From IMG/VR virus record IMGVR_UViG_3300042402_004854, positions 1 to 64,000 of that record: a stretch of DNA of 64,000 bases; one strand, 5' to 3'. Under the pieces are notes generated by a model, which saw nothing but the letters and a program-made list of their open reading frames with translations, did no database searches and was not told the DNA's origin. This DNA is from a virus (lineage: Duplodnaviria > Heunggongvirae > Uroviricota > Caudoviricetes). The translations under genes and the position numbers were made by a program. Shown piece by piece: positions 1 through 64,000 of the stretch; position 1 is the first letter of the stretch, and the number at the start of each line of letters is the position of its first letter.

Positions 1-159
1 TTTCCAATGATTAGAAATATGTGGAATCTTAGAGACCATGCACGATCCTATGGATACTTTGACACACTGGCGGAAGCACAAGCAGAAGCACAGCGTATTT
101 GGCCCGGTTGCGGATTCAAGACCCCGGAAGAATTTAGAGCAGAGGAGTGTGAAGTATGA
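1..159 (+). CDS. hypothetical small protein; frame is open from window edge, so the true start may lie upstream (internal ATG at 7)
   Basis: Frame open from position 1 to TGA at 157-159. The stop overlaps the ATG of the next ORF (ATGA), a typical phage translational coupling. Confidence 0.3.
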   Translation, partial: FPMIRNMWNLRDHARSYGYFDTLAEAQAEAQRIWPGCGFKTPEEFRAEECEV

Positions 160-374
160 ACGAACGAATTCGACAACTTTGGTCACAGGCTGGTGGTCAT
201 TATGATAGTGGCAATCAGCACACTTGGCCACAATATACGATTGACGATCCTAAAAAGTTCGCCGAGTTGATTGTGAAAGAATGTATGAATGTTTTAGATC
301 CAGGTGAGCATCAATTGATAGCACGGTTTCACGCAAGGAAATGGTTAGCAGAACATTTCGGAGTTGAAGAATGA
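156..374 (+). CDS. hypothetical phage protein (72 aa)
   Basis: ORF track; ATGA overlap with upstream and downstream ORFs. Confidence 0.5.
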   Translation: MNERIRQLWSQAGGHYDSGNQHTWPQYTIDDPKKFAELIVKECMNVLDPGEHQLIARFHARKWLAEHFGVEE

Positions 375-664
375 AAGCAGATTACAATTTACTGTGTCAA
401 ACCCGGACGTTGTACAATGAACCATATCATACGGTAAGACCAACTTTGGTATACAGGATGCAACACGGACCACGCATGATTGAGTGGGCTGAACAAGTAT
501 TTGGACCTGCAGGCCGAAGAGTTCGGGGCACTGTGGGTCAAACTGTAAAGGTTGAGCAACCTGGTCTACGATACTATGTGGATCCCACTGCATTTTGGTT
601 TAGAAACAGGCAGGATCGTGACGTTTTTGTTGAGCATTGGAGTCGGGAGTTGAATCATGTTTAA
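371..664 (+). CDS. hypothetical phage protein (97 aa)
   Basis: ORF track; start overlaps the previous stop (ATGA). Confidence 0.5.
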   Translation: MKADYNLLCQTRTLYNEPYHTVRPTLVYRMQHGPRMIEWAEQVFGPAGRRVRGTVGQTVKVEQPGLRYYVDPTAFWFRNRQDRDVFVEHWSRELNHV

Positions 665-833
665 AATCATATTGGCATTTTTGTTTGTGTTTTTTGTGTT
701 TTATTTTGGTATACAAGGCGTTAGATCAATGACTGGTCAAGACCAATTGGCATTGACTAAATTGCTGGTGTATAGTATAATGTGTGCATTGATGGCCGTA
801 GTGTCATTGATCATAATTGTTGTTTTATTTTAA
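657..833 (+). CDS. putative small membrane protein (58 aa, two hydrophobic segments); below the 60-aa cutoff of the ORF track
   Basis: ATG at 657 overlaps the stop of 371..664. Translates to MFKIILAFLFVFFVFYFGIQGVRSMTGQDQLALTKLLVYSIMCALMAVVSLIIIVVLF. Stop at 831-833, immediately before the AGGAG of the next gene. A promoter-like element lies inside it, so coding status is uncertain. Confidence 0.3.
   Translation: MFKIILAFLFVFFVFYFGIQGVRSMTGQDQLALTKLLVYSIMCALMAVVSLIIIVVLF
753..781 (+). promoter_or_regulatory. sigma70-like promoter: TTGACT - 17 nt - TATAAT
   Basis: TTGACT at 753-758, 17-nt spacer, TATAAT at 776-781. It lies about 60 nt upstream of the GTG start at 843, which is preceded by AGGAG at 833-837. 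Confidence 0.4.
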
Positions 834-842
834 GGAGATCCT

Positions 843-1637
843 GTGAAACGTTTTTTGACAATTTCTATTCTTGCTGTGGCAGTTCTTGCAACAGGTTGTA
901 CCCGTATTGAAACCGGTGAGGTGGGTGTGCGAATTGGCTTTGATCGCCAGATCAAACCTGGCGAGTTGTTGCCAGGCTCATTCAATCAAACCATGATTGG
1001 CGATGTGCTTACATTCCCCATCAAGGATGTGAACGTCACACTGGAGAACATGACTCCTGTGGCCAAAGACAATAGCACAATGAAAGACTTTGATGCTGTG
1101 GTTGTTTACAACATCAACCCGCAACAAGTGAGCGAATTGTATGCAACCAAGAACAAAAGTTTCCACGCTGAGTTTCGTGGTGACACTTATGTGATGTACA
1201 ACTACATTGTGCAAAATGCCAGAAATGCCATCTACAAGGCAGCTCGCAAGTACGAGGCTTTGGACATGGCAGACAATCGTACTGACATGGAAAACTTCAT
1301 CAAAGAGGAAATTGCTCGCAATCTTGGTGAAGAAAAACTGGATGGCTCAATCACTATTAGCCAGGTCATGATTCGTAATGTGTTGCCCAGTGACACAGTG
1401 GTCGAAAGTGCCAATGCCCTGGTACGTAGCAAAAACGAACTCAAGCAAAAGGAAGTTGAAGTCAAAACTGCCGAAGCAGAGAGTCGTAGAATGGCAGCAC
1501 TTGCCAACAATTCAGGTGCTAGTATTGCGTTCATGCAAGCACAGGCCATGTTGAATATCTCGGAAGGTATTAAGAACGGTCAAGTGCAGACCATTGTAGT
1601 GCCCAGCAACTTCAACGCATTGATGATGCCCAAGTAA
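843..1637 (+). CDS. SPFH/band-7 (prohibitin/HflK-like) domain lipoprotein
   Basis: GTG start with AGGAG 5 nt upstream. N-terminal signal with lipobox-like LATGC. The sequence GEVGVRIGFDRQIKPGELLPG...TFPIKDV...T.D..FDAVVVYNI fits the SPFH N-terminal pattern. Coiled-coil/Ala-rich C-terminus. Confidence 0.55.
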   Translation: MKRFLTISILAVAVLATGCTRIETGEVGVRIGFDRQIKPGELLPGSFNQTMIGDVLTFPIKDVNVTLENMTPVAKDNSTMKDFDAVVVYNINPQQVSELYATKNKSFHAEFRGDTYVMYNYIVQNARNAIYKAARKYEALDMADNRTDMENFIKEEIARNLGEEKLDGSITISQVMIRNVLPSDTVVESANALVRSKNELKQKEVEVKTAEAESRRMAALANNSGASIAFMQAQAMLNISEGIKNGQVQTIVVPSNFNALMMPK

Positions 1638-1638
1638 C

Positions 1639-1800
1639 ATGTGGGCGTTGATTATTGCACTGATGATGGACTCAACGCCCGCCGAGTTAAAGTTTACTCG
1701 GTTGGCTGAAGTCAAAACATATCAAGAATGTCGTGACCTTGCTAAGGTGTTGAAGGATCGTGGCTTGAATGCACACTTGTTTTGCGTGGAGCAACAATAA
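1639..1800 (+). CDS. hypothetical small protein (53 aa)
   Basis: ATG at 1639 two nt after the previous stop. The TAA at 1798-1800 is followed immediately by the ATG at 1801. Fills an otherwise uncharacteristic gap in a tightly packed block. Confidence 0.35.
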   Translation: MWALIIALMMDSTPAELKFTRLAEVKTYQECRDLAKVLKDRGLNAHLFCVEQQ

Positions 1801-2046
1801 ATGGGTAACCAGACTGAATACTTTGAACGTACGGGATACAAGCCCGAGTATTTCATAGGCGACAGGGTGTTTGGTCATTTCAATGGTATTCCTTTTGCGG
1901 GCACTGTAGGCAATGACACACTAATCAGTACTGCGGAAGGACCCAGGATCAGCATACACTTGGATTTGCCAATTCGATATGAAGGCATAGTGAAAACTAT
2001 GCTAATTGTCAAGCACAAAGATGTTCGACGCATGAAGGAGTTTTAA
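1801..2046 (+). CDS. hypothetical phage protein (81 aa)
   Basis: ORF track; tight spacing with neighbours. Confidence 0.5.
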   Translation: MGNQTEYFERTGYKPEYFIGDRVFGHFNGIPFAGTVGNDTLISTAEGPRISIHLDLPIRYEGIVKTMLIVKHKDVRRMKEF

Positions 2047-2274
2047 ATGGTATACAAAACTGTTTACACTGAAGTAGAAGTTGATGTAGATATTGAAGAT
2101 TTTGACACTGATGATCTCTTGGACGAACTTGAACGTCGTGGGGATTTGCCAGTGGAAGAGTCAGGCGCTGCCAAAAACATTGTGGAACAGATCTACTACC
2201 TGCGCAGACAAGGGCAATCATACGAGCATTTGATGGATTCATTGATGTATGCTGTCATGGGACGGGTGGTATGA
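2047..2274 (+). CDS. hypothetical acidic protein (75 aa)
   Basis: ORF track; begins at ATG after the upstream TAA; Asp/Glu-rich N-terminus. Confidence 0.5.
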   Translation: MVYKTVYTEVEVDVDIEDFDTDDLLDELERRGDLPVEESGAAKNIVEQIYYLRRQGQSYEHLMDSLMYAVMGRVV

Positions 2275-2399
2275 TTGAATTTGAATGGTTTGTGTACGGT
2301 GCTGTGACAGGACTTGTAGTGCCTTATGCATGGCCATTTATCCGCACTTGTATTGAAGAATTTCAAATAGCACGCCGAGACTGGAACAAGCGTGACTGA
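2271..2399 (+). CDS. hypothetical small hydrophobic protein (42 aa)
   Basis: ATGA overlap with the stop of 2047..2274. Translates to MIEFEWFVYGAVTGLVVPYAWPFIRTCIEEFQIARRDWNKRD. Ends in TGA at 2397-2399, overlapping the GTG start of the next ORF. Confidence 0.3.
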   Translation: MIEFEWFVYGAVTGLVVPYAWPFIRTCIEEFQIARRDWNKRD

Positions 2400-2601
2400 C
2401 ACAATTAAACAGGTACTGGATCGCATTCGTGGGCTAAAACAGTTTGTGGTGCGAGTGCCTGTTCCTGAAGAATTCCGCTTCACAGGTGCTGTGCCTTTTG
2501 ATCTGGAGATTGTGGGATCAATTGCCATGGTCACAGTGTGGGCCGCTGATCAAGCGGAAGCACAGCAACGTGCTGAGCAGTTCTTCCAAAATACTCCATA
2601 A
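2392..2601 (+). CDS. hypothetical protein (69 aa, GTG start)
   Basis: ORF track (GTG initiator at 2392). Confidence 0.45.
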   Translation: MTDTIKQVLDRIRGLKQFVVRVPVPEEFRFTGAVPFDLEIVGSIAMVTVWAADQAEAQQRAEQFFQNTP

Positions 2602-2638
2602 AATATTACACCAGCAAATCTCTGCCTTAAATATTTGC

Positions 2639-2860
2639 ATGGAACAAACAACTTTATCTGTAGCTGATTTAATCAGCCTACGCAACCTAATAGATGCTGC
2701 TTGCAGTCGTGGAGCTTTCAAAGCTGGTGAAATGACCTCAATTGGTGAGCTGTACAACAGACTTAACACATTTGTCGAACATGCTCAGCTACAAATAGAT
2801 CCACAGTCGCAGTCTGATCAAGATCAGACAAACCAAACACAAGGAGAACAAAATGCTTAA
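2639..2860 (+). CDS. hypothetical protein (73 aa); trimmed from track ORF 2444..2860
   Basis: The first 65 codons of the track ORF overlap 2392..2601 in another frame and read as low-complexity. The internal ATG at 2639 gives MEQTTLSVADLISLRNL..., ending with a TAA that overlaps the ATG of 2853. Confidence 0.4.
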   Translation: MEQTTLSVADLISLRNLIDAACSRGAFKAGEMTSIGELYNRLNTFVEHAQLQIDPQSQSDQDQTNQTQGEQNA

Positions 2861-3578
2861 ACATGTAGGACGACATGGTGACCGCAAGGTTGCAATCATA
2901 TTTAGAGAAATACCTGGCGAAGATCACATGTGTCTTGTCATCTACCCGGAAACATTACCAACACATTTTCACGACAGCATCATGCGAGTGATTGAAAGTG
3001 CACCAGGACAGCAAGAAAACACTCTGGCCAATGCTTTACATCGCAATTTATTGCCAGATGGCCGTGTGATTCTTGAAGCTCTTCACAAAGAAGGCATGCT
3101 TAAGAAGATTCCAACCAACCAAGTTATTGTTACTCCAACTTCAACTAGCTCGGTCAAACTTGACGAACTTAATCGTATTGTCAAGGAAATGGAATCAGGC
3201 GATGAAGCACGTAAGAAGATGCAACAAATTGACCAAAGTGCAGGGTTGGTTGATCCTGCAGTCAAACGCGAAAACGAACGTGAATTCAAACGTCAACAAT
3301 TAGAGCGTGAAGCGGCTGCACGTGCCAGGGGTGAGATCCCACAACCAACACAAACTACTGCATTGGATGACCGTGCATTGGCTGGCAATATGTTGACGCA
3401 AGCCCAGCGCATGGAATCCGAAGCGCAAGGACTTCTTGCAGAAGCAGCTCGTATGAAAAAAGATGCCGAGCGTATGTTTCCAGGAGTAATTGCTACTACA
3501 CCTGCCACAGAACCACAATTAAAAAAACGTGGGCGCATGGGTAAGAACAAAGTAGTGGCCACAGATGCAGTTCAGTAA
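2853..3578 (+). CDS. hypothetical protein with charged coiled-coil C-terminal half (241 aa)
   Basis: ORF track; long uninterrupted frame; Glu/Arg/Lys/Ala-rich helical region. Confidence 0.6.
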   Translation: MLKHVGRHGDRKVAIIFREIPGEDHMCLVIYPETLPTHFHDSIMRVIESAPGQQENTLANALHRNLLPDGRVILEALHKEGMLKKIPTNQVIVTPTSTSSVKLDELNRIVKEMESGDEARKKMQQIDQSAGLVDPAVKRENEREFKRQQLEREAAARARGEIPQPTQTTALDDRALAGNMLTQAQRMESEAQGLLAEAARMKKDAERMFPGVIATTPATEPQLKKRGRMGKNKVVATDAVQ

Positions 3579-3870
3579 TGAGTTCCTTGCTCGATGGGAA
3601 CACATTATTGATGACGTTGACATAACTGAAGTTCCTCTTGAGTGCATTAAAAAAATCATTATCAAATTAGGTAATAAAAAACAACGCACTATTAATCTTG
3701 CTATTTTGCGCAAACAAGGGTTGACCAGTGACGAGATTGAATATGTAATGAATAGAATTCTTGTTGGGTATGGTGACGAGGTCAATAATGTTGATTTTAT
3801 CGTTGATGTGGCGTTGGTTGCCACTATTGTACAACCCGAAACAGATAAACTACTTGATAAACTAAAATGA
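3565..3870 (+). CDS. hypothetical protein (101 aa)
   Basis: ORF track; overlapping start and stop with neighbours. Confidence 0.55.
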   Translation: MQFSNEFLARWEHIIDDVDITEVPLECIKKIIIKLGNKKQRTINLAILRKQGLTSDEIEYVMNRILVGYGDEVNNVDFIVDVALVATIVQPETDKLLDKLK

Positions 3871-4547
3871 ATGTTCGCTTACTCAGCTACAGTCAACCTA
3901 CCGAGGAATTTGCAAGCCAAGGCATTGCGGATGCACAAGAACTCATTGCGTACTGCGCCCGTGTCAGCAATCCCTCCAACCAATTCAACACAGACACTAG
4001 CGAAAAACTCATCCGGTATCTTGTTCGACACCAGCACTGGAGTCCCCTTGAAATGGTCAGTGCTTGCATGGAAATTACGACAACAAGAGATATTGCGCGG
4101 CAAATCCTCCGCCACAGAAGTTTCAGCTTCCAAGAGTTTTCGCAACGTTATGCTGACCCAACAAAGGATCTTGAATTCGTACTCAGAGAAGCCCGACTGC
4201 AAGACACCAAGAACAGACAAAACAGCATAGAAGTTGTGGCAGACAATCCTGAAGCACGTAGACTTGTACAAGACTGGGAACGTGCGCAGACCAGAGTCAA
4301 ACTTGCTGCCATTGAAGCCTACAACTGGGCCATAGAAAATGGTATTGCCAAGGAACAAGCTCGAGCTGTGTTGCCCGAAGGCATGATGAGCAGTCGCTTG
4401 TACATGAATGGCACATTGAGATCATGGATTCACTTTATTGAATTGCGCAGTGCAAATGGCACACAGAAAGAGCATCAGGAAGTTGCCAGAGCCTGTGCAG
4501 AAGCCATTGCAGCAATTTTCCCAATGGCATCGACACTAGCAGAGTAA
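3867..4547 (+). CDS. thyX: flavin-dependent thymidylate synthase
   Basis: Contains the ThyX signature RHRSFSFQEFSQRY (RHRxxSxxxxSxRY). Length of 226 aa is typical. ATGA overlap with the upstream gene. Confidence 0.9.
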   Translation: MNVRLLSYSQPTEEFASQGIADAQELIAYCARVSNPSNQFNTDTSEKLIRYLVRHQHWSPLEMVSACMEITTTRDIARQILRHRSFSFQEFSQRYADPTKDLEFVLREARLQDTKNRQNSIEVVADNPEARRLVQDWERAQTRVKLAAIEAYNWAIENGIAKEQARAVLPEGMMSSRLYMNGTLRSWIHFIELRSANGTQKEHQEVARACAEAIAAIFPMASTLAE

Positions 4548-4563
4548 TCTGCTACAATGTTGC

Positions 4564-4887
4564 ATGTCAACAACACGCGACCAATACCCCGAATATCAAC
4601 ACCGGCAGGCTGAAGAATACAAAATCATCAACGACCATGTAGTACGGTTTAGTGACATCTGTGTGCATGAGTTCGCCATGGGCGATGTAGAAGATCCAGA
4701 CTTGTATGCAGCCGGACCTATATTAGATTGGCAAAAAAGTCCAGCAGGCGAATTTGTAATGGCTCATGCCGTGGGGCAACCTTACTGGCTTTGTCAGGCA
4801 GATTACAGCAGTTACGGCTATCGGTATCGAATCATAGCCCGACTCAGCGAACAAAATCAAACATTTTTTAGGTTGAAATTTCAATGA
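4564..4887 (+). CDS. hypothetical protein (107 aa)
   Basis: ORF track; stop overlaps the start of the epimerase gene. Confidence 0.55.
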   Translation: MSTTRDQYPEYQHRQAEEYKIINDHVVRFSDICVHEFAMGDVEDPDLYAAGPILDWQKSPAGEFVMAHAVGQPYWLCQADYSSYGYRYRIIARLSEQNQTFFRLKFQ

Positions 4888-5852
4888 CATTTTTAGTAAC
4901 AGGCGGCCTAGGCCTTATTGGGCACAACATTGTGCAACGACTACAAGCACGTGAAGAACGGGTTGTGGTAGTGGATACCAAGACCACGTATGGTATTATC
5001 CCACAAGCAGAAATAGACTACTTGATGGCAGAACGTGAAAAAAAGATTGCACCAGACACACCAATCTATCTTTACGACATCACCGATGAGTCAGACATGG
5101 ATTTGCTTATAGGTGAACACCGGCCCCGGGTAATTGTCCACTGTGCAAGTTTTCCCCGACAAAAAGTTGTCAATGCCAACCCTGCGCTGGGTGCAGATGT
5201 CATGATGCGTGGCTTGATCAACTTGCTTGAGAGTGCCAAAAAGTATAAAGTTGAGAGGTTTGTGTACATCAGCAGCAGCATGGTGTACGGAGACTTTGAA
5301 GATGACGTGTTGGAAGATGATGAATGCCGTCCGCAAGGACAGTATGGAATAATGAAACTGTGTGGAGAAGACCTTGTTAAAGATTATAGCCGCCGTTGTG
5401 GTTTTGAGTATGTTATTATCCGCCCCAGTGCTGTATATGGCCCGCTGGACGTCGAAGACCGAGTCGTTGCCAAATTCATGCTCACAGCAATGCGCGGCGG
5501 AGTGCTCCGAGTTAATGGAGCGAACGAAACACTAGACTTTACCTATGTGGATGATGCCGCTGATGGCATTGTTGCTGCCGCAACACGTATCATGTGTCGC
5601 AACATGACATTCAACATTACCAAATCACACAGTGTGAGTCTGCTGGAAGCCGCAGAAATGATTGTGAAGATTGTAGGCAAAGGCACCATCGAAGTGCGTG
5701 ACAAGGATGCAGACTTTCCCAGTCGCGGTGCATTAAATATTGACCGGGCTAGAACCATCTTGGGTTATGACCCCAAAGTAGACGTTGAAGAAGGATTTCA
5801 AAAGTATTATGAGTGGTTAAGTCGATCCACATATTGGAATAAGAATGATTAA
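4884..5852 (+). CDS. NAD-dependent sugar epimerase/dehydratase (extended SDR)
   Basis: N-terminal VTGGLGLIGHNIV (GxxGxxG Rossmann motif). Catalytic YGIMK (YxxxK). 322 aa. Confidence 0.8.
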   Translation: MTFLVTGGLGLIGHNIVQRLQAREERVVVVDTKTTYGIIPQAEIDYLMAEREKKIAPDTPIYLYDITDESDMDLLIGEHRPRVIVHCASFPRQKVVNANPALGADVMMRGLINLLESAKKYKVERFVYISSSMVYGDFEDDVLEDDECRPQGQYGIMKLCGEDLVKDYSRRCGFEYVIIRPSAVYGPLDVEDRVVAKFMLTAMRGGVLRVNGANETLDFTYVDDAADGIVAAATRIMCRNMTFNITKSHSVSLLEAAEMIVKIVGKGTIEVRDKDADFPSRGALNIDRARTILGYDPKVDVEEGFQKYYEWLSRSTYWNKND

Positions 5853-6864
5853 TTCAAATTTTGGATTTACTCCGTTAAAAGAAGTATGGTTGGGAGATTG
5901 TTATCCAGAATTTTTTTACGATCATTTGCCAAACGAAATAGCAGACCCATTTCGGCAAATAACTGAATGGACCAAACAAGATACTAGCAAATTACAAAAA
6001 TTTTTAGAAAGTCGTGGAATAGTTGTTAGACGTCCGGTGTTTTCCTCAATTGATGATTACATCAATCAAAATGATATCTTAGTCAAGCCACCTATATGTC
6101 CAAGAGATCATTATCTTGTTTTAGATAAAACACTTTATAGTTTACACAACAACCTCAAAATAGATCCCTGGGACCACTGGTTAAAACATTATAAATCACA
6201 AGGGTTTGATGTACAGTCTCCTATGAATTTACCTATCAATTGTTTATGTCCTCCTGCGCTGGTTCGTGTTGGGAAGGACTTATATTTAGATCATGACAGT
6301 CATCCTCAGGTGTGGGGATTTATATGTCAGTGGATGGTTGAAGTATCGAAAAAGTACAGAGTCAATGTCTGTTCAACTTCAGGACACAGTGATGGAGTAT
6401 TTTGTCCTGTTGCACCCGGAATAGTCGTTTCAAGTCATTATAAAAATAATTACACTCAAAGTTTCCCCAATTGGGAAGTGTTTGGTATACCTAGTCAGTT
6501 AAATAATTTCAAGCACCTGAAGGATTGGTGGGTCAAGGATCAAGAAATCAACAACAATCAAACATTTAGTCGGCACATACAAACCCAAGCCGCAAATTGG
6601 ATTGGTAATTTTAAAGAGACAGTATACGAAGTCAACATGCTTGTACTTGATGAAAAAAATGTAGTAGCCATGAAAGACTATCCGCCACTGACACAATGGT
6701 TATACGATCGTGGTATTACTGTACACTTTTTTGATTTAAGGACTAGAAGTTTTTGGGACGGCGGATGGCATTGTTTTACATTGGATATTTGTAGAGAAGA
6801 TTCTCAAACAACTGATTTATTTCCAGAACGTGGCGAAAACGGGGTGTATTGGCGACTCAAATGA
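5845..6864 (+). CDS. amidinotransferase-family protein (glycine/scyllo-inosamine amidinotransferase-like)
   Basis: The C-terminus FWDGGWHCFTLDICRED matches the AGAT/StrB1 catalytic-Cys motif GGGFHCWTCDVRRRG. Paralogous to 12379..13419. Confidence 0.7.
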   Translation: MINSNFGFTPLKEVWLGDCYPEFFYDHLPNEIADPFRQITEWTKQDTSKLQKFLESRGIVVRRPVFSSIDDYINQNDILVKPPICPRDHYLVLDKTLYSLHNNLKIDPWDHWLKHYKSQGFDVQSPMNLPINCLCPPALVRVGKDLYLDHDSHPQVWGFICQWMVEVSKKYRVNVCSTSGHSDGVFCPVAPGIVVSSHYKNNYTQSFPNWEVFGIPSQLNNFKHLKDWWVKDQEINNNQTFSRHIQTQAANWIGNFKETVYEVNMLVLDEKNVVAMKDYPPLTQWLYDRGITVHFFDLRTRSFWDGGWHCFTLDICREDSQTTDLFPERGENGVYWRLK

Positions 6865-7952
6865 CAACTACCGGTCTTACTATCCCGTTTACTGGAATAC
6901 GAAAACAGTATAACAATCTCCGCACTGAGATCTTAGACGTCACAGACACAGTGTTGCGTTCGGGACAACTCATGAACGGCAACTATACCTATGAGTTTGA
7001 GGATTGGTTGGCCAGGCGCAACCGTCAGCCCTATGCTGTGACCTGTCACTCAGGCACCCAAGCACTAGAAATCATTGCTGAGTGGATGTTGTTACAAGCA
7101 GGTCGTCCTGATACGCCCACAGTAGCAGTACCCACGCTGACTTATCCTGCCACACTGAACGCATTTGTACGAGCAGGCTGGAACTTGCACATTGTGGACA
7201 CTGACCGATATGGTGTCATGGACATGACCAAACTTAAACACAGCACAGATATCCAGGCCATTTGTGCTGTGGGTCTGTATGGGCAAGCACTCAACGAAAT
7301 GAAACAAAGTGTGTGGTCCTTGACTCACCCCATCATAGAAGATGGCGCACAACACTGGCTCAGCAACAAATGTCAACGTGTAGGCGATTGTGCTATTAGT
7401 TTTGATCCCACCAAAAATCTAGCCAACTATGGCAATGGTGGTGCCATAATCACTGCCAGTCGCAACTTGATGGAGTTTGCTAGAAACTGGGTCAGCAATG
7501 GCAAACGCACCAACCATGCCGAGCCCGGAACCAACAGTAGAATGAGTGAAACGGATTGTGCGCAGATGTTGGTGAAAACACGCTACATTGATCAGTGGCA
7601 ACAACGCAGACGCACCATTGCTTATCACTGGATAGAAATGTTAAAAAAACATCCAGACGTCACTTGTCTAATTGATGATTCAAATCTTGAAACTCATTGC
7701 TTTCACAAGTTTGTGATCAACGTAGACAATCGAGACATTGTGCAAAGGAACATGTCTTTACGCAAGATTGAAACCCGAGTACATTATGCAACACCCATGC
7801 ATGAGTTGCCAGCATATCAACACTATCCTGCGCCTGACTTGCTCAGTGCCGGTAGTAGTTTAGCACGTAGATGTCTTTCACTTCCTATCTATCCTGAACT
7901 GTCAGACCTGGAAGTTGAATATGTTATTGACTCGTTGTTAGACTGCGTTTGA
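6849..7952 (+). CDS. DegT/DnrJ/EryC1-family PLP-dependent sugar aminotransferase
   Basis: N-terminal YEFEDWLARRNRQPYAVTCHSGTQALEI pattern. SFDPTKNL aligns with the SFHxxK PLP-lysine motif. 367 aa (TTG start at 6849 or ATG at 6861). Confidence 0.75.
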   Translation: MATQMTTTGLTIPFTGIRKQYNNLRTEILDVTDTVLRSGQLMNGNYTYEFEDWLARRNRQPYAVTCHSGTQALEIIAEWMLLQAGRPDTPTVAVPTLTYPATLNAFVRAGWNLHIVDTDRYGVMDMTKLKHSTDIQAICAVGLYGQALNEMKQSVWSLTHPIIEDGAQHWLSNKCQRVGDCAISFDPTKNLANYGNGGAIITASRNLMEFARNWVSNGKRTNHAEPGTNSRMSETDCAQMLVKTRYIDQWQQRRRTIAYHWIEMLKKHPDVTCLIDDSNLETHCFHKFVINVDNRDIVQRNMSLRKIETRVHYATPMHELPAYQHYPAPDLLSAGSSLARRCLSLPIYPELSDLEVEYVIDSLLDCV

Positions 7953-10131
7953 CAAACGCATACGTGGCCAACCAATCCCACTCATAACTTTTCTTCAGCG
8001 CCGCAAAGTCGCCCGCAACTGAGTCATAGTACTCTACTCCATCTTCGGCACCTTTGCGACTCCATTGCCCCGGTGTTGAATCAACAGTGAGCCATTTATT
8101 GAGTCTGTGTTCGCTTTCCACGTCAGGTAAACTGGCTTTTAATTTGAGCACTTCACGGAATGCAGTGCGCCAGCACATCCAGTCCGACTCATGATACATG
8201 GCTGTACCGCACACAATGGGCACAACTTCATGTGGTTGGTCTAGTGTGAAGTCCAAGCCCGCGCCTGTGTTCTCCAACACCAACTGTTTATTATACGCAA
8301 TCATGGCTTGGTGACCGTATACAAGTCCATTGATGGGATTGTGTGCATGAAAAATATAGTGCTTGGGTTGTTGCATGCGATCAGGTTGCCATGTCCAGTC
8401 AAAATCCGCAGTGACTTCTAGTTTGGCAAACACAGCAAAGAACCAAGGTGTTGTGCTTTGTCTAGCAGCCTCTTGATATGCTGCCACACGTCCATTGACA
8501 CCCGACACATGATGTATGCGATTCTTGTGGTCTTGTTCTGCTATGAATTTTAAATGTCTAAAGTAAAAGTCGGCATGTATTTCACCATTGCTGATAAACA
8601 CAATGTCCAAGGGCGGATCTTGTAGAGCACGTTGACTTCGATCTATATAAGGATAATCATACAACTGTGTCCGAATGTAAGGCACAGCGGTGCGTGGTAC
8701 TACAACTGTGCCAGCACCGTCACTGATGGGCACAATGGTTTTGGTTTGTTCACGCCACAGTGGCACAACTGCCATGATACCGGGGACATAATCGTGATTG
8801 GTAAATGTAGCAAGTGGACCTGCCCACTCAGTGTGTTTAATTGCTTCAACTTGACTGTCGTTGCTATGCACAATCACAGGCATGGGTCTACGTGGTACAC
8901 GTACATCAACAAAGTTTACATCATACCATTCCAACAGTTCTTTCTTTTCTGCTCTAGCAGCAAATGAGGGCACATGCATGAAGAATGTGTCACCAAACTT
9001 TTGATTGTTGGATCGAAACACATGCAACATTGTGGCCTGCCATTGTTCAGGATGCCAAGAGAAGTCAAAACCAGTGTAATCACAAATGCTGGAGCAAATC
9101 CAAACAAACTCATGTTGTGAACCTATGCTCTTGGCCAGGCGTATTAGTGTATCTCTATAGTTGTCAAAGTAACGCACAATCTTTGTGGTGTTTGGAATTT
9201 TGCCAGTACTGCCACACAAGTGATCTATTTCATATATGGCTGTGGCATTGCTGTCAACCCGCGCACGTATTTGATCCACGTACTTGATTTCTACAGCGCC
9301 AGGCACTGTATAGGTAGGGCCACCAGTGCGTTGGTGTTGCGTGGCAAACTGATATATGTACGGTGGATCACCTGGATCAGGCTGCCATGAAAAGTCCACA
9401 GTGGACTCATCTACGTTGGCAGGCACCGTCCAAGCAGTACGATCTTCCAGCAGTTCTGCTCTTGGCCAGTTCATGTACTTGCGTTCAGTTGCGCCCGGCA
9501 CATGATATTCTACTGTGGGCATTTTTTCTGCTGGCCACCATTGATTACCAAACACATACATGTAGGGTGGATCTCCTGGATCTGGGCACCAACTGCGATC
9601 CCACACACAGTCTACTAACGTATGCCAACGGTTAGCATGTTTTTCTGGCAGTCTTGCTTGAGGCGTGTCCATGTATTTGGTTTGCGTAGCACCTGGTACA
9701 TGATATTCCACTGTGGGCATTACATTACCCGGCCACCACTGATTGCCAAACACATAGTTGTAAGGCGGGTCATGCGGATGTGGAGCCCAAGACGTATCAA
9801 ACTCCGCAGCTTTTACCAAAAATTTGTAAGGCTTGGCATGTGGCCGATTGGGAATTGTCTGAGCATGAAAATGATAGTTATCTGTTGCACCCGATCTAGG
9901 CACAAGGTACGTGCCTGAATGATCATGCCATTGACTAGGCCATGCATGAGTAAATTCGCTTTGCCAAGGCACTGGTTCCCAAAGAAAATCAAAGCCAGTG
10001 TAATCTGCTAAGTATGTGATCCACCAGAAATATCTTGTGCGACTCAAACTCTGCGCATGTTCAAATGACTCCGCTGACTTTTCGTGTGCAAACACACCAG
10101 GTTTTTTTCCTGAATAAAATACATCAAACAT
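7924..10131 (-). CDS. hypothetical Trp-rich tandem-repeat protein (735 aa); possible glycan-binding or glycosyltransferase-associated function
   Basis: Long uninterrupted frame. Contains three to six copies of a ~45-aa module (D/F)FSWxPxPxDPPYxYxFGNQWWP...TVEYHVPGAxxxKYM. Only - strand gene inside the + strand block. Confidence 0.7.
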   Translation of the reverse strand: MFDVFYSGKKPGVFAHEKSAESFEHAQSLSRTRYFWWITYLADYTGFDFLWEPVPWQSEFTHAWPSQWHDHSGTYLVPRSGATDNYHFHAQTIPNRPHAKPYKFLVKAAEFDTSWAPHPHDPPYNYVFGNQWWPGNVMPTVEYHVPGATQTKYMDTPQARLPEKHANRWHTLVDCVWDRSWCPDPGDPPYMYVFGNQWWPAEKMPTVEYHVPGATERKYMNWPRAELLEDRTAWTVPANVDESTVDFSWQPDPGDPPYIYQFATQHQRTGGPTYTVPGAVEIKYVDQIRARVDSNATAIYEIDHLCGSTGKIPNTTKIVRYFDNYRDTLIRLAKSIGSQHEFVWICSSICDYTGFDFSWHPEQWQATMLHVFRSNNQKFGDTFFMHVPSFAARAEKKELLEWYDVNFVDVRVPRRPMPVIVHSNDSQVEAIKHTEWAGPLATFTNHDYVPGIMAVVPLWREQTKTIVPISDGAGTVVVPRTAVPYIRTQLYDYPYIDRSQRALQDPPLDIVFISNGEIHADFYFRHLKFIAEQDHKNRIHHVSGVNGRVAAYQEAARQSTTPWFFAVFAKLEVTADFDWTWQPDRMQQPKHYIFHAHNPINGLVYGHQAMIAYNKQLVLENTGAGLDFTLDQPHEVVPIVCGTAMYHESDWMCWRTAFREVLKLKASLPDVESEHRLNKWLTVDSTPGQWSRKGAEDGVEYYDSVAGDFAALKKSYEWDWLATYAFVKRSLTTSQ
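9262..9999 (-). repeat. in-frame tandem repeat region encoding W/P/Y-rich ~45-aa modules
   Basis: Protein positions ~45-290 of the 735-aa ORF. Copies DTSWAPHPHDPPYNYVFGNQWWPGNVMPTVEYHVPGATQTKYM, DRSWCPDPGDPPYMYVFGNQWWPAEKMPTVEYHVPGATERKYM and DFSWQPDPGDPPYIYQFATQ...TYTVPGAVEIKYV. DNA copies are diverged; compare 9540-9620 with 9700-9790. Confidence 0.6.
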
Positions 10132-11251
10132 GATTAGAATCGACGAAATTTACAACAATACATTTTGGCCTTGGCTTAAAGAGCATTATCCTGGTGTTAG
10201 AATGTTTTTTTGCGATCCATTTGGGAGAAGTGATCCGGATAGCATATTTAATTATGGCAATGATAAAATACACGAGTACAATTATATATTATTTTTTGAT
10301 CAAGAGCCAATAAATTTGGAAATTCATATACCAACTTTTGATACGGTATACGGAAGTAATCATGACATTTTTTGCATAAAAGACTGTACCTTAAATGGGT
10401 ATATTGTCACCAGTGAAAAAAACAGCGAGATTGTGAATTATATCTGCAAACGTTATAGATGGAAATCGTTGTATTATTTTTTCCATGGATGGGCTGCATT
10501 GGATTGGTATCGTGGATATGACCGAACTTTTTTGATCCAACCCTGGACCGAAAGAACTATTAACAAGACTTTTCTAGCACCCAATCGTATTGTGGCAGGA
10601 GAGCGTGAGCATAGATTAGAAATGCTGTATTGGATATTTCGACTGGGCATGACCGACAATCATGTGTCATGTCCTGCTGTGTGTCCTGCAGAAAATATTG
10701 CTATACTGGATGCTGTGCAACCTCTTAAAAGCAAGTATCCTGATATCGAAACAGTGTTTGCTGAACAGCCATTGCCACTAAACTTTGAGGGAGAAACCGA
10801 TCATCCCATGCATAGTTGTTGGCTCAGTTTGTTTGACCAAGCGGCTGAAAGTTTGTTATACTTGGTTACTGAAACTGTGGCCACAGGACGTAGACACCAT
10901 TTGACTGAAAAAACATTCAAACCCATTGCCTTGGGCATGCCTTTTGTGATGGTGGGCACACAAGGTAGTTTGAAGTATTTGCGCAGTTATGGTTTCCGAA
11001 CATTTGGTGACTTGTGGGATGAAAGTTATGATGACGAGCCAGATGATAGCCGACGCATAGAAAAAATTGCTCAACTATTAAAACAACTTGAAGGCAGTGA
11101 TCGTCAGGCCATATTTGACTCTGCACAAGAAATTATTGAACACAATTGGAATCACTTTTATGGCGGTGGGTTTGAAGCTGTACTGTGGCAAGAACTAAAG
11201 GGCATGCTAAATGAGCTTGAATTTGATAGCGGATCAAGTAGTACGGGGTAA
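10130..11251 (+). CDS. GT10-family (alpha-1,3-fucosyltransferase-like) glycosyltransferase paralogue 1
   Basis: HLTEKTFKPIALGMPFVMVG...GFRTFGDLWDESYD matches the FUT motif ITEKLWRN...PVVLG...FDE. Shares a paralogous C-terminal core with four other ORFs in the window. Confidence 0.6.
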   Translation: MIRIDEIYNNTFWPWLKEHYPGVRMFFCDPFGRSDPDSIFNYGNDKIHEYNYILFFDQEPINLEIHIPTFDTVYGSNHDIFCIKDCTLNGYIVTSEKNSEIVNYICKRYRWKSLYYFFHGWAALDWYRGYDRTFLIQPWTERTINKTFLAPNRIVAGEREHRLEMLYWIFRLGMTDNHVSCPAVCPAENIAILDAVQPLKSKYPDIETVFAEQPLPLNFEGETDHPMHSCWLSLFDQAAESLLYLVTETVATGRRHHLTEKTFKPIALGMPFVMVGTQGSLKYLRSYGFRTFGDLWDESYDDEPDDSRRIEKIAQLLKQLEGSDRQAIFDSAQEIIEHNWNHFYGGGFEAVLWQELKGMLNELEFDSGSSSTG

Positions 11252-12392
11252 AATATATCCTGCGCTGGCACGCCATCAAGCTGCACCTTACACACAGGCA
11301 TGGCGCGAGTTTGGTCAACATTGGCCGCATACCATTCCCATTCGACTACAAGAATATTGTGACCACCATAATATCAAAATCAACATCTATAATGTTCAAG
11401 ATCAGTTGCCCAACAACACATTTTATCCTGTTGGCTTAGGATTTTTTAATTTTGATATTGACTACTTTGAACTCATGAGCAGTGAGATCCGCCAGGCCTT
11501 GTGTGAACAGCGTGTGCGTGTGTTGTTTTACTATCATGAAGGTGACAATCCTGCACGTATCAAACTTCAACTAGACAAATTGGCCAGAAATCATCGATTG
11601 CCAACCGACTGTTATGTGTTTGTCAGTGCCAACACCGCTGCCAAACAGTTAAAGAACTTTGTGTACTTTACAGACTTTGAGATTTGGTATTATCAACGCA
11701 ATCGTGCTAGTCCTGCACTAAAAATACATTCGGAGCCGAGAGAGCGTGAATTTACTGTGCTTAACAGACTGCACAAATCATGGCGTGCATTGGCCATGGC
11801 AGATTTAAAAAGTCTTGAGTTGCTAGATAACTCATATTGGAGTTACTGTGAGTCTGGTGTGTTTGATGATGCAAAGTGCCCGATTGAAATTGATGCTATT
11901 GCCGGACTACGCACTGCTACTGAAGAGTTTTTAAAATCAGCCCCGTACATCAGTGATGAGTTGGATTTTGATCAACGCAATGATCACAGCACACTTGTGC
12001 CCAAGTACCATGTCAACAGTTATTGCAACATTGTGATGGAAACACATTTTGATGCTGATCAAAGTGGAGGTGCATTTTTAACTGAAAAAACATTCAAGCC
12101 TATCAAACACGGACAACTGTTTTTCATAGCGGGACCAGCAGGCAGTTTACAAGTGTTACGTGACTTGGGGTATCGTGTGTTTGATCATATACTGGACAAC
12201 AGTTATGATCTGGAAACTGATCACACACAACGTTGGCGGGCATTGACCCGAGCCATATACTTTGCTCAACCCGAACTGCCCCGACTGTTTGAACAGGCTC
12301 GAGCTGACATAGAACACAACCAACAGTTATTTCAAGCCACAAAGACCGATCGTTTAAATAGTTTGATCAAGGACATCAATGAACACCATTAA
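11211..12392 (+). CDS. GT10-family glycosyltransferase paralogue 2
   Basis: FLTEKTFKPIKHGQLFFIAGPAGSLQVLRDLGYRVFDHILDNSYD; overlaps the previous gene by 41 nt. Confidence 0.6.
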   Translation: MSLNLIADQVVRGKIYPALARHQAAPYTQAWREFGQHWPHTIPIRLQEYCDHHNIKINIYNVQDQLPNNTFYPVGLGFFNFDIDYFELMSSEIRQALCEQRVRVLFYYHEGDNPARIKLQLDKLARNHRLPTDCYVFVSANTAAKQLKNFVYFTDFEIWYYQRNRASPALKIHSEPREREFTVLNRLHKSWRALAMADLKSLELLDNSYWSYCESGVFDDAKCPIEIDAIAGLRTATEEFLKSAPYISDELDFDQRNDHSTLVPKYHVNSYCNIVMETHFDADQSGGAFLTEKTFKPIKHGQLFFIAGPAGSLQVLRDLGYRVFDHILDNSYDLETDHTQRWRALTRAIYFAQPELPRLFEQARADIEHNQQLFQATKTDRLNSLIKDINEHH

Positions 12393-13419
12393 CTCTTATA
12401 CCAGCTGGCAACCACTTGAAGAAGTTATTGTAGGTCGTGCTTACACCCCAGACTATTTTGATTTTATTGAAAATGCTCAAGTGCGCAATCAATTACAACA
12501 GATTCTCTCTGAGACTGAAGAAGACTTGGCCAACTTGCAAAAGACCATTGAGACTTATGGTGCAAAAGTACGCAGGCCCAAGCTACCCGACAAATACAAT
12601 TTTCAACGTGACCAAATGAAGGGCAACGGTGCACCACTGCCACCACTTACCCCAAGGGACTGGCAGATCACCCTGGGAGATAAACTGTTACGTGTGTTGT
12701 CTATTCCAGAATTAGATTCACTGTGCAACGAGTACGAAGCAGCACAACCTGGTAGTGTGATCAATCCACACGGTCCCACAGGCTGGGACGAAAACTGTAT
12801 CCTTAACCAAGCGTCAGCATCATGCATTGTACGTGTGGGACGTGATGTGTTCTTTGACAACTCAGATTTTTTACGTCCTGATCAGACTCGGTGGATCGTG
12901 GATCATGTGCTAGGACCAGAGTATCGCATACATGAAGCCATTACAGACGGTCATGGTGATGCGGTGTTTGCTATATTGAAACCTGGTGTGTTATTGAGTT
13001 CAAAACACGATGTTAACTTAGACTTAGCACGTGACTTTCCGGGATGGGATGTTTGCAAAATTTGGGATAGTAGTATCTGGGCCGCCATGGAAGTTGGCAA
13101 GTTCAAGTATGAACAAAGCCCGAGTGCTTGGTATGTACAAGGACAAACTCCCACACCAGAGTTTACAGACTTTGTGAACACTTATCTAACCAAGTGGACT
13201 GGATTTGTTGCTGAAACTGTGTTTGATGTCAACTGTTTGGTGCTGGATGAGTCACATGTTATCTTCTCAGCATACAACCGAGAAGTGTTTGACTACTGTC
13301 GCAAGCATAAGATTGAACCTATTATCTCAGAACTGCGTCACAGTTATTTCTGGGATGGTGGTATTAGTTGCTGTACGCAAGACATTCGACGCCGTGGCGG
13401 ACTTGAAACTTATCTCTAA
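12379..13419 (+). CDS. amidinotransferase (AGAT/StrB1-like) paralogue 2
   Basis: The C-terminus VLDESHVIFSAYNREVFDYCRKHKIEPIISELRHSYFWDGGISCCTQDIRRRGGLETYL aligns closely with the human AGAT C-terminus VLMLDEKRV...[24 protein letters not shown]. Confidence 0.8.
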   Translation: MNTINSYTSWQPLEEVIVGRAYTPDYFDFIENAQVRNQLQQILSETEEDLANLQKTIETYGAKVRRPKLPDKYNFQRDQMKGNGAPLPPLTPRDWQITLGDKLLRVLSIPELDSLCNEYEAAQPGSVINPHGPTGWDENCILNQASASCIVRVGRDVFFDNSDFLRPDQTRWIVDHVLGPEYRIHEAITDGHGDAVFAILKPGVLLSSKHDVNLDLARDFPGWDVCKIWDSSIWAAMEVGKFKYEQSPSAWYVQGQTPTPEFTDFVNTYLTKWTGFVAETVFDVNCLVLDESHVIFSAYNREVFDYCRKHKIEPIISELRHSYFWDGGISCCTQDIRRRGGLETYL

Positions 13420-14903
13420 CTGAAAACTTTTACACCATACAGTTTTTCAAACCGATCTGCATCTGCTCGATCGTTGACCATGGGCTCGCCACGTATGTTC
13501 AAACTGGTGTTCAGCAACATAGGACAACCAGTTATTGAATGCCAATACTCCAACAACTGTCTTATTCCTGATCCGCCCGCCTCCACCGTTTGTACTCTAC
13601 TGGTGCCATCAACATGACATATAGCAGGGTAAACGTCAGGTTGGCGACAACGAGCGACTGACTGCATATAATTGTGAGTATGCCAGCCAGGCTGCATGTC
13701 AAAGTAGTCATTAGCCAATTCAGCCAGTACCACAGGGGCGAAGGGTCTGAACTTTTGTCTGCGTTTGATTTCATTTACTCTGTCCTTGATTTCTGCACCA
13801 CGGGGGTCTGCAAGTAGGCTTCGGTTACCCAACGCTCTAGGACCGAATTCAGCACGGCCAGAGGCCACTCCAACAATGCCAGTGTCAAGTAGAGTACTGA
13901 CAATACGATCAACAGGATAAGGGCCAGGGATATTGTGACCAAGGTAAGCATTACGCCAATGCAACCTTTTGCCGTACGCAAGGGCAGCGGCTCCGAGGCT
14001 GCTTCCGGCATCGCCGGGGTTGGGCATGATCCAGATGTTTTCAAAGTATTTTCCTAGTCGTCTATTGGCCAAACAGTTGAGTGCAACGCCACCTTGATAC
14101 ACAAGATTTGTTGACCAGCCAAAATCTCTGGCCCGGCGCATGATATTACCAATCAAGCGTTCCAACATTCGTTGAGCAGCAGCGGCAATATCCACATGAT
14201 CAAGACCGCCCATGAAGGTGTCGCTGACTCCAGTGTGTAAGTTCTGTTTGAACTCTGCAGTATTTGGATCACTGATCAACACTGCTTCCATGAGATCATG
14301 ATAATGATCATCGCCATAAGCAGCCATACCCATGGTGATGTATTCTTCGTCTAGTGGGTGTAGGCCCACACGCTTAGTAATTGCACTATAAAAGAGACCC
14401 AGGCTGTGAGGGTATCGTTGTCCCCACAGTCGACGATATCTTGCTCGTCCTTGCTTGTCATACTCTGCTCCCCAGATTGTGATTGTGTCCCATTCACCTA
14501 TGGCATCGATTACCACAACTGTGGCCCGGTCGTATGGTGAAGTTTGAAAGCCACCAGCGGCATGTGAAAGATGATGATTGTAACTGTGATAGTGTTTGAT
14601 ATCCTGCCACCGGGCATGACCTATCTGCTGATGCACTATGCTTTTTACTCGTAACTTGTTCCACTCTATACCTTGGCCAGCATACAGTTGACGCAGTTGC
14701 TTGGCCCAAGGACGCTCATAATGTGCTACAGTATCAATAGGGTTGTAGTTTTCAAGTTCACGTATAAATGCACTGTCAAAGTCAGCGTCATTTTTGCGTT
14801 TGCTGTAGCGTTCTGCATGGCCGGCAAATAATATGTCGCCAGAGCGATTGATCACTGTGGCCGCGGCATCATGGAACCCAGCACTGATACCTAGTATGTT
14901 CAT
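13416..14903 (-). CDS. NodU/CmcH/TobZ-family O-carbamoyltransferase
   Basis: N-terminal MNILGISAGFHDAAATVI (Kae1/HypF-like carbamoyltransferase N-domain). C-terminal NTSLNIRGEPMVNDRADA motif. 495 aa. Confidence 0.85.
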   Translation of the reverse strand: MNILGISAGFHDAAATVINRSGDILFAGHAERYSKRKNDADFDSAFIRELENYNPIDTVAHYERPWAKQLRQLYAGQGIEWNKLRVKSIVHQQIGHARWQDIKHYHSYNHHLSHAAGGFQTSPYDRATVVVIDAIGEWDTITIWGAEYDKQGRARYRRLWGQRYPHSLGLFYSAITKRVGLHPLDEEYITMGMAAYGDDHYHDLMEAVLISDPNTAEFKQNLHTGVSDTFMGGLDHVDIAAAAQRMLERLIGNIMRRARDFGWSTNLVYQGGVALNCLANRRLGKYFENIWIMPNPGDAGSSLGAAALAYGKRLHWRNAYLGHNIPGPYPVDRIVSTLLDTGIVGVASGRAEFGPRALGNRSLLADPRGAEIKDRVNEIKRRQKFRPFAPVVLAELANDYFDMQPGWHTHNYMQSVARCRQPDVYPAICHVDGTSRVQTVEAGGSGIRQLLEYWHSITGCPMLLNTSLNIRGEPMVNDRADADRFEKLYGVKVFS

Positions 14904-15004
14904 TTGTAGATGAATGGGTCTCGTTTGCGAAGTTCTTTTAGTTTTTTACGATAGCGTATTTCCAGGATAATTTGATCGTATATTTTTTTCAACCATTTAA
15001 ACAT
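14900..15004 (-). CDS. conserved 34-aa small ORF (MFKWLKKIYDQIILEIRYRKKLKELRKRDPFIYK), translationally coupled upstream of carbamoyltransferase
   Basis: ATG at 15004, preceded by AAGGA 7 nt upstream. The TGA overlaps the carbamoyltransferase ATG (ATGA). Paralogue of 15683..15784 with conservative substitutions. Confidence 0.55.
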   Translation of the reverse strand: MFKWLKKIYDQIILEIRYRKKLKELRKRDPFIYK

Positions 15005-15686
15005 AATTTTTCCTTAAGACGTAAGTTACCAACCCACCGTTTTTAAAATTGAACAGTGCTGGCAACCAAAAATTTTGTAACATACTAGGGTAGGCTTTTT
15101 TGAGTTCAAAATCAGGTAGCATCGATTTAATCTTATCAAAGGTAAAACTCAACTCGAACGGATGTAATTCTTGATCTTGATACAATGTATGGCTATTGTA
15201 GTTTATTTTAAATACTTTTTTTAGTATTTTTCCTGCAGGATGATAAAGCCCTAAAATTATAGTACCACCTGGACGTGTCAGTTCACGTAGCTTTGTTATC
15301 ACTGTCATGTAGTCAGGAATATGGTGTAAAACACCTTGGCATACAACCACATCAAACGTTTCTGCAAGATTGAGTTGAGTTAAATCTTGCCGGTTGAATT
15401 CTACGTTGTTAATGTTGTGTTGTTTTTTAAATTGTTTCGCATAGTCAACTGAGTTTGAAAAATCCACGCCCATAAATTTTGATTGTGGATGTCTCAGCGC
15501 CATTAAATTTGTTATCAATCCGGTACCACAGCCAGCATCCAATACTGATTGATTGTTGTCAATTTGTGATTCGATAATGCGCAGATATCGGTTTTCAATT
15601 GGATGTCCGTACGCCAACAATTGCTCTATACTGTAAGGTCCTGGGAACGGAACCTCATTGTAAAACTCTTTGACTGTTTGTTTCAT
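14997..15686 (-). CDS. class I SAM-dependent methyltransferase
   Basis: VLDAGCGTGLITNLMA (motif I, GxGxG). 229 aa. Confidence 0.8.
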   Translation of the reverse strand: MKQTVKEFYNEVPFPGPYSIEQLLAYGHPIENRYLRIIESQIDNNQSVLDAGCGTGLITNLMALRHPQSKFMGVDFSNSVDYAKQFKKQHNINNVEFNRQDLTQLNLAETFDVVVCQGVLHHIPDYMTVITKLRELTRPGGTIILGLYHPAGKILKKVFKINYNSHTLYQDQELHPFELSFTFDKIKSMLPDFELKKAYPSMLQNFWLPALFNFKNGGLVTYVLRKNYV

Positions 15687-15784
15687 TTATAAAGGTAGGG
15701 ATCTTGTTTTGCTAATTCTCTTAGATGTTTTCTATACCGTATTTCTAGGGCGATTCGATTCCAAAGTCTGCGTATCCATTTCAT
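15683..15784 (-). CDS. conserved 33-aa small ORF (MKWIRRLWNRIALEIRYRKHLRELAKQDPYLYK), translationally coupled upstream of methyltransferase
   Basis: The ATG at 15784 overlaps the stop of 15781..16806 (ATGA). AAGGAG 6 nt upstream. The TGA overlaps the methyltransferase ATG. Paralogue of 14900..15004. Confidence 0.55.
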   Translation of the reverse strand: MKWIRRLWNRIALEIRYRKHLRELAKQDPYLYK

Positions 15785-16806
15785 CGTAGTCTCCTTATTT
15801 GTTGATCGGCATAATCTTGATCGCTCCAACAATACTCATATGTAGCTTCGGCGTCACTGGTGCGTATTTTATACACATCTAAATGAGTGCTAAGTTGATT
15901 CCAAATTTGATTATAATCTAACGTGCCAAAACTTTTATTCAAATTAACCTGTGCCACTTGAGGGTGGCCAATTGTTAACAATTTATCTTCTGGATCAAAT
16001 TCATTATCAATTAACCATTGTCGAAAATTTGCAATTTGTTTTTTTTGCCAAAAAAACGCCCCAGGATCTCTAGCCCATTCAATATCAAAATCACCAGCAG
16101 CCTCAGTTTGATTACGTAAACCAGTTGTCACTAGTTCATCTACACTGCGCCCTTCGTCGTTAAACACTTCCCAGTGCGTTTTTCCCACAGCCTTATTTAT
16201 TCCCACGTAAACTCCGCCCATTTGACGATTTAATGTTTCAACCCCAAACAGTTTGTAATCCTCTGTGTCTAATAGAAATCTTGGCGACTTGAGCCAACAC
16301 ATGAGTTGACTGGGTCTACGCCATTCGGGCGCTTGTATGACCTTGCGCATGCTGAGCACAAGACTTTCGTATTCATGGCACAACAAGTTGAGTTGACGTA
16401 TATGCCAGCGTGTTCGATCGTCTGCCTTGGTCCAATAAGGACTCATATGTCCTGAATGTCCTTGCAGATCTTCAAAGTAGCGATGTAGCCAGTTCATGCG
16501 GTCATGGTCAACATCTAAATTGTCCTGTATGGTGCCTTCTACAGTGAAATGATCTTGTATTACATAACCCAGGTTGGCTGAGTTAATAGCGGCAATGCTG
16601 GCATTGATCTGATTGACGATGTATTCGGCATTGCGTTCACTTTCAGTCCAGCCCAACCAGCAGTAGTTTTTTTCTAAATGCAAGTCGTTGCGTATGATGT
16701 CATTCAATGCACTCAACCATTTGCGACTGAGACTGTTGTCTGTGACATCAATGTGCAGTGTGAGCGTGTCTGCACCACGCAGGTCTATTTCGATTCTATC
16801 AAGCAA
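15781..16806 (-). CDS. hypothetical protein (341 aa; TTG start as drawn)
   Basis: ORF track; long frame in the co-directional block. No motif recognised. The start codon is uncertain: TTG at 16806 overlaps the stop of the upstream rSAM gene. Confidence 0.55.
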   Translation of the reverse strand: MLDRIEIDLRGADTLTLHIDVTDNSLSRKWLSALNDIIRNDLHLEKNYCWLGWTESERNAEYIVNQINASIAAINSANLGYVIQDHFTVEGTIQDNLDVDHDRMNWLHRYFEDLQGHSGHMSPYWTKADDRTRWHIRQLNLLCHEYESLVLSMRKVIQAPEWRRPSQLMCWLKSPRFLLDTEDYKLFGVETLNRQMGGVYVGINKAVGKTHWEVFNDEGRSVDELVTTGLRNQTEAAGDFDIEWARDPGAFFWQKKQIANFRQWLIDNEFDPEDKLLTIGHPQVAQVNLNKSFGTLDYNQIWNQLSTHLDVYKIRTSDAEATYEYCWSDQDYADQQIRRLR

Positions 16807-18076
16807 TGTTGTTCCACCATTCTAGCACCGCGGGACGACCAGCCAGTATTTCAGCCATGGTGATCGGTTGTGTGCGTATACTTTCTAATTGTAACACACG
16901 TGCCTTGCCTTTTGCAATGCCTTTGGAGTACTGATCCGGCCATTGCTCAGCAAATGTGGGCCGTTGTTTTAGTTGTAATAACACATCACGTAGCGCACCG
17001 TCCACTTGTGGCACAAGTTCATCGATCCACGGATCTAGCAATGACCTGGGCATGGACAAGGGACTCATCACAATGTCTGGTGAGAACGAGAACATTACTT
17101 TAGCAAGGACTTCGACTCCGAATTCCTGGGCAAGTTGTCTAATGTGTGTAACTTCGAACATTCCGGGCAGAGTGAGCGTAAAGTCAATTCGTACTTGACG
17201 TCTGTTACGTTGGATCTCAACTGCTTGACCAAAATGCTCAAGCCACTGATCATACTCAAGGCCTGTTCTAATGTATTCACCAATTGCGCCCGTGCCGTCG
17301 AGACTTGCACATATCTGCCAATCGCGCAGCCCGCTGAGAATATCGCGATATAAGTTAACACCTCGATAATCCACTCTGGATAAATTTGTATTGTATCTAG
17401 CATATACCTTTGGCCCGTCCCCTAATTCAACTATGCGTCGCATATAACGCCAATGTTGTTCGTACATCAAGGGCTCGCCACCTACCCAGTATACTTCTTC
17501 AACACGATGCTGTTCTACTGCTTCGGCAAACTCAGCCTCGATCTGACTGTCCTGAAATGCTGAGATATCTCGACGCACTTCAGGACGCATCCAGGTGTTC
17601 TTGGGATTGGACCAGTCAACCATGTTGTGTTGTTTCTGTTCGGTTTCCCAACTACTACTCAGCATGTCACCACATGTACGACATTTGAAATTGCACAGGT
17701 TGGAGAATCTATAATCCCAACTCACCGGCTGCATTGTGGTGTAGCCTGCTGTATCAGTGGTTTCCCAGATGTCAGGATACTTATGTTTGAACAACTGCCA
17801 AAAATATGTGCGGTAAACATTAGTGTTCAGCAGTTTGTCATTGCACACTTCGCACTCAGGTAGAGTTTCTCCAGCCATCATTCTACTGCGCACACTCCGC
17901 ATGTGCGGCGAGTTCCAGTGTTGTTCCAGTGTGATGGGAATGTATCGACCAGTGCCTGCGGCTGTGTCTATGTACTGCTCAAAGTTCTGTGCAGGTTCAC
18001 GACTCGCACAACACATGCGCCGTTCTGTTTGTGGACTCAAATAGGTATGCACCCAAGGTGCCATGCATAGGCTCAT
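16799..18076 (-). CDS. radical SAM enzyme, Cys/Trp-rich N-terminal extension (family member 1)
   Basis: CNFKCRTCGDMLSSSW (CxxxCxxC then SSxW). N-terminal CMAPWVHTYL...CC...CEVC. Confidence 0.75.
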   Translation of the reverse strand: MSLCMAPWVHTYLSPQTERRMCCASREPAQNFEQYIDTAAGTGRYIPITLEQHWNSPHMRSVRSRMMAGETLPECEVCNDKLLNTNVYRTYFWQLFKHKYPDIWETTDTAGYTTMQPVSWDYRFSNLCNFKCRTCGDMLSSSWETEQKQHNMVDWSNPKNTWMRPEVRRDISAFQDSQIEAEFAEAVEQHRVEEVYWVGGEPLMYEQHWRYMRRIVELGDGPKVYARYNTNLSRVDYRGVNLYRDILSGLRDWQICASLDGTGAIGEYIRTGLEYDQWLEHFGQAVEIQRNRRQVRIDFTLTLPGMFEVTHIRQLAQEFGVEVLAKVMFSFSPDIVMSPLSMPRSLLDPWIDELVPQVDGALRDVLLQLKQRPTFAEQWPDQYSKGIAKGKARVLQLESIRTQPITMAEILAGRPAVLEWWNNIA

Positions 18077-19008
18077 GACTTTTCTGCATAATGTAAAATA
18101 GGCTCCACAATCTGTTTTAAAATTTGATTAATTACAAATTCACGATTGTAAAAATGATCTCGATTGTGTTGCAATCGACGCAAAGTTTCTGCGTCATGGT
18201 CTTTTATAATTATTTCAGATAATATTTTAATTACAGCATCGCGACGTTGGTCTACATCCACAATTTCGTCGTAGCTTTCATCCCACAAATTATCAAATGT
18301 TTCAAAACCCCATGATTTTAGTGTTCGTAATACACCACGATTTCCATATATTATTAATGGATGTTGGAATGCCAGAGGCTTCATGGTTTTTTCTGTAATG
18401 AATATAGGTGTGTATTTGCTCAGTGGACACACAACAGTCTCTACCACCATGCTGCAATACGTCTGATCATACCATTCAGGATCGAAGCGCCTCTGTGTAT
18501 TCCAATCAGTCATATCTCCATCATTAGGAAGTTGGCGGCCTGTACCAACATAACTCCACATCATGTTTTTTAGTAAATGCTGCACAGACTTTACAAACTC
18601 AGTTCTGTGCGGTCTTAATAGGTTCATGGGCATCAGCGCCTGATATACAGGCCTGTACTGTGGTTGGTATCGATCATATTCAAGGTGTTGATACCAGAGA
18701 CTTTCATTATACCAAAACCAAGAATCGCAATGCACTTGGTGCGTATTTGGTATAAGATCTAATATGGCTTCCCATAATGTGTCTATAATAACACGAAACC
18801 CACGATCTACTAACTCTTCCACGGTAACAGGCAACACATTGTTATAGTTAGGAAAGTCTAAACAATTTAAATAAAACCCAGTTCCCGGGTCATATGTACG
18901 TGATGGATCCCAGGGCTCAAATTCTAAATATTGATCAAAAATAGGACGTAACCAATCGCTACCAAATGAACTTATGGGTTTGGCATGTACTATTTTGAAT
19001 CGTTTCAT
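18073..19008 (-). CDS. GT10-family glycosyltransferase paralogue 3
   Basis: SMVVETV...FITEKTMKPLAFQHPLIIYGNRGVLRTLKSWGFETFDNLWDESYDEI. Confidence 0.6.
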   Translation of the reverse strand: MKRFKIVHAKPISSFGSDWLRPIFDQYLEFEPWDPSRTYDPGTGFYLNCLDFPNYNNVLPVTVEELVDRGFRVIIDTLWEAILDLIPNTHQVHCDSWFWYNESLWYQHLEYDRYQPQYRPVYQALMPMNLLRPHRTEFVKSVQHLLKNMMWSYVGTGRQLPNDGDMTDWNTQRRFDPEWYDQTYCSMVVETVVCPLSKYTPIFITEKTMKPLAFQHPLIIYGNRGVLRTLKSWGFETFDNLWDESYDEIVDVDQRRDAVIKILSEIIIKDHDAETLRRLQHNRDHFYNREFVINQILKQIVEPILHYAEKS

Positions 19009-19009
19009 G

Positions 19010-20233
19010 TTAGTTTTGGAAATAGTAATTAATCAGTGAGGCCATTTCTGGAGATACTGCTCTAAAATCTGTTGATCGCTTGCGATCTAAATCTGCAGTT
19101 TTCATGCGCAACATAAATCCATCTGTACTTGCACCACGATTCATAAAGTCAATGATGCGATCAAATTCCTCACGATACTGCGGTGGTATATCTGCTGAAC
19201 GCAAGTATTCTGTAATACCAGTTTTGGCAGTGTCTGGCAATGTGGCTATTGAAAAGTGCCAAGGATCATGCATCATATTCCAGTATACAAAATTAAAACT
19301 TTCTTTGTTTTGGTCAATCCATTGTGCCACTTGATCTAGATAACGTACATTGAACACGTTTACTGTGGTACAAATTTGGAGAACTATATTGCTGTGACAT
19401 TCTTTGAGGTCTCTAAAACGATCTAAATTTGTGCAGACTTCTTGCCAGTCTGCATTGGTGCGTTGATATTCAAATCTCTCACCAATATCATCAATGCTAA
19501 ATGCAATTTCAACAGTTTTAAAATGGCGCCAAATTGCTTCACCACGTTCAGGCCAGTGTGTGCCATTGGTATTGTAGTGTATTTCAACTTGGTGCGCAAT
19601 ACCGCAATCAACAATGCCTTGCAACATGTCAAAGTGTTCGTCAATCATGAATGGTTCACCGCCAGTGAATTCAATATAGCGTATATCTGTTAATACTGTG
19701 TTAATTTCATCCCAGAATTTTTTATTCTCTCTAGGCCATGCGCCGGCTCGAAGCATGAAGTAATGATAATTGTTCTTTTTATCTACGTCCCGGGGCAGTG
19801 CATTTAGTTCTTCTGTGGCGTATTGACTGCTCGACCATGACCCGCAGATACGGCATTTTAAATTACAGATGTTGCCTAGTTTCAAATCCAAAAACATTAG
19901 CGGTTTGGCGTCTGCTGTCCACTCCTGATCAGGTACTATGTGTTTGAGTCTGTTTAACGTGTGCATGCGTTTGCTGGTACGACCTGAACGTTCCTCACTC
20001 CAACAACGCCTACATGTTTGCGGTTTTTCGCCGGCCAAGAACTTTTCTCGTAACTGTCGCATGTGGTTGCTGTTTTGTACATCAATAAACGATGCTGTAG
20101 AGAGTTCAAACTTTTCGCCATTGTTATTTAATATTTCATCATCAGCAAGACAACACGGTCGCACAGTACCAATAGGACTGGCTTCAAGGCTGACCCAGGG
20201 CAGTACACAAAATTTATCATGTGGAATATTCAT
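19010..20233 (-). CDS. radical SAM enzyme, Cys/Trp-rich N-terminal extension (family member 2)
   Basis: CNLKCRICGSWSSSQY. N-terminal FCVLPWVSLEASPIGTVRPCC...CRRCW. Confidence 0.75.
   Translation of the reverse strand: MNIPHDKFCVLPWVSLEASPIGTVRPCCLADDEILNNNGEKFELSTASFIDVQNSNHMRQLREKFLAGEKPQTCRRCWSEERSGRTSKRMHTLNRLKHIVPDQEWTADAKPLMFLDLKLGNICNLKCRICGSWSSSQYATEELNALPRDVDKKNNYHYFMLRAGAWPRENKKFWDEINTVLTDIRYIEFTGGEPFMIDEHFDMLQGIVDCGIAHQVEIHYNTNGTHWPERGEAIWRHFKTVEIAFSIDDIGERFEYQRTNADWQEVCTNLDRFRDLKECHSNIVLQICTTVNVFNVRYLDQVAQWIDQNKESFNFVYWNMMHDPWHFSIATLPDTAKTGITEYLRSADIPPQYREEFDRIIDFMNRGASTDGFMLRMKTADLDRKRSTDFRAVSPEMASLINYYFQN
20202..20233 (-). repeat. 32-bp direct repeat copy 1 (covers start codon and first 9 codons of rSAM member 2)
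   Basis: agtacacaaaatttatcatgtggaatattcat is 31/32 identical to 20950-20981. Confidence 0.8.
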
Positions 20234-20925
20234 AGTTTTGTTATAAATTGTTTATTGGTTTCAGTTAAAAAATATTGCTGCTCTGACATCAACCACTTGC
20301 AAGCTTTGTCAAAATTTTCTTTAACCAAAAATGGAATTTTAATATTTTTCAATGTGCAAATTGCATGGCACCAGGCAAGCCAGGGGATATTATTAGTTAT
20401 ATCAATCCGGTCTAATGTCCAACAAGATTTTTTATAATTGTCAATGGATTCAAGTACAAATCTTGTGTTGGGGGTGTGTTTTACTTTGTACCGATCTAAG
20501 CATGCAAAAACTTGTTGGGCAAATATTGTTGGGTTGTCAAACATCAGATCAGCATCAATTATAATGTTGTCAAGATAATCTTGAAAAAACTGCCCGTTGG
20601 TTTCCATGCGCCAACGTGCATTGTTAGACAATGCATACAGTAATTCTGCATTTTTAAGATTTGCCATACTTCCCTCAGTGGTGTAGGATTTATAATAGGC
20701 ATTCAAATAAGTTACGAATTGTGATTTAAAACTTGCAAAAGATCCTACTACCATGCCTTGAGGATTGTTTTCATGACTAAAATAAATTTGATTACTTTTT
20801 GGGTATTTGTGAAAGTTTTTAGACGTGGGCACTATATCAAAATTATTTGTTTCCAATGAATACATTAGATTGGATAGCCAATTCCCTCCCTGACCAGTGG
20901 GATATGTAATACAAATTTTGGTCAT
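20230..20925 (-). CDS. hypothetical protein (231 aa), flanked by 32-bp direct repeats
   Basis: ORF track; N-terminal ITYPTGQGGNW. No family recognised. Confidence 0.55.
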   Translation of the reverse strand: MTKICITYPTGQGGNWLSNLMYSLETNNFDIVPTSKNFHKYPKSNQIYFSHENNPQGMVVGSFASFKSQFVTYLNAYYKSYTTEGSMANLKNAELLYALSNNARWRMETNGQFFQDYLDNIIIDADLMFDNPTIFAQQVFACLDRYKVKHTPNTRFVLESIDNYKKSCWTLDRIDITNNIPWLAWCHAICTLKNIKIPFLVKENFDKACKWLMSEQQYFLTETNKQFITKL

Positions 20926-20949
20926 TTAAGCACTGTCAATTCAGAAGAT

Positions 20950-20981
20950 AGTACGCAAAATTTATCATGTGGAATATTCAT
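20950..20981 (-). repeat. 32-bp direct repeat copy 2 (encodes orphan MNIPHDKFCV fragment then stops)
   Basis: agtacgcaaaatttatcatgtggaatattcat. Its ATG overlaps the TAA of the B12-rSAM gene (TAATG), exactly as copy 1 abuts the stop of 20230..20925. Confidence 0.8.
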
Positions 20982-22741
20982 TAACAATCCAGTAACATTG
21001 TTTTTAATTCAAGATATTTGTCATTATCAAATTGTATATCATCATTTATGTTTGCATGCATGTTTGTAATTTTTTCAATCAGCGTTGGGTTAGCCATGAG
21101 ATGTGCATGTATCAACGTTTGTATTTCCACGGGCATCAATACGGGCTCTGTTCCCAATAACCCATAATGATCAGGGTAAACCTTGATGGCTAATGGTGTG
21201 CCAAAAAAATTGTCTATGTCTGAACGATGTAATCGTAGACTGTCTATCAATTGATTGAGTTCAGGAGTGTTTCTACTCATGGGCAGTCTCAACGCTGTGG
21301 CCACTTCTTGTAAAATCAGTCTGCGACGACACCTTTCAAAAAATGTCAATTCTGGATTGGTTTCTAATAGCCAGAGTATGTCTGATCCTCGACCAAAATT
21401 CAACCCAATTTGTTCTTGCATGTTCCACAGCGGGGTCTGTGGATGATGAGTGTATGGAGTTCCCAGAGTAATTTTGTACACTGTACCTGATGCACAATAT
21501 TGTTGATATCGTACAAACATGTTCACGGTGTCTAAAAAATCCGCCCAGGTTTCTGTGGGATAACAACTAAAAAATAGCAACACACAAACAATACCACGAC
21601 GATCAAATTCTGCTAGTTCATGATCAATATCTGCTGTAGTAAATTGTTTTTTCATGTGATCACGAACTGCATCACTACCGCTTTCCACACCAATAGTTAA
21701 CCCTTCTCCGCCGCTGAGTTTGAGCAGGTCATAGTATTCATCGTTGAGCACGTTTGATCTAGATCTAGTGATGTATTGCCCTACCCATTTGATAGCACTG
21801 TCTGGGTTGGCAGTGTTGTGCTGAGCCAATGTTGAAATAAAATTTTGAAATGCTGTCAAGCTACCATTCACCAAGCTGTCGCTCATGTAAAATTTTTTAA
21901 CACCATGGCGATGATACAAATGAATCATTTCCCGTGCAATATGGTCACCTGATCTAAATTTAAATTTAGGCCACAGCACTGGTATATCACAAAACGTACA
22001 TTTACGAACACAACCTTTACTGCCAGTGATGGGAATTATAGGTTCGTTTACATAATTATATTCTGTTAATTCGTAGTCATCAAAATCTACAAATGGTATT
22101 GCTTCAATGTCAATTTTTTCAACACTACCAGTTATACTGGATTCGGTTGATCCCGACAACAAATCTACAATAGCTTGCTCTCCATCGCCTTGTATAATTG
22201 AATCTACTACTTGATAAAACAACAATGTCTCGCTGAAATTTTTGTGAGGGTATGACCCAAAAAAACTTTTCATTTTATTGACAAATCGCCTGTGATCAGG
22301 GCCTAATGCATAACTACTGGCTCCTCGACCACCTAATACAATACGAATATCAGGCAATAGTCGTTGCACTTCTAAACACAAAGCCAAAGTGGCTTTGTGA
22401 CTTTTATAACTAAACACACTGATCCCTAGCCAACGTGGATTTTTTTCAGCAATTAGTTTGATGCTGATATCCAGCCATTGACGTATTAACTCTAAATCAT
22501 TGTCAAAAAATGCCAGCACAGGATCTATGGTATCATTTACATGTGTGCTTACGTTTTCAAAATTGTATTGTACTTGAAAAAATCGGTCGTTAGTTTTACA
22601 AATCTTTTTCAGTTCTAAATTTAAGTCAAGAGTGTTTGCAGTAAATCCTGCTGCAATTGCACAGCTTTTAATTACAGCAGGACTACTGGGTGGATATTGT
22701 AAGTCCAGCACAGGAACTGAGACTACTAATAAATCTAGCAT
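20981..22741 (-). CDS. large radical SAM enzyme, probable B12-binding (class B) type, paralogue A
   Basis: 586 aa. CVRKCTFCDIPVLW (CxxxCxxC) about 230 aa from the N-terminus. The N-terminal ~200 aa is consistent with a cobalamin-binding domain preceding the rSAM core. Paralogous to 27803..29620. Confidence 0.6.
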   Translation of the reverse strand: MLDLLVVSVPVLDLQYPPSSPAVIKSCAIAAGFTANTLDLNLELKKICKTNDRFFQVQYNFENVSTHVNDTIDPVLAFFDNDLELIRQWLDISIKLIAEKNPRWLGISVFSYKSHKATLALCLEVQRLLPDIRIVLGGRGASSYALGPDHRRFVNKMKSFFGSYPHKNFSETLLFYQVVDSIIQGDGEQAIVDLLSGSTESSITGSVEKIDIEAIPFVDFDDYELTEYNYVNEPIIPITGSKGCVRKCTFCDIPVLWPKFKFRSGDHIAREMIHLYHRHGVKKFYMSDSLVNGSLTAFQNFISTLAQHNTANPDSAIKWVGQYITRSRSNVLNDEYYDLLKLSGGEGLTIGVESGSDAVRDHMKKQFTTADIDHELAEFDRRGIVCVLLFFSCYPTETWADFLDTVNMFVRYQQYCASGTVYKITLGTPYTHHPQTPLWNMQEQIGLNFGRGSDILWLLETNPELTFFERCRRRLILQEVATALRLPMSRNTPELNQLIDSLRLHRSDIDNFFGTPLAIKVYPDHYGLLGTEPVLMPVEIQTLIHAHLMANPTLIEKITNMHANINDDIQFDNDKYLELKTMLLDC

Positions 22742-23997
22742 AGTGCCTTTAATTCCGGAATAGTTTCCATTATGTTTTCTCTCCTGATGTTATCCAACTC
22801 ATGTGTTTTACGCCAGAATGTATCTATCAAGTGTGTGTTGTCTGTGGCCATCATAAACTTGACGGCGCTTTCAAATCCTGTTGTGGCACGTTGCAAAGGA
22901 TCTTGATCACGCAACCACATGATGTGATTCAGATACCTTGTGCCCAGTTCTTGTTTGTATTCAGCTGGTGCAATATCTATTCTGTAGTATGCAGGATCTT
23001 GCAATATATTTACGTTCAAATCTTGTGGTCGGATTAGGCCTTTTTCTACCCATTCACGATGGAACTCAGGCAAATGGTGTGCATTTAATATGCTCAACGT
23101 AGGGCTGATATAAAAGTCTACTTCTGGACATATCTCTAACATGTCTCTGCGATTTTGTTCTACCACTGCCCAATCTGTACCTTTGCGAATGTACTCTCCT
23201 CGTGTGCCCGAGTCGTCCAAACTTGCTCCCACTGCCACACTATCAAACTGTTTCCAGTATTCAAATACGCTTTTACCTCGGAGTTCAGTGTGTGTAAAGT
23301 TTGTGTTGTAGATCAATCGTACATCAAAACGTTTTCTTCGAACTAACTCCTCCAAGATGTTGTAGTGTTCTTCCATCAGCAAGGGTTCACCGCCAGCAAA
23401 GTAAATTTGCTCTACATAGTCCAAATGTGGTTCCAATTGTTCCCACATGTCTAGTTCAGTGCGCCCTGCGTAATTTAATACTGTGTTGCGATCTTTCCAG
23501 TTACCGCCGGCTAGTTTCGCCTGATCTTGGTACCATTGACTGCTGAATATATGCCCACAACTGCGGCATTTTAGATTGCACAAGTTACTGAAACGAATAT
23601 CCCAGTACGTCATTTCAAACGGATTTGTGTTAAGTTTTTTAATATGATGCCCGTGATGTTTGTTTGCACTCTTTCGTCCACTGAAGAATCCATTTGCTTC
23701 TTGCTCATAGCAACGACCGCAGGCAGCATTGGGTGTTTCCGTCAACATGTCCTGGCGCAGTTGTTGCATGGGCACATCAGTCCAGATTTCTGCCAAGGTA
23801 TTTTTACGGCAGTTGCCCACTTGTCCCACACTCATCTCAGCATGGCAGCATGGGTATGCTTCTCCTGTGGGATAGGCGTGCAAATGTATCCAAGGATACA
23901 TGCAAAATGTTTTTGATTCAGTCAGCAAGAATTGTTCACGTTGTGTGAGTTCAGTAGGGCGTACTAAATCGGTGCTGTTATACTTGTATTGAGTCAT
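22735..23997 (-). CDS. radical SAM enzyme, Cys/Trp-rich N-terminal extension (family member 3)
   Basis: CNLKCRSCGHIFSSQW. N-terminal FCMYPWIHLHAYPTGEAYPCC...CGRCY. Confidence 0.75.
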   Translation of the reverse strand: MTQYKYNSTDLVRPTELTQREQFLLTESKTFCMYPWIHLHAYPTGEAYPCCHAEMSVGQVGNCRKNTLAEIWTDVPMQQLRQDMLTETPNAACGRCYEQEANGFFSGRKSANKHHGHHIKKLNTNPFEMTYWDIRFSNLCNLKCRSCGHIFSSQWYQDQAKLAGGNWKDRNTVLNYAGRTELDMWEQLEPHLDYVEQIYFAGGEPLLMEEHYNILEELVRRKRFDVRLIYNTNFTHTELRGKSVFEYWKQFDSVAVGASLDDSGTRGEYIRKGTDWAVVEQNRRDMLEICPEVDFYISPTLSILNAHHLPEFHREWVEKGLIRPQDLNVNILQDPAYYRIDIAPAEYKQELGTRYLNHIMWLRDQDPLQRATTGFESAVKFMMATDNTHLIDTFWRKTHELDNIRRENIMETIPELKALC

Positions 23998-25321
23998 ACC
24001 ATTCTGCTAGATTAGGAAATGACACAGCAAAGTTTTTGTCTCTGCGTTGGTCGTACTGTGTGTAGAACTGTTTAAAGTCATTCAATAGTTTGGGCAATTC
24101 AAATGCTTCCGAGTGTGGAGTTTTTACCACGTCAAGATAATCAATCAGCCGTTGTACATGGTTTACTTCGTGTTCGTGCAAACAGGGATTTTCTCTATTG
24201 TGAAACAACCATGCTTCTAACTGCAAGCGATAACGATTGCGTAGGTGATCAGGCAATACTAGAGCACTTTGAAAACTGGGGAAACGTAAAATGTTCAAGG
24301 TAAAGTTGACTTGGTCCCGCCCGTAACGTTGCTTCAATGTCAACATCATGTTGAGATGATCCACAAGACTATCCAAACACACTGCATTGATAGTACACAT
24401 CACATGCACAGCACTGACAAATCGACCTTCCAACAAAAACAACACATTGTTGAGCCATTGATCATAATCCAAACCATCTCTAATATACTCTGCTTGTTTC
24501 CACGTGGCTTCCATTGAAGTATATAGATCCACCCGGGGCAATGTGGCAATTGCTGCGGCAAAGTCTTTGATCTTTTCCAACTCAATACCAAGATTTGAAT
24601 TGATGGCCAACTGGGTGTTACTGCGTCCTTGATTGGCTTTGAACCACTCAATCAGTTTCCAAGTATAGCCTGACATTAGTGGCTCGCCGCCGGTTATTCG
24701 GAGTTCTTGCAAGGTTCTGTGGAGGTCTCGTTCCCACCAGTCAAAGAAGGCGTCCACGTAAGGATTAGTCTCACCGAATTTATAAAGTTGACTACTATCA
24801 TGAGTGTGAGTAAAATGGTTCCTACCATCGCTAACCAGCCCGTTGTAGGGTCCATGCTTGCGTATATCATTGACCCAAGTGGAACTAAAAGCAGGATTGC
24901 AATAAGAACAAGCAAATTGACAAGTGCGATCGAAACTGATTTCCAGTGTTCTAAGATTGACATCATCTTGGATGGGAGTTTTAACTGCTTCATGTAGTGC
25001 CTTTATAGGATAAATTTTACTTTTGTACACACGGTCACTCACAGCGTCAGTGTGCATGTCTTCAATCTTCCAGCAGTATTCACAGCCTGCTGGACGTTCG
25101 CCGGCTAGCATTTGCTGCCGGTCCGCTTTCTTTTGATCAGTATTGTGCAACAGCCTAGAGTTGAGCCGGACTTTATCAATGTCTACCAAATGGGCTGGCG
25201 GGTGATGGCAACTTGTGGTCTGCCCACTTCCTAACCAAATGGTAGCATTGTACCATTTCGCTGCACAAAAACTCGGGGATACAGGATCTAACACCTGTTG
25301 TTTAAATTCTAAATCATTCAT
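23978..25321 (-). CDS. radical SAM enzyme, Cys-rich N-terminal extension (family member 4); start trimmed to Met41 of track ORF 23978..25441
   Basis: CQFACSYCNPAFSSTW. N-terminal FCAAKWYNATIWLGSGQTTSCHHPP...CEYCW. The ATG at 25321 abuts the stop of the GT10 gene at 25314; the longer track ORF would overlap it by 128 nt. Confidence 0.7.
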   Translation of the reverse strand: MNDLEFKQQVLDPVSPSFCAAKWYNATIWLGSGQTTSCHHPPAHLVDIDKVRLNSRLLHNTDQKKADRQQMLAGERPAGCEYCWKIEDMHTDAVSDRVYKSKIYPIKALHEAVKTPIQDDVNLRTLEISFDRTCQFACSYCNPAFSSTWVNDIRKHGPYNGLVSDGRNHFTHTHDSSQLYKFGETNPYVDAFFDWWERDLHRTLQELRITGGEPLMSGYTWKLIEWFKANQGRSNTQLAINSNLGIELEKIKDFAAAIATLPRVDLYTSMEATWKQAEYIRDGLDYDQWLNNVLFLLEGRFVSAVHVMCTINAVCLDSLVDHLNMMLTLKQRYGRDQVNFTLNILRFPSFQSALVLPDHLRNRYRLQLEAWLFHNRENPCLHEHEVNHVQRLIDYLDVVKTPHSEAFELPKLLNDFKQFYTQYDQRRDKNFAVSFPNLAEWYDSIQV

Positions 25322-26426
25322 TGATGTATTGGGCCAAACGTTGGGGGAGTTCTGCACGTTCGCGACGATTGTGTTCACGAAGTTGTTGATAGTTGTATTT
25401 ACAAACTGATCGGGCTGCCTCCAAGAATTCAGCAGCACCATTATAACATATATCTGCTACTGTGTCTACTATTCTATTGGCGCGGTCTGTGGGATCATCG
25501 ATCTGATCAAAACTTTCATCAATCAGTTTCCCAAATGTTTGGAATCCTGCTGAATGTAAATCTCTGTAGTATCCCGGGTTGGCTGCTGCCACAAACGGAT
25601 GCCCCATGATCATAGGCTTCCAAATTTTCTCTGTGCGGAATGTGTGTGGATAATCAAATATGGTTTCTGTTACCACTGAGAAGTATGTGTCAATATAGGG
25701 TGCAGGATTGATTTCAGCATCACCCCAGGTGTTGTTGAACAGTCGATGTTTTACAAATCCTGTGGGCACTGTGTCCATATTGGGCAGTGCGCGGTCAATT
25801 TCGTATTGACGAGGTAACAATCGCACAGGCTCAGCATTGCCAGTTTGCAAACGACTGCTCCAGGCCATTTCCACACGATCATTGAGATTGGTCCACAGCG
25901 CTCGATCCAACAACTGTCGATCACGCATGGCATCAATCAAGTACTTGCGATGTGGACGCAGCCGTCCATTTAGGAACAGGAAGTCATAAGGTTTGTTTTG
26001 TTTGTGATACACCTGTGGGTAAGACTCGTGCGCACGTAAGTTTTCCAAATACTCCACAATGTTGGAGAAGTAGCAGTCTGTTTTACAGTACTTCCAGCCT
26101 GGTTCCAAGTCACCTGATGTCAGCAACAAGATGTCACCCCGACGAACTTGTTCTTTAATGCGCAGGCGTGTGAGTTGCAACAATATGGTTTCACTGCCTT
26201 CTGCAGGATTTGAAAACACAATACGTCCAGGATATTGTTGTGCCCACTCTGTTATTTCTATCCAATTGTCTTTTAATATCACACGCCCAACAATGTAAAT
26301 ATTGTCTGGGTCAAGCACAACGTCTGACCATTGCCAAAAACTGCCATCCGCATGTGTCTTGAGTAAGTCCCATACTTCGGCCCACTCATCCACAATGATT
26401 TTACGATTGCCTAGCATGGTATGCAC
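25314..26426 (-). CDS. GT10-family glycosyltransferase paralogue 4
   Basis: FRTEKIWKPMIMGHPFVAAANPGYYRDLHSAGFQTFGKLIDESFDQ. Confidence 0.6.
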   Translation of the reverse strand: MHTMLGNRKIIVDEWAEVWDLLKTHADGSFWQWSDVVLDPDNIYIVGRVILKDNWIEITEWAQQYPGRIVFSNPAEGSETILLQLTRLRIKEQVRRGDILLLTSGDLEPGWKYCKTDCYFSNIVEYLENLRAHESYPQVYHKQNKPYDFLFLNGRLRPHRKYLIDAMRDRQLLDRALWTNLNDRVEMAWSSRLQTGNAEPVRLLPRQYEIDRALPNMDTVPTGFVKHRLFNNTWGDAEINPAPYIDTYFSVVTETIFDYPHTFRTEKIWKPMIMGHPFVAAANPGYYRDLHSAGFQTFGKLIDESFDQIDDPTDRANRIVDTVADICYNGAAEFLEAARSVCKYNYQQLREHNRRERAELPQRLAQYINE

Positions 26427-27801
26427 ACTCCTCCCACCACGACCGCATCTCTGGGAATGTCTTCAAAAAGTCTGTGCCACGACGTCGATCATGTTCACTG
26501 AAGAAACGATAGAAGTCTGCCTTTGTACGTGAGTGATCTGTCAACTGTGCAGATCGCATCCAGGCAATGTCACGGTCCAGTCTGTGCAGTTCATAATCTT
26601 TGAATCCTTTGAACGGTTCCGCTTCTGTTTCGATCTGTCGCACCATCCATGCCCACAGCCATTCCAGTTTCTCTGCATAACTTTCGGGCAAGATCTGTAG
26701 GCTTTGCCACGCAGGCTCACGCAACACCGGTGTGTCAAACCACACACGTTGATAGGTGTTGCTGTATACTTTTCTCAAGCCCAATATACCAGCAAACAGT
26801 TTATCTAAACTAGTTACACTGAGATTGTTCATAGTGACAATAAATGTAAGACTTGAGTAGTTGGGCACTTCGGTAAGGAATTGATTTACTCGGTCCCACA
26901 GCAAGTCAAAGTCTAACCCATACCGCATGTATTCTGCTTGCTCGCCCCAACCATCAAGACTCACATACTGCATGAAGTGTTCGATGCGTCCGTCACAGAT
27001 TTGTTTTACATAGCCCAAGTACTTCTGCCATGACTTCTCATCTACTGAAAAGTTGCTTGTGACATTCAAGTGCAACTTGGGACTGGGATTCTCCAACACA
27101 TAATCAAACACACGATACGTGTTCCGATCCAGCAGTGGCTCGCCACCGGTCATGCGGAAATGTTCTAGGTGAGGGTACAGGCTTGGCCACCAAGACCAGA
27201 AGGCCTCAACATAAGGGTTTGATTCTCGAACGGGAATAGCACGGCGACTGCCAGTGAAATGCTCAGGAGCATTATGAGGCACCAGGGTAGGATATGCTCC
27301 GTGTCTAGCGACTTCATCTGCCCATGCACTACTAAACTGAGGGCTGCAATAACTACACCGCAGATTGCAAACGTGATTAAAATTAACTTCAACATAACTG
27401 GGAATGACATTTTCCGCTCCTGTGCTATTTTTTATCTGTTCAAAATCCACTGCGGCCCAAGGTTCACCTGAACGGTAGTGCCGATCACTTAGTTTGCCTT
27501 CATCTTCCATGTTCCAGCAGTACTGGCATTCTGCAGGTTTCTCCCCGGCCAACATCATTCGGCGTTGTTGTTTTTTATACTCAGTGTTGTGCAATGCCGA
27601 AACATCTATGGCAATCTCTTCAGGGTTGATCGAGTGCAAGGGCGGATGATAGCATGAATTGTTCATGCCTGTGGTAAGATGTAGGCTAACCTGCCTCCAC
27701 TTGGCCAGGCACAGTGCAGTCCCTAGTTGCTGTTTCATCTGCTCAGCAGAGTTTAAAAACTTGCTTTTGCCGTCTACAGATTCGTTGCCCTTTTGTTGCA
27801 T
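26401..27801 (-). CDS. radical SAM enzyme, Cys-rich N-terminal extension (family member 5)
   Basis: CNLRCSYCSPQFSSAW. N-terminal LCLAKWRQVSLHLTTGMNNSCYHPP...CQYCW. Closest paralogue of member 4. Confidence 0.75.
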   Translation of the reverse strand: MQQKGNESVDGKSKFLNSAEQMKQQLGTALCLAKWRQVSLHLTTGMNNSCYHPPLHSINPEEIAIDVSALHNTEYKKQQRRMMLAGEKPAECQYCWNMEDEGKLSDRHYRSGEPWAAVDFEQIKNSTGAENVIPSYVEVNFNHVCNLRCSYCSPQFSSAWADEVARHGAYPTLVPHNAPEHFTGSRRAIPVRESNPYVEAFWSWWPSLYPHLEHFRMTGGEPLLDRNTYRVFDYVLENPSPKLHLNVTSNFSVDEKSWQKYLGYVKQICDGRIEHFMQYVSLDGWGEQAEYMRYGLDFDLLWDRVNQFLTEVPNYSSLTFIVTMNNLSVTSLDKLFAGILGLRKVYSNTYQRVWFDTPVLREPAWQSLQILPESYAEKLEWLWAWMVRQIETEAEPFKGFKDYELHRLDRDIAWMRSAQLTDHSRTKADFYRFFSEHDRRRGTDFLKTFPEMRSWWEECAYHARQS

Positions 27802-27802
27802 A

Positions 27803-29620
27803 TTATATTTTGTTGTTAATAAGTTTAATTTTATTTTTCAATAACCCTTTTCGTCGATTCATATAAAAATCAAATTCTTCAGTTAATGAAGCTACAGGAA
27901 TTACTATGTATTTGTGTTGCGCATCTTGCCAAGTATCAATATCAAAATCTAAATCTAACATTACAGGGTACTGATGATCTTTATCTACTATCGAGTGTTG
28001 CTGCAATGCTTTTATGCCCGGGTCAATATCTGTTAGTTCTTCTAACACCTGTTGCGACAACTTGTATACATGTTTTCGATTTTCATAAACAAATAGTCCA
28101 CCTACAGATTGTAACCCATGACCGCCGCGGCTGTGATTTTCAAAATCCAACATCTTTCCGGTAGTTAGGTAATGTTGCACAACGTTTTTAATTTGTGCGA
28201 GGTACAACTGGAACGGTTCAGAGTTGTTTATTTTGTTAAACAGATTATCATAAAACGTCTTATAAGAAATATTTTTTTTGTATCTAGCGTACTTGGATAG
28301 GTACTGTGTGTATCCAACAATATGAAAATGCAAAATCATCCAAGCGTACATAAATCCTTCTACAATATCGTTTGTAGACATGGTATTTGTGGCGCATATT
28401 AATTCAATGCTTTCGTCAGTAATACCTTTATAATCATTAGCATTAGAAAAGCCCGAGTAATCACTGGCGTTGATTGTTAATATCCCGTATTTTTTTCTGC
28501 TGTGTTCTTGTGCTAGCTCACTGTTTTCTAGTATCTGGGCAAACCATATATCAATTGATTTATGTTGTCCAAGTTCTAGTAATTCAGTAAGTCCTCTTTT
28601 CCATGTTTCTAGTGTTTCTAGCGGTAGCCCTAAAATTACTTCTGTATAGGTACCAACATCGGTTTTGTCACTTATCTCCATTAGTTTGGCAATATTGTTT
28701 ACGTCAAGATTATCTCTCTTGATAGCTGTTAGGGTGTCGGGATTCATGCTCTGAACACTTACGGTAATGCCTCTACTGTACGGGCCTATAATTTTTGCAA
28801 TTTCAAAAACTTCGTCAGTAGAGTTTTTAGCGTACTGTATATTAATTGCATCTACCCTGCTACGGTCTGCAACAGATCTAATCATTCGAGCTATTTCTAA
28901 ATCACGTTGTTTAAAAATGCCAAAATTTGCATCAGCTAAAAAAAGAAAGCTAACTGGATTATTAACTGCCCATTCTAGATCTGCTTGAACATGCTCTAGA
29001 CTGAACTTTTTAATTTTACTATATGTTACCCCGCCCCAATCACAAAATGTACAAGCATACGGGCATCCACGGTTGGTTTCAAAAGTCATGCTCCATAATA
29101 CGTCAGGATTGTCAGCAACAATAGTATTAAATACTCCACTGGTATAAGGGCTAGGTATATCTAACTTCTGTAGACGTTGTTTTTGACTCAACATCTGAAC
29201 AGGTTGATTTGCTAAAATTGCTCGCAGAGTTTCGACAAATTTTTCTTCGCCTTCGCCGCATACAATACTATCTACAAACTTGTACTTTATATGACGACCG
29301 CTTACGTGCGGTCCGCCAAATTGGATTATACATTGTGGCCAGCGTTTTTTAATCATTTCTGCAAGAATCAAGCAATATTGAGCATTCCAAACATAAACAC
29401 TGAATCCACAGTATACTGGGTCCTCGATACGATCTAATATGTCCGCTGGATCTTCTCGTCGAAATATTAGATCTGCCAGTACAAAATTATTTGTTATATC
29501 ATCAAACTGACTAGCATAACTCCATAAGCACCCTGAACTGTACGGTAGCCAGTAGTTTGGTTCTTTCCTAAAATCCACAGAGTACTGCGGCTGGAACAAA
29601 TAGATATTTTTTTTATGCAT
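27803..29620 (-). CDS. large radical SAM enzyme, probable B12-binding (class B) type, paralogue B
   Basis: 605 aa; NRGCPYACTFCDWGGV (CxxxCxxC); same architecture as 20981..22741. Confidence 0.6.
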   Translation of the reverse strand: MHKKNIYLFQPQYSVDFRKEPNYWLPYSSGCLWSYASQFDDITNNFVLADLIFRREDPADILDRIEDPVYCGFSVYVWNAQYCLILAEMIKKRWPQCIIQFGGPHVSGRHIKYKFVDSIVCGEGEEKFVETLRAILANQPVQMLSQKQRLQKLDIPSPYTSGVFNTIVADNPDVLWSMTFETNRGCPYACTFCDWGGVTYSKIKKFSLEHVQADLEWAVNNPVSFLFLADANFGIFKQRDLEIARMIRSVADRSRVDAINIQYAKNSTDEVFEIAKIIGPYSRGITVSVQSMNPDTLTAIKRDNLDVNNIAKLMEISDKTDVGTYTEVILGLPLETLETWKRGLTELLELGQHKSIDIWFAQILENSELAQEHSRKKYGILTINASDYSGFSNANDYKGITDESIELICATNTMSTNDIVEGFMYAWMILHFHIVGYTQYLSKYARYKKNISYKTFYDNLFNKINNSEPFQLYLAQIKNVVQHYLTTGKMLDFENHSRGGHGLQSVGGLFVYENRKHVYKLSQQVLEELTDIDPGIKALQQHSIVDKDHQYPVMLDLDFDIDTWQDAQHKYIVIPVASLTEEFDFYMNRRKGLLKNKIKLINNKI

Positions 29621-29621
29621 G

Positions 29622-30587
29622 TTATTCGATGGGATAGATTTCTGTTTTATACTCTTGTGACTTTAGTAGATTGTAATTGTGGTCCAACACATACTGCATA
29701 TCCCAATACATTTCTTCTAGCTGCTTGTTAGATTTTTTGGATAATTGATCAATCACTGCTAGTATTTTTATATATCGATCTTTTCCTTCGTAGCCATCGT
29801 AATCCTCGGACCAAAAGTCGTTGAATGTTTTAAACCCTTGTTGGCGTAGGTAACAAAGATAGTCCCTAGACGCAAATATAACAAACGGTTTTTTAAGCCA
29901 CATTGGTCGAGCTGTTTTTTCTGTTGGATAGAATGTTTTTCCTGCTACATGACTTTCAGACACTATATCAACAAAAATATCACGGTACATTGAGATTCCG
30001 TTGTCAATTTCGTAGTCGTACCATCCGCGATTCTCAATTGTGTTAACATCATTTTGGTCGTACGCAAGCAACGGCATGTGCGGTAACATAGTAGAGACTT
30101 CTCCAATACTTTCCATTCTAAGCATTGCTACCTTGTCAAATTCGTACAGTTGCAGCCGGTCAATGGTTGTGTCATAACTAAAATGTATCACACTCTGCTG
30201 TTGGTAATGGTTAAACAGATATGCACCAATGCCTAATCTACTTGCAGTGGGTCTATGGTAAAACGCCAAAAATGTTTTTGCACCTGTCCAGTCATGTAAG
30301 CTAGGGTGAATATTAGGTTGGTGTGCTAACCAACGATTGTTTTTGTTAACAATGATGTTGTACTTACTGTGTTGCTCTAGTTGATTCTCTGTGTATATCC
30401 TTACACTTGCAAACTCAAAATTATCCAGTAACTGATATATTCCCAAGGTCTCGAGGCATATTGCTTCAGGATTTATTATTAACGAAATACGACAATGCTG
30501 ATTACGTACTAGATAGTTAGTCAGCTCTTGAAAGTTCCAAAGTTTATTATTGGTTCCAGTGATTACAAATTTTTGAGTTTTTTCCAT
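29622..30587 (-). CDS. GT10-family glycosyltransferase paralogue 5 (most divergent)
   Basis: VSESHVAGKTFYPTEKTARPMWLKKPFVIFASRDYLCYLRQQGFKTFNDFWSEDYD. Confidence 0.55.
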   Translation of the reverse strand: MEKTQKFVITGTNNKLWNFQELTNYLVRNQHCRISLIINPEAICLETLGIYQLLDNFEFASVRIYTENQLEQHSKYNIIVNKNNRWLAHQPNIHPSLHDWTGAKTFLAFYHRPTASRLGIGAYLFNHYQQQSVIHFSYDTTIDRLQLYEFDKVAMLRMESIGEVSTMLPHMPLLAYDQNDVNTIENRGWYDYEIDNGISMYRDIFVDIVSESHVAGKTFYPTEKTARPMWLKKPFVIFASRDYLCYLRQQGFKTFNDFWSEDYDGYEGKDRYIKILAVIDQLSKKSNKQLEEMYWDMQYVLDHNYNLLKSQEYKTEIYPIE

Positions 30588-31486
30588 ATTTCAATAGTTT
30601 TATCAAGTCCGTCACTCAAGGACACAGTTGGTTTCCATCCAGTAAGTCTTGTTAATTTTTCTGCACTGCTATTCAGTACCCAAATTTCACCCGGGCGTTT
30701 GGGTTTTGTGTCCCAGTTAATGCGGCCGTGCCAGTTAAGTTTGTTAGCAATGAGTTTAGCATATTCGTTGATGCTGATGGCATTGTTTGGTCCAAGTGTA
30801 AATATGTTATTTGCAATTAGATCAAACTGATCAATCATAGTTTCCCAGGCATCTAATAGATCAGTGATGAAAATAAAATTCCTGTACGGTTCCTGATATC
30901 CTAAATTACATTTATCGGGATTATCAAGCATCTGTGTAATAATTTGTTCTGTGACAAAAAAATCATTATCTTGACGACCGTAGGAATTAGTTTGTCGAAC
31001 TATTATGTATTGTAACCCATAACTGCGATGTGCGTACTCGATATACTTTTCGCAGCCAAACTTTGCCACAGCATACGGTGCATTAGGGTTAGGAATAGTT
31101 GTGTCAGGGTCAAATGCTGGAATAATTTCTGGAGTCTTGCCATTTCTAACTAAATCGCTAACTGGCTGCCAACCATATACTTCCATAGTGCTGGCAAAAA
31201 TTAATTTTGGAATTTTTTTGCATTGTAATATAGATTCTATTAGATTAACCGTACCCACATAATTAATTTCAGAAAACTCAACCTGTTGATAGAAACTTTG
31301 CTCTACTTCTGTTCTAGCTGCTAAGTGTACCACCAAATCTGGGTTAAATGATTGAACTTCGGTGTTAACTGCCTTGTAATCTTTCAAATTGCTTTTCAAG
31401 CAATATATTTCAAATTTGTTCTGCAATCTAAGTAACATATGTTGCCCAATGAACCCGCTACTGCCAGTAATTAATATCTTTTTCAT
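30563..31486 (-). CDS. NAD(P)-dependent sugar epimerase/dehydratase/reductase (SDR)
   Basis: MKKILITGSSGFIGQHM (GxxGxxG); YAVAKFGCE (YxxxK); 307 aa. Confidence 0.8.
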   Translation of the reverse strand: MKKILITGSSGFIGQHMLLRLQNKFEIYCLKSNLKDYKAVNTEVQSFNPDLVVHLAARTEVEQSFYQQVEFSEINYVGTVNLIESILQCKKIPKLIFASTMEVYGWQPVSDLVRNGKTPEIIPAFDPDTTIPNPNAPYAVAKFGCEKYIEYAHRSYGLQYIIVRQTNSYGRQDNDFFVTEQIITQMLDNPDKCNLGYQEPYRNFIFITDLLDAWETMIDQFDLIANNIFTLGPNNAISINEYAKLIANKLNWHGRINWDTKPKRPGEIWVLNSSAEKLTRLTGWKPTVSLSDGLDKTIEIWKKLKNL

Positions 31487-32425
31487 TTACCAACCTTCTT
31501 GCTGTCTAATGACGTCAATTTCTCGCACCATGATGCCACGATTCGACCAATTTGATCGATAGTGTTGTTTAAAGAATCGGCTCTGTTCGCCTTCAAAGAT
31601 GGCCATGGGCAAATCTAATTGGCTATGCAAATTGTCTGCCACACGCCCGCCCAACAGTCTTGGGTCTGAATTTTTTACTGTGTCCCAAATTTCAGCCAGG
31701 GCATCAAAGTCTTGCACTAGTCGATGATCCCAGTTTGTGAGCATGGTCATGTAAGTGCCTTGCCTGGCACCAGCCATGGCCCAGTAGCCGTTGTTGACGT
31801 CTGCACCAATGTTGTGCCATATGGTCAGGTGACCTAAGTTACGTTTGTGTACTTGTTGTTGGAATTGTTCCACTGTGGGCTTTGCACCTCGGTTCAGGCA
31901 CATCTTTACACCTTCACGGAAGCCGGCACGCCAGGCTTGAAATGCACTTCCGTTGGGGTATGTGGTTGAGTAGCAGTCGTGCATGGCCCAGTACATGGGA
32001 TCAAAACAAAACTCCACTTCAGTTTCCGCCCGGCCATCGGTGGCTTCGTGTGTGCGCATGTTCATCACAAACTCACGTGTCCATGAACTCAAGCCACCAT
32101 TGCCGTACATGAGTCCATTGATGTGATTTCTAGCACGCCAACGAAACACTGCCTGTTCCCAGTCTGGTGTGTCAAACGTCAGTGTTTGATTGAAGAAGGC
32201 GGCATCAGGAATGTTGTCGCCATCGATCAAGATAAAACGCTCAGTGGTACTGGCTGCAGCAGCAGCTTTGTGTGCCGCATCTGACCCTTTGATGCCATCC
32301 ACTCTGGTGGCCCAAGGCACCATGTTCTTGATCCGTACCCAGAACTCTTCTTTTTCGGGCTCGTCGTAACTCAAGTATACACAGTCCAAGTCTGCAATGT
32401 CAATTTGATTCATAAATTTCCTCAA
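31487..32425 (-). CDS. hypothetical protein, possible GT-A-like glycosyltransferase (DxD: FILIDGDNIPD)
   Basis: ORF track; the single DGD motif is weak evidence. GC-richer than the flanking genes. Confidence 0.45.
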   Translation of the reverse strand: MRKFMNQIDIADLDCVYLSYDEPEKEEFWVRIKNMVPWATRVDGIKGSDAAHKAAAAASTTERFILIDGDNIPDAAFFNQTLTFDTPDWEQAVFRWRARNHINGLMYGNGGLSSWTREFVMNMRTHEATDGRAETEVEFCFDPMYWAMHDCYSTTYPNGSAFQAWRAGFREGVKMCLNRGAKPTVEQFQQQVHKRNLGHLTIWHNIGADVNNGYWAMAGARQGTYMTMLTNWDHRLVQDFDALAEIWDTVKNSDPRLLGGRVADNLHSQLDLPMAIFEGEQSRFFKQHYRSNWSNRGIMVREIDVIRQQEGW

Positions 32426-33113
32426 TTTTTGGTTGTATTAATTGTGCCCAAGTTTTGTGCGCTATGTGTCCTGGATGTACGAGATCTGTATCCAACCAGT
32501 TGTTTGTTTTAGCAATATTGTTAATATTTTCTTTGTTGTATATTTGATTTTGATCTAGTAGACTATATAAATTTAAATTTATTTTTAAATCATTTTCGTA
32601 ATCATTATAAAAAGTAAACAAATATGGAATTTGCATTTGTTTGAGTGTGTTTTGCAATGAAATCATTTTAATTAAAAATCCGTCAATAAATTGGAGATAT
32701 CCAACGTGTTTGTACACACTTTCAAATAATTTAGATTGTTTTAATGCAAACTCATTGTTGACATGTCCACAACCAAATACCCAATTTTTTTCAACATAGT
32801 CCTGATCATTTATTGGTTCTATTATTTTTTCTGGCCAATCATTTTTTTGATGTTGATATTGACTAGTATAAGTTGAATCAGAAAATAAATCTATATTTGA
32901 AACTTTGAAATCTACTCGATGAATTCCTGTCCACATTACAATAACAAAATCATAATTTCGTTGCGATAATTCTGCTATGGTTGTTTCGCTTATGTAAGTG
33001 TTTCCTGCTCCTGCTTGTGCTAAATTTACAATATTTTGATATTTTAAGTGGTATGGCCAAGAGCCCGGGCCTCGGCTAAAACTGCATCCATTTACTAGTA
33101 AATTTTTAATCAT
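32400..33113 (-). CDS. hypothetical protein (237 aa), AT-rich
   Basis: ORF track; N-terminal LLVNGCSFSRG. Possible hydrolase- or transferase-like, but no confident family. Confidence 0.5.
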   Translation of the reverse strand: MIKNLLVNGCSFSRGPGSWPYHLKYQNIVNLAQAGAGNTYISETTIAELSQRNYDFVIVMWTGIHRVDFKVSNIDLFSDSTYTSQYQHQKNDWPEKIIEPINDQDYVEKNWVFGCGHVNNEFALKQSKLFESVYKHVGYLQFIDGFLIKMISLQNTLKQMQIPYLFTFYNDYENDLKINLNLYSLLDQNQIYNKENINNIAKTNNWLDTDLVHPGHIAHKTWAQLIQPKIEEIYESN

Positions 33114-34237
33114 CTTAAGTTATCTATTTTTATCACACGTTCCCTATGACCAAACGCTGTTTTTGACTTGCCATGAATGATATTGCTACAACTTTTGTTG
33201 CACACTGGATGCATGGTGTTTTGATGTTTTAGGGTTTCATTAAATTTTTTTCCAAAATAATTTTTAAATATATGATCCATTTCATTGTAGTACAATGAAA
33301 TATTATCAAAAGTTCCGCCAACTAACTCTTTAAAAGCTGTTGTTCCAAAATAATTGTTAGTGGTCTCGTGTGTCATCATACAACACGGCATCAATTGTCC
33401 TAGTACATTGATGTATGCTTGATTATTTTTTGCCCAAGGACACAAAATATCTAGCTGTTTTCTGCTGTAATTTGATATATTTTTTTTTGCTATAAAAGTT
33501 TCTGACTTTGAATTAATCTTTGCCTGACTAAGGCTACTAGGTGCAATTTCATGTATAACTTTGCCTTCAACCATGACTGGCCAATTGGTTAAATTTTGAA
33601 ATCTATAGTCATACGCTCTTAGAAATTTTACACTACTAAAACCCAACAATTTTGACACTTTTGTTATTTCGTCAATTTGGTGTTCGTTGTGTTTGAATAC
33701 TATACATTTCCAAACAGCATTGCCGCCAGCAGATATAAATGCGCTAGCATTTTCCATAATTTTGTTGTAATCTGTACCAACTCTATAAAGATGATTGGTA
33801 TCTTCTAACCCATCAATTGACCAAATCACTTGCAAATTAGAAAATTTTGCTAACTCTTGCCACCAATTTTTGTTTCGCAAACTGCCATTAGTATCTACAG
33901 TAACTAGCGGTACAAAATCAAAAAAGTTTATTAAATCTTCAATCCAAGGATTCATCATAGGATCACCAGTAGCGCCAGCAAACTCTACAGTTTGAAGATT
34001 TATTAATAATTCTGGTGTCAACCCATGTTTAAATGCATCTATTGTTAGGTGCTCTTCAGGGATATAATCATGTAAAAATCCATCGTCGGTGTATCTTGGA
34101 CAATGTGGGCACTTGGCATTACAAAATCCTGTTGGCTCTATCAGCAGTTGAGTCAAGGAATTACTTGAAAGATAAGAATTATCAATTTGATTCATATGTT
34201 TGTTTGCTCCAGCAAGTATGAGGTTGGTCCTCGGCAA
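33110..34237 (-). CDS. radical SAM enzyme with C-terminal Cys motif (CPW...PCC), SPASM/twitch-like candidate
   Basis: FCNAKCPHCPRY (CxxxCxxC) near the N-terminus. C-terminal LDILCPWAKNNQAYINVLGQLMPCCMM plus CNKSCSN resembles an auxiliary-cluster domain. Confidence 0.7.
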   Translation of the reverse strand: MPRTNLILAGANKHMNQIDNSYLSSNSLTQLLIEPTGFCNAKCPHCPRYTDDGFLHDYIPEEHLTIDAFKHGLTPELLINLQTVEFAGATGDPMMNPWIEDLINFFDFVPLVTVDTNGSLRNKNWWQELAKFSNLQVIWSIDGLEDTNHLYRVGTDYNKIMENASAFISAGGNAVWKCIVFKHNEHQIDEITKVSKLLGFSSVKFLRAYDYRFQNLTNWPVMVEGKVIHEIAPSSLSQAKINSKSETFIAKKNISNYSRKQLDILCPWAKNNQAYINVLGQLMPCCMMTHETTNNYFGTTAFKELVGGTFDNISLYYNEMDHIFKNYFGKKFNETLKHQNTMHPVCNKSCSNIIHGKSKTAFGHRERVIKIDNLR

Positions 34238-34517
34238 CGATTACAGCGACATTGTCAGGGTGACAAGGGGATCCAGAGTTGCCAGGGACCAGTTTAGCGG
34301 TGGTTGACCAAGTGACTTCTACTAACTTGCCGTTGCGCACACGCACGTTGGAAGCACTACGAGCAAAAGTCTCTTGATCAATCTCAATGTATGTACCAGG
34401 AACATCCTCCATGCTGTAGAATAGTGGTGTACCATTTGCATCATAGTACAGCCTAAAGAATGGCTCAGGTGGTTCTGGTATCGCATGCAGTATGGACCAA
34501 AACTCTTCGGGTATCAT
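34182..34517 (-). CDS. hypothetical protein (111 aa; start trimmed to Met30 of track ORF)
   Basis: The ATG at 34517 overlaps the cupin gene TGA (ATGA). The longer track ORF would overlap the cupin gene by 90 nt. Confidence 0.4.
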   Translation of the reverse strand: MIPEEFWSILHAIPEPPEPFFRLYYDANGTPLFYSMEDVPGTYIEIDQETFARSASNVRVRNGKLVEVTWSTTAKLVPGNSGSPCHPDNVAVIVAEDQPHTCWSKQTYESN

Positions 34518-34873
34518 TGCTGACTGTCTCCGGGCAACACACGATAGTTGTCTTCCACACTGTCTGCTGTGCTGACTTCTAATATGGTTCCTGCTTCTAT
34601 ACACACCACCTGATGAGGTTTAAGTGGTGCAATATGAAATATCTTGCCTTCTGTACCCTCATACTCCCATACCTTTGCATCGTTGGTGTCAATAAATCTC
34701 AGTAAAAATTTACCACTCATTACTCGCCATGTTTCTTGCTTGTCACGATGGAAGTGCATGCTGAATTTTGCACCTGTATTGAAGTGCATGAACTTGCTAC
34801 AGTACCGGTCGTTGGTTGCCCAGATTTCTTCCGAACCCCAACCTTTTTCTACTAGACCTGTTAGTCTGGTCAT
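34514..34873 (-). CDS. cupin-fold protein (sugar isomerase/epimerase-like)
   Basis: Canonical cupin motif 1, G-x5-H-x-H-x4-E-x6-G, in GAKFSMHFHRDKQETWRVMSG. Also KGWGSEEIW. Confidence 0.65.
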   Translation of the reverse strand: MTRLTGLVEKGWGSEEIWATNDRYCSKFMHFNTGAKFSMHFHRDKQETWRVMSGKFLLRFIDTNDAKVWEYEGTEGKIFHIAPLKPHQVVCIEAGTILEVSTADSVEDNYRVLPGDSQQ

Positions 34874-35625
34874 TTGATTTCCTCCAGTCTTGGGGCATAC
34901 ACACCCACATGTTGCACTGTTACCGCGGCTGCCTTGTTTGCAAACTTTACTGCGTCAGACATGCTGTTTGTCACTAGAAACTGATAGGCCAGTGCTGCTA
35001 AAAATGTATCACCTGCTCCACATACATCAGTTACATCACCTGCTGTTTCTGCAGGGAATCCCCAACCATTCCATGTTGCACCATGATGTCCTTGTGTGAC
35101 AATCAAATAATCTATTTTGGGTAAACTTGTTGCACGACTTTTTTCCAGTGCATTGATTTTTACATAACAGCCGGACAAACGAGCCAAGTCAGTTTTCTTT
35201 GTGTCAACAAAAATGGGCACCGTTACTTCTTTGATCAAGTCTTCGATCAACTCATAGCTGACTGTGCCTTTGTTGTAGTCGCTGATCACTATTGCATCAT
35301 ACACTGGAGGGATCACTGTTTCAAATGTGATGGGCTCACTTTTGGCATCGTGGTCTATGCGCAGAATCTGTTGCTTGGTACGATGATCAATCAGTCGATT
35401 CTTTTTGCTCACTGCACCATGCAGGAAGTTGACTCGGCATTCCAGTGCTTCTAAATTCTTGCACACATTGCCGGCCATGCCATCTTTGTAGATGGTAGAG
35501 TGTGGCTCAAACACAGGCACAGGTGCTTCAGGACTGATACGATCTACATAACCGTATGTGTAAGTGTCCTCGCAGGCATCACCGATTAACAATATGTTGA
35601 ATTTTTTCTGTTGTTGAGTATCCAT
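34870..35625 (-). CDS. D-glycero-beta-D-manno-heptose-7-phosphate kinase (HldE N-domain/RfaE1-like, PfkB family)
   Basis: RISPEAPVPV, GMAGNVCKN, ISDYNKG, DVCGAGDT and ANKAAAVTVQHVGV align with the E. coli HldE kinase motifs RISPEAPVPV, GGAANVAMN, LSDYAKG, DVTGAGDT and ANAAAGVVVGKLGT. Confidence 0.8.
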   Translation of the reverse strand: MDTQQQKKFNILLIGDACEDTYTYGYVDRISPEAPVPVFEPHSTIYKDGMAGNVCKNLEALECRVNFLHGAVSKKNRLIDHRTKQQILRIDHDAKSEPITFETVIPPVYDAIVISDYNKGTVSYELIEDLIKEVTVPIFVDTKKTDLARLSGCYVKINALEKSRATSLPKIDYLIVTQGHHGATWNGWGFPAETAGDVTDVCGAGDTFLAALAYQFLVTNSMSDAVKFANKAAAVTVQHVGVYAPRLEEIK

Positions 35626-35983
35626 TTAATCTTTCGAAAAAAACTATTTCTTTGCAAACATCCGCACCAACTATGTGTTTGTCTCGGTAATCTGAACCTT
35701 TGACCATGGCATCGTGTTGGCTAATCAGTGTTATCAATTCTTCATCTGTGTTAAATACCACCACTTGATCAACTGCTCGCAAATGCCGTAACAAGTCGGC
35801 ACGTTCTGCCATGCTATTGATGGGACGGCTGTGCCCTTTTAGTTGTTTTACTCGTCGATCGCTGTCAATGGCCACTGTCAACCAGTCACCTTGCCTTCGC
35901 GCAAATGTCAGCAATTCCAAATGCCCTCGATGTAAGATATCAAATGTGCCATTCACAAATATTTTTTTCATTGTGCCTGCCAA
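35579..35983 (-). CDS. D-beta-D-heptose-1-phosphate adenylyltransferase (HldE C-domain/RfaE2-like cytidylyltransferase fold)
   Basis: KKIFVNGTFDILHRGHLELLTFARRQGDWLTVAIDSDRRVKQLKGHSRPIN aligns with the HldE C-terminus [50 protein letters not shown]. Confidence 0.8.
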   Translation of the reverse strand: MAGTMKKIFVNGTFDILHRGHLELLTFARRQGDWLTVAIDSDRRVKQLKGHSRPINSMAERADLLRHLRAVDQVVVFNTDEELITLISQHDAMVKGSDYRDKHIVGADVCKEIVFFERLNGYSTTEKIQHIVNR

Positions 35984-36771
35984 TCTTTAACATGGTAATG
36001 AAATGCACCTGTTTGTGGCACAGTTTGTATGCGCAGTCGTAGGTCCTGGTATTCCCAAACTAGTTCTTTGGGCCAGGCTTCAGTACGTGTACCGGCTATG
36101 TGTCGTTTCATGTGTACAATCTTTGGGTATGTGCTGAATGGCATTGTCACACGGTCTGGCCCCATGATTTCGGCGGCCATAGCGTACACCAGGTCAGTTG
36201 ACGGTACTTCGTCAGGAAACTTTATGAGTTTTTTAAACTCTGCCCAATTGGCAAATATATCTCGTACCCAGCCAAAAAACTCTTTTGCAGTTTCACTGCG
36301 CCGCCAGTACGTGACAGCATTGTACACGTCGGGCAAGTTGTTGACATCAAACACTCTGCGGTAATGTCTTGCTGTGCTGATGTTATCTTTCCAATCTCTA
36401 CAGCCTGTTGATATCACAACGTCACGATGTCTAAGCTGTGTCCACCAATGGTCAATGGGACTCACAATCAACATGTCTGCTTCTAGTTTGATGGTCTCAC
36501 GAAATGGTGTGAGTCTGAACAGTTGTGCATCATTGGCAAATGGATTCACATCAGGCACAATCTGTCTATGATGATCATACAAGGGGTCGGTGTAAGGGCT
36601 GTCTGTGACTAGACAAATACGTGCCGAAGGATCCCAATATCTTATAGTCTTGGCCAAGGTGCGGGCGCAGTCCTGGTAATCCACTGTGTCGCTGTTGACT
36701 GCAACAATCACATAACCTTGTTCATCTGCTGGCTGCAACAATGGCCTCCAGGTGTTTTTTGCACATGGCAT
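35968..36771 (-). CDS. hypothetical protein, GT-A-like nucleotide-sugar transferase candidate (paralogue of 36722..37579)
   Basis: GYVIVAVNSDTVDYQDCARTLAKTIRYWDPSARICLVTD parallels VLIFAFNNGATDYLAMAAWSAKNISRHLNLPVAVVTD in the neighbouring gene. Confidence 0.45.
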   Translation of the reverse strand: MPCAKNTWRPLLQPADEQGYVIVAVNSDTVDYQDCARTLAKTIRYWDPSARICLVTDSPYTDPLYDHHRQIVPDVNPFANDAQLFRLTPFRETIKLEADMLIVSPIDHWWTQLRHRDVVISTGCRDWKDNISTARHYRRVFDVNNLPDVYNAVTYWRRSETAKEFFGWVRDIFANWAEFKKLIKFPDEVPSTDLVYAMAAEIMGPDRVTMPFSTYPKIVHMKRHIAGTRTEAWPKELVWEYQDLRLRIQTVPQTGAFHYHVKDWQAQ

Positions 36772-37579
36772 GAAAATCCAAGCCCTGCCAACTCATGGTT
36801 TTCAATTTGCCTTCTGCATTGGTGTATTCAATTTCGTAACTGTCTGGGTCGACACAAGTTAATCGATGTTCGGGCAGGACATTGAGCATGGGTCGAAATA
36901 TAGTATGCACCGATTGTTCTGACCCTGCTACCAGGCCCAAGGCGATACTCAGCGCATAGTCATTGCGATAGTTGCTTTGATGGATACCGTACAGATCTCG
37001 GTAGTGTTGCCAGTTGGCTCGTATCATTTGCATGCTATCAAATATGTATTGACTGACGTTGCCACGACGGAACATCATCACAGTGGCCCACCACATGGGC
37101 ATGTTGTACTCACCAAATGTTTCAAGATTGGACATGTTGCTGGGGTCAAATGCATCCTGAAAGGCTGCAAACTGTTGTGGTAATTTCAATACATCCAATA
37201 GTGAGTCACTGGCCACAACATAGTCAGCGTCTAGTACCAGAGTTTGATCAAAGGGTGACAGTTCGTAAGCATTGATGCGTCCAGCATTGTGCCAGGTCAC
37301 TGTGGTACCGTAGTCTGCAAAGTGTCTTGATCCGCCAGTGTCTGGCACCGTGGCAATGATGTGTTCAAATCGGTGTTGTGCCGCAGCCGCTTCGGGTGCA
37401 TCTGTGACCACTGCCACAGGCAAGTTCAAGTGGCGACTAATATTCTTTGCACTCCATGCTGCCATGGCAAGGTAATCTGTTGCCCCATTGTTAAAGGCAA
37501 AGATCAACACACCTTGACTCAACGTTTTTTGTTTAACTCGTCCCATTCCACTTTCCATGCGTTCATTTGTTCTTGCCAA
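36722..37579 (-). CDS. hypothetical protein, GT-A-like glycosyltransferase candidate with DxD (LVLDADYVV)
   Basis: N-terminal Rossmann-like segment followed by a DAD motif; 285 aa. Confidence 0.5.
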   Translation of the reverse strand: MARTNERMESGMGRVKQKTLSQGVLIFAFNNGATDYLAMAAWSAKNISRHLNLPVAVVTDAPEAAAAQHRFEHIIATVPDTGGSRHFADYGTTVTWHNAGRINAYELSPFDQTLVLDADYVVASDSLLDVLKLPQQFAAFQDAFDPSNMSNLETFGEYNMPMWWATVMMFRRGNVSQYIFDSMQMIRANWQHYRDLYGIHQSNYRNDYALSIALGLVAGSEQSVHTIFRPMLNVLPEHRLTCVDPDSYEIEYTNAEGKLKTMSWQGLDFHAMCKKHLEAIVAASR

Positions 37580-37827
37580 CGTTCGTGTGCTCGAGCAAAC
37601 AAGTCTGTTACTGTAATTTTAACAGGAGTCTCATACAAGTCTAGTATCACAACATCCTTGTCTTGTGCGCAGGCCAATAGTACAGTCAGCAGTTCTGGAC
37701 CAGCACGCCACATTCCACCGGCGTGGGCAAAAACCATTTTGGCTTCGTATTTTTCTTTGAGCACACGTCGGGCGGCTGCATGATCAAATCGGGCTCGTGC
37801 GTGAGCAACTAGGGCATCAGTATCCAT
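37519..37827 (-). CDS. hypothetical protein (102 aa), first gene of the biosynthetic block downstream of the terminator
   Basis: ORF track; 61-nt overlap with the next gene. Confidence 0.45.
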   Translation of the reverse strand: MDTDALVAHARARFDHAAARRVLKEKYEAKMVFAHAGGMWRAGPELLTVLLACAQDKDVVILDLYETPVKITVTDLFARAHERWQEQMNAWKVEWDELNKKR

Positions 37828-37856
37828 AATTGATTGTACAGGAAAAGCAGAGAAAA

Positions 37857-37880
37857 GTCTAGGGGCAACTGCCCCTTTTG
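37857..37880 (-). terminator. GC-rich hairpin (AGGGGCA-N2-TGCCCCT) flanked by A- and T-tracts; candidate intrinsic (bidirectional) terminator
   Basis: aggggcaactgcccct at 37861-37876, with tttt on the + side and cttttctctgctttt on the - side. Sits in the only ~54-nt gap between the structural and biosynthetic gene blocks. Confidence 0.35.
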
Positions 37881-37881
37881 A

Positions 37882-38832
37882 TTAAGTTGTTGTAGCGGCC
37901 ACAGTGGGTGTGCCCCAGGTATTGGTTAAATTGGTTATTTCTGGTGGGAAATAGGTAACAATGGTACAAGGTGCTGTGCCAGGTGTGGCACCGGTTGGCG
38001 CTGTGCCACCGGTGATTGGATCACCGTCACTGGCAGACCAAAGAGTGGTGATTGTTAACGCTGTTGAACCGGCGTTTTTGGCAATGGTGTGTTGGATAAA
38101 GTTGGCGGTATAAGGTGCTGTGTCAGCAAACTGTTTGTACACAATGGTACCAGCTGCGCCGGCCACAAGGGCGTCCCACCCTGTACCAGTGCTGAGTGTG
38201 TTTGGTGTGCCGGTGCCACCAACTTTGGTTGTTCCAGTATAAGCAGTTCCGGCTATAGTGTGCGAGGTGGCCAGACCAGAAATGTAAATATCTCCACACA
38301 ATGTACTAGCCAAATCATTCCATTCTGGATCTCCAGTAGCACCAGTTGAGCTTTTTGCCACGTCAATTTTGACCAGCCCGCCGGCATTGAAAAAATAACT
38401 TGCCGCTGCTGAACTAGCAAATGTTACCGTGTTGGTAAATGTGATGGTCCATGTTGCGCCCGAAGTGGCTGTGGTTTTGCTGTTGGTTCCGGTCCAGGCA
38501 GTGTATTGAGTGCCCAGTGCATAAGCGTTGTACCGATTGGTATACACACTGTTTAGGTCAGTCTGTACATTGGCTAAAATGCCAATGATATTCCCAGTAA
38601 CTGGTGCTGTTCTTGATGTAATAGTTGTGTTTGTATGTGTACCGTAGCTGCTGATTTTGTTAACCAAGTTTGCCCATTGAGTTGCAGTCACAGTGCCTGT
38701 GGCTGTGACCGCAGCAACTACAGTTTGCCCGTATGCGTTACCAATTGCATTGACACTGTTGGTACCAGCTGTGACAAAAGTGTTGTAGTCTGTTGCTTGA
38801 ATTAAACCGCCTGAACTGTACGTCATTACCAA
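37882..38832 (-). CDS. Thr/Gly/Ala-rich virion structural (fibre-like) protein
   Basis: 316 aa, very high T/G/A/N content typical of beta-rich fibre proteins; co-oriented with tail-fibre and baseplate genes. Confidence 0.6.
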   Translation of the reverse strand: MVMTYSSGGLIQATDYNTFVTAGTNSVNAIGNAYGQTVVAAVTATGTVTATQWANLVNKISSYGTHTNTTITSRTAPVTGNIIGILANVQTDLNSVYTNRYNAYALGTQYTAWTGTNSKTTATSGATWTITFTNTVTFASSAAASYFFNAGGLVKIDVAKSSTGATGDPEWNDLASTLCGDIYISGLATSHTIAGTAYTGTTKVGGTGTPNTLSTGTGWDALVAGAAGTIVYKQFADTAPYTANFIQHTIAKNAGSTALTITTLWSASDGDPITGGTAPTGATPGTAPCTIVTYFPPEITNLTNTWGTPTVAATTT

Positions 38833-38840
38833 TTACCTCG

Positions 38841-40568
38841 TTATTTTATTGTTACAATTGCTTCTATTGGGCCTGTGTTTTGTGATAATTTATCTTCTAA
38901 CGCACGACCTATTGTGTTAAATGCAGTTGCTTCGCCAGGTGCTGCTGCTCGGGCTATGCCATTACCTGCACTAACCAGTCGGTCACCCTTTTTAACCGAG
39001 CCAACAACTGTGACCGGAACTCGTCCAGTCATAGCTACTTTGGGGTGGGTATCATCGTCACCAGCGCCGCCGTTCATTGTGTATGCTGGTCTGGTACTTA
39101 TCACTCCAAACACATTTTCACTCAATGGCGTGCGCGAACGAGTAATTTCTTTTGTGCCTCCTAATTCAACCACAGTACCTGGTTCTAAAAATTCATCAGC
39201 AGCAAAACGTTCTGCAACGTCAGCATAAAGTGCTGTGGTTGCTGTGGCAAATATTTGATTGAAATAGTTAGAGCTTGATCCAATGTTGCCAACAGCATTA
39301 GCACCCACTTTGGATATGCTTGATACACTGAGTATGTTGGCATACATTGTGGTTGAATCAACCACAATAACATTGGCAGTTCCAGCAACCGACATACTGA
39401 TGTTACCGTCGGCAACTCCAATACGCACATTCGAAGTTCCGTTTTCAATTTTACTAACAGAAATAGCTGCACTGATACCAGTTAGCTGACTTCCGTTACC
39501 AATAAAATATGTAGCGGCTGCATTTCCAGCACTGGTAATGTTTCCAGTTGAACTAATCAATCCAGTGGTGCGTACATTGCCAGCTTGTACATTTCCAACC
39601 ACTGTGACCAGCCCACTCATGATCAAATTTGCACCTGCAATGTTGGCTGATGATGTTATGTTACCTGCTGCTGTGATCAGTCCAGAAGTATCAATATTGC
39701 CGCCGGTGATATTGCCAGTAGAATTTATAATACCGCCGGTTAAAATGTTGCCACCGGTTACATTGCCAGTGGCGCTTACAAATCCTGACAAACTTGCATT
39801 GGCTGTGGTCAAATTACCTGTGGAAGAAATTTGTCCAACTGTTCGTATGTTTCCACCAGCAACATTACCAGTCACATTTAACGAACTAACAATGTTACCA
39901 GACAAGCTGGCTCCAACTCCATTGAAGTAACTGCCAGTTACATTACCAGTCACGCTGACCACATTGCCAGCATAAGTGGTACTATTTGCCAAGGCCACAT
40001 TTAATGTTATTCCAGCATAAATGAAAGGAAAAGATGTATTAATTGGAGCAGCAGGAGTAAAAGCATCTTGGCTGATTACAGCAACTCTGACATTGTTCAC
40101 ATAGATTGTGGTCACAAGATGTGGTGCAGCAGTGTTATCATTGATGGTTTCAGGGATTGCACCAGCTGTGCCGGTTGCACTTGAGTAAGCAGGTCCCACG
40201 GTCAAAAACGTAGCACCGGTCCATACTTTGAGCTGTTGATTACTGGTGTCATACCATAACTCGCCGGTTACATTGTTGCCGGGAGCAGTGGAAGAAGCAG
40301 TGGCTGCGTTGACAACTTTCCACGCAGTCCCTTGATATACTTTGAGTAAGTTGTTGGTCTTGTCCCACCAAAGTTGCCCTGTAAGTGGTGCGGGCGGTGC
40401 TGTTGGGTTACTAGAATTTTCTAGCGCATGTATAAAATTTTCATCTAAAAACTCTCCGTACCCGGCATAGTTTTTACCTACCAAAATCATACTTGAGGCG
40501 GTATTAACGGTGCCATCTGGAATGGTAGCAAAAATTGTACCATCTGTTAAATTAATTGTATATGCCAT
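38841..40568 (-). CDS. tail fibre protein with N-terminal phage-fibre repeats and central ~18-aa tandem repeats
   Basis: N-terminal twin motifs GQLWWDKTNNLLKVYQGTAWKVV and GELWYDTSNQQLKVWTGATFLTV (phage tail-fibre repeat type). Central (S/T)TGN(I/V)TGGNI periodic repeats. Confidence 0.65.
   Translation of the reverse strand: MAYTINLTDGTIFATIPDGTVNTASSMILVGKNYAGYGEFLDENFIHALENSSNPTAPPAPLTGQLWWDKTNNLLKVYQGTAWKVVNAATASSTAPGNNVTGELWYDTSNQQLKVWTGATFLTVGPAYSSATGTAGAIPETINDNTAAPHLVTTIYVNNVRVAVISQDAFTPAAPINTSFPFIYAGITLNVALANSTTYAGNVVSVTGNVTGSYFNGVGASLSGNIVSSLNVTGNVAGGNIRTVGQISSTGNLTTANASLSGFVSATGNVTGGNILTGGIINSTGNITGGNIDTSGLITAAGNITSSANIAGANLIMSGLVTVVGNVQAGNVRTTGLISSTGNITSAGNAAATYFIGNGSQLTGISAAISVSKIENGTSNVRIGVADGNISMSVAGTANVIVVDSTTMYANILSVSSISKVGANAVGNIGSSSNYFNQIFATATTALYADVAERFAADEFLEPGTVVELGGTKEITRSRTPLSENVFGVISTRPAYTMNGGAGDDDTHPKVAMTGRVPVTVVGSVKKGDRLVSAGNGIARAAAPGEATAFNTIGRALEDKLSQNTGPIEAIVTIK
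39519..39971 (-). repeat. in-frame periodic repeat (~18 aa: xTGNVTGGNIxTGGIINS) within the tail fibre gene
   Basis: Protein positions ~200-350: SATGNVTGGNILTGGIIN / STGNITGGNIDTSGLITA / AGNITSSANIAGANLIMS / VVGNVQAGNVRTTGLISS. The DNA shows matching periodicity (ttgccagt, ttaccagt). Confidence 0.5.
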
Positions 40569-40590
40569 GACTGCTTACCTATTCCTTGTT

Positions 40591-41196
40591 TTACACTGCA
40601 TTAATATTGCTCAATGTTTGTATTCGCAATGTGTAATCTATTTGAATTTGTCTATTCAAACTTTTTTGCACTGGGTGGAATACCACATGTGTAATTAAAC
40701 GCAAATTACTGGCCGAGCCATTCCAGGCTTTTAGCCCCAATTCATCAAACACAAATTCTCCATTGAAATTAGTGCTGTTGTCAAATGCTTGTTGCCCTGC
40801 TGGTTCACCGTAATCAAGCAAGCAGGTAACCAAAATGTCTGAGTATGCTGTGCCAGCAGTATGAAGCACTGTTAGTTTGTTATTTTCTGGATCGGTGTCT
40901 GCTGCAGAATTATCATCTACTACTTTTGCATAAGTTTGATTGTACAATGCTGCATTTTGTCCAGTGGTATTTGGAGGCAAATATGTAATGACACCAGTGG
41001 GATCAACTGAACTACCGCCGTTGCCAAATGCCATTTGATAAATGTAACCCAATTCTCTATCAGCTAGGCACTGAGCCATTGCAATGCTCATATTTTCATA
41101 ATGGATAGCATTTGTTTTATCCACAAAAATTTCGCCTGAACTTGGGTCAAAAATTTTAACAAACCCTTGAATTTTACATAGTCCCGGAGTGATCAT
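40591..41196 (-). CDS. virion structural protein (201 aa)
   Basis: ORF track; position between the giant structural gene and the fibre gene. Confidence 0.5.
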   Translation of the reverse strand: MITPGLCKIQGFVKIFDPSSGEIFVDKTNAIHYENMSIAMAQCLADRELGYIYQMAFGNGGSSVDPTGVITYLPPNTTGQNAALYNQTYAKVVDDNSAADTDPENNKLTVLHTAGTAYSDILVTCLLDYGEPAGQQAFDNSTNFNGEFVFDELGLKAWNGSASNLRLITHVVFHPVQKSLNRQIQIDYTLRIQTLSNINAV

Positions 41197-41357
41197 CCTC
41201 GAGTCTCCACAATAGTTTTATTTGTAATTGGGTCAAAAATACGCATATGAGCTTGCAAACTTATGGTGCCCGTTTCGTTAGGCCGTCGTGGGGCTGGTGT
41301 TTTAACAACTGTTGGTTGAGTATTTTCCAAATTTTTTGGTGTATTTGACATGGTCAT
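41193..41357 (-). CDS. hypothetical small protein (54 aa; MTMSNTPKNLENTQPTVVKTPAPRRPNETG...)
   Basis: ATG at 41357, twelve nt after the giant gene stop. The TGA overlaps the ATG of 40591..41196 (ATGA). Below the ORF-track size cutoff. Confidence 0.4.
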   Translation of the reverse strand: MTMSNTPKNLENTQPTVVKTPAPRRPNETGTISLQAHMRIFDPITNKTIVETRG

Positions 41358-41369
41358 TTATTTATCCGC

Positions 41370-44300
41370 TTATAATCCACGTAGAAATCTTGCGGGGATA
41401 GTGTTAGTCTCCTGCAATGCTATACCGTCACTGGGTGTTGTGGTGCCCGGTGCATACCAAGTTACCCCACGGCGTTGCAAAATAGTAACTTCTACCCCGT
41501 TTGGTGGAGGAGTCAGTTGTGGTGTCACATCGTAATTTACCACAAATTCAATTTGTGCTGGTGTACCCGAAACCACGTTGTACCGATACTGGCTTGTTGC
41601 AGTGGTATCGCTGTATGCATACTGTCTAGTGCCGCCAACATACACTTCCAGACTTCTAGCAAATGAATCAAAAGTGCCACTGAATGTGCTTGTTGTGATA
41701 TTGTCTGCGGAGAACACTGTGGTTGCACCGTTGGCCACCGTGGTTTTGCTGACCACATAGTCTTGATATTGTGCTTGCATCAAATTGTCTACTCCAAAGC
41801 TATAAACATTTGCGGCAGCAGTGTGATCAGCCGCGCCAGTGCCACCGGTGCCTCGTTGTAAACCGCTCAAGGTGTTGTTGGCAAGATCGCGCACACGATA
41901 AAGAATACGTTCGCCATCAATGCTGATTGCACCAAAAAGTCCTTGTGCCAAGTCTGGTTCATTGAGAGCTCCAGCATCATCAACATAAATTACATCAGCT
42001 GTGGCTGATAAATCTTGTGCCAGTGTTGTGGTAGTTGTGGCTGTTATTCTGTAGGTTGCTTGTACTCCACGCATGTCTTGGAAAATTCTAAATGTCAGTG
42101 CATCTGGCACAAGATTTTCTGTAAATTCAGTCACTGCCAAAACTTGTGCAGGCCCAATCGCTCCCGAACTCAATATTAGATATTCTCCACTGACCGTAAA
42201 ATCAATACCCTCACTTAGACGATACCCGTCAAGTGTGACCCACAAACGGTTTGCAGTTGCATATCGATTCAAGAAAAAGTCGTTGTTGGCGGTTACTACA
42301 CCAATTTGATAAGAGAATGTACCAGGACCACCAGACACTGTGCCTTCGTCAAACAGTGTGTCATCAAAGCCTTCTTCGATTGTTACACCACTGTATACCG
42401 GGCCCTCGAATACCAGGGTTGAAATGTCTTGTTGTGCAGTGTCATTCCAGGTTGTCACAGCCACTTGATCATTTTGGTTCAATGGTGCTGAAATTTCCAA
42501 TAAATTACCGGTCACATAATAATCTGCTACTGTGCTCACACTGATTAAAATTATGGCTCCAGATTCTGGTGGTGTGTTGAATACCACTTGACGGCCTGGT
42601 ACGTTGCTACCACTCCAGTTGGTAACTACATAATCGCCCACTACACTACCAACGCTTTGAACTTGCAACGCATTGTCAATCCAGACTGTGATGTCTGTTG
42701 CAGAATTAATAATTTGTTGGCTGTACCCACCGCGTTGTGGTAATCCAAAGCTGATAGAACTGTCATCACCAAACCACTCAATACATTCATATGGACGCAA
42801 TCTCAAACCATTGCGTGTAACCACCATGTTGGCGGGATTTGATCCGCCAACATAATTTGATAATGTTATAGTTTTTGTTGATGCAATGGTGCTGTCAACC
42901 ACAACATTTTGAGTCTGTGGTGTGCTCCAACCGTATTGAACTGGCGTAGTGTATCCTAGGGCTGCAACAAAAACTCCGTCAGAGGCCGAGTAAGAATTGT
43001 TGAATTCAATCAATGACAAAGTGGTTGGCACAAACAGTGTCCAATAAACAGTGTTGGTTATTTCAATGCCAACTGGAACATCAACAATGGCCCTAAAATA
43101 TGAACCACTGTATGTGACCACATCTAGTCTAGAATAACTATTTGTAATTGCCCAAGCAGTGTTTGGGTAGTATGCACTCCATGTTGCTCCAGTTTCAGCT
43201 TGACCATTTACAATCACAGCAAGTTGTTGTATTTGCGCAGCATTGACTGGAATTATAACTGTGTCATTTGCAAAGTCAGCACCGGTATAATTCTGTCTAA
43301 ACAATTCGCTGCCACCACCTAAACTGTATATTTGAATATTGATGATGTCGTCGGTTGAGGCGTTTAACACTGTGACTGTTTGATTGGTATAGTCAACAGT
43401 GTAATCAGTGCCCAAGAACAGGTCAGTTTGAGTTGTTGCGTTATAAACCAAGGCCACAACAGGCGCAGTGATTTTGGCATCTCCCCAAAAATATGTTGGC
43501 TCAGCAACATCGTAAAAATAACGAGCAGTACGAATTGCAAAGCCGTGTCCATCACCGGTCCAATCACTGCCGGGGCGTGTGTACACTCGGAAATCCATGG
43601 TGTCATATTCACTGCCATTGATCAATTCTTCAGGTGCATGACCTTCATATGGCCCAATAAATTCACCACCATTGACATTTATATCAGTTGGTCTAGTTCC
43701 AAGATATTGATCGGTAAAACTACTGGCATAAACAGCGTCAAGCGGAGTACTACTTAAAAAATCTGGGCCAAATACTTGAACTCCCGGATAGTCAACCCCA
43801 TTTACCAACAAAGGAAGGTCTATACCCGGCTGGTCAACACCAGGATTATAAAAGCCCATGGTGCGATCTATACCACTCAGTGCGCTGGCAGGTACAGGTG
43901 TCCAGTTTGTAAGGTCAAACGTGGGCCCTTCAACAGCAGTGCTGCCATCAGAGCTTTCAGCTTCCCAAACAGTGTTGTTGTATCTCACCAAGGTACCATT
44001 GTCATAACTGACATTTGGTTGCCAGTCAGTGATTTGACTTTGATATTGGTAACGGTCATATTTGATAACTGTTTTAAATGATCGTACCAAACCATTTGTC
44101 ATGACTGGATATGCAGTGGCACTGGTACCATTGCCACCAACAAAACTTATTGTGGGTGTGGTCAAATACCCAGATCCGCTGGTTAATACAGTAACGCTGA
44201 TCACTGCACCACTATCATTTATGGTTGCGTACATTGTAGCTGACTCAGTGGCATCCCCAGTTATTACCACCAGTGGTGCGGTAGTGTACCCGCTGCCGCC

Positions 44301-47300
44301 ATTGATAATAACCACACTGTCAACATGGAGAGTGTAATTGTTATACCACTGACTCCAAGGCCAAGCAGTCCAAATTGGGTCATTTGATTCTGTATCACTA
44401 TTGATATTGCCGGGCTGGGCTGTTGCGTGAGTGTAAGGCAGCAGCACCGGGCTGGTAAATTGCGGCACTTCTAGATTGTTGTTCCAATATGCTGGCAAAT
44501 CAAAGTCAGTTAGGTCTCCAGCAAATGGATCAGTACCGTTGTAAGTTAAATTAAATTCACGCACCTGTACATGATAAGGTTTTACTTCTTGAATATAATC
44601 AGTCACAAACTCCTGATTGTCTTGAACATAGTTTGGAAAGGGCAATAATGCTCGTATTCTATGATCAACATCAATTAAACTGGTCTTGATTAGCCATTCA
44701 GGTGCTTGAAATTCACTTAAAATAAAGTCAAACATTAAAATCAAGTTTTTGTTTCTTTCAAGCAACAAATCTTCAATGAAAAGCTGTTGATTTATGGCCT
44801 GAAGAATTTTTCGTGTTTCAATAACAGGTTCTTCATCAAAATATTGTGCATCAAAGACTTCAATATCAAATCCAAAACGTCCAAGTGCATAATCGTATAT
44901 TACTGCTGCAATTGCAATGGTACCATCTTGTAAACCAACTCTATCCCAGCTCACCACAGTTCTAATATATATTTCCCATTTGCCGTCACTGTTTGCTGTG
45001 ACTTTGACGCTGCTTCCAATTGGGGCTTCAGCCAATGTTAGAGATGAAAGATTTGCATACAGTGGAACTTCAGCAATAATTTGTGTGCTAGAATTATAAC
45101 CAACTTGATACCAATTGATGTAGTTCCAATAATCTTGTGTGACATAATTTTGAACTCGTGTCAGCACAAGTTCTCTTATTGAAGGGTTTGCTTGACTGGT
45201 TGTTACCGTGTATATTGTCCAACGACCATTGTTGTCACTGTCGGAGTCAACAAGATATTTGTATCCAATTGGCACAGTGTAGATATTTTGATATCCAAGT
45301 ACATCCAAATTAGTTACTTGAAAATTCCATGCACCCGAGCCAGCCGCTGGTATTGGTTCACTACTGTTTAGCAACTCAAAACTTCTGGTTTCGCTAACAG
45401 GATATTGTGCAAGAATTCTATTGGTTCTTAGAATATAGTTTTTCAATGCAAGATATCTGTCAGCAAACATGCTTTGACGTGGACGGAATTGAACACCGTA
45501 ACGTTGACTCACAGGCAAATTTGGATCTGGTACTAGATTACCGGCTGCATCTACACCGCAAAAAGAGTCAAGAAATTTTCTGTAAAGTGTTGAACTTAGG
45601 AAAGCATCATCTCGCCCTTGAGCTATCAATTCATACTCTGTGTGTACGTTTGCATCAGTCAACTGCTGATCAAATTCAATGCTTATGATAGTATCTTGTG
45701 CTTCTATATATTGTAAACCATTGTAAATTGCAATGGTGCTGCTGTTTACTGGAGCCACATATGATATGCCGCTGCTGCGCGGATTTGAAATATATTGTGC
45801 TACGGAACTTGCACTCAATGTTTTACCAAGCAAGGTACTAGTAGTGGTGATGTTTTTTACCCAAAAATAGTAAGTTGTGGCAAAAATTCCTTCTCCAGTC
45901 AAACTGGTATTAATTGTGTAATTGTTTACATTGGCCACAGTCCCAGTTCCAGTGTAGTTTGCTGGAGGTACCGAGCTGGCTACCCATTGATAGATGTCTA
46001 CACTTGATCCTGGGAAAATTTGCCCCCATCGACGACTTGCATACACAATATCATCTTGATTGGGATCAATAAAACGCACAGTCCCTATGTCCCACCATAT
46101 CTCACCAACATGGTCAGGCCCCCAAGGCATATTGGTATTGTTTAGTGGGCCAACGTTGTATCCAGCAGGATCTATGGCGCCAATGTAATCAATATTTTCT
46201 TGTGCAGCGCCCAACACTTTGCCTTGAAGTGGGTCAAAGAAATCAAAATATTCAGTATTTGCTCCAGTAACTCGATCATACATGAATACTGAATTTAATA
46301 ATCGAATATCAACCACTGGTTGTTGCAAACGACTCACGGTCCATGCGGGACTTTCTGTTGCATTGTCAAACAAAAACACAGCACCAAATGCTGCTGCGCT
46401 GTCGCCAGCGTCATTGCCTGGAGCACCCACTGCCAACAACCCAGATTTATAATCAACTGCAATACCAAAAGTATCAAGTGGTTGCACTTGGTTATTGCCA
46501 ATTTGTTGACCAAATATGTATTTGCCATTGCTGGTAATGTCGGCAACATCTGCATCTGGTAAAAAATCATAAGTGTAAACTACACCACTTTGAATTTTAA
46601 GAGAATAAAATTCTGTACCGTTTCCATCAAATGTTGTGGTTGGTTCTTGCAGTATTTCATCATAGTCAAACGTTGTTGGCAGCAACAAAGTGCCTTCAGG
46701 TGCTCCCACAACCAAGGCAGTGCCAGTGGCATCTGCACTCAAGCTATATCCAAACGCAGCAAAATCATTGGCTGTTGGACTGAAAATAGTTTGAGTGTAT
46801 ACGAATACATCAAACCCTAAATCATCCCAAGCTGTGCCAATTGCTCCTGGTGCAATCTGAAGTTTATTACGTAGTGGCACAGCATCAACATTTTTTATGG
46901 CAATGGTTAGCAGGCCGTTGGCGCTGGACGTTGCTGTTACATTAGGAACTTCTGCTGATATTGCCGCTGCCAGTCCAGCCACAGTGCCAGCTGCTGGTAC
47001 AGCAACTTCTTGATAGTTTATTTGAATTGTATCACCCGCCGTCAGCGCCGGAAGAATGTTTTTACTGGTGATTGTTCCAAATATTTGTGGTTGGCTTAGA
47101 TTGCGCTGAACTGCCCCACCTTTCCAAGATTGCTCACTGCTTTGAGGAGCACCAATATATAGGCTACTGCCATTGTTGACAATATCTACCGACTGACCAA
47201 AATTTGTAAATTCCGTTGGATTATCAACAGTTGTTCCAGAAGAATCATACGACTGTTGAATTATTTCTTGTACCAGCGTAAATTGATTGGTGTCAATATC

Positions 47301-50300
47301 AATTATATCACCAACGTTGAGATCTGTCAGAATGGTCACAGTATTTCCAAGCACTGTGAAACTGTTGGGTTGATTAATCACCCCGTATTGCTCGTTTATT
47401 AACGGAATGTTATTGACTGAGACTGCAACTGGTTCAGTCAATGTGCCATTGATTGTGAATGTCACTGAACTGGTATCTTGCCCGTAAATAAAACGTTGAA
47501 CATTACGATTGTACACATAACTTTTGCCAGCTTCAACCAATCCATCCACAGTTTCATTTTTTGAACCAATTATAACTTGCCGGCCATCTGCTGTACAACT
47601 TAGACTGTGTCCAAATCTTGCATTATTTGCAAGACCCTGTGGTTGGATAGTGTCAACCAATTTGAAATAACTCTCTGCTCTTGCTACTATTTTTGCACCT
47701 TGTGCAGGAGAATTATAGAATTTAAGATCGTTTAAATCAAGGCTACTGTAATCTCCTTGATATTCATAATCAATGTTGGGACGTTGTATTATACCGTCAA
47801 CCAATATGGTAAACGAATACACATTATCAGCACTGAAAAGATATGGCCAAAGCTCAAACTCTGAAGCCAATGTTGTTGGAGGAGTGTAGCTGGTAACTGA
47901 CACCGCAGTTATTGCTCCGCCAGTGCCAATGTTGACTACTGTGATTACCAGGTCCGATGATCCTGCCCCGCCACCATCAAAGTCATTCTTGCTAATAGTC
48001 AGTGTGTTTCCAACAATATAACCATTGCCGCCATTGGAGACGCTGACTCCGCCAAATGTTGCGCCAGGTTGACCAACCTCACCACGTTGGCGTATCACTG
48101 TGAATTCTGCACCCGAGCCCGACCCGCCAGTGGCTGAAACATTTAGATAGACTCCATAGTCTAATTGTTTTTCAAAGTTTCTTAATACAGTGACCAATTT
48201 GCCACTGAGTGGCGGAATCGTAAACACCACAGTGCCAAAATCAACTGAGACTGTGTAATCTGTGCCTAACACCAATGCTGTATTGTCAACAGTTATACTA
48301 AGTTGATTTGCATTGTTTATTTGTATAGATGCCCCAATATACACTGAACTTGTTGTTCCATCAGCAGTGTATCTTAAAAATTGATTGGTTACTGGAACTT
48401 TTCCGTATGCATACACTTGGTTAAAACCTGGTGCGCTGGCATAAAACCAATTTTCATCTTGACTCATTGTTACTGCATATCCAAATTCTCCTGCGTTGGT
48501 ATTGTTTGGATATTCAGGCGATGTAAGCAATTGCCAAAATTTATAGGGGTTTTGACCCAATCCAGTGCTGGCAAAATCTTGATATATCACAGTGACATAT
48601 CCGTTGTCGGCTTCGCCATTTGGTCCTAGACTCTGACTGGCTCCTGCAACTGCCCAATCTCTAAAACCAGCACTTAAAGAATTGCCAAGACCTTTGACAC
48701 CAGTGGTGTCTAAACTCATTATTGTGTCAGAATTTTCTGCAATAGTGACCGGGGTATATTGACTGCTTGTACCCTTGAAATACACATAGATGCCGCCCTT
48801 TTGATTGTTGCCAATGGCAAAACCATATCGCGGACTGCCAACAAACAACGAATTTTTATTGAGTGTCTGTGCAATGCTGGCACCATATTGCTCGGTTGCA
48901 TCCAACCATTTTGGGCGCAACAAATATTGTGGATCTCTAAATACAAATGGGTCTTGTTTTTCTAAAACTTCCCAGAGCCCTGCACCGTTGTCGTCAACCC
49001 AGACCTTGGCACCTGGAAGAATTTTTTTGGCAAATGGTAAATTGATGATGTCGCTGGCTTGCGCTACTCTTTGGGTTTGCAAGGTAAATCCAACACCAAC
49101 TCCGGTTATTACTGTTTGACCGCCTGTCAAAACCAGTGCTACTGAGACTTCAGTTAATGTTGGCACAGATAATACAGTATAGACTCCATCAACTCTGTTA
49201 TCAAAAAATCTAATTACCAAAGTATCGCCAGTAGTTAATCCGTGTTGATCGCTGAAAATAACTCGACAAGTTGAATTTAAATTGTCGCAAACATGTTCGA
49301 TTCTTCCAGGAACATTTTCAATACGATAAACATTCCAGTCGTAACTGTTAATTTTGGCAACCCAAACTGATGCACCAACATTGATTTTGTTGATGCTTGC
49401 TCTCAAATCGTTTAAATCGTCAATGCTAAACACCGTGATGTCAACATCATCAACATTGACATAGCCTGCAGTTGGCAAAGAAATATCTGTAGGTAATGTC
49501 AATGTTGTTGGTAATATATCAGGAGTGGTTAGTTTAAAGCTACTCTTCCAAACATCCGGCAACAAAATACTTTGATCGGCCAGACTGGTTTCATCAGGAT
49601 TAATAACTTGAACCAAACAAGGGTCGCTGGTTAGTAATCCTTTGTTTAGGCGCAGGTCAAAATAACTTCTATTGGCATTGGCACCATAGGTGGCACGCAA
49701 AATTGCCCAGTTTTCATATATTGAATAGTCAGCCGTTTCTTTACCAAAGTCAGCAGGTGCCAGTAATTGTACGCTGCCAAGTGTGCCTTTGGTGCCAGTA
49801 AATTGTTTGTACAAGTTGACCTGACTCACGTCGTCAAGATTTAATGCTGCAAAATAAGTTCTTGGTCGAAAACCAATCAATCCATAGCTTAATAAATCAT
49901 TGTCTACTTCTAAATTGGCAACATTTACATTGTAGCTGTTGGCTAACTGGTCAGCCTTGTTAGCAATGTTTGGCAACAGCCCGCGTTGAATCAGCGTGTA
50001 ATCACTTTGTGTCCAATCAGCGTAATTGAATGTTGCACTTGGTTGTATAATAGTCAATGCACTCCAATAAACATTTTTATACTTGACCAATTCTCCTTTG
50101 GTGTATTTTTTAACAGGATCCCATGCAGATACAGTATCCTGATTTAAAATAAATCCCTTGGCATCAACTGTGCCGTTCCATTCTGATGACACGCTTCCTA
50201 TCAATAGCAGCCTGCTTTGTCTTGCTCCAGTGGTGGGGTCAAGAACCAAATCACCAAAAACGCTAGCATTGTTAAACACTATGATGTGTTCGTAACTGGT

Positions 50301-53300
50301 GTAGCGCAAATCTGCATAACTCAAACTCTGATCATTCAATGGTTGTAATGTCAAGGTGTTGTCTAATCTAACAATGTTAATATTCCGTGTTGCAAATTCG
50401 TTTTTGTTTTGATCCAGCAACAATTTTTCTTGAGTTTGTGTATTAATGTTATCTACTACTGCTTGTTCTTTGGTAATTTCTAAACCAGAGGCCAAGGGAT
50501 TTAAATTAATTAGACTACCAACACCCCAACCTTGATTGCTCCAGTATAAAAATTCATCTACCATTTGCGGCCAATCTAGGATGTAGCCATTTTCATAATC
50601 TTTAAATTCAAATCCAAGAGTATCTAGATATCTACCGTAACTCAACAAAAAATCAGAAACTTGAGCAGTAGTATTAAATGTGTAACCATAAGGGATCTGA
50701 ATTATTGTATCAGTGTATGATGTTGGCACTGACACAGTGACTCCCCCACTGAAAAATGTTCTGAATGTGCCCACAGGAACACTTTGATACGCATTAAAGA
50801 ATGGCTGTGTATTGCTGTATCCATACACGCTGTATCCAGTGGGCTCGCGTTTTATAATAACACTACTGTAAACACTGCGATCAAACGGTTGATTTTTATA
50901 AACAAACAAATCGTAGGTGTCATCTGGCAGTAGCAAACTTGTGTTTGTTGTTGTAGGGCTGGATTTTTCTGTGTAAATTTTTAAATACTGTTTGTCACTG
51001 AATCCCCCAAGTCTATAACAGAGTCTGACATCAATATTTTTCAAAGACAATTCAAGATCAGCAGTGCTGTTGACTCCGAGCACACGATTGTAGTCAATTA
51101 TCCAATCTATGTAGCTGGCTTTGCTTACTCCATCACCGTAGACTTGGACGCCGTTGGCATCAAGACGATAACGATCATTGTACAAGTATTGGTCAAACGC
51201 TGTGTTATAACGATACAAGTCTCGGTCAGCAAACAAAGAGAAAAACTTTGCTGGACGAGTCAATGCCAGCAGTCTCATGACTGCAAAAGGATAGTCACTG
51301 GAATTCCACCAAGATGCTTCAACCGGTCCTCCATCGCCAACTGCCCAACTCTGTCTAAACTTGTTGTTCTGATACCCACTCATTACTGTTTGAAATGGGG
51401 GCAACAGTTCGCCATTGGAATTCACTGGCAAAACTTTTAACAATTCGGGTCTAATGTAATTTGGATCTACATAAGAACCGTCAGGGTCGCGGATGATACC
51501 AGCTGCTAGATCATCCCATAAAACAGTGTTGTCTGAAGTATACGGCGCTGGACCGTAGGTAATTTCCCACCAGGTTGGTTTTTGTGTTAGACCCAGCATC
51601 TCCCAAGGTGACAATTCAGGTTGTTGAGTATCATAAAAATATCGATAAATGCCACGCCACGCGCCCAATAAGTTTTGATTGTCTAACTTGTTTTGTGCAT
51701 TGCTGTAATTGTAAGAAAATTCATTCGCGGCATTGTATTGTTGAGTGGTGTAGTCAAGTTTGTTCCAACTCACATAACTTAAAAAACTTTCTCCTAAAAT
51801 GCCATTTATGGTTTGATATGTGTATCCAGTGTTTCTAAATTGTCCAGGAATAACATCCACTGCTGTGAGTGGCACTGGGTTGTTGTCCAGTTTTAAATTA
51901 CTAAAAACTCTTGTTTCAAATTCCAACAGCACTTGATCTCGAACATCTCCAAACACTGGTGTTTGACTGCCATCGTGTCCTCGAATCATTTCTTGGGTAC
52001 CAGTTGTGGTTTTAACAGTTATGATTTCTGGTTTCCAGGCAGGATATAATCCCAATTTGGTTGGGGTGTTTGGAACAAAATTTCCATAGGTAGCTGAAAA
52101 TTCTTGCAGCAATAGTACATCATCTAATGATAAATCTACCAACAAAGTTATACGTGGGCCATCAGTTGCCACAGTGTAATCATATCCACGAATCAACAAT
52201 TGATTGTTTAGATAAACGTTCATGCCTAAGAAATTTGCACTGCTGTAATTGTAAACTTGCAAAGTATCAAATACTGTGGTTGTGGTGTTGCTGATCACGT
52301 AAGTTGTATTTGTTACGGTACTACCAGCTGGAATCATGTCACTCCAGTAAAAAGGACTTTGTTCTATTTTCCCGTAAATTACTTCGGCCAATGCACCGTC
52401 AAGAATCTGCCCTGGTGTTTCAAAATTCAAAGTCAGTGAATTTACTGCATTGAGCAATTGATTTTTAAATTTTGCATATTCCTGACTGGCAAATTGCAAT
52501 GAATTAAAAATGTTGTATTTTTCACTGCGTAAAAAATATCCGGCCAAGGTCAGTGGGGCACTTTGTTGAAGTATTGTTAGTCCATAACGAACTATATTTC
52601 CAAGATCTCTAGTGTTGTTGGCACCATTTATTATGCCAGAAAAGTTATTTAAATTCTGACAAATCGATTCATAGTGTGTGCGAATAGTTCCCAAGGTAAA
52701 CCCTGAGCTGTTGTTGTTAAAAGGATTGTCCTCTAGGTTAATTGGAATTTGATAAAAGCCAGATTTACTGACTTGACCGGTTATGACCTCAACAATTATG
52801 TTGCTATCAATCACTGGTTCAATCAAAAATCTAATTTGTGTTGAGTCAGTGCCAATTGTAACCACGTATGTTGAAGGATCTTGAAAAACATTTTCAATAA
52901 AAACTTTGACTGCAGGTATAGATGTTTCTTGCGAGGCAGCAACATCTAAAACCAATGGTATTCCTTGATAAGTGAATTCTAGTTGCTGTGGGGAAAAACT
53001 GTTAATGATACCAGTTTGCCATCCCAATAATGGAGTATAGGATGTTCTATTGCTGTATTCCCTTGGAGTCCCAGTACTGATGTTTACTACAGAACTGGTG
53101 TTGCCGGTCACATAGACAAACGTATCGTTGTAAAGATTGTTGGTAAAAACAATATCACCAATACTACCAAGTGCGCTGTATTCAAGTTGGAACCCAAGAA
53201 CGCTGTCAACTGTGCCAACACCAGGCGCATAACTGAACAGTTTTGATCCAACAAAAGTCGAACTGGGGTACTTGACTCTATTTGACAAACTTATACCGGT

Positions 53301-55901
53301 TGAGTCAGGGCTGTCAAATATATCAAACAGCGGAGCCTGTTGCACTGCTGTTTTTTGTTGCGCTTCAATCCATGTTATCCCGTTAAACCAATATGTTTCG
53401 CCGGCTTGATTGCCGCCAAGGCAAATCACACAATTGTCAATTTCGGTCACCCCATCATCGGCTAGAGTAAGCACAATAATTGGTTGGGGGATCAATGGGG
53501 CAACTGTATCGGGCGTGACAAATTCTACTTGATAAATGTTATTTCGAACTTGAGAATCATCATCATTGGCAAAAATTATTCTGCTGCCTTCTACCAATGT
53601 GTAGCCATTGACGCTGTAACTGGTACTACCTTCAATATTGCTAAAGGCATCAGTCTCAGAAAAATCAATAATGTCAATGGGAGCCTTGGCTTCGGTACCC
53701 ATGTTAAACAGCCTGATTCCAGGTCGAAACTCCAATATTGGTCTCTTGGCACGTTGATCATTATCAAGTATCAGCTCAATGTTATTGTAGGCTGCTGTGG
53801 CTTTGATGACTTCTAAATGAAACCATCGATTACTTCTGGTCCAGGCATTTTGATCTTTTGATGCTCGATCTATGGTTAAATAATCTTGGTCGGTTGGTTC
53901 ACCACCAGCTGACGAATCTTCTGCAGGTACCACATAACTCTCAGGAGTTATAAAATTGTCAACAGGCAGTAACTCAATTGAAGATCCAACTCCGCTGACA
54001 TAAAATTCACGATTGCTACTGGCTGTTCCGGTCATTGAACCAAAAGAACTTGTAACCGGGACAATAAATCCAAATGGCACTTGACTTATTGTAAATTGAC
54101 TGCTGTTGACAATTTCTTTGATGTAGTAAACTGCATTGGCAGTTAGTCCCCCAAAAACATCTCCAGTGAATATGATTTGTTGACCAACAATTAAATCAGC
54201 TGTGCTTAAACAAGTAATAAAATTAATTGTTTCAGTTGTCTGTGTACAGGTTATCACAGTTTCAACACTGCTGTAAATGTTTGGAGATGTGGGTGCAGTA
54301 AATCTGACTTTAAGGCCATTGGTGAACACCACGCCGTTGGGACCAGTGTAATTTTGTTTGCCAAGAATTTCGTCTATAAAAATTTTGCCTTGGTCAGCAG
54401 GTTCAATCAATCGTATGATGCCATAAAAAGACGGATTCTCACTGTCTTGATAGTACAATGTATCTTGTACTGCACTCAGCAATGGAATTTGGCTGAAAAC
54501 ACCAGAATTTAATTTGTACCATTGTGTGTTTGCGTATTCATCGCCAAACAAAATATCAAATTTTTGTTGTAGTCCTATTATGCCAACATTGGATAGTTGT
54601 AAAAATACTGTGTCACCAACAGTTTGATAGTTGATTCTCCAAACTTGATATCGCAAAGACAGTGGCACTGTCCCCCATCCATTGGCACTAGTGAACACAA
54701 TTGTGCGGCCTTGAAGGTTAGTAATCCCATCAATTCCCCCGTAACTGTTGATAAATGTTGTCAGTTCGATGCCATTGATTTGATCATAATCAAGTCCGGT
54801 CAACAAGTCGACTGATCCATAATAATCAAGATCATAGTAAAACTGTTGTGCGGTTTTGCTTGGCGCATTAAGTGTTATTGTACCAAAATCAATTCCATTG
54901 TTGACTGCTCCATATACATTTCTAACATTGATATTTGGTGTGCTTGGATCTTGTCCATCAACGCTGGGCTTTGACTGTATCCAAAATTTTGGTCCAGTGT
55001 TTGTAGTAGGATCAATTATGGTCAATTGACCGCGCATGGTATATTCATTACCGGCTTGGTAATACAACACATCTGGTGCAGTGGCAGGCACTGTAAAGGT
55101 CACCGTGGTTGTGGCTGAACCGTTATTGAGCACCCCGTCATTGAATTGATCGGCTGTTCCCAGGGTATAACTTGTTTTAATGTAGAATGGAAAATTGCCA
55201 ACACAATCCATGGTAAACACATAAGTGTTACCACGAACCAAAGTCAATGTTGGATTTTGTTGTTGCTCGATAACGTAGGCCACTGTTCCATTGTTGCTTA
55301 CACGATAATTAATTGTTGCTGTGGGTATCTGATCAATTGAAAAATTGTACGACCCACCGCGCACCAAGGTAATTGTGGGGTTGTTTCCTACTATGCCATC
55401 AAATTGATAACCTGTGCTGGTTCGATTGACTGTAAAAGTTGACCCAATTGGAACAGGGTCAGCGTCAACGTTTACTACCTTTGGCCCACCAGGCAACCAA
55501 TAGTACTGGCTGTAATTTACAAATGAATCATAGTTGATAAACGGGTCAAACGTGTAGTATTCGCTGCTGTACAATTCTGTTTGTTGACTGACGTCAGCGC
55601 CGTTGGTTTCCAAGGCGTCGACCATTCCTGGATAGGTGATTACATCTAGGGTATCGCCAGTATTTGAATCCAAAGATACCACGCCTGGTTCAAGTTGATA
55701 GTTTGTTCGAACAGGAGTTAGTTCTTGTATGTATTTGCCTGTTGGATCAACACCAGGACCTAGTCGACGACCAATATATCCTTGAGTTTGTTTAAATTTT
55801 GGTTCTTGTGTTAATTGATCAAGTGTGGCTGCTAAAAATTGTTTGTTAGCATCCGTTTGAAAAATTTCTGGTAAAAAGTTTACAGATCGCATCTGAGCCA
55901 T
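41370..55901 (-). CDS. giant virion structural protein (4843 aa), beta-rich; in gp7-like baseplate position
   Basis: Single uninterrupted 14.5-kb frame rich in T/N/G/Y/V/S. Start overlaps the stop of the gp6-like gene (TAATG). Giant structural ORFs at this position occur in marine T4-like cyanophages. Confidence 0.85.
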   Translation of the reverse strand: MAQMRSVNFLPEIFQTDANKQFLAATLDQLTQEPKFKQTQGYIGRRLGPGVDPTGKYIQELTPVRTNYQLEPGVVSLDSNTGDTLDVITYPGMVDALETNGADVSQQTELYSSEYYTFDPFINYDSFVNYSQYYWLPGGPKVVNVDADPVPIGSTFTVNRTSTGYQFDGIVGNNPTITLVRGGSYNFSIDQIPTATINYRVSNNGTVAYVIEQQQNPTLTLVRGNTYVFTMDCVGNFPFYIKTSYTLGTADQFNDGVLNNGSATTTVTFTVPATAPDVLYYQAGNEYTMRGQLTIIDPTTNTGPKFWIQSKPSVDGQDPSTPNINVRNVYGAVNNGIDFGTITLNAPSKTAQQFYYDLDYYGSVDLLTGLDYDQINGIELTTFINSYGGIDGITNLQGRTIVFTSANGWGTVPLSLRYQVWRINYQTVGDTVFLQLSNVGIIGLQQKFDILFGDEYANTQWYKLNSGVFSQIPLLSAVQDTLYYQDSENPSFYGIIRLIEPADQGKIFIDEILGKQNYTGPNGVVFTNGLKVRFTAPTSPNIYSSVETVITCTQTTETINFITCLSTADLIVGQQIIFTGDVFGGLTANAVYYIKEIVNSSQFTISQVPFGFIVPVTSSFGSMTGTASSNREFYVSGVGSSIELLPVDNFITPESYVVPAEDSSAGGEPTDQDYLTIDRASKDQNAWTRSNRWFHLEVIKATAAYNNIELILDNDQRAKRPILEFRPGIRLFNMGTEAKAPIDIIDFSETDAFSNIEGSTSYSVNGYTLVEGSRIIFANDDDSQVRNNIYQVEFVTPDTVAPLIPQPIIVLTLADDGVTEIDNCVICLGGNQAGETYWFNGITWIEAQQKTAVQQAPLFDIFDSPDSTGISLSNRVKYPSSTFVGSKLFSYAPGVGTVDSVLGFQLEYSALGSIGDIVFTNNLYNDTFVYVTGNTSSVVNISTGTPREYSNRTSYTPLLGWQTGIINSFSPQQLEFTYQGIPLVLDVAASQETSIPAVKVFIENVFQDPSTYVVTIGTDSTQIRFLIEPVIDSNIIVEVITGQVSKSGFYQIPINLEDNPFNNNSSGFTLGTIRTHYESICQNLNNFSGIINGANNTRDLGNIVRYGLTILQQSAPLTLAGYFLRSEKYNIFNSLQFASQEYAKFKNQLLNAVNSLTLNFETPGQILDGALAEVIYGKIEQSPFYWSDMIPAGSTVTNTTYVISNTTTTVFDTLQVYNYSSANFLGMNVYLNNQLLIRGYDYTVATDGPRITLLVDLSLDDVLLLQEFSATYGNFVPNTPTKLGLYPAWKPEIITVKTTTGTQEMIRGHDGSQTPVFGDVRDQVLLEFETRVFSNLKLDNNPVPLTAVDVIPGQFRNTGYTYQTINGILGESFLSYVSWNKLDYTTQQYNAANEFSYNYSNAQNKLDNQNLLGAWRGIYRYFYDTQQPELSPWEMLGLTQKPTWWEITYGPAPYTSDNTVLWDDLAAGIIRDPDGSYVDPNYIRPELLKVLPVNSNGELLPPFQTVMSGYQNNKFRQSWAVGDGGPVEASWWNSSDYPFAVMRLLALTRPAKFFSLFADRDLYRYNTAFDQYLYNDRYRLDANGVQVYGDGVSKASYIDWIIDYNRVLGVNSTADLELSLKNIDVRLCYRLGGFSDKQYLKIYTEKSSPTTTNTSLLLPDDTYDLFVYKNQPFDRSVYSSVIIKREPTGYSVYGYSNTQPFFNAYQSVPVGTFRTFFSGGVTVSVPTSYTDTIIQIPYGYTFNTTAQVSDFLLSYGRYLDTLGFEFKDYENGYILDWPQMVDEFLYWSNQGWGVGSLINLNPLASGLEITKEQAVVDNINTQTQEKLLLDQNKNEFATRNINIVRLDNTLTLQPLNDQSLSYADLRYTSYEHIIVFNNASVFGDLVLDPTTGARQSRLLLIGSVSSEWNGTVDAKGFILNQDTVSAWDPVKKYTKGELVKYKNVYWSALTIIQPSATFNYADWTQSDYTLIQRGLLPNIANKADQLANSYNVNVANLEVDNDLLSYGLIGFRPRTYFAALNLDDVSQVNLYKQFTGTKGTLGSVQLLAPADFGKETADYSIYENWAILRATYGANANRSYFDLRLNKGLLTSDPCLVQVINPDETSLADQSILLPDVWKSSFKLTTPDILPTTLTLPTDISLPTAGYVNVDDVDITVFSIDDLNDLRASINKINVGASVWVAKINSYDWNVYRIENVPGRIEHVCDNLNSTCRVIFSDQHGLTTGDTLVIRFFDNRVDGVYTVLSVPTLTEVSVALVLTGGQTVITGVGVGFTLQTQRVAQASDIINLPFAKKILPGAKVWVDDNGAGLWEVLEKQDPFVFRDPQYLLRPKWLDATEQYGASIAQTLNKNSLFVGSPRYGFAIGNNQKGGIYVYFKGTSSQYTPVTIAENSDTIMSLDTTGVKGLGNSLSAGFRDWAVAGASQSLGPNGEADNGYVTVIYQDFASTGLGQNPYKFWQLLTSPEYPNNTNAGEFGYAVTMSQDENWFYASAPGFNQVYAYGKVPVTNQFLRYTADGTTSSVYIGASIQINNANQLSITVDNTALVLGTDYTVSVDFGTVVFTIPPLSGKLVTVLRNFEKQLDYGVYLNVSATGGSGSGAEFTVIRQRGEVGQPGATFGGVSVSNGGNGYIVGNTLTISKNDFDGGGAGSSDLVITVVNIGTGGAITAVSVTSYTPPTTLASEFELWPYLFSADNVYSFTILVDGIIQRPNIDYEYQGDYSSLDLNDLKFYNSPAQGAKIVARAESYFKLVDTIQPQGLANNARFGHSLSCTADGRQVIIGSKNETVDGLVEAGKSYVYNRNVQRFIYGQDTSSVTFTINGTLTEPVAVSVNNIPLINEQYGVINQPNSFTVLGNTVTILTDLNVGDIIDIDTNQFTLVQEIIQQSYDSSGTTVDNPTEFTNFGQSVDIVNNGSSLYIGAPQSSEQSWKGGAVQRNLSQPQIFGTITSKNILPALTAGDTIQINYQEVAVPAAGTVAGLAAAISAEVPNVTATSSANGLLTIAIKNVDAVPLRNKLQIAPGAIGTAWDDLGFDVFVYTQTIFSPTANDFAAFGYSLSADATGTALVVGAPEGTLLLPTTFDYDEILQEPTTTFDGNGTEFYSLKIQSGVVYTYDFLPDADVADITSNGKYIFGQQIGNNQVQPLDTFGIAVDYKSGLLAVGAPGNDAGDSAAAFGAVFLFDNATESPAWTVSRLQQPVVDIRLLNSVFMYDRVTGANTEYFDFFDPLQGKVLGAAQENIDYIGAIDPAGYNVGPLNNTNMPWGPDHVGEIWWDIGTVRFIDPNQDDIVYASRRWGQIFPGSSVDIYQWVASSVPPANYTGTGTVANVNNYTINTSLTGEGIFATTYYFWVKNITTTSTLLGKTLSASSVAQYISNPRSSGISYVAPVNSSTIAIYNGLQYIEAQDTIISIEFDQQLTDANVHTEYELIAQGRDDAFLSSTLYRKFLDSFCGVDAAGNLVPDPNLPVSQRYGVQFRPRQSMFADRYLALKNYILRTNRILAQYPVSETRSFELLNSSEPIPAAGSGAWNFQVTNLDVLGYQNIYTVPIGYKYLVDSDSDNNGRWTIYTVTTSQANPSIRELVLTRVQNYVTQDYWNYINWYQVGYNSSTQIIAEVPLYANLSSLTLAEAPIGSSVKVTANSDGKWEIYIRTVVSWDRVGLQDGTIAIAAVIYDYALGRFGFDIEVFDAQYFDEEPVIETRKILQAINQQLFIEDLLLERNKNLILMFDFILSEFQAPEWLIKTSLIDVDHRIRALLPFPNYVQDNQEFVTDYIQEVKPYHVQVREFNLTYNGTDPFAGDLTDFDLPAYWNNNLEVPQFTSPVLLPYTHATAQPGNINSDTESNDPIWTAWPWSQWYNNYTLHVDSVVIINGGSGYTTAPLVVITGDATESATMYATINDSGAVISVTVLTSGSGYLTTPTISFVGGNGTSATAYPVMTNGLVRSFKTVIKYDRYQYQSQITDWQPNVSYDNGTLVRYNNTVWEAESSDGSTAVEGPTFDLTNWTPVPASALSGIDRTMGFYNPGVDQPGIDLPLLVNGVDYPGVQVFGPDFLSSTPLDAVYASSFTDQYLGTRPTDINVNGGEFIGPYEGHAPEELINGSEYDTMDFRVYTRPGSDWTGDGHGFAIRTARYFYDVAEPTYFWGDAKITAPVVALVYNATTQTDLFLGTDYTVDYTNQTVTVLNASTDDIINIQIYSLGGGSELFRQNYTGADFANDTVIIPVNAAQIQQLAVIVNGQAETGATWSAYYPNTAWAITNSYSRLDVVTYSGSYFRAIVDVPVGIEITNTVYWTLFVPTTLSLIEFNNSYSASDGVFVAALGYTTPVQYGWSTPQTQNVVVDSTIASTKTITLSNYVGGSNPANMVVTRNGLRLRPYECIEWFGDDSSISFGLPQRGGYSQQIINSATDITVWIDNALQVQSVGSVVGDYVVTNWSGSNVPGRQVVFNTPPESGAIILISVSTVADYYVTGNLLEISAPLNQNDQVAVTTWNDTAQQDISTLVFEGPVYSGVTIEEGFDDTLFDEGTVSGGPGTFSYQIGVVTANNDFFLNRYATANRLWVTLDGYRLSEGIDFTVSGEYLILSSGAIGPAQVLAVTEFTENLVPDALTFRIFQDMRGVQATYRITATTTTTLAQDLSATADVIYVDDAGALNEPDLAQGLFGAISIDGERILYRVRDLANNTLSGLQRGTGGTGAADHTAAANVYSFGVDNLMQAQYQDYVVSKTTVANGATTVFSADNITTSTFSGTFDSFARSLEVYVGGTRQYAYSDTTATSQYRYNVVSGTPAQIEFVVNYDVTPQLTPPPNGVEVTILQRRGVTWYAPGTTTPSDGIALQETNTIPARFLRGL

Positions 55902-58900
55902 TAAATTACTCCACTACCTGGTGCTGTACGTAAATTGGTACTAGTCAAGGCTTCAATTACTTCAATATTTTCAATCAACGCGGCGTTGGCAAAAATTTCA
56001 CTTGGTTCGCTGCGAATTTCATACAAATCTCCAAAACTTTTTTGCGTGTTCAATGGCACAAGAACCACAGTGCTGATAATGGTTCCCAATTGTTGATGTA
56101 GATATGCTGCTAACTCGCTGAAATAAAATGTGTCGCCAAAATTCCATTTGTCAATACTAAAATAGTCATTCATTGCTGTCAACACTGAGTTTTTAATTTC
56201 GCTGGAACTGGCCGTAGATCCTTGGGCCCGAATAACTTTGATAGTTGCCTGCAGGCTTGAGTCTGCCTTGGGACCAAACAAGGGTTTAAACACCACACTG
56301 TTCAATACAATATTGTCACTTAACATTTTGTAATCATTAAGCCCTTGGTAAGCAGTGTTTAATTCATCCATGGTTGGTATACTTGGCTGTGCAACTGTGC
56401 CAGTGATGTCTCGCAACCAGTTTTGATATGCTGTGTAATATCCTTGAGTCACCACATACAAATCAATTATGTTTGTTGTGCCAGGATCAATTCGATGAGT
56501 CAATGGTGAGTTATGACGATACTGAAAATACAGTGCTTGTCGGCCAGTTCGAGCTATCCATGTGCTTAATTCAACAAGTTCTCTAGCACCAGTGGTGGTT
56601 AATGTTAGCTCGTAAAAAATTTGATCGGTTGTGGTGTAAAAGATCTGACCGGGCGTCCACTCAGTTTTTACCAATTCAAGTTGTGTCAATGTGGTGTAAT
56701 CAGTGTTTACTCGACCGGGTTCGACCAACACATATCTTTGTAAATTATCAAAGTCTACAATTTGCTCAAAAAACACCAGCTTTGATGTTGGGTTCACTGT
56801 GGGTGCAACAATTTCTGTAAAGAAATCTGGATTGTCAGGGACTCCATCACTGTCATTGTCACGATAACTTACCAGCACTTGAAAGTCATCAACATACCCA
56901 TCGCTTTCAACTGGCTGTCCAATGATAGTCATATAGATGTTGCTTTGCAATGAATCTGTGCTGTCGGGTTGAGAATTCATGGCCAGCACATTGATAAAGT
57001 CTTTTATAACAGTGCCACTACGACTGTCATATATTGGCGATCCATCGTAATAAAAAAATCTTGTCTGCAGCACACTGCCAAAATAATACGCCAAGCCACG
57101 AGTGGTCACTGTGTAATTGTTGTTTTGCGTAACAAATTGTACCAACCAACTTGCGTCAAGTACACCCGGTGTGGTGGACCCAGCATTGGCCAGGCTCCAA
57201 GTGGCATCAACATCTAAATTTGTGCTTGGTATCAGGTACCATGTTGCAGCAGTGCCGGTTATTGTGCCATCGTTATCATAACCAAGTCCAAAATTTCTAT
57301 AAAGCAACATTTGCTCAACCACTTGAGTTTGTAACTCAGTTGGCAAGGTGGTTACAAACACTGGGATTATGGTACTCACTATTGCACCTGTTGGCACAAA
57401 ATTATTCAAAGCCACTGGGCCTTGACCATTGGTCAAGTTTCCTATCCCGTTGTTGCTACCATCTCCCACAATTGCTGTTGGTGAGGCCCAAATTTCTAAT
57501 TTTTCATCGGGACGTGTTGGTGTTCCGGAGCGTAATTTGTTGTTGGCATCAAAATAGTATCCAGCTGGTGGTACAAATTTTATCAAACTTTGAAGCACCA
57601 CATATTTGAATCCTGTGTTGCTGTAAGTTGGTCCCACGGGAATTGGAGCCAAATTAGCATTTTTAAAGTATCCAGTAGTTTCGTTGGCAATGGTTGTGCT
57701 TTGTGTCCAAGTACTGAATGCGGTTACGCCGGTGTTGATGTTTATTCTGGGATAGTTAGCATAGTAGAATTGCTTGACTACTTCGTTGAGCAGAGTGGGT
57801 TGTACCTGATTAGAGATAAAATCACTAATTTCATTACGGTTGGTATAATTGAACAACAGTGTGGGCAGTATGTTATCTTCCCATAACCCACCATCGCTGG
57901 CAAATGAATTGGTGCTGCTGTATTTGCCGGTGTTGTCCACAAGATCCAACCAGCGACTGGTACCAATGCTGGCACGATTTACTGCTTTAGATTTTATGAT
58001 TGAATTGTACTGTGTATAAGGAAACAAGTTGTAATCTTCGCCGTTGACCATGCGGTTCTGCGTGTAGTACCGTGCCGGCGCACGTTGTTTGATCTGATCA
58101 AGACTTTCGCGTGTTTGTGAATTAGTTACTGGTTGTGTAATGCCGCAGGTGAATGTAATGGTTTGTAGGTTTCCGTTGCGATCAATATAGCTGATGGGCA
58201 GCACAACGTTTTGCATTTCTTCAGGGTTGATAATGTATTGCAAGCCATTGGAACTGCGAACATATGCGCGAAAAGTTCCAACTGGTATCTCAGAAAAAAC
58301 ACCATCACCAAACACCATGGTTATTTGATCATTTGCACGGCTTGTGGTTGTATAAATTGGGCGTAGCTGCGTTTCAAGTTGTTCAGCGCCGGCGGCATAG
58401 ATGTTTTCAACATATGTCCATTCTCGATTTATATTTCCCACATTGTCTAATTGAAATAACCAACGATCTTGATTGTTGATTCCTTCAATGTTGATATTCA
58501 CTGTACGGTTGGCGATGCGTTCAGGCAAGTTGAAATCTTGATTCAACAATGTTCCTTGTTTGAACAAGAAAAAAAATCCATTGTTAACGCTGTTATAACC
58601 CAGTTGATCATTTCGATACAAAATATTAAACACTGTGTCTGGCACTGGGCTGGGTTCATACACATAGTCACGCCCAACCGAAGTTGATGCCACTGCTTCA
58701 AACGGCATGTTGACTCCGTCAACAATGGCAGTGTAAGGAATCACTGGGATAAATCCAGGCACCAAATTGATTGCGTACTCGTCGGTTTTTATACCCAAAA
58801 CAGTTTGACTATTGCCCGGTCTCCCTACTTTTTGACTGTCGATCAAAGCAGCATTGACAATTGTGGTCCACTGTTCCAGCCAGTCTAAATTGGTTGGGTC

Positions 58901-59335
58901 CGCCCATGTAACTGTTACATTGGACAAATTTATGCCGTTGTAATCTACAACATTTTCAGTTGTGCTTACACTGAATGCTTTTAGATATCCTGATGCTTCA
59001 GTATTGCGCTTGGGGGTATAACTCACAAGATTGGCCAGGCGAACTGCGCTGTCGCGGCGCTCTGCTGTGTCTAGGTAATTTTCACGAGTGTTTAAATCTG
59101 TGCGGAAAGCTAAACTTTGCCCCATGAATGCAATGATGTCAAGCAATGCAATGAATTCACTTGATTCAATATAGTCATTGAATGTTTCTGGGTAATACAA
59201 TCGCAGATAATCAACAAAACTTTTTCGTAAAGTTTCAAAATCATAACTTTGAAAATCGGCTTCGCGATAGGTTTGATAGATCTGTTTCCAGTCTTCAACT
59301 CCAAATATTGCTGTTTGTCTTGTGGTTTTAGCCAT
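55901..59335 (-). CDS. baseplate wedge protein, gp6/baseplate-J-like (1144 aa)
   Basis: N-terminal ...DWKQIYQTYREADFQSYDFETLRKSFVDYLRLYYPETFNDYIESSEFIALLDIIAFMGQSLAFRTDLN resembles the conserved N-terminal region of T4 gp6/baseplate-J. Sits directly downstream of the gp25-like gene, the conserved myovirus order. Confidence 0.65.
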   Translation of the reverse strand: MAKTTRQTAIFGVEDWKQIYQTYREADFQSYDFETLRKSFVDYLRLYYPETFNDYIESSEFIALLDIIAFMGQSLAFRTDLNTRENYLDTAERRDSAVRLANLVSYTPKRNTEASGYLKAFSVSTTENVVDYNGINLSNVTVTWADPTNLDWLEQWTTIVNAALIDSQKVGRPGNSQTVLGIKTDEYAINLVPGFIPVIPYTAIVDGVNMPFEAVASTSVGRDYVYEPSPVPDTVFNILYRNDQLGYNSVNNGFFFLFKQGTLLNQDFNLPERIANRTVNINIEGINNQDRWLFQLDNVGNINREWTYVENIYAAGAEQLETQLRPIYTTTSRANDQITMVFGDGVFSEIPVGTFRAYVRSSNGLQYIINPEEMQNVVLPISYIDRNGNLQTITFTCGITQPVTNSQTRESLDQIKQRAPARYYTQNRMVNGEDYNLFPYTQYNSIIKSKAVNRASIGTSRWLDLVDNTGKYSSTNSFASDGGLWEDNILPTLLFNYTNRNEISDFISNQVQPTLLNEVVKQFYYANYPRININTGVTAFSTWTQSTTIANETTGYFKNANLAPIPVGPTYSNTGFKYVVLQSLIKFVPPAGYYFDANNKLRSGTPTRPDEKLEIWASPTAIVGDGSNNGIGNLTNGQGPVALNNFVPTGAIVSTIIPVFVTTLPTELQTQVVEQMLLYRNFGLGYDNDGTITGTAATWYLIPSTNLDVDATWSLANAGSTTPGVLDASWLVQFVTQNNNYTVTTRGLAYYFGSVLQTRFFYYDGSPIYDSRSGTVIKDFINVLAMNSQPDSTDSLQSNIYMTIIGQPVESDGYVDDFQVLVSYRDNDSDGVPDNPDFFTEIVAPTVNPTSKLVFFEQIVDFDNLQRYVLVEPGRVNTDYTTLTQLELVKTEWTPGQIFYTTTDQIFYELTLTTTGARELVELSTWIARTGRQALYFQYRHNSPLTHRIDPGTTNIIDLYVVTQGYYTAYQNWLRDITGTVAQPSIPTMDELNTAYQGLNDYKMLSDNIVLNSVVFKPLFGPKADSSLQATIKVIRAQGSTASSSEIKNSVLTAMNDYFSIDKWNFGDTFYFSELAAYLHQQLGTIISTVVLVPLNTQKSFGDLYEIRSEPSEIFANAALIENIEVIEALTSTNLRTAPGSGVI

Positions 59336-59363
59336 GCTCAGTTAACCTTGGGTTATAGTCATG

Positions 59364-59371
59364 TATTTATT
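59364..59371 (-). promoter_or_regulatory. late-promoter-like box AATAAATA (T4/cyanophage late consensus NATAAATA) upstream of gp6-like gene
   Basis: The - strand reads caATAAATAcatgactataacccaaggttaactgagcATG. The box lies ~30 nt upstream of the start codon at 59335. Confidence 0.3.
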
Positions 59372-59375
59372 GACT

Positions 59376-59397
59376 GTATAAACCATGTGGTTTATAC
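59376..59397. repeat. perfect AT-rich inverted repeat gtataaacca-tg-tggtttatac (10-bp arms)
   Basis: Palindrome spanning the stop codon of the gp25-like gene, in the 56-nt gap before the gp6-like gene. Possible hairpin, RNA-processing site or protein-binding site. Confidence 0.5.
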
Positions 59398-59784
59398 GTA
59401 ACTGGCATTGCGTGTTTGTAGGTCAAAGAAAATACTGAGTATTTCAGCGTTGGTTGTGTTCACTTGTTGTAGAAGTAATTCAATTAAAATTCCGTGTTCT
59501 TGGGGGAATGTGTTAATTTCACTCACATACAATCGTGGGTCACCGCCGGCCAAACGTTGTATTTCTGTAACAATACCTTCGCTAGTTTCTTCCAATTGAT
59601 TTTCAAACAAAAAATCCCAGACCACAGTGCCATACCCTGGTCGGCCTGGCAATTCCCCTTGACGAATATTAAAAGCATTGAGCAAATCGCGCTTGATCAA
59701 TTCAAAATCTGTCAGGGTAAATTTTTTGTACTGTTTTTGCGTATTGAAACCAATGTAAGTAGTCATGTCAATATTTATAGCCAA
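59392..59784 (-). CDS. baseplate wedge protein gp25-like (GPW/gp25 lysozyme-like family)
   Basis: 130 aa. NIRQGELPGRPGYGTVVWDFLFE matches the gp25/GPW GER..P.FG....LFE core. Size and position (immediately upstream of the gp6-like gene) are canonical. Confidence 0.7.
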   Translation of the reverse strand: MAINIDMTTYIGFNTQKQYKKFTLTDFELIKRDLLNAFNIRQGELPGRPGYGTVVWDFLFENQLEETSEGIVTEIQRLAGGDPRLYVSEINTFPQEHGILIELLLQQVNTTNAEILSIFFDLQTRNASYV

Positions 59785-61221
59785 TTACATTGGGCGTGTT
59801 GATAGGTTTTGCAATATTTTACCAATTAATTTTGCAATGGCTTCTTCAAGTTGAATCACCGTGGTCTCTGCTTTGGACACAGCATTTTTAACAATTTCAA
59901 CTGCTGAGCTGCTGTCAACAGTTGATGCAAAAATTGTTTGTTGTGCCAATTGATACAGTGTATTAAATCTAGTGTTGAATGTTGATTTTATATTTGAATA
60001 GTCTTGTCTTATGGTGTCGTAATAATCTTGTGCTATTGTACCACTGATTTGAAATGATATTAATCTATCTCGTATTTTGATCAAGCTGGTCTCGTACTCG
60101 TTTACAAAAGACAACAACGCTGTGGCCGATGCTGTGCTTGTAGCAAAATTATTTGCGTTAGATATTGTACTAGGAATCTTGCTGTTGCCTATAACTCGTA
60201 TTGATGCAGCATCAACTGTTTCTCGATTTACAGTATCAACTGCTGGAATTTCAAGCTTGATTCTTTTTGTGGCATCATTCAAAGATGATATCACTAGATC
60301 TATACCAAATGCAGCAGCGCGGCCCAAAGAATTCAAATACGCCATGGTATTGGTTTGCAATGCAGAGTTTGTGGCCCAGGTCGCAGTGTTTGCAACATCC
60401 TTGGCGGCGTTGACTGCCAATGCCCCAGCAACAGACGGTGTCATTGATGAAATGTTTATGCCCAACTGCAAGAGTTGTTGGGTGCCGGTTGTCATAAGAT
60501 CTTGTTGAATTTGCGTTTGTAATGCACCATTGCTGGTGATGCCTTCAACATTTTTAACACCGTCTTTTCCGGTCCACACAGCAGAGCTTGCCAAAACTAT
60601 GGTTGTCAGATTTTGATCCTGTGTTAAAAATTTTGCTGCTGTTCCTAATTTTATGTATCCTGCACGTTCAAGTTGTTCGCACGTTAACGCATATTTTCCA
60701 ACACCACTGTTGCTTACAGTTTCAGCTGTTTGACCAAGTACTTTTTCAACAGCTGCCATGGCAGATGTAATTTCTGCAACTGACAGATTTCCAACTGTGG
60801 CAGCCACAGCCGGTGTAGCCTTGGCATAATCACCAATTGACAATGGATTGTTTATTGTTGTGGTTCTTAATCTAGCACCAACAATGGCAGCAACTGTGTC
60901 AGTTATGCCTGTGGATGAAGTTACATTTATTGCACCTGAAATTTGTGCTGACAAAGATTTTGTGTTATAATTTAATTCAATACCAAGTGAATTGTTTTTT
61001 ATACCTGCAAGTTCTTGTGAAAAATTTGCTGTGGCGCTGGTCAATCCAGCTGTTGTTTGTGTAAAAGCACTCAACACATCACCTGCAGAAAATCCAGCCA
61101 ATGCACCAGTAGCAACTTGTTTGTCAAAAATAGCCTTAGCTTGTTCATAAGTCAGGCCTGCAGGACCTTTGACTTCAAAAGTTTTTGTTGTACCACTTAT
61201 AACAAAATTAAAAACTGCCAT
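59785..61221 (-). CDS. virion structural protein (478 aa), Ala/Thr/Ser-rich
   Basis: ORF track; abuts neighbours without gaps in the baseplate module. Confidence 0.5.
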   Translation of the reverse strand: MAVFNFVISGTTKTFEVKGPAGLTYEQAKAIFDKQVATGALAGFSAGDVLSAFTQTTAGLTSATANFSQELAGIKNNSLGIELNYNTKSLSAQISGAINVTSSTGITDTVAAIVGARLRTTTINNPLSIGDYAKATPAVAATVGNLSVAEITSAMAAVEKVLGQTAETVSNSGVGKYALTCEQLERAGYIKLGTAAKFLTQDQNLTTIVLASSAVWTGKDGVKNVEGITSNGALQTQIQQDLMTTGTQQLLQLGINISSMTPSVAGALAVNAAKDVANTATWATNSALQTNTMAYLNSLGRAAAFGIDLVISSLNDATKRIKLEIPAVDTVNRETVDAASIRVIGNSKIPSTISNANNFATSTASATALLSFVNEYETSLIKIRDRLISFQISGTIAQDYYDTIRQDYSNIKSTFNTRFNTLYQLAQQTIFASTVDSSSAVEIVKNAVSKAETTVIQLEEAIAKLIGKILQNLSTRPM

Positions 61222-61222
61222 T

Positions 61223-62722
61223 TTATTTTGCTGTAATCTCTACCCCGGCTGGAATAGGAACTGCTCCCGGGGGTGGGGGTGGAGTTCCAGGCTCAAATTT
61301 GACTTTGGTTTTAACACCTTTGTTGTGCCAAGGATATGGTTCATGTGTGGGAGCCCGACTCACAATGCTTTTCAATGATCCTTGATTTACCTTCCAACCA
61401 GTGCTGTTATCAAATTCAGTGTCATCAAGTGTGGTTTCTTCAAGTGCTTTTGGAGCAGACACCGAGTCAGCTGAGCCACTGTTCAAGTCAATCCCCCCGG
61501 CGTTTAATGAAATACTTCCGCCACCTGCCCAGCTGCCGTTTGAACTTTGCAATGCAATAGACCCGTCAGATTTTACACCTATGCCTGCTTTGCTGTACAC
61601 AGTCATTTTGTCCTTGGCAGTAAGTGTCATGGTTTTTGTTGCTTCAATTTGAGTGTTCTCAGTTGATTTAATGTTGATGTTTCTTTTGGCATACATGTTG
61701 ATGTCTTGATCAGCATGTAGATTAATATCGCCTTGAGTTCTAAAATTAACGGAATTAGATGCATAAACATCCACAGTGCCTTCACTGCCTAGCTCAATCC
61801 AGGTTTGACCATTTGCATGAATAAAGTACATGAAGTTGTCACTGTCGCTCATTAAAATTTGATGACCGCTTGAAGTTCTAAATCTTACCAGTTTGTCTTT
61901 ACCGTCAATGTCGCCATCATCCATGACAAAAGTATGACCGCCCATGCGTCCAATGACTCGCATGTCACTGGGTTTGAGTGAGTTACTGTCTGCTTTACTT
62001 TTGATATTTTGAGGAGTCATGCCACCTTGATAGATTGCAGTTCCGGGTGTGCTAATACCGTAACACTGGCTGGGACTCTCGCGTTGGCTACTTGATGCAA
62101 TAGGCCCACGTGCAATGTCTTTGACGATACCTTGTTGAAACATCACTGCTGCTGATACACTTTGAACTGGCTTTGGTTTGTCAACAAATTTGCCATCTTC
62201 TTCATATCCAATATTGTTGATATTGATTTCAGTGACCGGCAATTGAGAGGCGCCTTCAAAATAAGACTTTTGATTGGTGTTGTCTGTGGAAAAGTGTTTG
62301 CTGGCACCTATTGCAGGAACCATGTAGCCAACTGTTTGCTCGGGAACAACACCAATATAAAAACCTTGGCTTCGGTCTCCATTGGCAAATATGCACAACA
62401 CAACTACTCCAATATCAGGAGGAGTAAACCACATGCCATAACTGTTGGTGTTGCCAGGGTATGAGCCGTTGCCCGAGCTGCCTGCATAGTTGCCTGTGTA
62501 TCCAAAAAATCCTGGCAAATAACTCACGGTGGTCCACTTGCTGCTGTCTTCAGAGTCTCCGTCTGCAAATGTTGCAATATACACTTCTAACCGACCTGAT
62601 CTTGTGGGGTCAATGTTGTTTTTGACCACGCCATAAAATGGGCCAAAATCTGTGGGCACGTTGCCCCGGTCCATTTTGTAATTGACCGGACGACCGCGAC
62701 TTCTTTGAATATCATCTGCCAT
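61223..62722 (-). CDS. baseplate hub/central spike-like protein (gp5/gpV-like; no lysozyme domain evident)
   Basis: N-terminal YGVVKNNIDPTRSGRLEVYI (OB-fold-like hub N-domain). Central VIGRMGGHTFVMDDGD...SGHQILMSDSDNFMYFIHANG resembles spike beta-structure. C-terminal PPPPPG. Confidence 0.45.
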   Translation of the reverse strand: MADDIQRSRGRPVNYKMDRGNVPTDFGPFYGVVKNNIDPTRSGRLEVYIATFADGDSEDSSKWTTVSYLPGFFGYTGNYAGSSGNGSYPGNTNSYGMWFTPPDIGVVVLCIFANGDRSQGFYIGVVPEQTVGYMVPAIGASKHFSTDNTNQKSYFEGASQLPVTEININNIGYEEDGKFVDKPKPVQSVSAAVMFQQGIVKDIARGPIASSSQRESPSQCYGISTPGTAIYQGGMTPQNIKSKADSNSLKPSDMRVIGRMGGHTFVMDDGDIDGKDKLVRFRTSSGHQILMSDSDNFMYFIHANGQTWIELGSEGTVDVYASNSVNFRTQGDINLHADQDINMYAKRNINIKSTENTQIEATKTMTLTAKDKMTVYSKAGIGVKSDGSIALQSSNGSWAGGGSISLNAGGIDLNSGSADSVSAPKALEETTLDDTEFDNSTGWKVNQGSLKSIVSRAPTHEPYPWHNKGVKTKVKFEPGTPPPPPGAVPIPAGVEITAK

Positions 62723-62723
62723 G

Positions 62724-64000
62724 TTAGAACTCTTTGTTAATTAATTGCCGCAACTGAGTTGCAGTGATTGACTGTGTGTTTAATAAATTACTGTTGGTAA
62801 GTCTATTTACAGTGGATGTGTTGGGCACACCAACCACTTCAGTCCCGCCGCCTGAACCGGAAGTTGCTGGTAATGGTGAGTCTGCATATGCAATGATACC
62901 TGGCGTTGCCAGCTCACTTACATTGGTAGGGCTTCCTTCATCAAATCTTGGATTTCCGTTAAATGGCGGGGTTGCCAGCATGGGCAAATTGGCCTTGCCA
63001 AACTTTGTTGCAGCAGAGAATGTGTTTGGATTGGCTTTTATTCCAAGTGATTGTGCAATTCGTTGCACTCCCAAGTTGGGTGCAGTTGGAACTCTATTGA
63101 TATTGGTTCCACTTATGCCAATACCTTCTTGATTCAATCTAGAAGTGTCTTCTGGTGCGTCTATTGAGTTTGGTGTTGGCGCTGTCACAGCTTTGTTTGT
63201 GGCATTGGGTTTGAGATACAAAAACAAACTGCCTTCTATATTTTGTTCAAACTTGCCTTGTTTGAATTCACTTACAACTTTGCGACATTGATACACTCTT
63301 GATTGTACAGTTTGATTTTGCCGCCCGGTGGCTGACGTAGGATCAATCAGTCCTGAATTGATGTCATAATCATATGGTCTAGTCCAAACAACTTCAAACA
63401 TCACTTGAGAACTTTCGAAGTTTATGCTGCCGTCGGGGTTAAACGGCCCGTAATCAAAACTGTTGCTTTGAATTCCGCCGGCCACTGCACCTTGTTGAAT
63501 CCATGCAGGATCACCAACAATTCGCATTTTGCAGTTGGCCAAATCCCCCGGACTATACAAGCTGTCTGCAATACTGGCAGAAACTTCGTTGCCGCGGCCT
63601 TCGCTGCCTTGTCTGGTGTCATTGCTGGCTGCTTGATAATTGTAAAACGGTTGATCTCGTTGGGCAGCAATGAGTTTTCTACGTTGTTGTTCTGCTAGGC
63701 TGTTTTTGGGATTACTGCCACTTACTGTGACATTGAACAGGCTGTTGAGTTGTTCTTGATATTCTAGCACTGCTGTGTTTTGACCGGTGAACCAGTAAGG
63801 ATAACTTTTGTGTACACCTTTGAATTTGGCCGGTGGAAAATACTTGCTTTCGTAATTTTGCAGAGGATATTTACTGACTGTGTAAGTTATGCGTTGAGCG
63901 TAATCATTTCTCAGTTCATCATAAGGCTCAATCGGCTCACTGGTGACACTGACATTGAACCAATTGACAGGATCACCGTTGTTGGCCTTGGCAATTGCTT
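62724..64000 (-). CDS. virion structural protein, 5' end beyond window (track ORF 62724..63770 is truncated at an internal GTG)
   Basis: The reading frame stays open from 63771 through 64000 with no stop (...WFTGQNTA then LEYQEQL...), so the gene starts outside the window. Confidence 0.55.
   Translation of the reverse strand, partial: AIAKANNGDPVNWFNVSVTSEPIEPYDELRNDYAQRITYTVSKYPLQNYESKYFPPAKFKGVHKSYPYWFTGQNTAVLEYQEQLNSLFNVTVSGSNPKNSLAEQQRRKLIAAQRDQPFYNYQAASNDTRQGSEGRGNEVSASIADSLYSPGDLANCKMRIVGDPAWIQQGAVAGGIQSNSFDYGPFNPDGSINFESSQVMFEVVWTRPYDYDINSGLIDPTSATGRQNQTVQSRVYQCRKVVSEFKQGKFEQNIEGSLFLYLKPNATNKAVTAPTPNSIDAPEDTSRLNQEGIGISGTNINRVPTAPNLGVQRIAQSLGIKANPNTFSAATKFGKANLPMLATPPFNGNPRFDEGSPTNVSELATPGIIAYADSPLPATSGSGGGTEVVGVPNTSTVNRLTNSNLLNTQSITATQLRQLINKEF

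Follow-up and report, generated by a model that had tools for sequence, protein, structure and literature searches.

The short direct repeat around g231, a 231-aa gene in the window (the whole stretch of phage DNA that was analysed, 64,000 nucleotides long), can be read as a recombination scar that stacked a g231 cassette onto a B12-rSAM cassette through an unequal or illegitimate join and, based on sequence comparisons, we put the probability of this reading at roughly 85%. The genes of the locus all lie on the minus strand and follow one another as rSAM3, B12-rSAM, a 19-codon orphan ORF, g231 and rSAM2. Both rSAM3 (22735..23997) and rSAM2 (19010..20233, 407 aa) are N-terminal-twitch radical SAM genes with full-length matches to NF033640 (388 and 345 bits, respectively, with a curated cut-off of 170), and they form the upstream and downstream anchors of a slot. 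The resident cassette of this slot in the window lineage is B12-rSAM (20981..22741, 586 aa), a B12-binding-type radical SAM gene, and g231 (20230..20925) is the stacked one. The phage family is large and uncultured, and is represented by IMG/VR and metagenome contigs of up to ~360 kb, several of which came from freshwater samples. Among the GenBank phages, a DNA search gave no match to the locus, while a protein search revealed only relatives of rSAM2 with ~22-27% identity and no relatives of g231; a literature search on these phages found nothing specific. The IMG/VR relatives of g231 and B12-rSAM were recovered using an alignment-based scan, single-protein pattern scans having found none.

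The first-pass annotation had described a 32-bp near-duplicate of the rSAM2 start, and this was confirmed. Copy 1 (20202..20233, minus strand; AGTACACAAAATTTATCATGTGGAATATTCAT) consists of the 32 nt with which the functional rSAM2 begins, a gene whose head, MNIPHDKFCVL, is conserved in the relatives, and copy 2 (20950..20981, minus strand; AGTACGCAAAATTTATCATGTGGAATATTCAT) is an orphaned rSAM2 head that is identical to it at 31 of the 32 positions. The pair is also listed as repeat family D6 in the window. Each copy opens with ATG and extends over this codon, nine further codons and 2 nt; the five upstream nucleotides that had been counted as part of the repeat were counted wrongly, as no upstream bases are shared (..aaaactATG vs ..ttgttaATG). 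As had been claimed, the orphan starts on the B12-rSAM stop codon, with which the ATG of copy 2 overlaps as TAATG, the same overlap that the real rSAM2 has in the closest B12-type relatives. The two copies are each other's sole matches in the 64-kb window at up to three mismatches, and 0 matches were obtained in 100 dinucleotide shuffles. A position of this kind, where a start codon shares bases with a stop codon, is typical of coupled genes and would suit a conserved regulatory or translational signal recurring at gene starts, as the mobile promoter stem-loops of T4-type phages do. However, unlike those stem-loops, the motif has just two copies in the window and the scar has no RNA structure (z = -0.29); consensus scans gave 7 promoter-like sites, where 5.3 +/- 2.1 were expected, and no terminators. 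Moreover, in 63 related loci, the head motif occurs once and nowhere but at the beginning of rSAM2, whose N-terminus it encodes; only two double-cassette lineages have it in duplicate. The recurrence at many gene starts that had been named earlier as evidence against a junction duplication was therefore not seen, the motif is not a general regulatory element, and a signal of this kind is scarcely credible as an explanation.

An identity of 31/32 is reached by only 2% of the head pairs between lineages, which indicates that both copies came from the same or very close genomes. The single C/T difference between them was considered as a marker of the parent of each copy and rejected: both states are present in both types of arrangement and, hence, neither copy is assignable to a parent.

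The variant that the first-pass annotation had proposed to look for, with a single copy of the repeat and lacking the gene at 20230..20925, was found in 11 loci (L060-L063 and L070-L076), in which the gene order is rSAM3 - B12-rSAM - rSAM2 and B12-rSAM is joined directly to rSAM2. The amino acid identity of B12-rSAM is 92-93% for L060-L063, where its stop overlaps the rSAM2 ATG as TAATG, and 66-74% for L070-L076. In a blastn comparison of the window with L060, nt 7761-7792 of L060 aligned to both copies, skipping 748 bp between them, and the alignment identity was similar on the two sides (85.5% and 84.1%). Two relatives, L054 and the P0122 contig, have the second parental arrangement, rSAM3-g231-rSAM2, and the DNA of L054 shows these genes meeting seamlessly at ATGA overlaps. 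The slot is empty in 48 of 59 loci, in which rSAM3 and rSAM2 are adjacent, while seamless swaps of single cassettes were found in 10 of the 59; the start of such an insert overlaps the rSAM3 stop and its stop overlaps the rSAM2 start. Scars were found only in stacked pairs, the single cassettes having no repeats. The ancestral B12-rSAM/rSAM2 junction that had been suggested previously thus stands for the window lineage but not for the slot as a whole, whose deeper ancestral junction is that of rSAM3 and rSAM2, with B12-rSAM itself one of several alternative cassettes. Different arrangements co-occur within samples 3300059473 and 3300071516.

The orphan ORF (20922..20981, minus strand, start 20981; MNIPHDKFCVLSSELTVLK*) bridges the B12-rSAM stop and the g231 start, with which its own stop overlaps as ATGA. 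What is new here is the rSAM3-tail identity of the stretch between the duplicated head and g231 (20922..20948, minus strand; TCTTCTGAATTGACAGTGCTTAAATGA). It reads SSELTVLK*, with the TGA overlapping the g231 ATG, and resembles the rSAM3 tail IPELAVLK* of L068 (ELTVLK* vs ELAVLK*); the tail of the window's own rSAM3 is IPELKALC*. The remnant is ~24 nt long and is placed exactly as in the rSAM3-g231-rSAM2 relatives, and the 4-5 nt that are closest to the breakpoint are ambiguous, either filler or diverged tail. A PSSM that was built from 36 distinct rSAM3 tails ranked the remnant 15th of 127,956 window positions and first among 590 ATGA sites, with a score of 4.8 compared to -5.9 for the next best. 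At the nucleotide level, 19 of 27 positions matched the L068 tail (hand count), and the best ungapped identity to the tails of the relatives was 16/23, for which p is ~1e-4 to 5e-4 and thus not overwhelming. Because the rSAM3-tail remnant lies next to the rSAM2 head, and in frame with it, the orphan is a chimera, and such a composition is the hallmark of unequal or illegitimate crossing-over, here of a B12-type genome with one of the g231 type.

The rSAM3/rSAM2 junction is a slot that is empty or holds one of several single-gene cassettes. In the event that we propose, the ancestor of the window lineage would have had the order rSAM3-B12rSAM-rSAM2. Through a template switch or an unequal or illegitimate crossover with a close relative arranged rSAM3-g231-rSAM2, nt 32 of the rSAM2 of the first genome would have been joined to a point ~24-27 nt before the end of the rSAM3 of the second; in the proposed donor, rSAM3 would end in ..CTGAATTGACAGTGCTTAAATGA. 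The product would carry both cassettes in tandem, with a 60-nt chimeric mini-ORF of rSAM2 head and rSAM3 tail between them. The earlier proposal of a later insertion into the B12-rSAM/rSAM2 junction is consequently upheld by the relatives without g231, but the event was more than an insertion that duplicated its target: the insert carries the remnant of an rSAM3 3' end and, hence, the scar is the trace of a crossover that involved two cassette arrangements. The exact mechanism may have been a single unequal crossover, a patch insertion or a template switch. The sliding identity of rSAM2 and B12-rSAM to the B12-type relatives did not change across the junction, and its variation was ordinary domain-wise conservation that was also seen against L001; since the right-hand crossover is not placeable, a single unequal crossover is indistinguishable from the insertion of a short patch. 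Three features of a recombination scar were found, namely, a direct repeat derived from a neighbour, single-copy relatives and sequence from the former context in the junction. A donor genome, that is, a g231 of more than 64% identity in the rSAM3-g231-rSAM2 context, was not among the relatives recovered, the best g231 match outside the window lineage being 64% identical.

Exchange at conserved boundary sequences is the core of the Susskind-Botstein module model and of the linker sequences in lambdoid phages. Similarly, every cassette of the slot lies between a conserved rSAM3 tail and a conserved rSAM2 head, which could provide the homology for swaps, and seamless swapping presumably relies on homologous recombination within the conserved genes on either side. 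The scar, in contrast, joins non-homologous sequences, a head to a tail, which makes the stacking illegitimate rather than driven by boundary homology. Modular exchange is also treated in refs 21-22 in the form in which PMC3029335 cites them.

The opposite direction was considered as well, in which the double-cassette arrangement would be ancestral and recombination between the repeats would have removed g231 to give the B12-rSAM|rSAM2 genomes. Such a deletion would regenerate exactly the TAATG junction of L060-L063, and the same ambiguity between insertion and deletion was discussed for mycobacteriophage Island3, in which ~50 bp of a gene end is duplicated at a mosaic junction (gene 68 vs gene 67; PMC3029335). 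In both cases, a gene that is absent from the relatives is flanked by a short duplicated piece of a neighbour, and the breakpoints at gene boundaries preserve gene function. However, unlike in Island3, both of the parental arrangements and a product of reciprocal order were recovered here, the chain of overlapping ORFs remains unbroken across the scar, and the scar is a two-part chimera of the head of the downstream gene and the tail of the upstream one, a composition that determines which way the event ran. A chimera of rSAM2 head and rSAM3 tail requires prior B12-rSAM|rSAM2 and rSAM3|g231 junctions and could form only after both existed. Furthermore, the B12-rSAM|rSAM2 genomes span 66-93% B12-rSAM identity, while the double arrangement of the window is confined to a single lineage of 99.9-100% identity that nests beside L060-L063; the identity values suggest that this lineage lies inside the B12-type clade. 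Deletion as the origin of these genomes is thus improbable, although individual revertants may arise by deletion between the repeats.

Direct repeats around a single low-GC gene, together with the many alternative cassettes in the slot, might also point to a mobile element, such as a transposon, a homing endonuclease gene or an integron-like cassette, with the 32 bp as a target duplication or attachment site. Usual target-site duplications are, however, far shorter than 32 bp, there are no inverted repeats at the cassette ends, repeats are entirely absent from the other cassettes of the slot, and the insert includes part of a former neighbour, the rSAM3 tail. In the sister lineage, the breakpoint is apparently different (~nt 33-48 of the head), and the predicted fold of g231 is sulfotransferase-like rather than that of a transposase, integrase or endonuclease, which renders an element of this type very improbable. 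With respect to morons, g231 is similar in that it separates B12-rSAM and rSAM2, which are adjacent in the relatives, and has a GC content below that of its neighbours. A moron usually comes with a promoter and a terminator of its own (PMC3029335), but neither was detectable for g231 in the consensus scans, and the gene lies inside a translationally coupled operon, in a slot for which it is one of multiple alleles.

No Pfam or NCBIfam family is assigned to g231, its GC content of 0.335 is the lowest in the island, and its close homologues are rare (three clusters). The sulfotransferase-like fold comes from an AF2 model that was based on a 79-sequence alignment, an alignment of three sequences having given a pLDDT of 36. 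The hallmark of sulfotransferases is a PAPS-binding loop with a catalytic Lys of the PKxGTTW type. In g231, a loop G-x-G-G-x-W-L is conserved at residues 11-17 (PTGQGGNWL in the window protein), with no Lys inside; K79 is invariant and H51 nearly so. Judging from the model, the probable contribution of g231 is a further tailoring reaction on the island's product, possibly a compound derived from a sugar.

Since the window comes from a metagenome-type assembly, in which short repeats can cause mis-joins, an assembly artefact was also weighed. Typical sequencing reads are longer than the 32-bp repeat. The arrangement B12-rSAM, orphan, g231 and rSAM2 was found at 99.9-100% identity in four independent contigs (L064-L067) from four different samples and assembly sources (JGI twice, Logan and ENA), with an identical junction and, in one of them, a single SNP elsewhere; gene coordinates showed matching spacing in two further contigs. 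The same scar in four independent assemblies excludes an artefact for practical purposes and shows that the arrangement persists in natural populations.

A sister lineage (L068, L069 and L150) shows the reciprocal order, rSAM3-g231-[67 nt]-B12-rSAM2. Its 67 nt open with what is left of an rSAM2 head and make up the in-frame orphan MNIPLDKFCVLFWNSAGICKTLSIC*, and the breakpoint in L068 appears to be further into the head, at ~nt 33-48. When the half of the L068 scar that adjoins B12-rSAM was set against the rSAM3 tails, 10/23 positions matched (hand count), which is not significant, and a tail origin was rejected for it; therefore, the symmetry with the window scar is only partly shown. Between L068 and L150, all 67 positions of the scar are conserved at an overall identity of 96.7%, which is weak evidence for a role of the orphans as translational relays, the chance expectation being ~0.1. 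The g231 proteins of the window and L068 are 61% identical, whereas the flanking genes are 83-88% identical, which points to independent acquisitions.

The module shuffling that had been proposed for the island is thus supported by both parental arrangements and the chimeric scar. The event is of a known kind, clear-cut yet unexceptional as a case of gene shuffling in phages, and it leaves current concepts of phage mosaicism unchanged. As a natural record of phages rearranging accessory enzyme genes, it is nevertheless unusually complete: metagenomes yield the two parental arrangements, the stacked products in either order and also the molecular joints. The case separates two modes, the seamless swapping of single cassettes and rare illegitimate joins that stack cassettes and leave scars, and it indicates that a phage biosynthetic island rich in radical SAM genes can take up a tailoring enzyme with a predicted sulfotransferase-like fold and keep its translational coupling intact.

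The island is a chain of ORFs that overlap or are spaced by no more than 1 nt, and SD-like motifs are nearly absent from it. Where stop and start codons overlap, e.g., as ATGA or TAATG, translation is coupled through termination-reinitiation, and the orphan starts at TAATG and ends at ATGA, as at nearly every junction of the island. The likeliest present role of the orphan is that of a translational relay: a ribosome would end B12-rSAM at TAATG, restart on the orphan, end at ATGA and restart on g231. In contrast to ordinary termination-reinitiation, the relay would be a non-functional scar peptide. In each of the two stacking events, the orphan is in frame, its start lying on the stop codon of the gene before it and its end on, or slightly beyond, the start of the next gene; that both scars are in frame has a chance of ~1/9 and supports a relay weakly. 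A broader idea, that scar mini-ORFs are the relays that make stacked cassettes expressible and that only illegitimate joins forming such relays survive, is tentative and, in our estimation, rather doubtful. If true, it would explain the in-frame orphans in the two independent stacking events (the window and L068/L150) and might explain the ~33-aa ORFs around a methyltransferase cassette, which bridge the other two gaps of the island. This methyltransferase gene (14997..15686) is flanked by two diverged copies of a conserved ~33-aa ORF; a second direct-repeat duplication, suspected there because L060 aligned twice, was rejected, as the alignments reflected these diverged copies.

Among 59 IMG/VR loci that were found with rSAM2 (63-83% amino acid identity, on contigs of up to about 350 kb), the backbone rSAM5-g370-rSAM4-rSAM3-rSAM2-rSAM1-g341-carbamoyltransferase was kept. 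The rSAM3 stop overlapped or abutted the rSAM2 start in 48 of the 59, and the usual junction was ..ATTCCAGAATTGGCAGCATTAAAATGAAY.., reading IPELAALK*. One additional gene was present between rSAM3 and rSAM2 in 10/59 loci, always seamlessly between the stop of the former and the start of the latter; as these genes were of at least six kinds (195-535 aa), the rSAM3|rSAM2 slot is multi-allelic. A second variable slot was observed 3' of rSAM2, at the rSAM2|rSAM1 junction (18073..19008 in the window, and loci L001-L059); rSAM2 abuts rSAM1 in many relatives, and in the window and some other loci the two are separated by a 311-aa gene, by additional paralogues of rSAM2 or by other inserts.

In the window, the rSAM3|rSAM2 slot is filled twice. 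The gene order on the minus strand is rSAM3 (22735..23997), the B12-type radical SAM gene (B12-rSAM, 20981..22741), a 19-codon orphan ORF that reads MNIPHDKFCVLSSELTVLK* (20922..20981), the 231-aa gene g231 (20230..20925) and rSAM2 (19010..20233). The orphan ATG overlaps the B12-rSAM stop as TAATG, as the first-pass annotation had described, while the orphan TGA overlaps the g231 ATG, and the g231 stop the rSAM2 ATG, both as ATGA. The direct repeat of 32 nt that had been reported around g231 was confirmed at 20202-20233 and 20950-20981 with one differing base; no third copy was found in the window at up to three mismatches, and 100 dinucleotide-preserving shuffles gave 0 matches. However, the five upstream nucleotides that had been counted into the repeat do not belong to it: it consists of the rSAM2 ATG, nine codons and 2 nt (the rSAM2 head), and the two copies have no bases 5' of the ATG in common. 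A regulatory repeat was rejected, because the head motif is single-copy in 63 other loci and doubled solely in the two lineages that carry both cassettes. An assembly artefact, which that annotation had wished to see excluded, was ruled out using contigs of other samples: an identical g231 protein was found on six contigs, each from different samples, of which four (L064-L067; JGI 3300002835 and 3300001282, Logan SRR27419807 and ENA ERZ28593777) were compared at the DNA level and, over the scar, matched the window at 99.9-100% identity, and the remaining two had the same 55-nt spacing.

Each of the two cassettes was also found alone in the slot. B12-rSAM homologues were many, and in the 360-kb contig L060 as well as in L061-L063 the order was rSAM3-B12-rSAM2 (A-type), with a B12-rSAM 92-93% identical to that of the window, its stop overlapping the rSAM2 ATG as TAATG, a single-copy head and no g231. 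These are the variants lacking the 20230..20925 gene and having a single repeat that had been proposed as a check; nt 7761-7792 of L060 match both repeat copies, and in blastn against L060 one block ends exactly at 20950 (85.5%) and the other begins at 20233 (84.1%). The same order was present in seven more distant IMG/VR loci (L070-L076, 66-74%). In contrast to B12-rSAM, g231 was rare. The order rSAM3-g231-rSAM2 (B-type) was found in L054, in which the junctions are seamless ATGA overlaps, and in the P0122 contig. Only three close homologues were found outside the window's own cluster, and at 57-64% identity none of the sampled relatives was the donor genome.

The stretch between the cassettes holds traces of both arrangements. 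The 27 nt up to and including the g231 ATGA, TCTTCTGAATTGACAGTGCTTAAATGA, read SSELTVLK* and resemble the rSAM3 3' end of relatives such as ATTCCTGAATTGGCGGTATTAAAATGA (IPELAVLK*) of L068, with 19/27 nt identical by hand count and the same frame and ATGA overlap. When the window was scored with a PSSM of 36 distinct rSAM3 tails, from which the ATGA was omitted, the site came 15th among 127,956 positions and had the highest score (4.8) of the 590 ATGA sites, with the runner-up at -5.9; the overall best match was the true rSAM3 tail. The second-best, ATTCCAGAATTAGATTCACTGTGC at 12703..12725 on the plus strand (score 15.8), lies opposite to the island genes within an ORF without Pfam match (12379..13419); it could be a C-terminal motif of paralogous origin or a further remnant. 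Because of this likeness to rSAM3 tails, the orphan is a chimera, in which rSAM2 nt 1-32 are followed by the terminal ~24 nt of an rSAM3. This joint requires that B12|rSAM2 and rSAM3|g231 junctions existed beforehand, and hence the direction is stacking and the double arrangement is not ancestral. The joint also points to an unequal or illegitimate crossover, or a template switch, in which one parent was A-type and the other B-type. The earlier proposal that g231 was inserted later at a B12-rSAM/rSAM2 junction thus stood as to direction and was refined in that the scar carries an rSAM3 tail, as a crossover product would. The two head copies (31/32) agree better than do 98% of the between-lineage head pairs, so either the parents were very closely related or the head is a copy of the recipient's own. 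Since the similarity to A-type relatives is at the same level on both sides of the junction, a single unequal crossover, a short patch insertion and a template switch look alike.

The reciprocal order, rSAM3-g231-[67 nt]-B12-rSAM2, was found in L068 (a 204-kb contig), L069 and L150. Their 67-nt scar begins on the g231 stop (ATGA) with ATGAATATACCACTTGATAAATTTTGCGTACTG, an rSAM2 head remnant that probably runs to about nt 45, judging by L-F-W-N-S against L-P-W-V-S. It forms an in-frame orphan, MNIPLDKFCVLFWNSAGICKTLSIC*, that ends at a TAG 4 nt inside B12-rSAM (ATGCTAG), the same stop that A-type rSAM3 uses; no recognisable rSAM3 tail was found in the B12-side half of the L068 scar. The remnant has one mismatch to the degenerate head consensus and L068's own rSAM2 head has three, as would be expected if the remnant came from the other parent. 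Moreover, g231 of L068 is 61% identical to that of the window, compared with 83-88% for the flanking genes, which argues that the two stackings were independent. L069 (4743..9120) has a degraded appearance, with rSAM3 split into 84 and 344 aa, B12-rSAM cut short at 468 aa with fragments after it, and rSAM2 without its first ~41 codons; this could be real decay or a sequencing or assembly error.

The island (34237 to 13416, minus strand) resembles a long operon, in which approximately 20 ORFs overlap or lie at most 1 nt apart, with almost no Shine-Dalgarno-like motifs. Its only three larger gaps are each spanned by a mini-ORF that begins on or overlaps the upstream gene end and finishes on the downstream start: the orphan and two ORFs of ~33 aa beside a methyltransferase cassette. 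Both scars are in frame (2/2), and the L068/L150 scar is conserved at 67/67 positions compared with 96.7% identity overall; these observations hint, rather doubtfully, that translation of g231 is maintained through the orphan, acting as a termination-reinitiation relay. The ~33-aa ORFs (14900..15004 and 15683..15784, minus strand; MFKWLKKIYDQIILEIRYRKKLKELRKRDPFIYK and MKWIRRLWNRIALEIRYRKHLRELAKQDPYLYK) are diverged copies that flank the methyltransferase cassette (14997..15686). The stop of each overlaps the next gene's start as ATGA; at the upstream end, copy a shares an ATGA with the g341 stop, and copy b reaches back into the final codons of the methyltransferase gene. One copy is present in L061, two in tandem in L060, and one on either side of its own methyltransferase in L033. 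These ORFs may be mini-ORFs for coupling, scars of earlier events, or precursor-like peptides on which the radical SAM enzymes would act.

The scar is an instance of the mosaicism that illegitimate recombination produces in phages close to gene boundaries. It has a close precedent in mycobacteriophage Island3, in which genes 68 and 67 have about 50 bp of duplicated end in common (PMC3029335). Unlike a classic moron, g231 does not bring its own promoter or terminator: the scar region showed no excess of promoter-like sites, and no terminator or RNA structure was found there. A transposon, an integron cassette and a homing element were rejected for the g231 insert. The module shuffling that had been suggested for the island is supported by the A- and B-type arrangements, the chimeric scar and the reciprocal order; the value of the case lies in its completeness rather than in novelty of kind.

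The g231 protein matched no Pfam or NCBIfam family and falls into a family of about 136 representative sequences. Residues 11-17 form a conserved G-x-G-G-x-W-L loop (PTGQGGNWL in the window), at the expected position of the PAPS loop but without the lysine, and we tentatively assign the protein as sulfotransferase-like. Radical SAM enzymes number at least seven in the island; of these, two, rSAM2 and rSAM3, are confirmed N-terminal-twitch proteins (NF033640) and two are of the B12-binding type. The second B12-type enzyme, a GDP-mannose-dehydratase-like sugar epimerase/dehydratase, a carbamoyltransferase and a methyltransferase suggest that the product is a modified sugar or similar. The GC content of the accessory cassettes (0.335-0.379) is below that of the conserved genes (0.42-0.48). 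Elsewhere in the window, 41370..55901 (minus strand) holds a single 4843-aa ORF, then a 1144-aa ORF. In the P0008 contig (ENA ERZ21845800), an 87%-identical B12-rSAM (591 aa) occurs in another context, in which it follows a 567-aa SPASM-domain gene after a 35-nt gap and overlaps the following radical SAM gene by 17 nt; this could be one more rearranged form of the rSAM3|rSAM2 slot.
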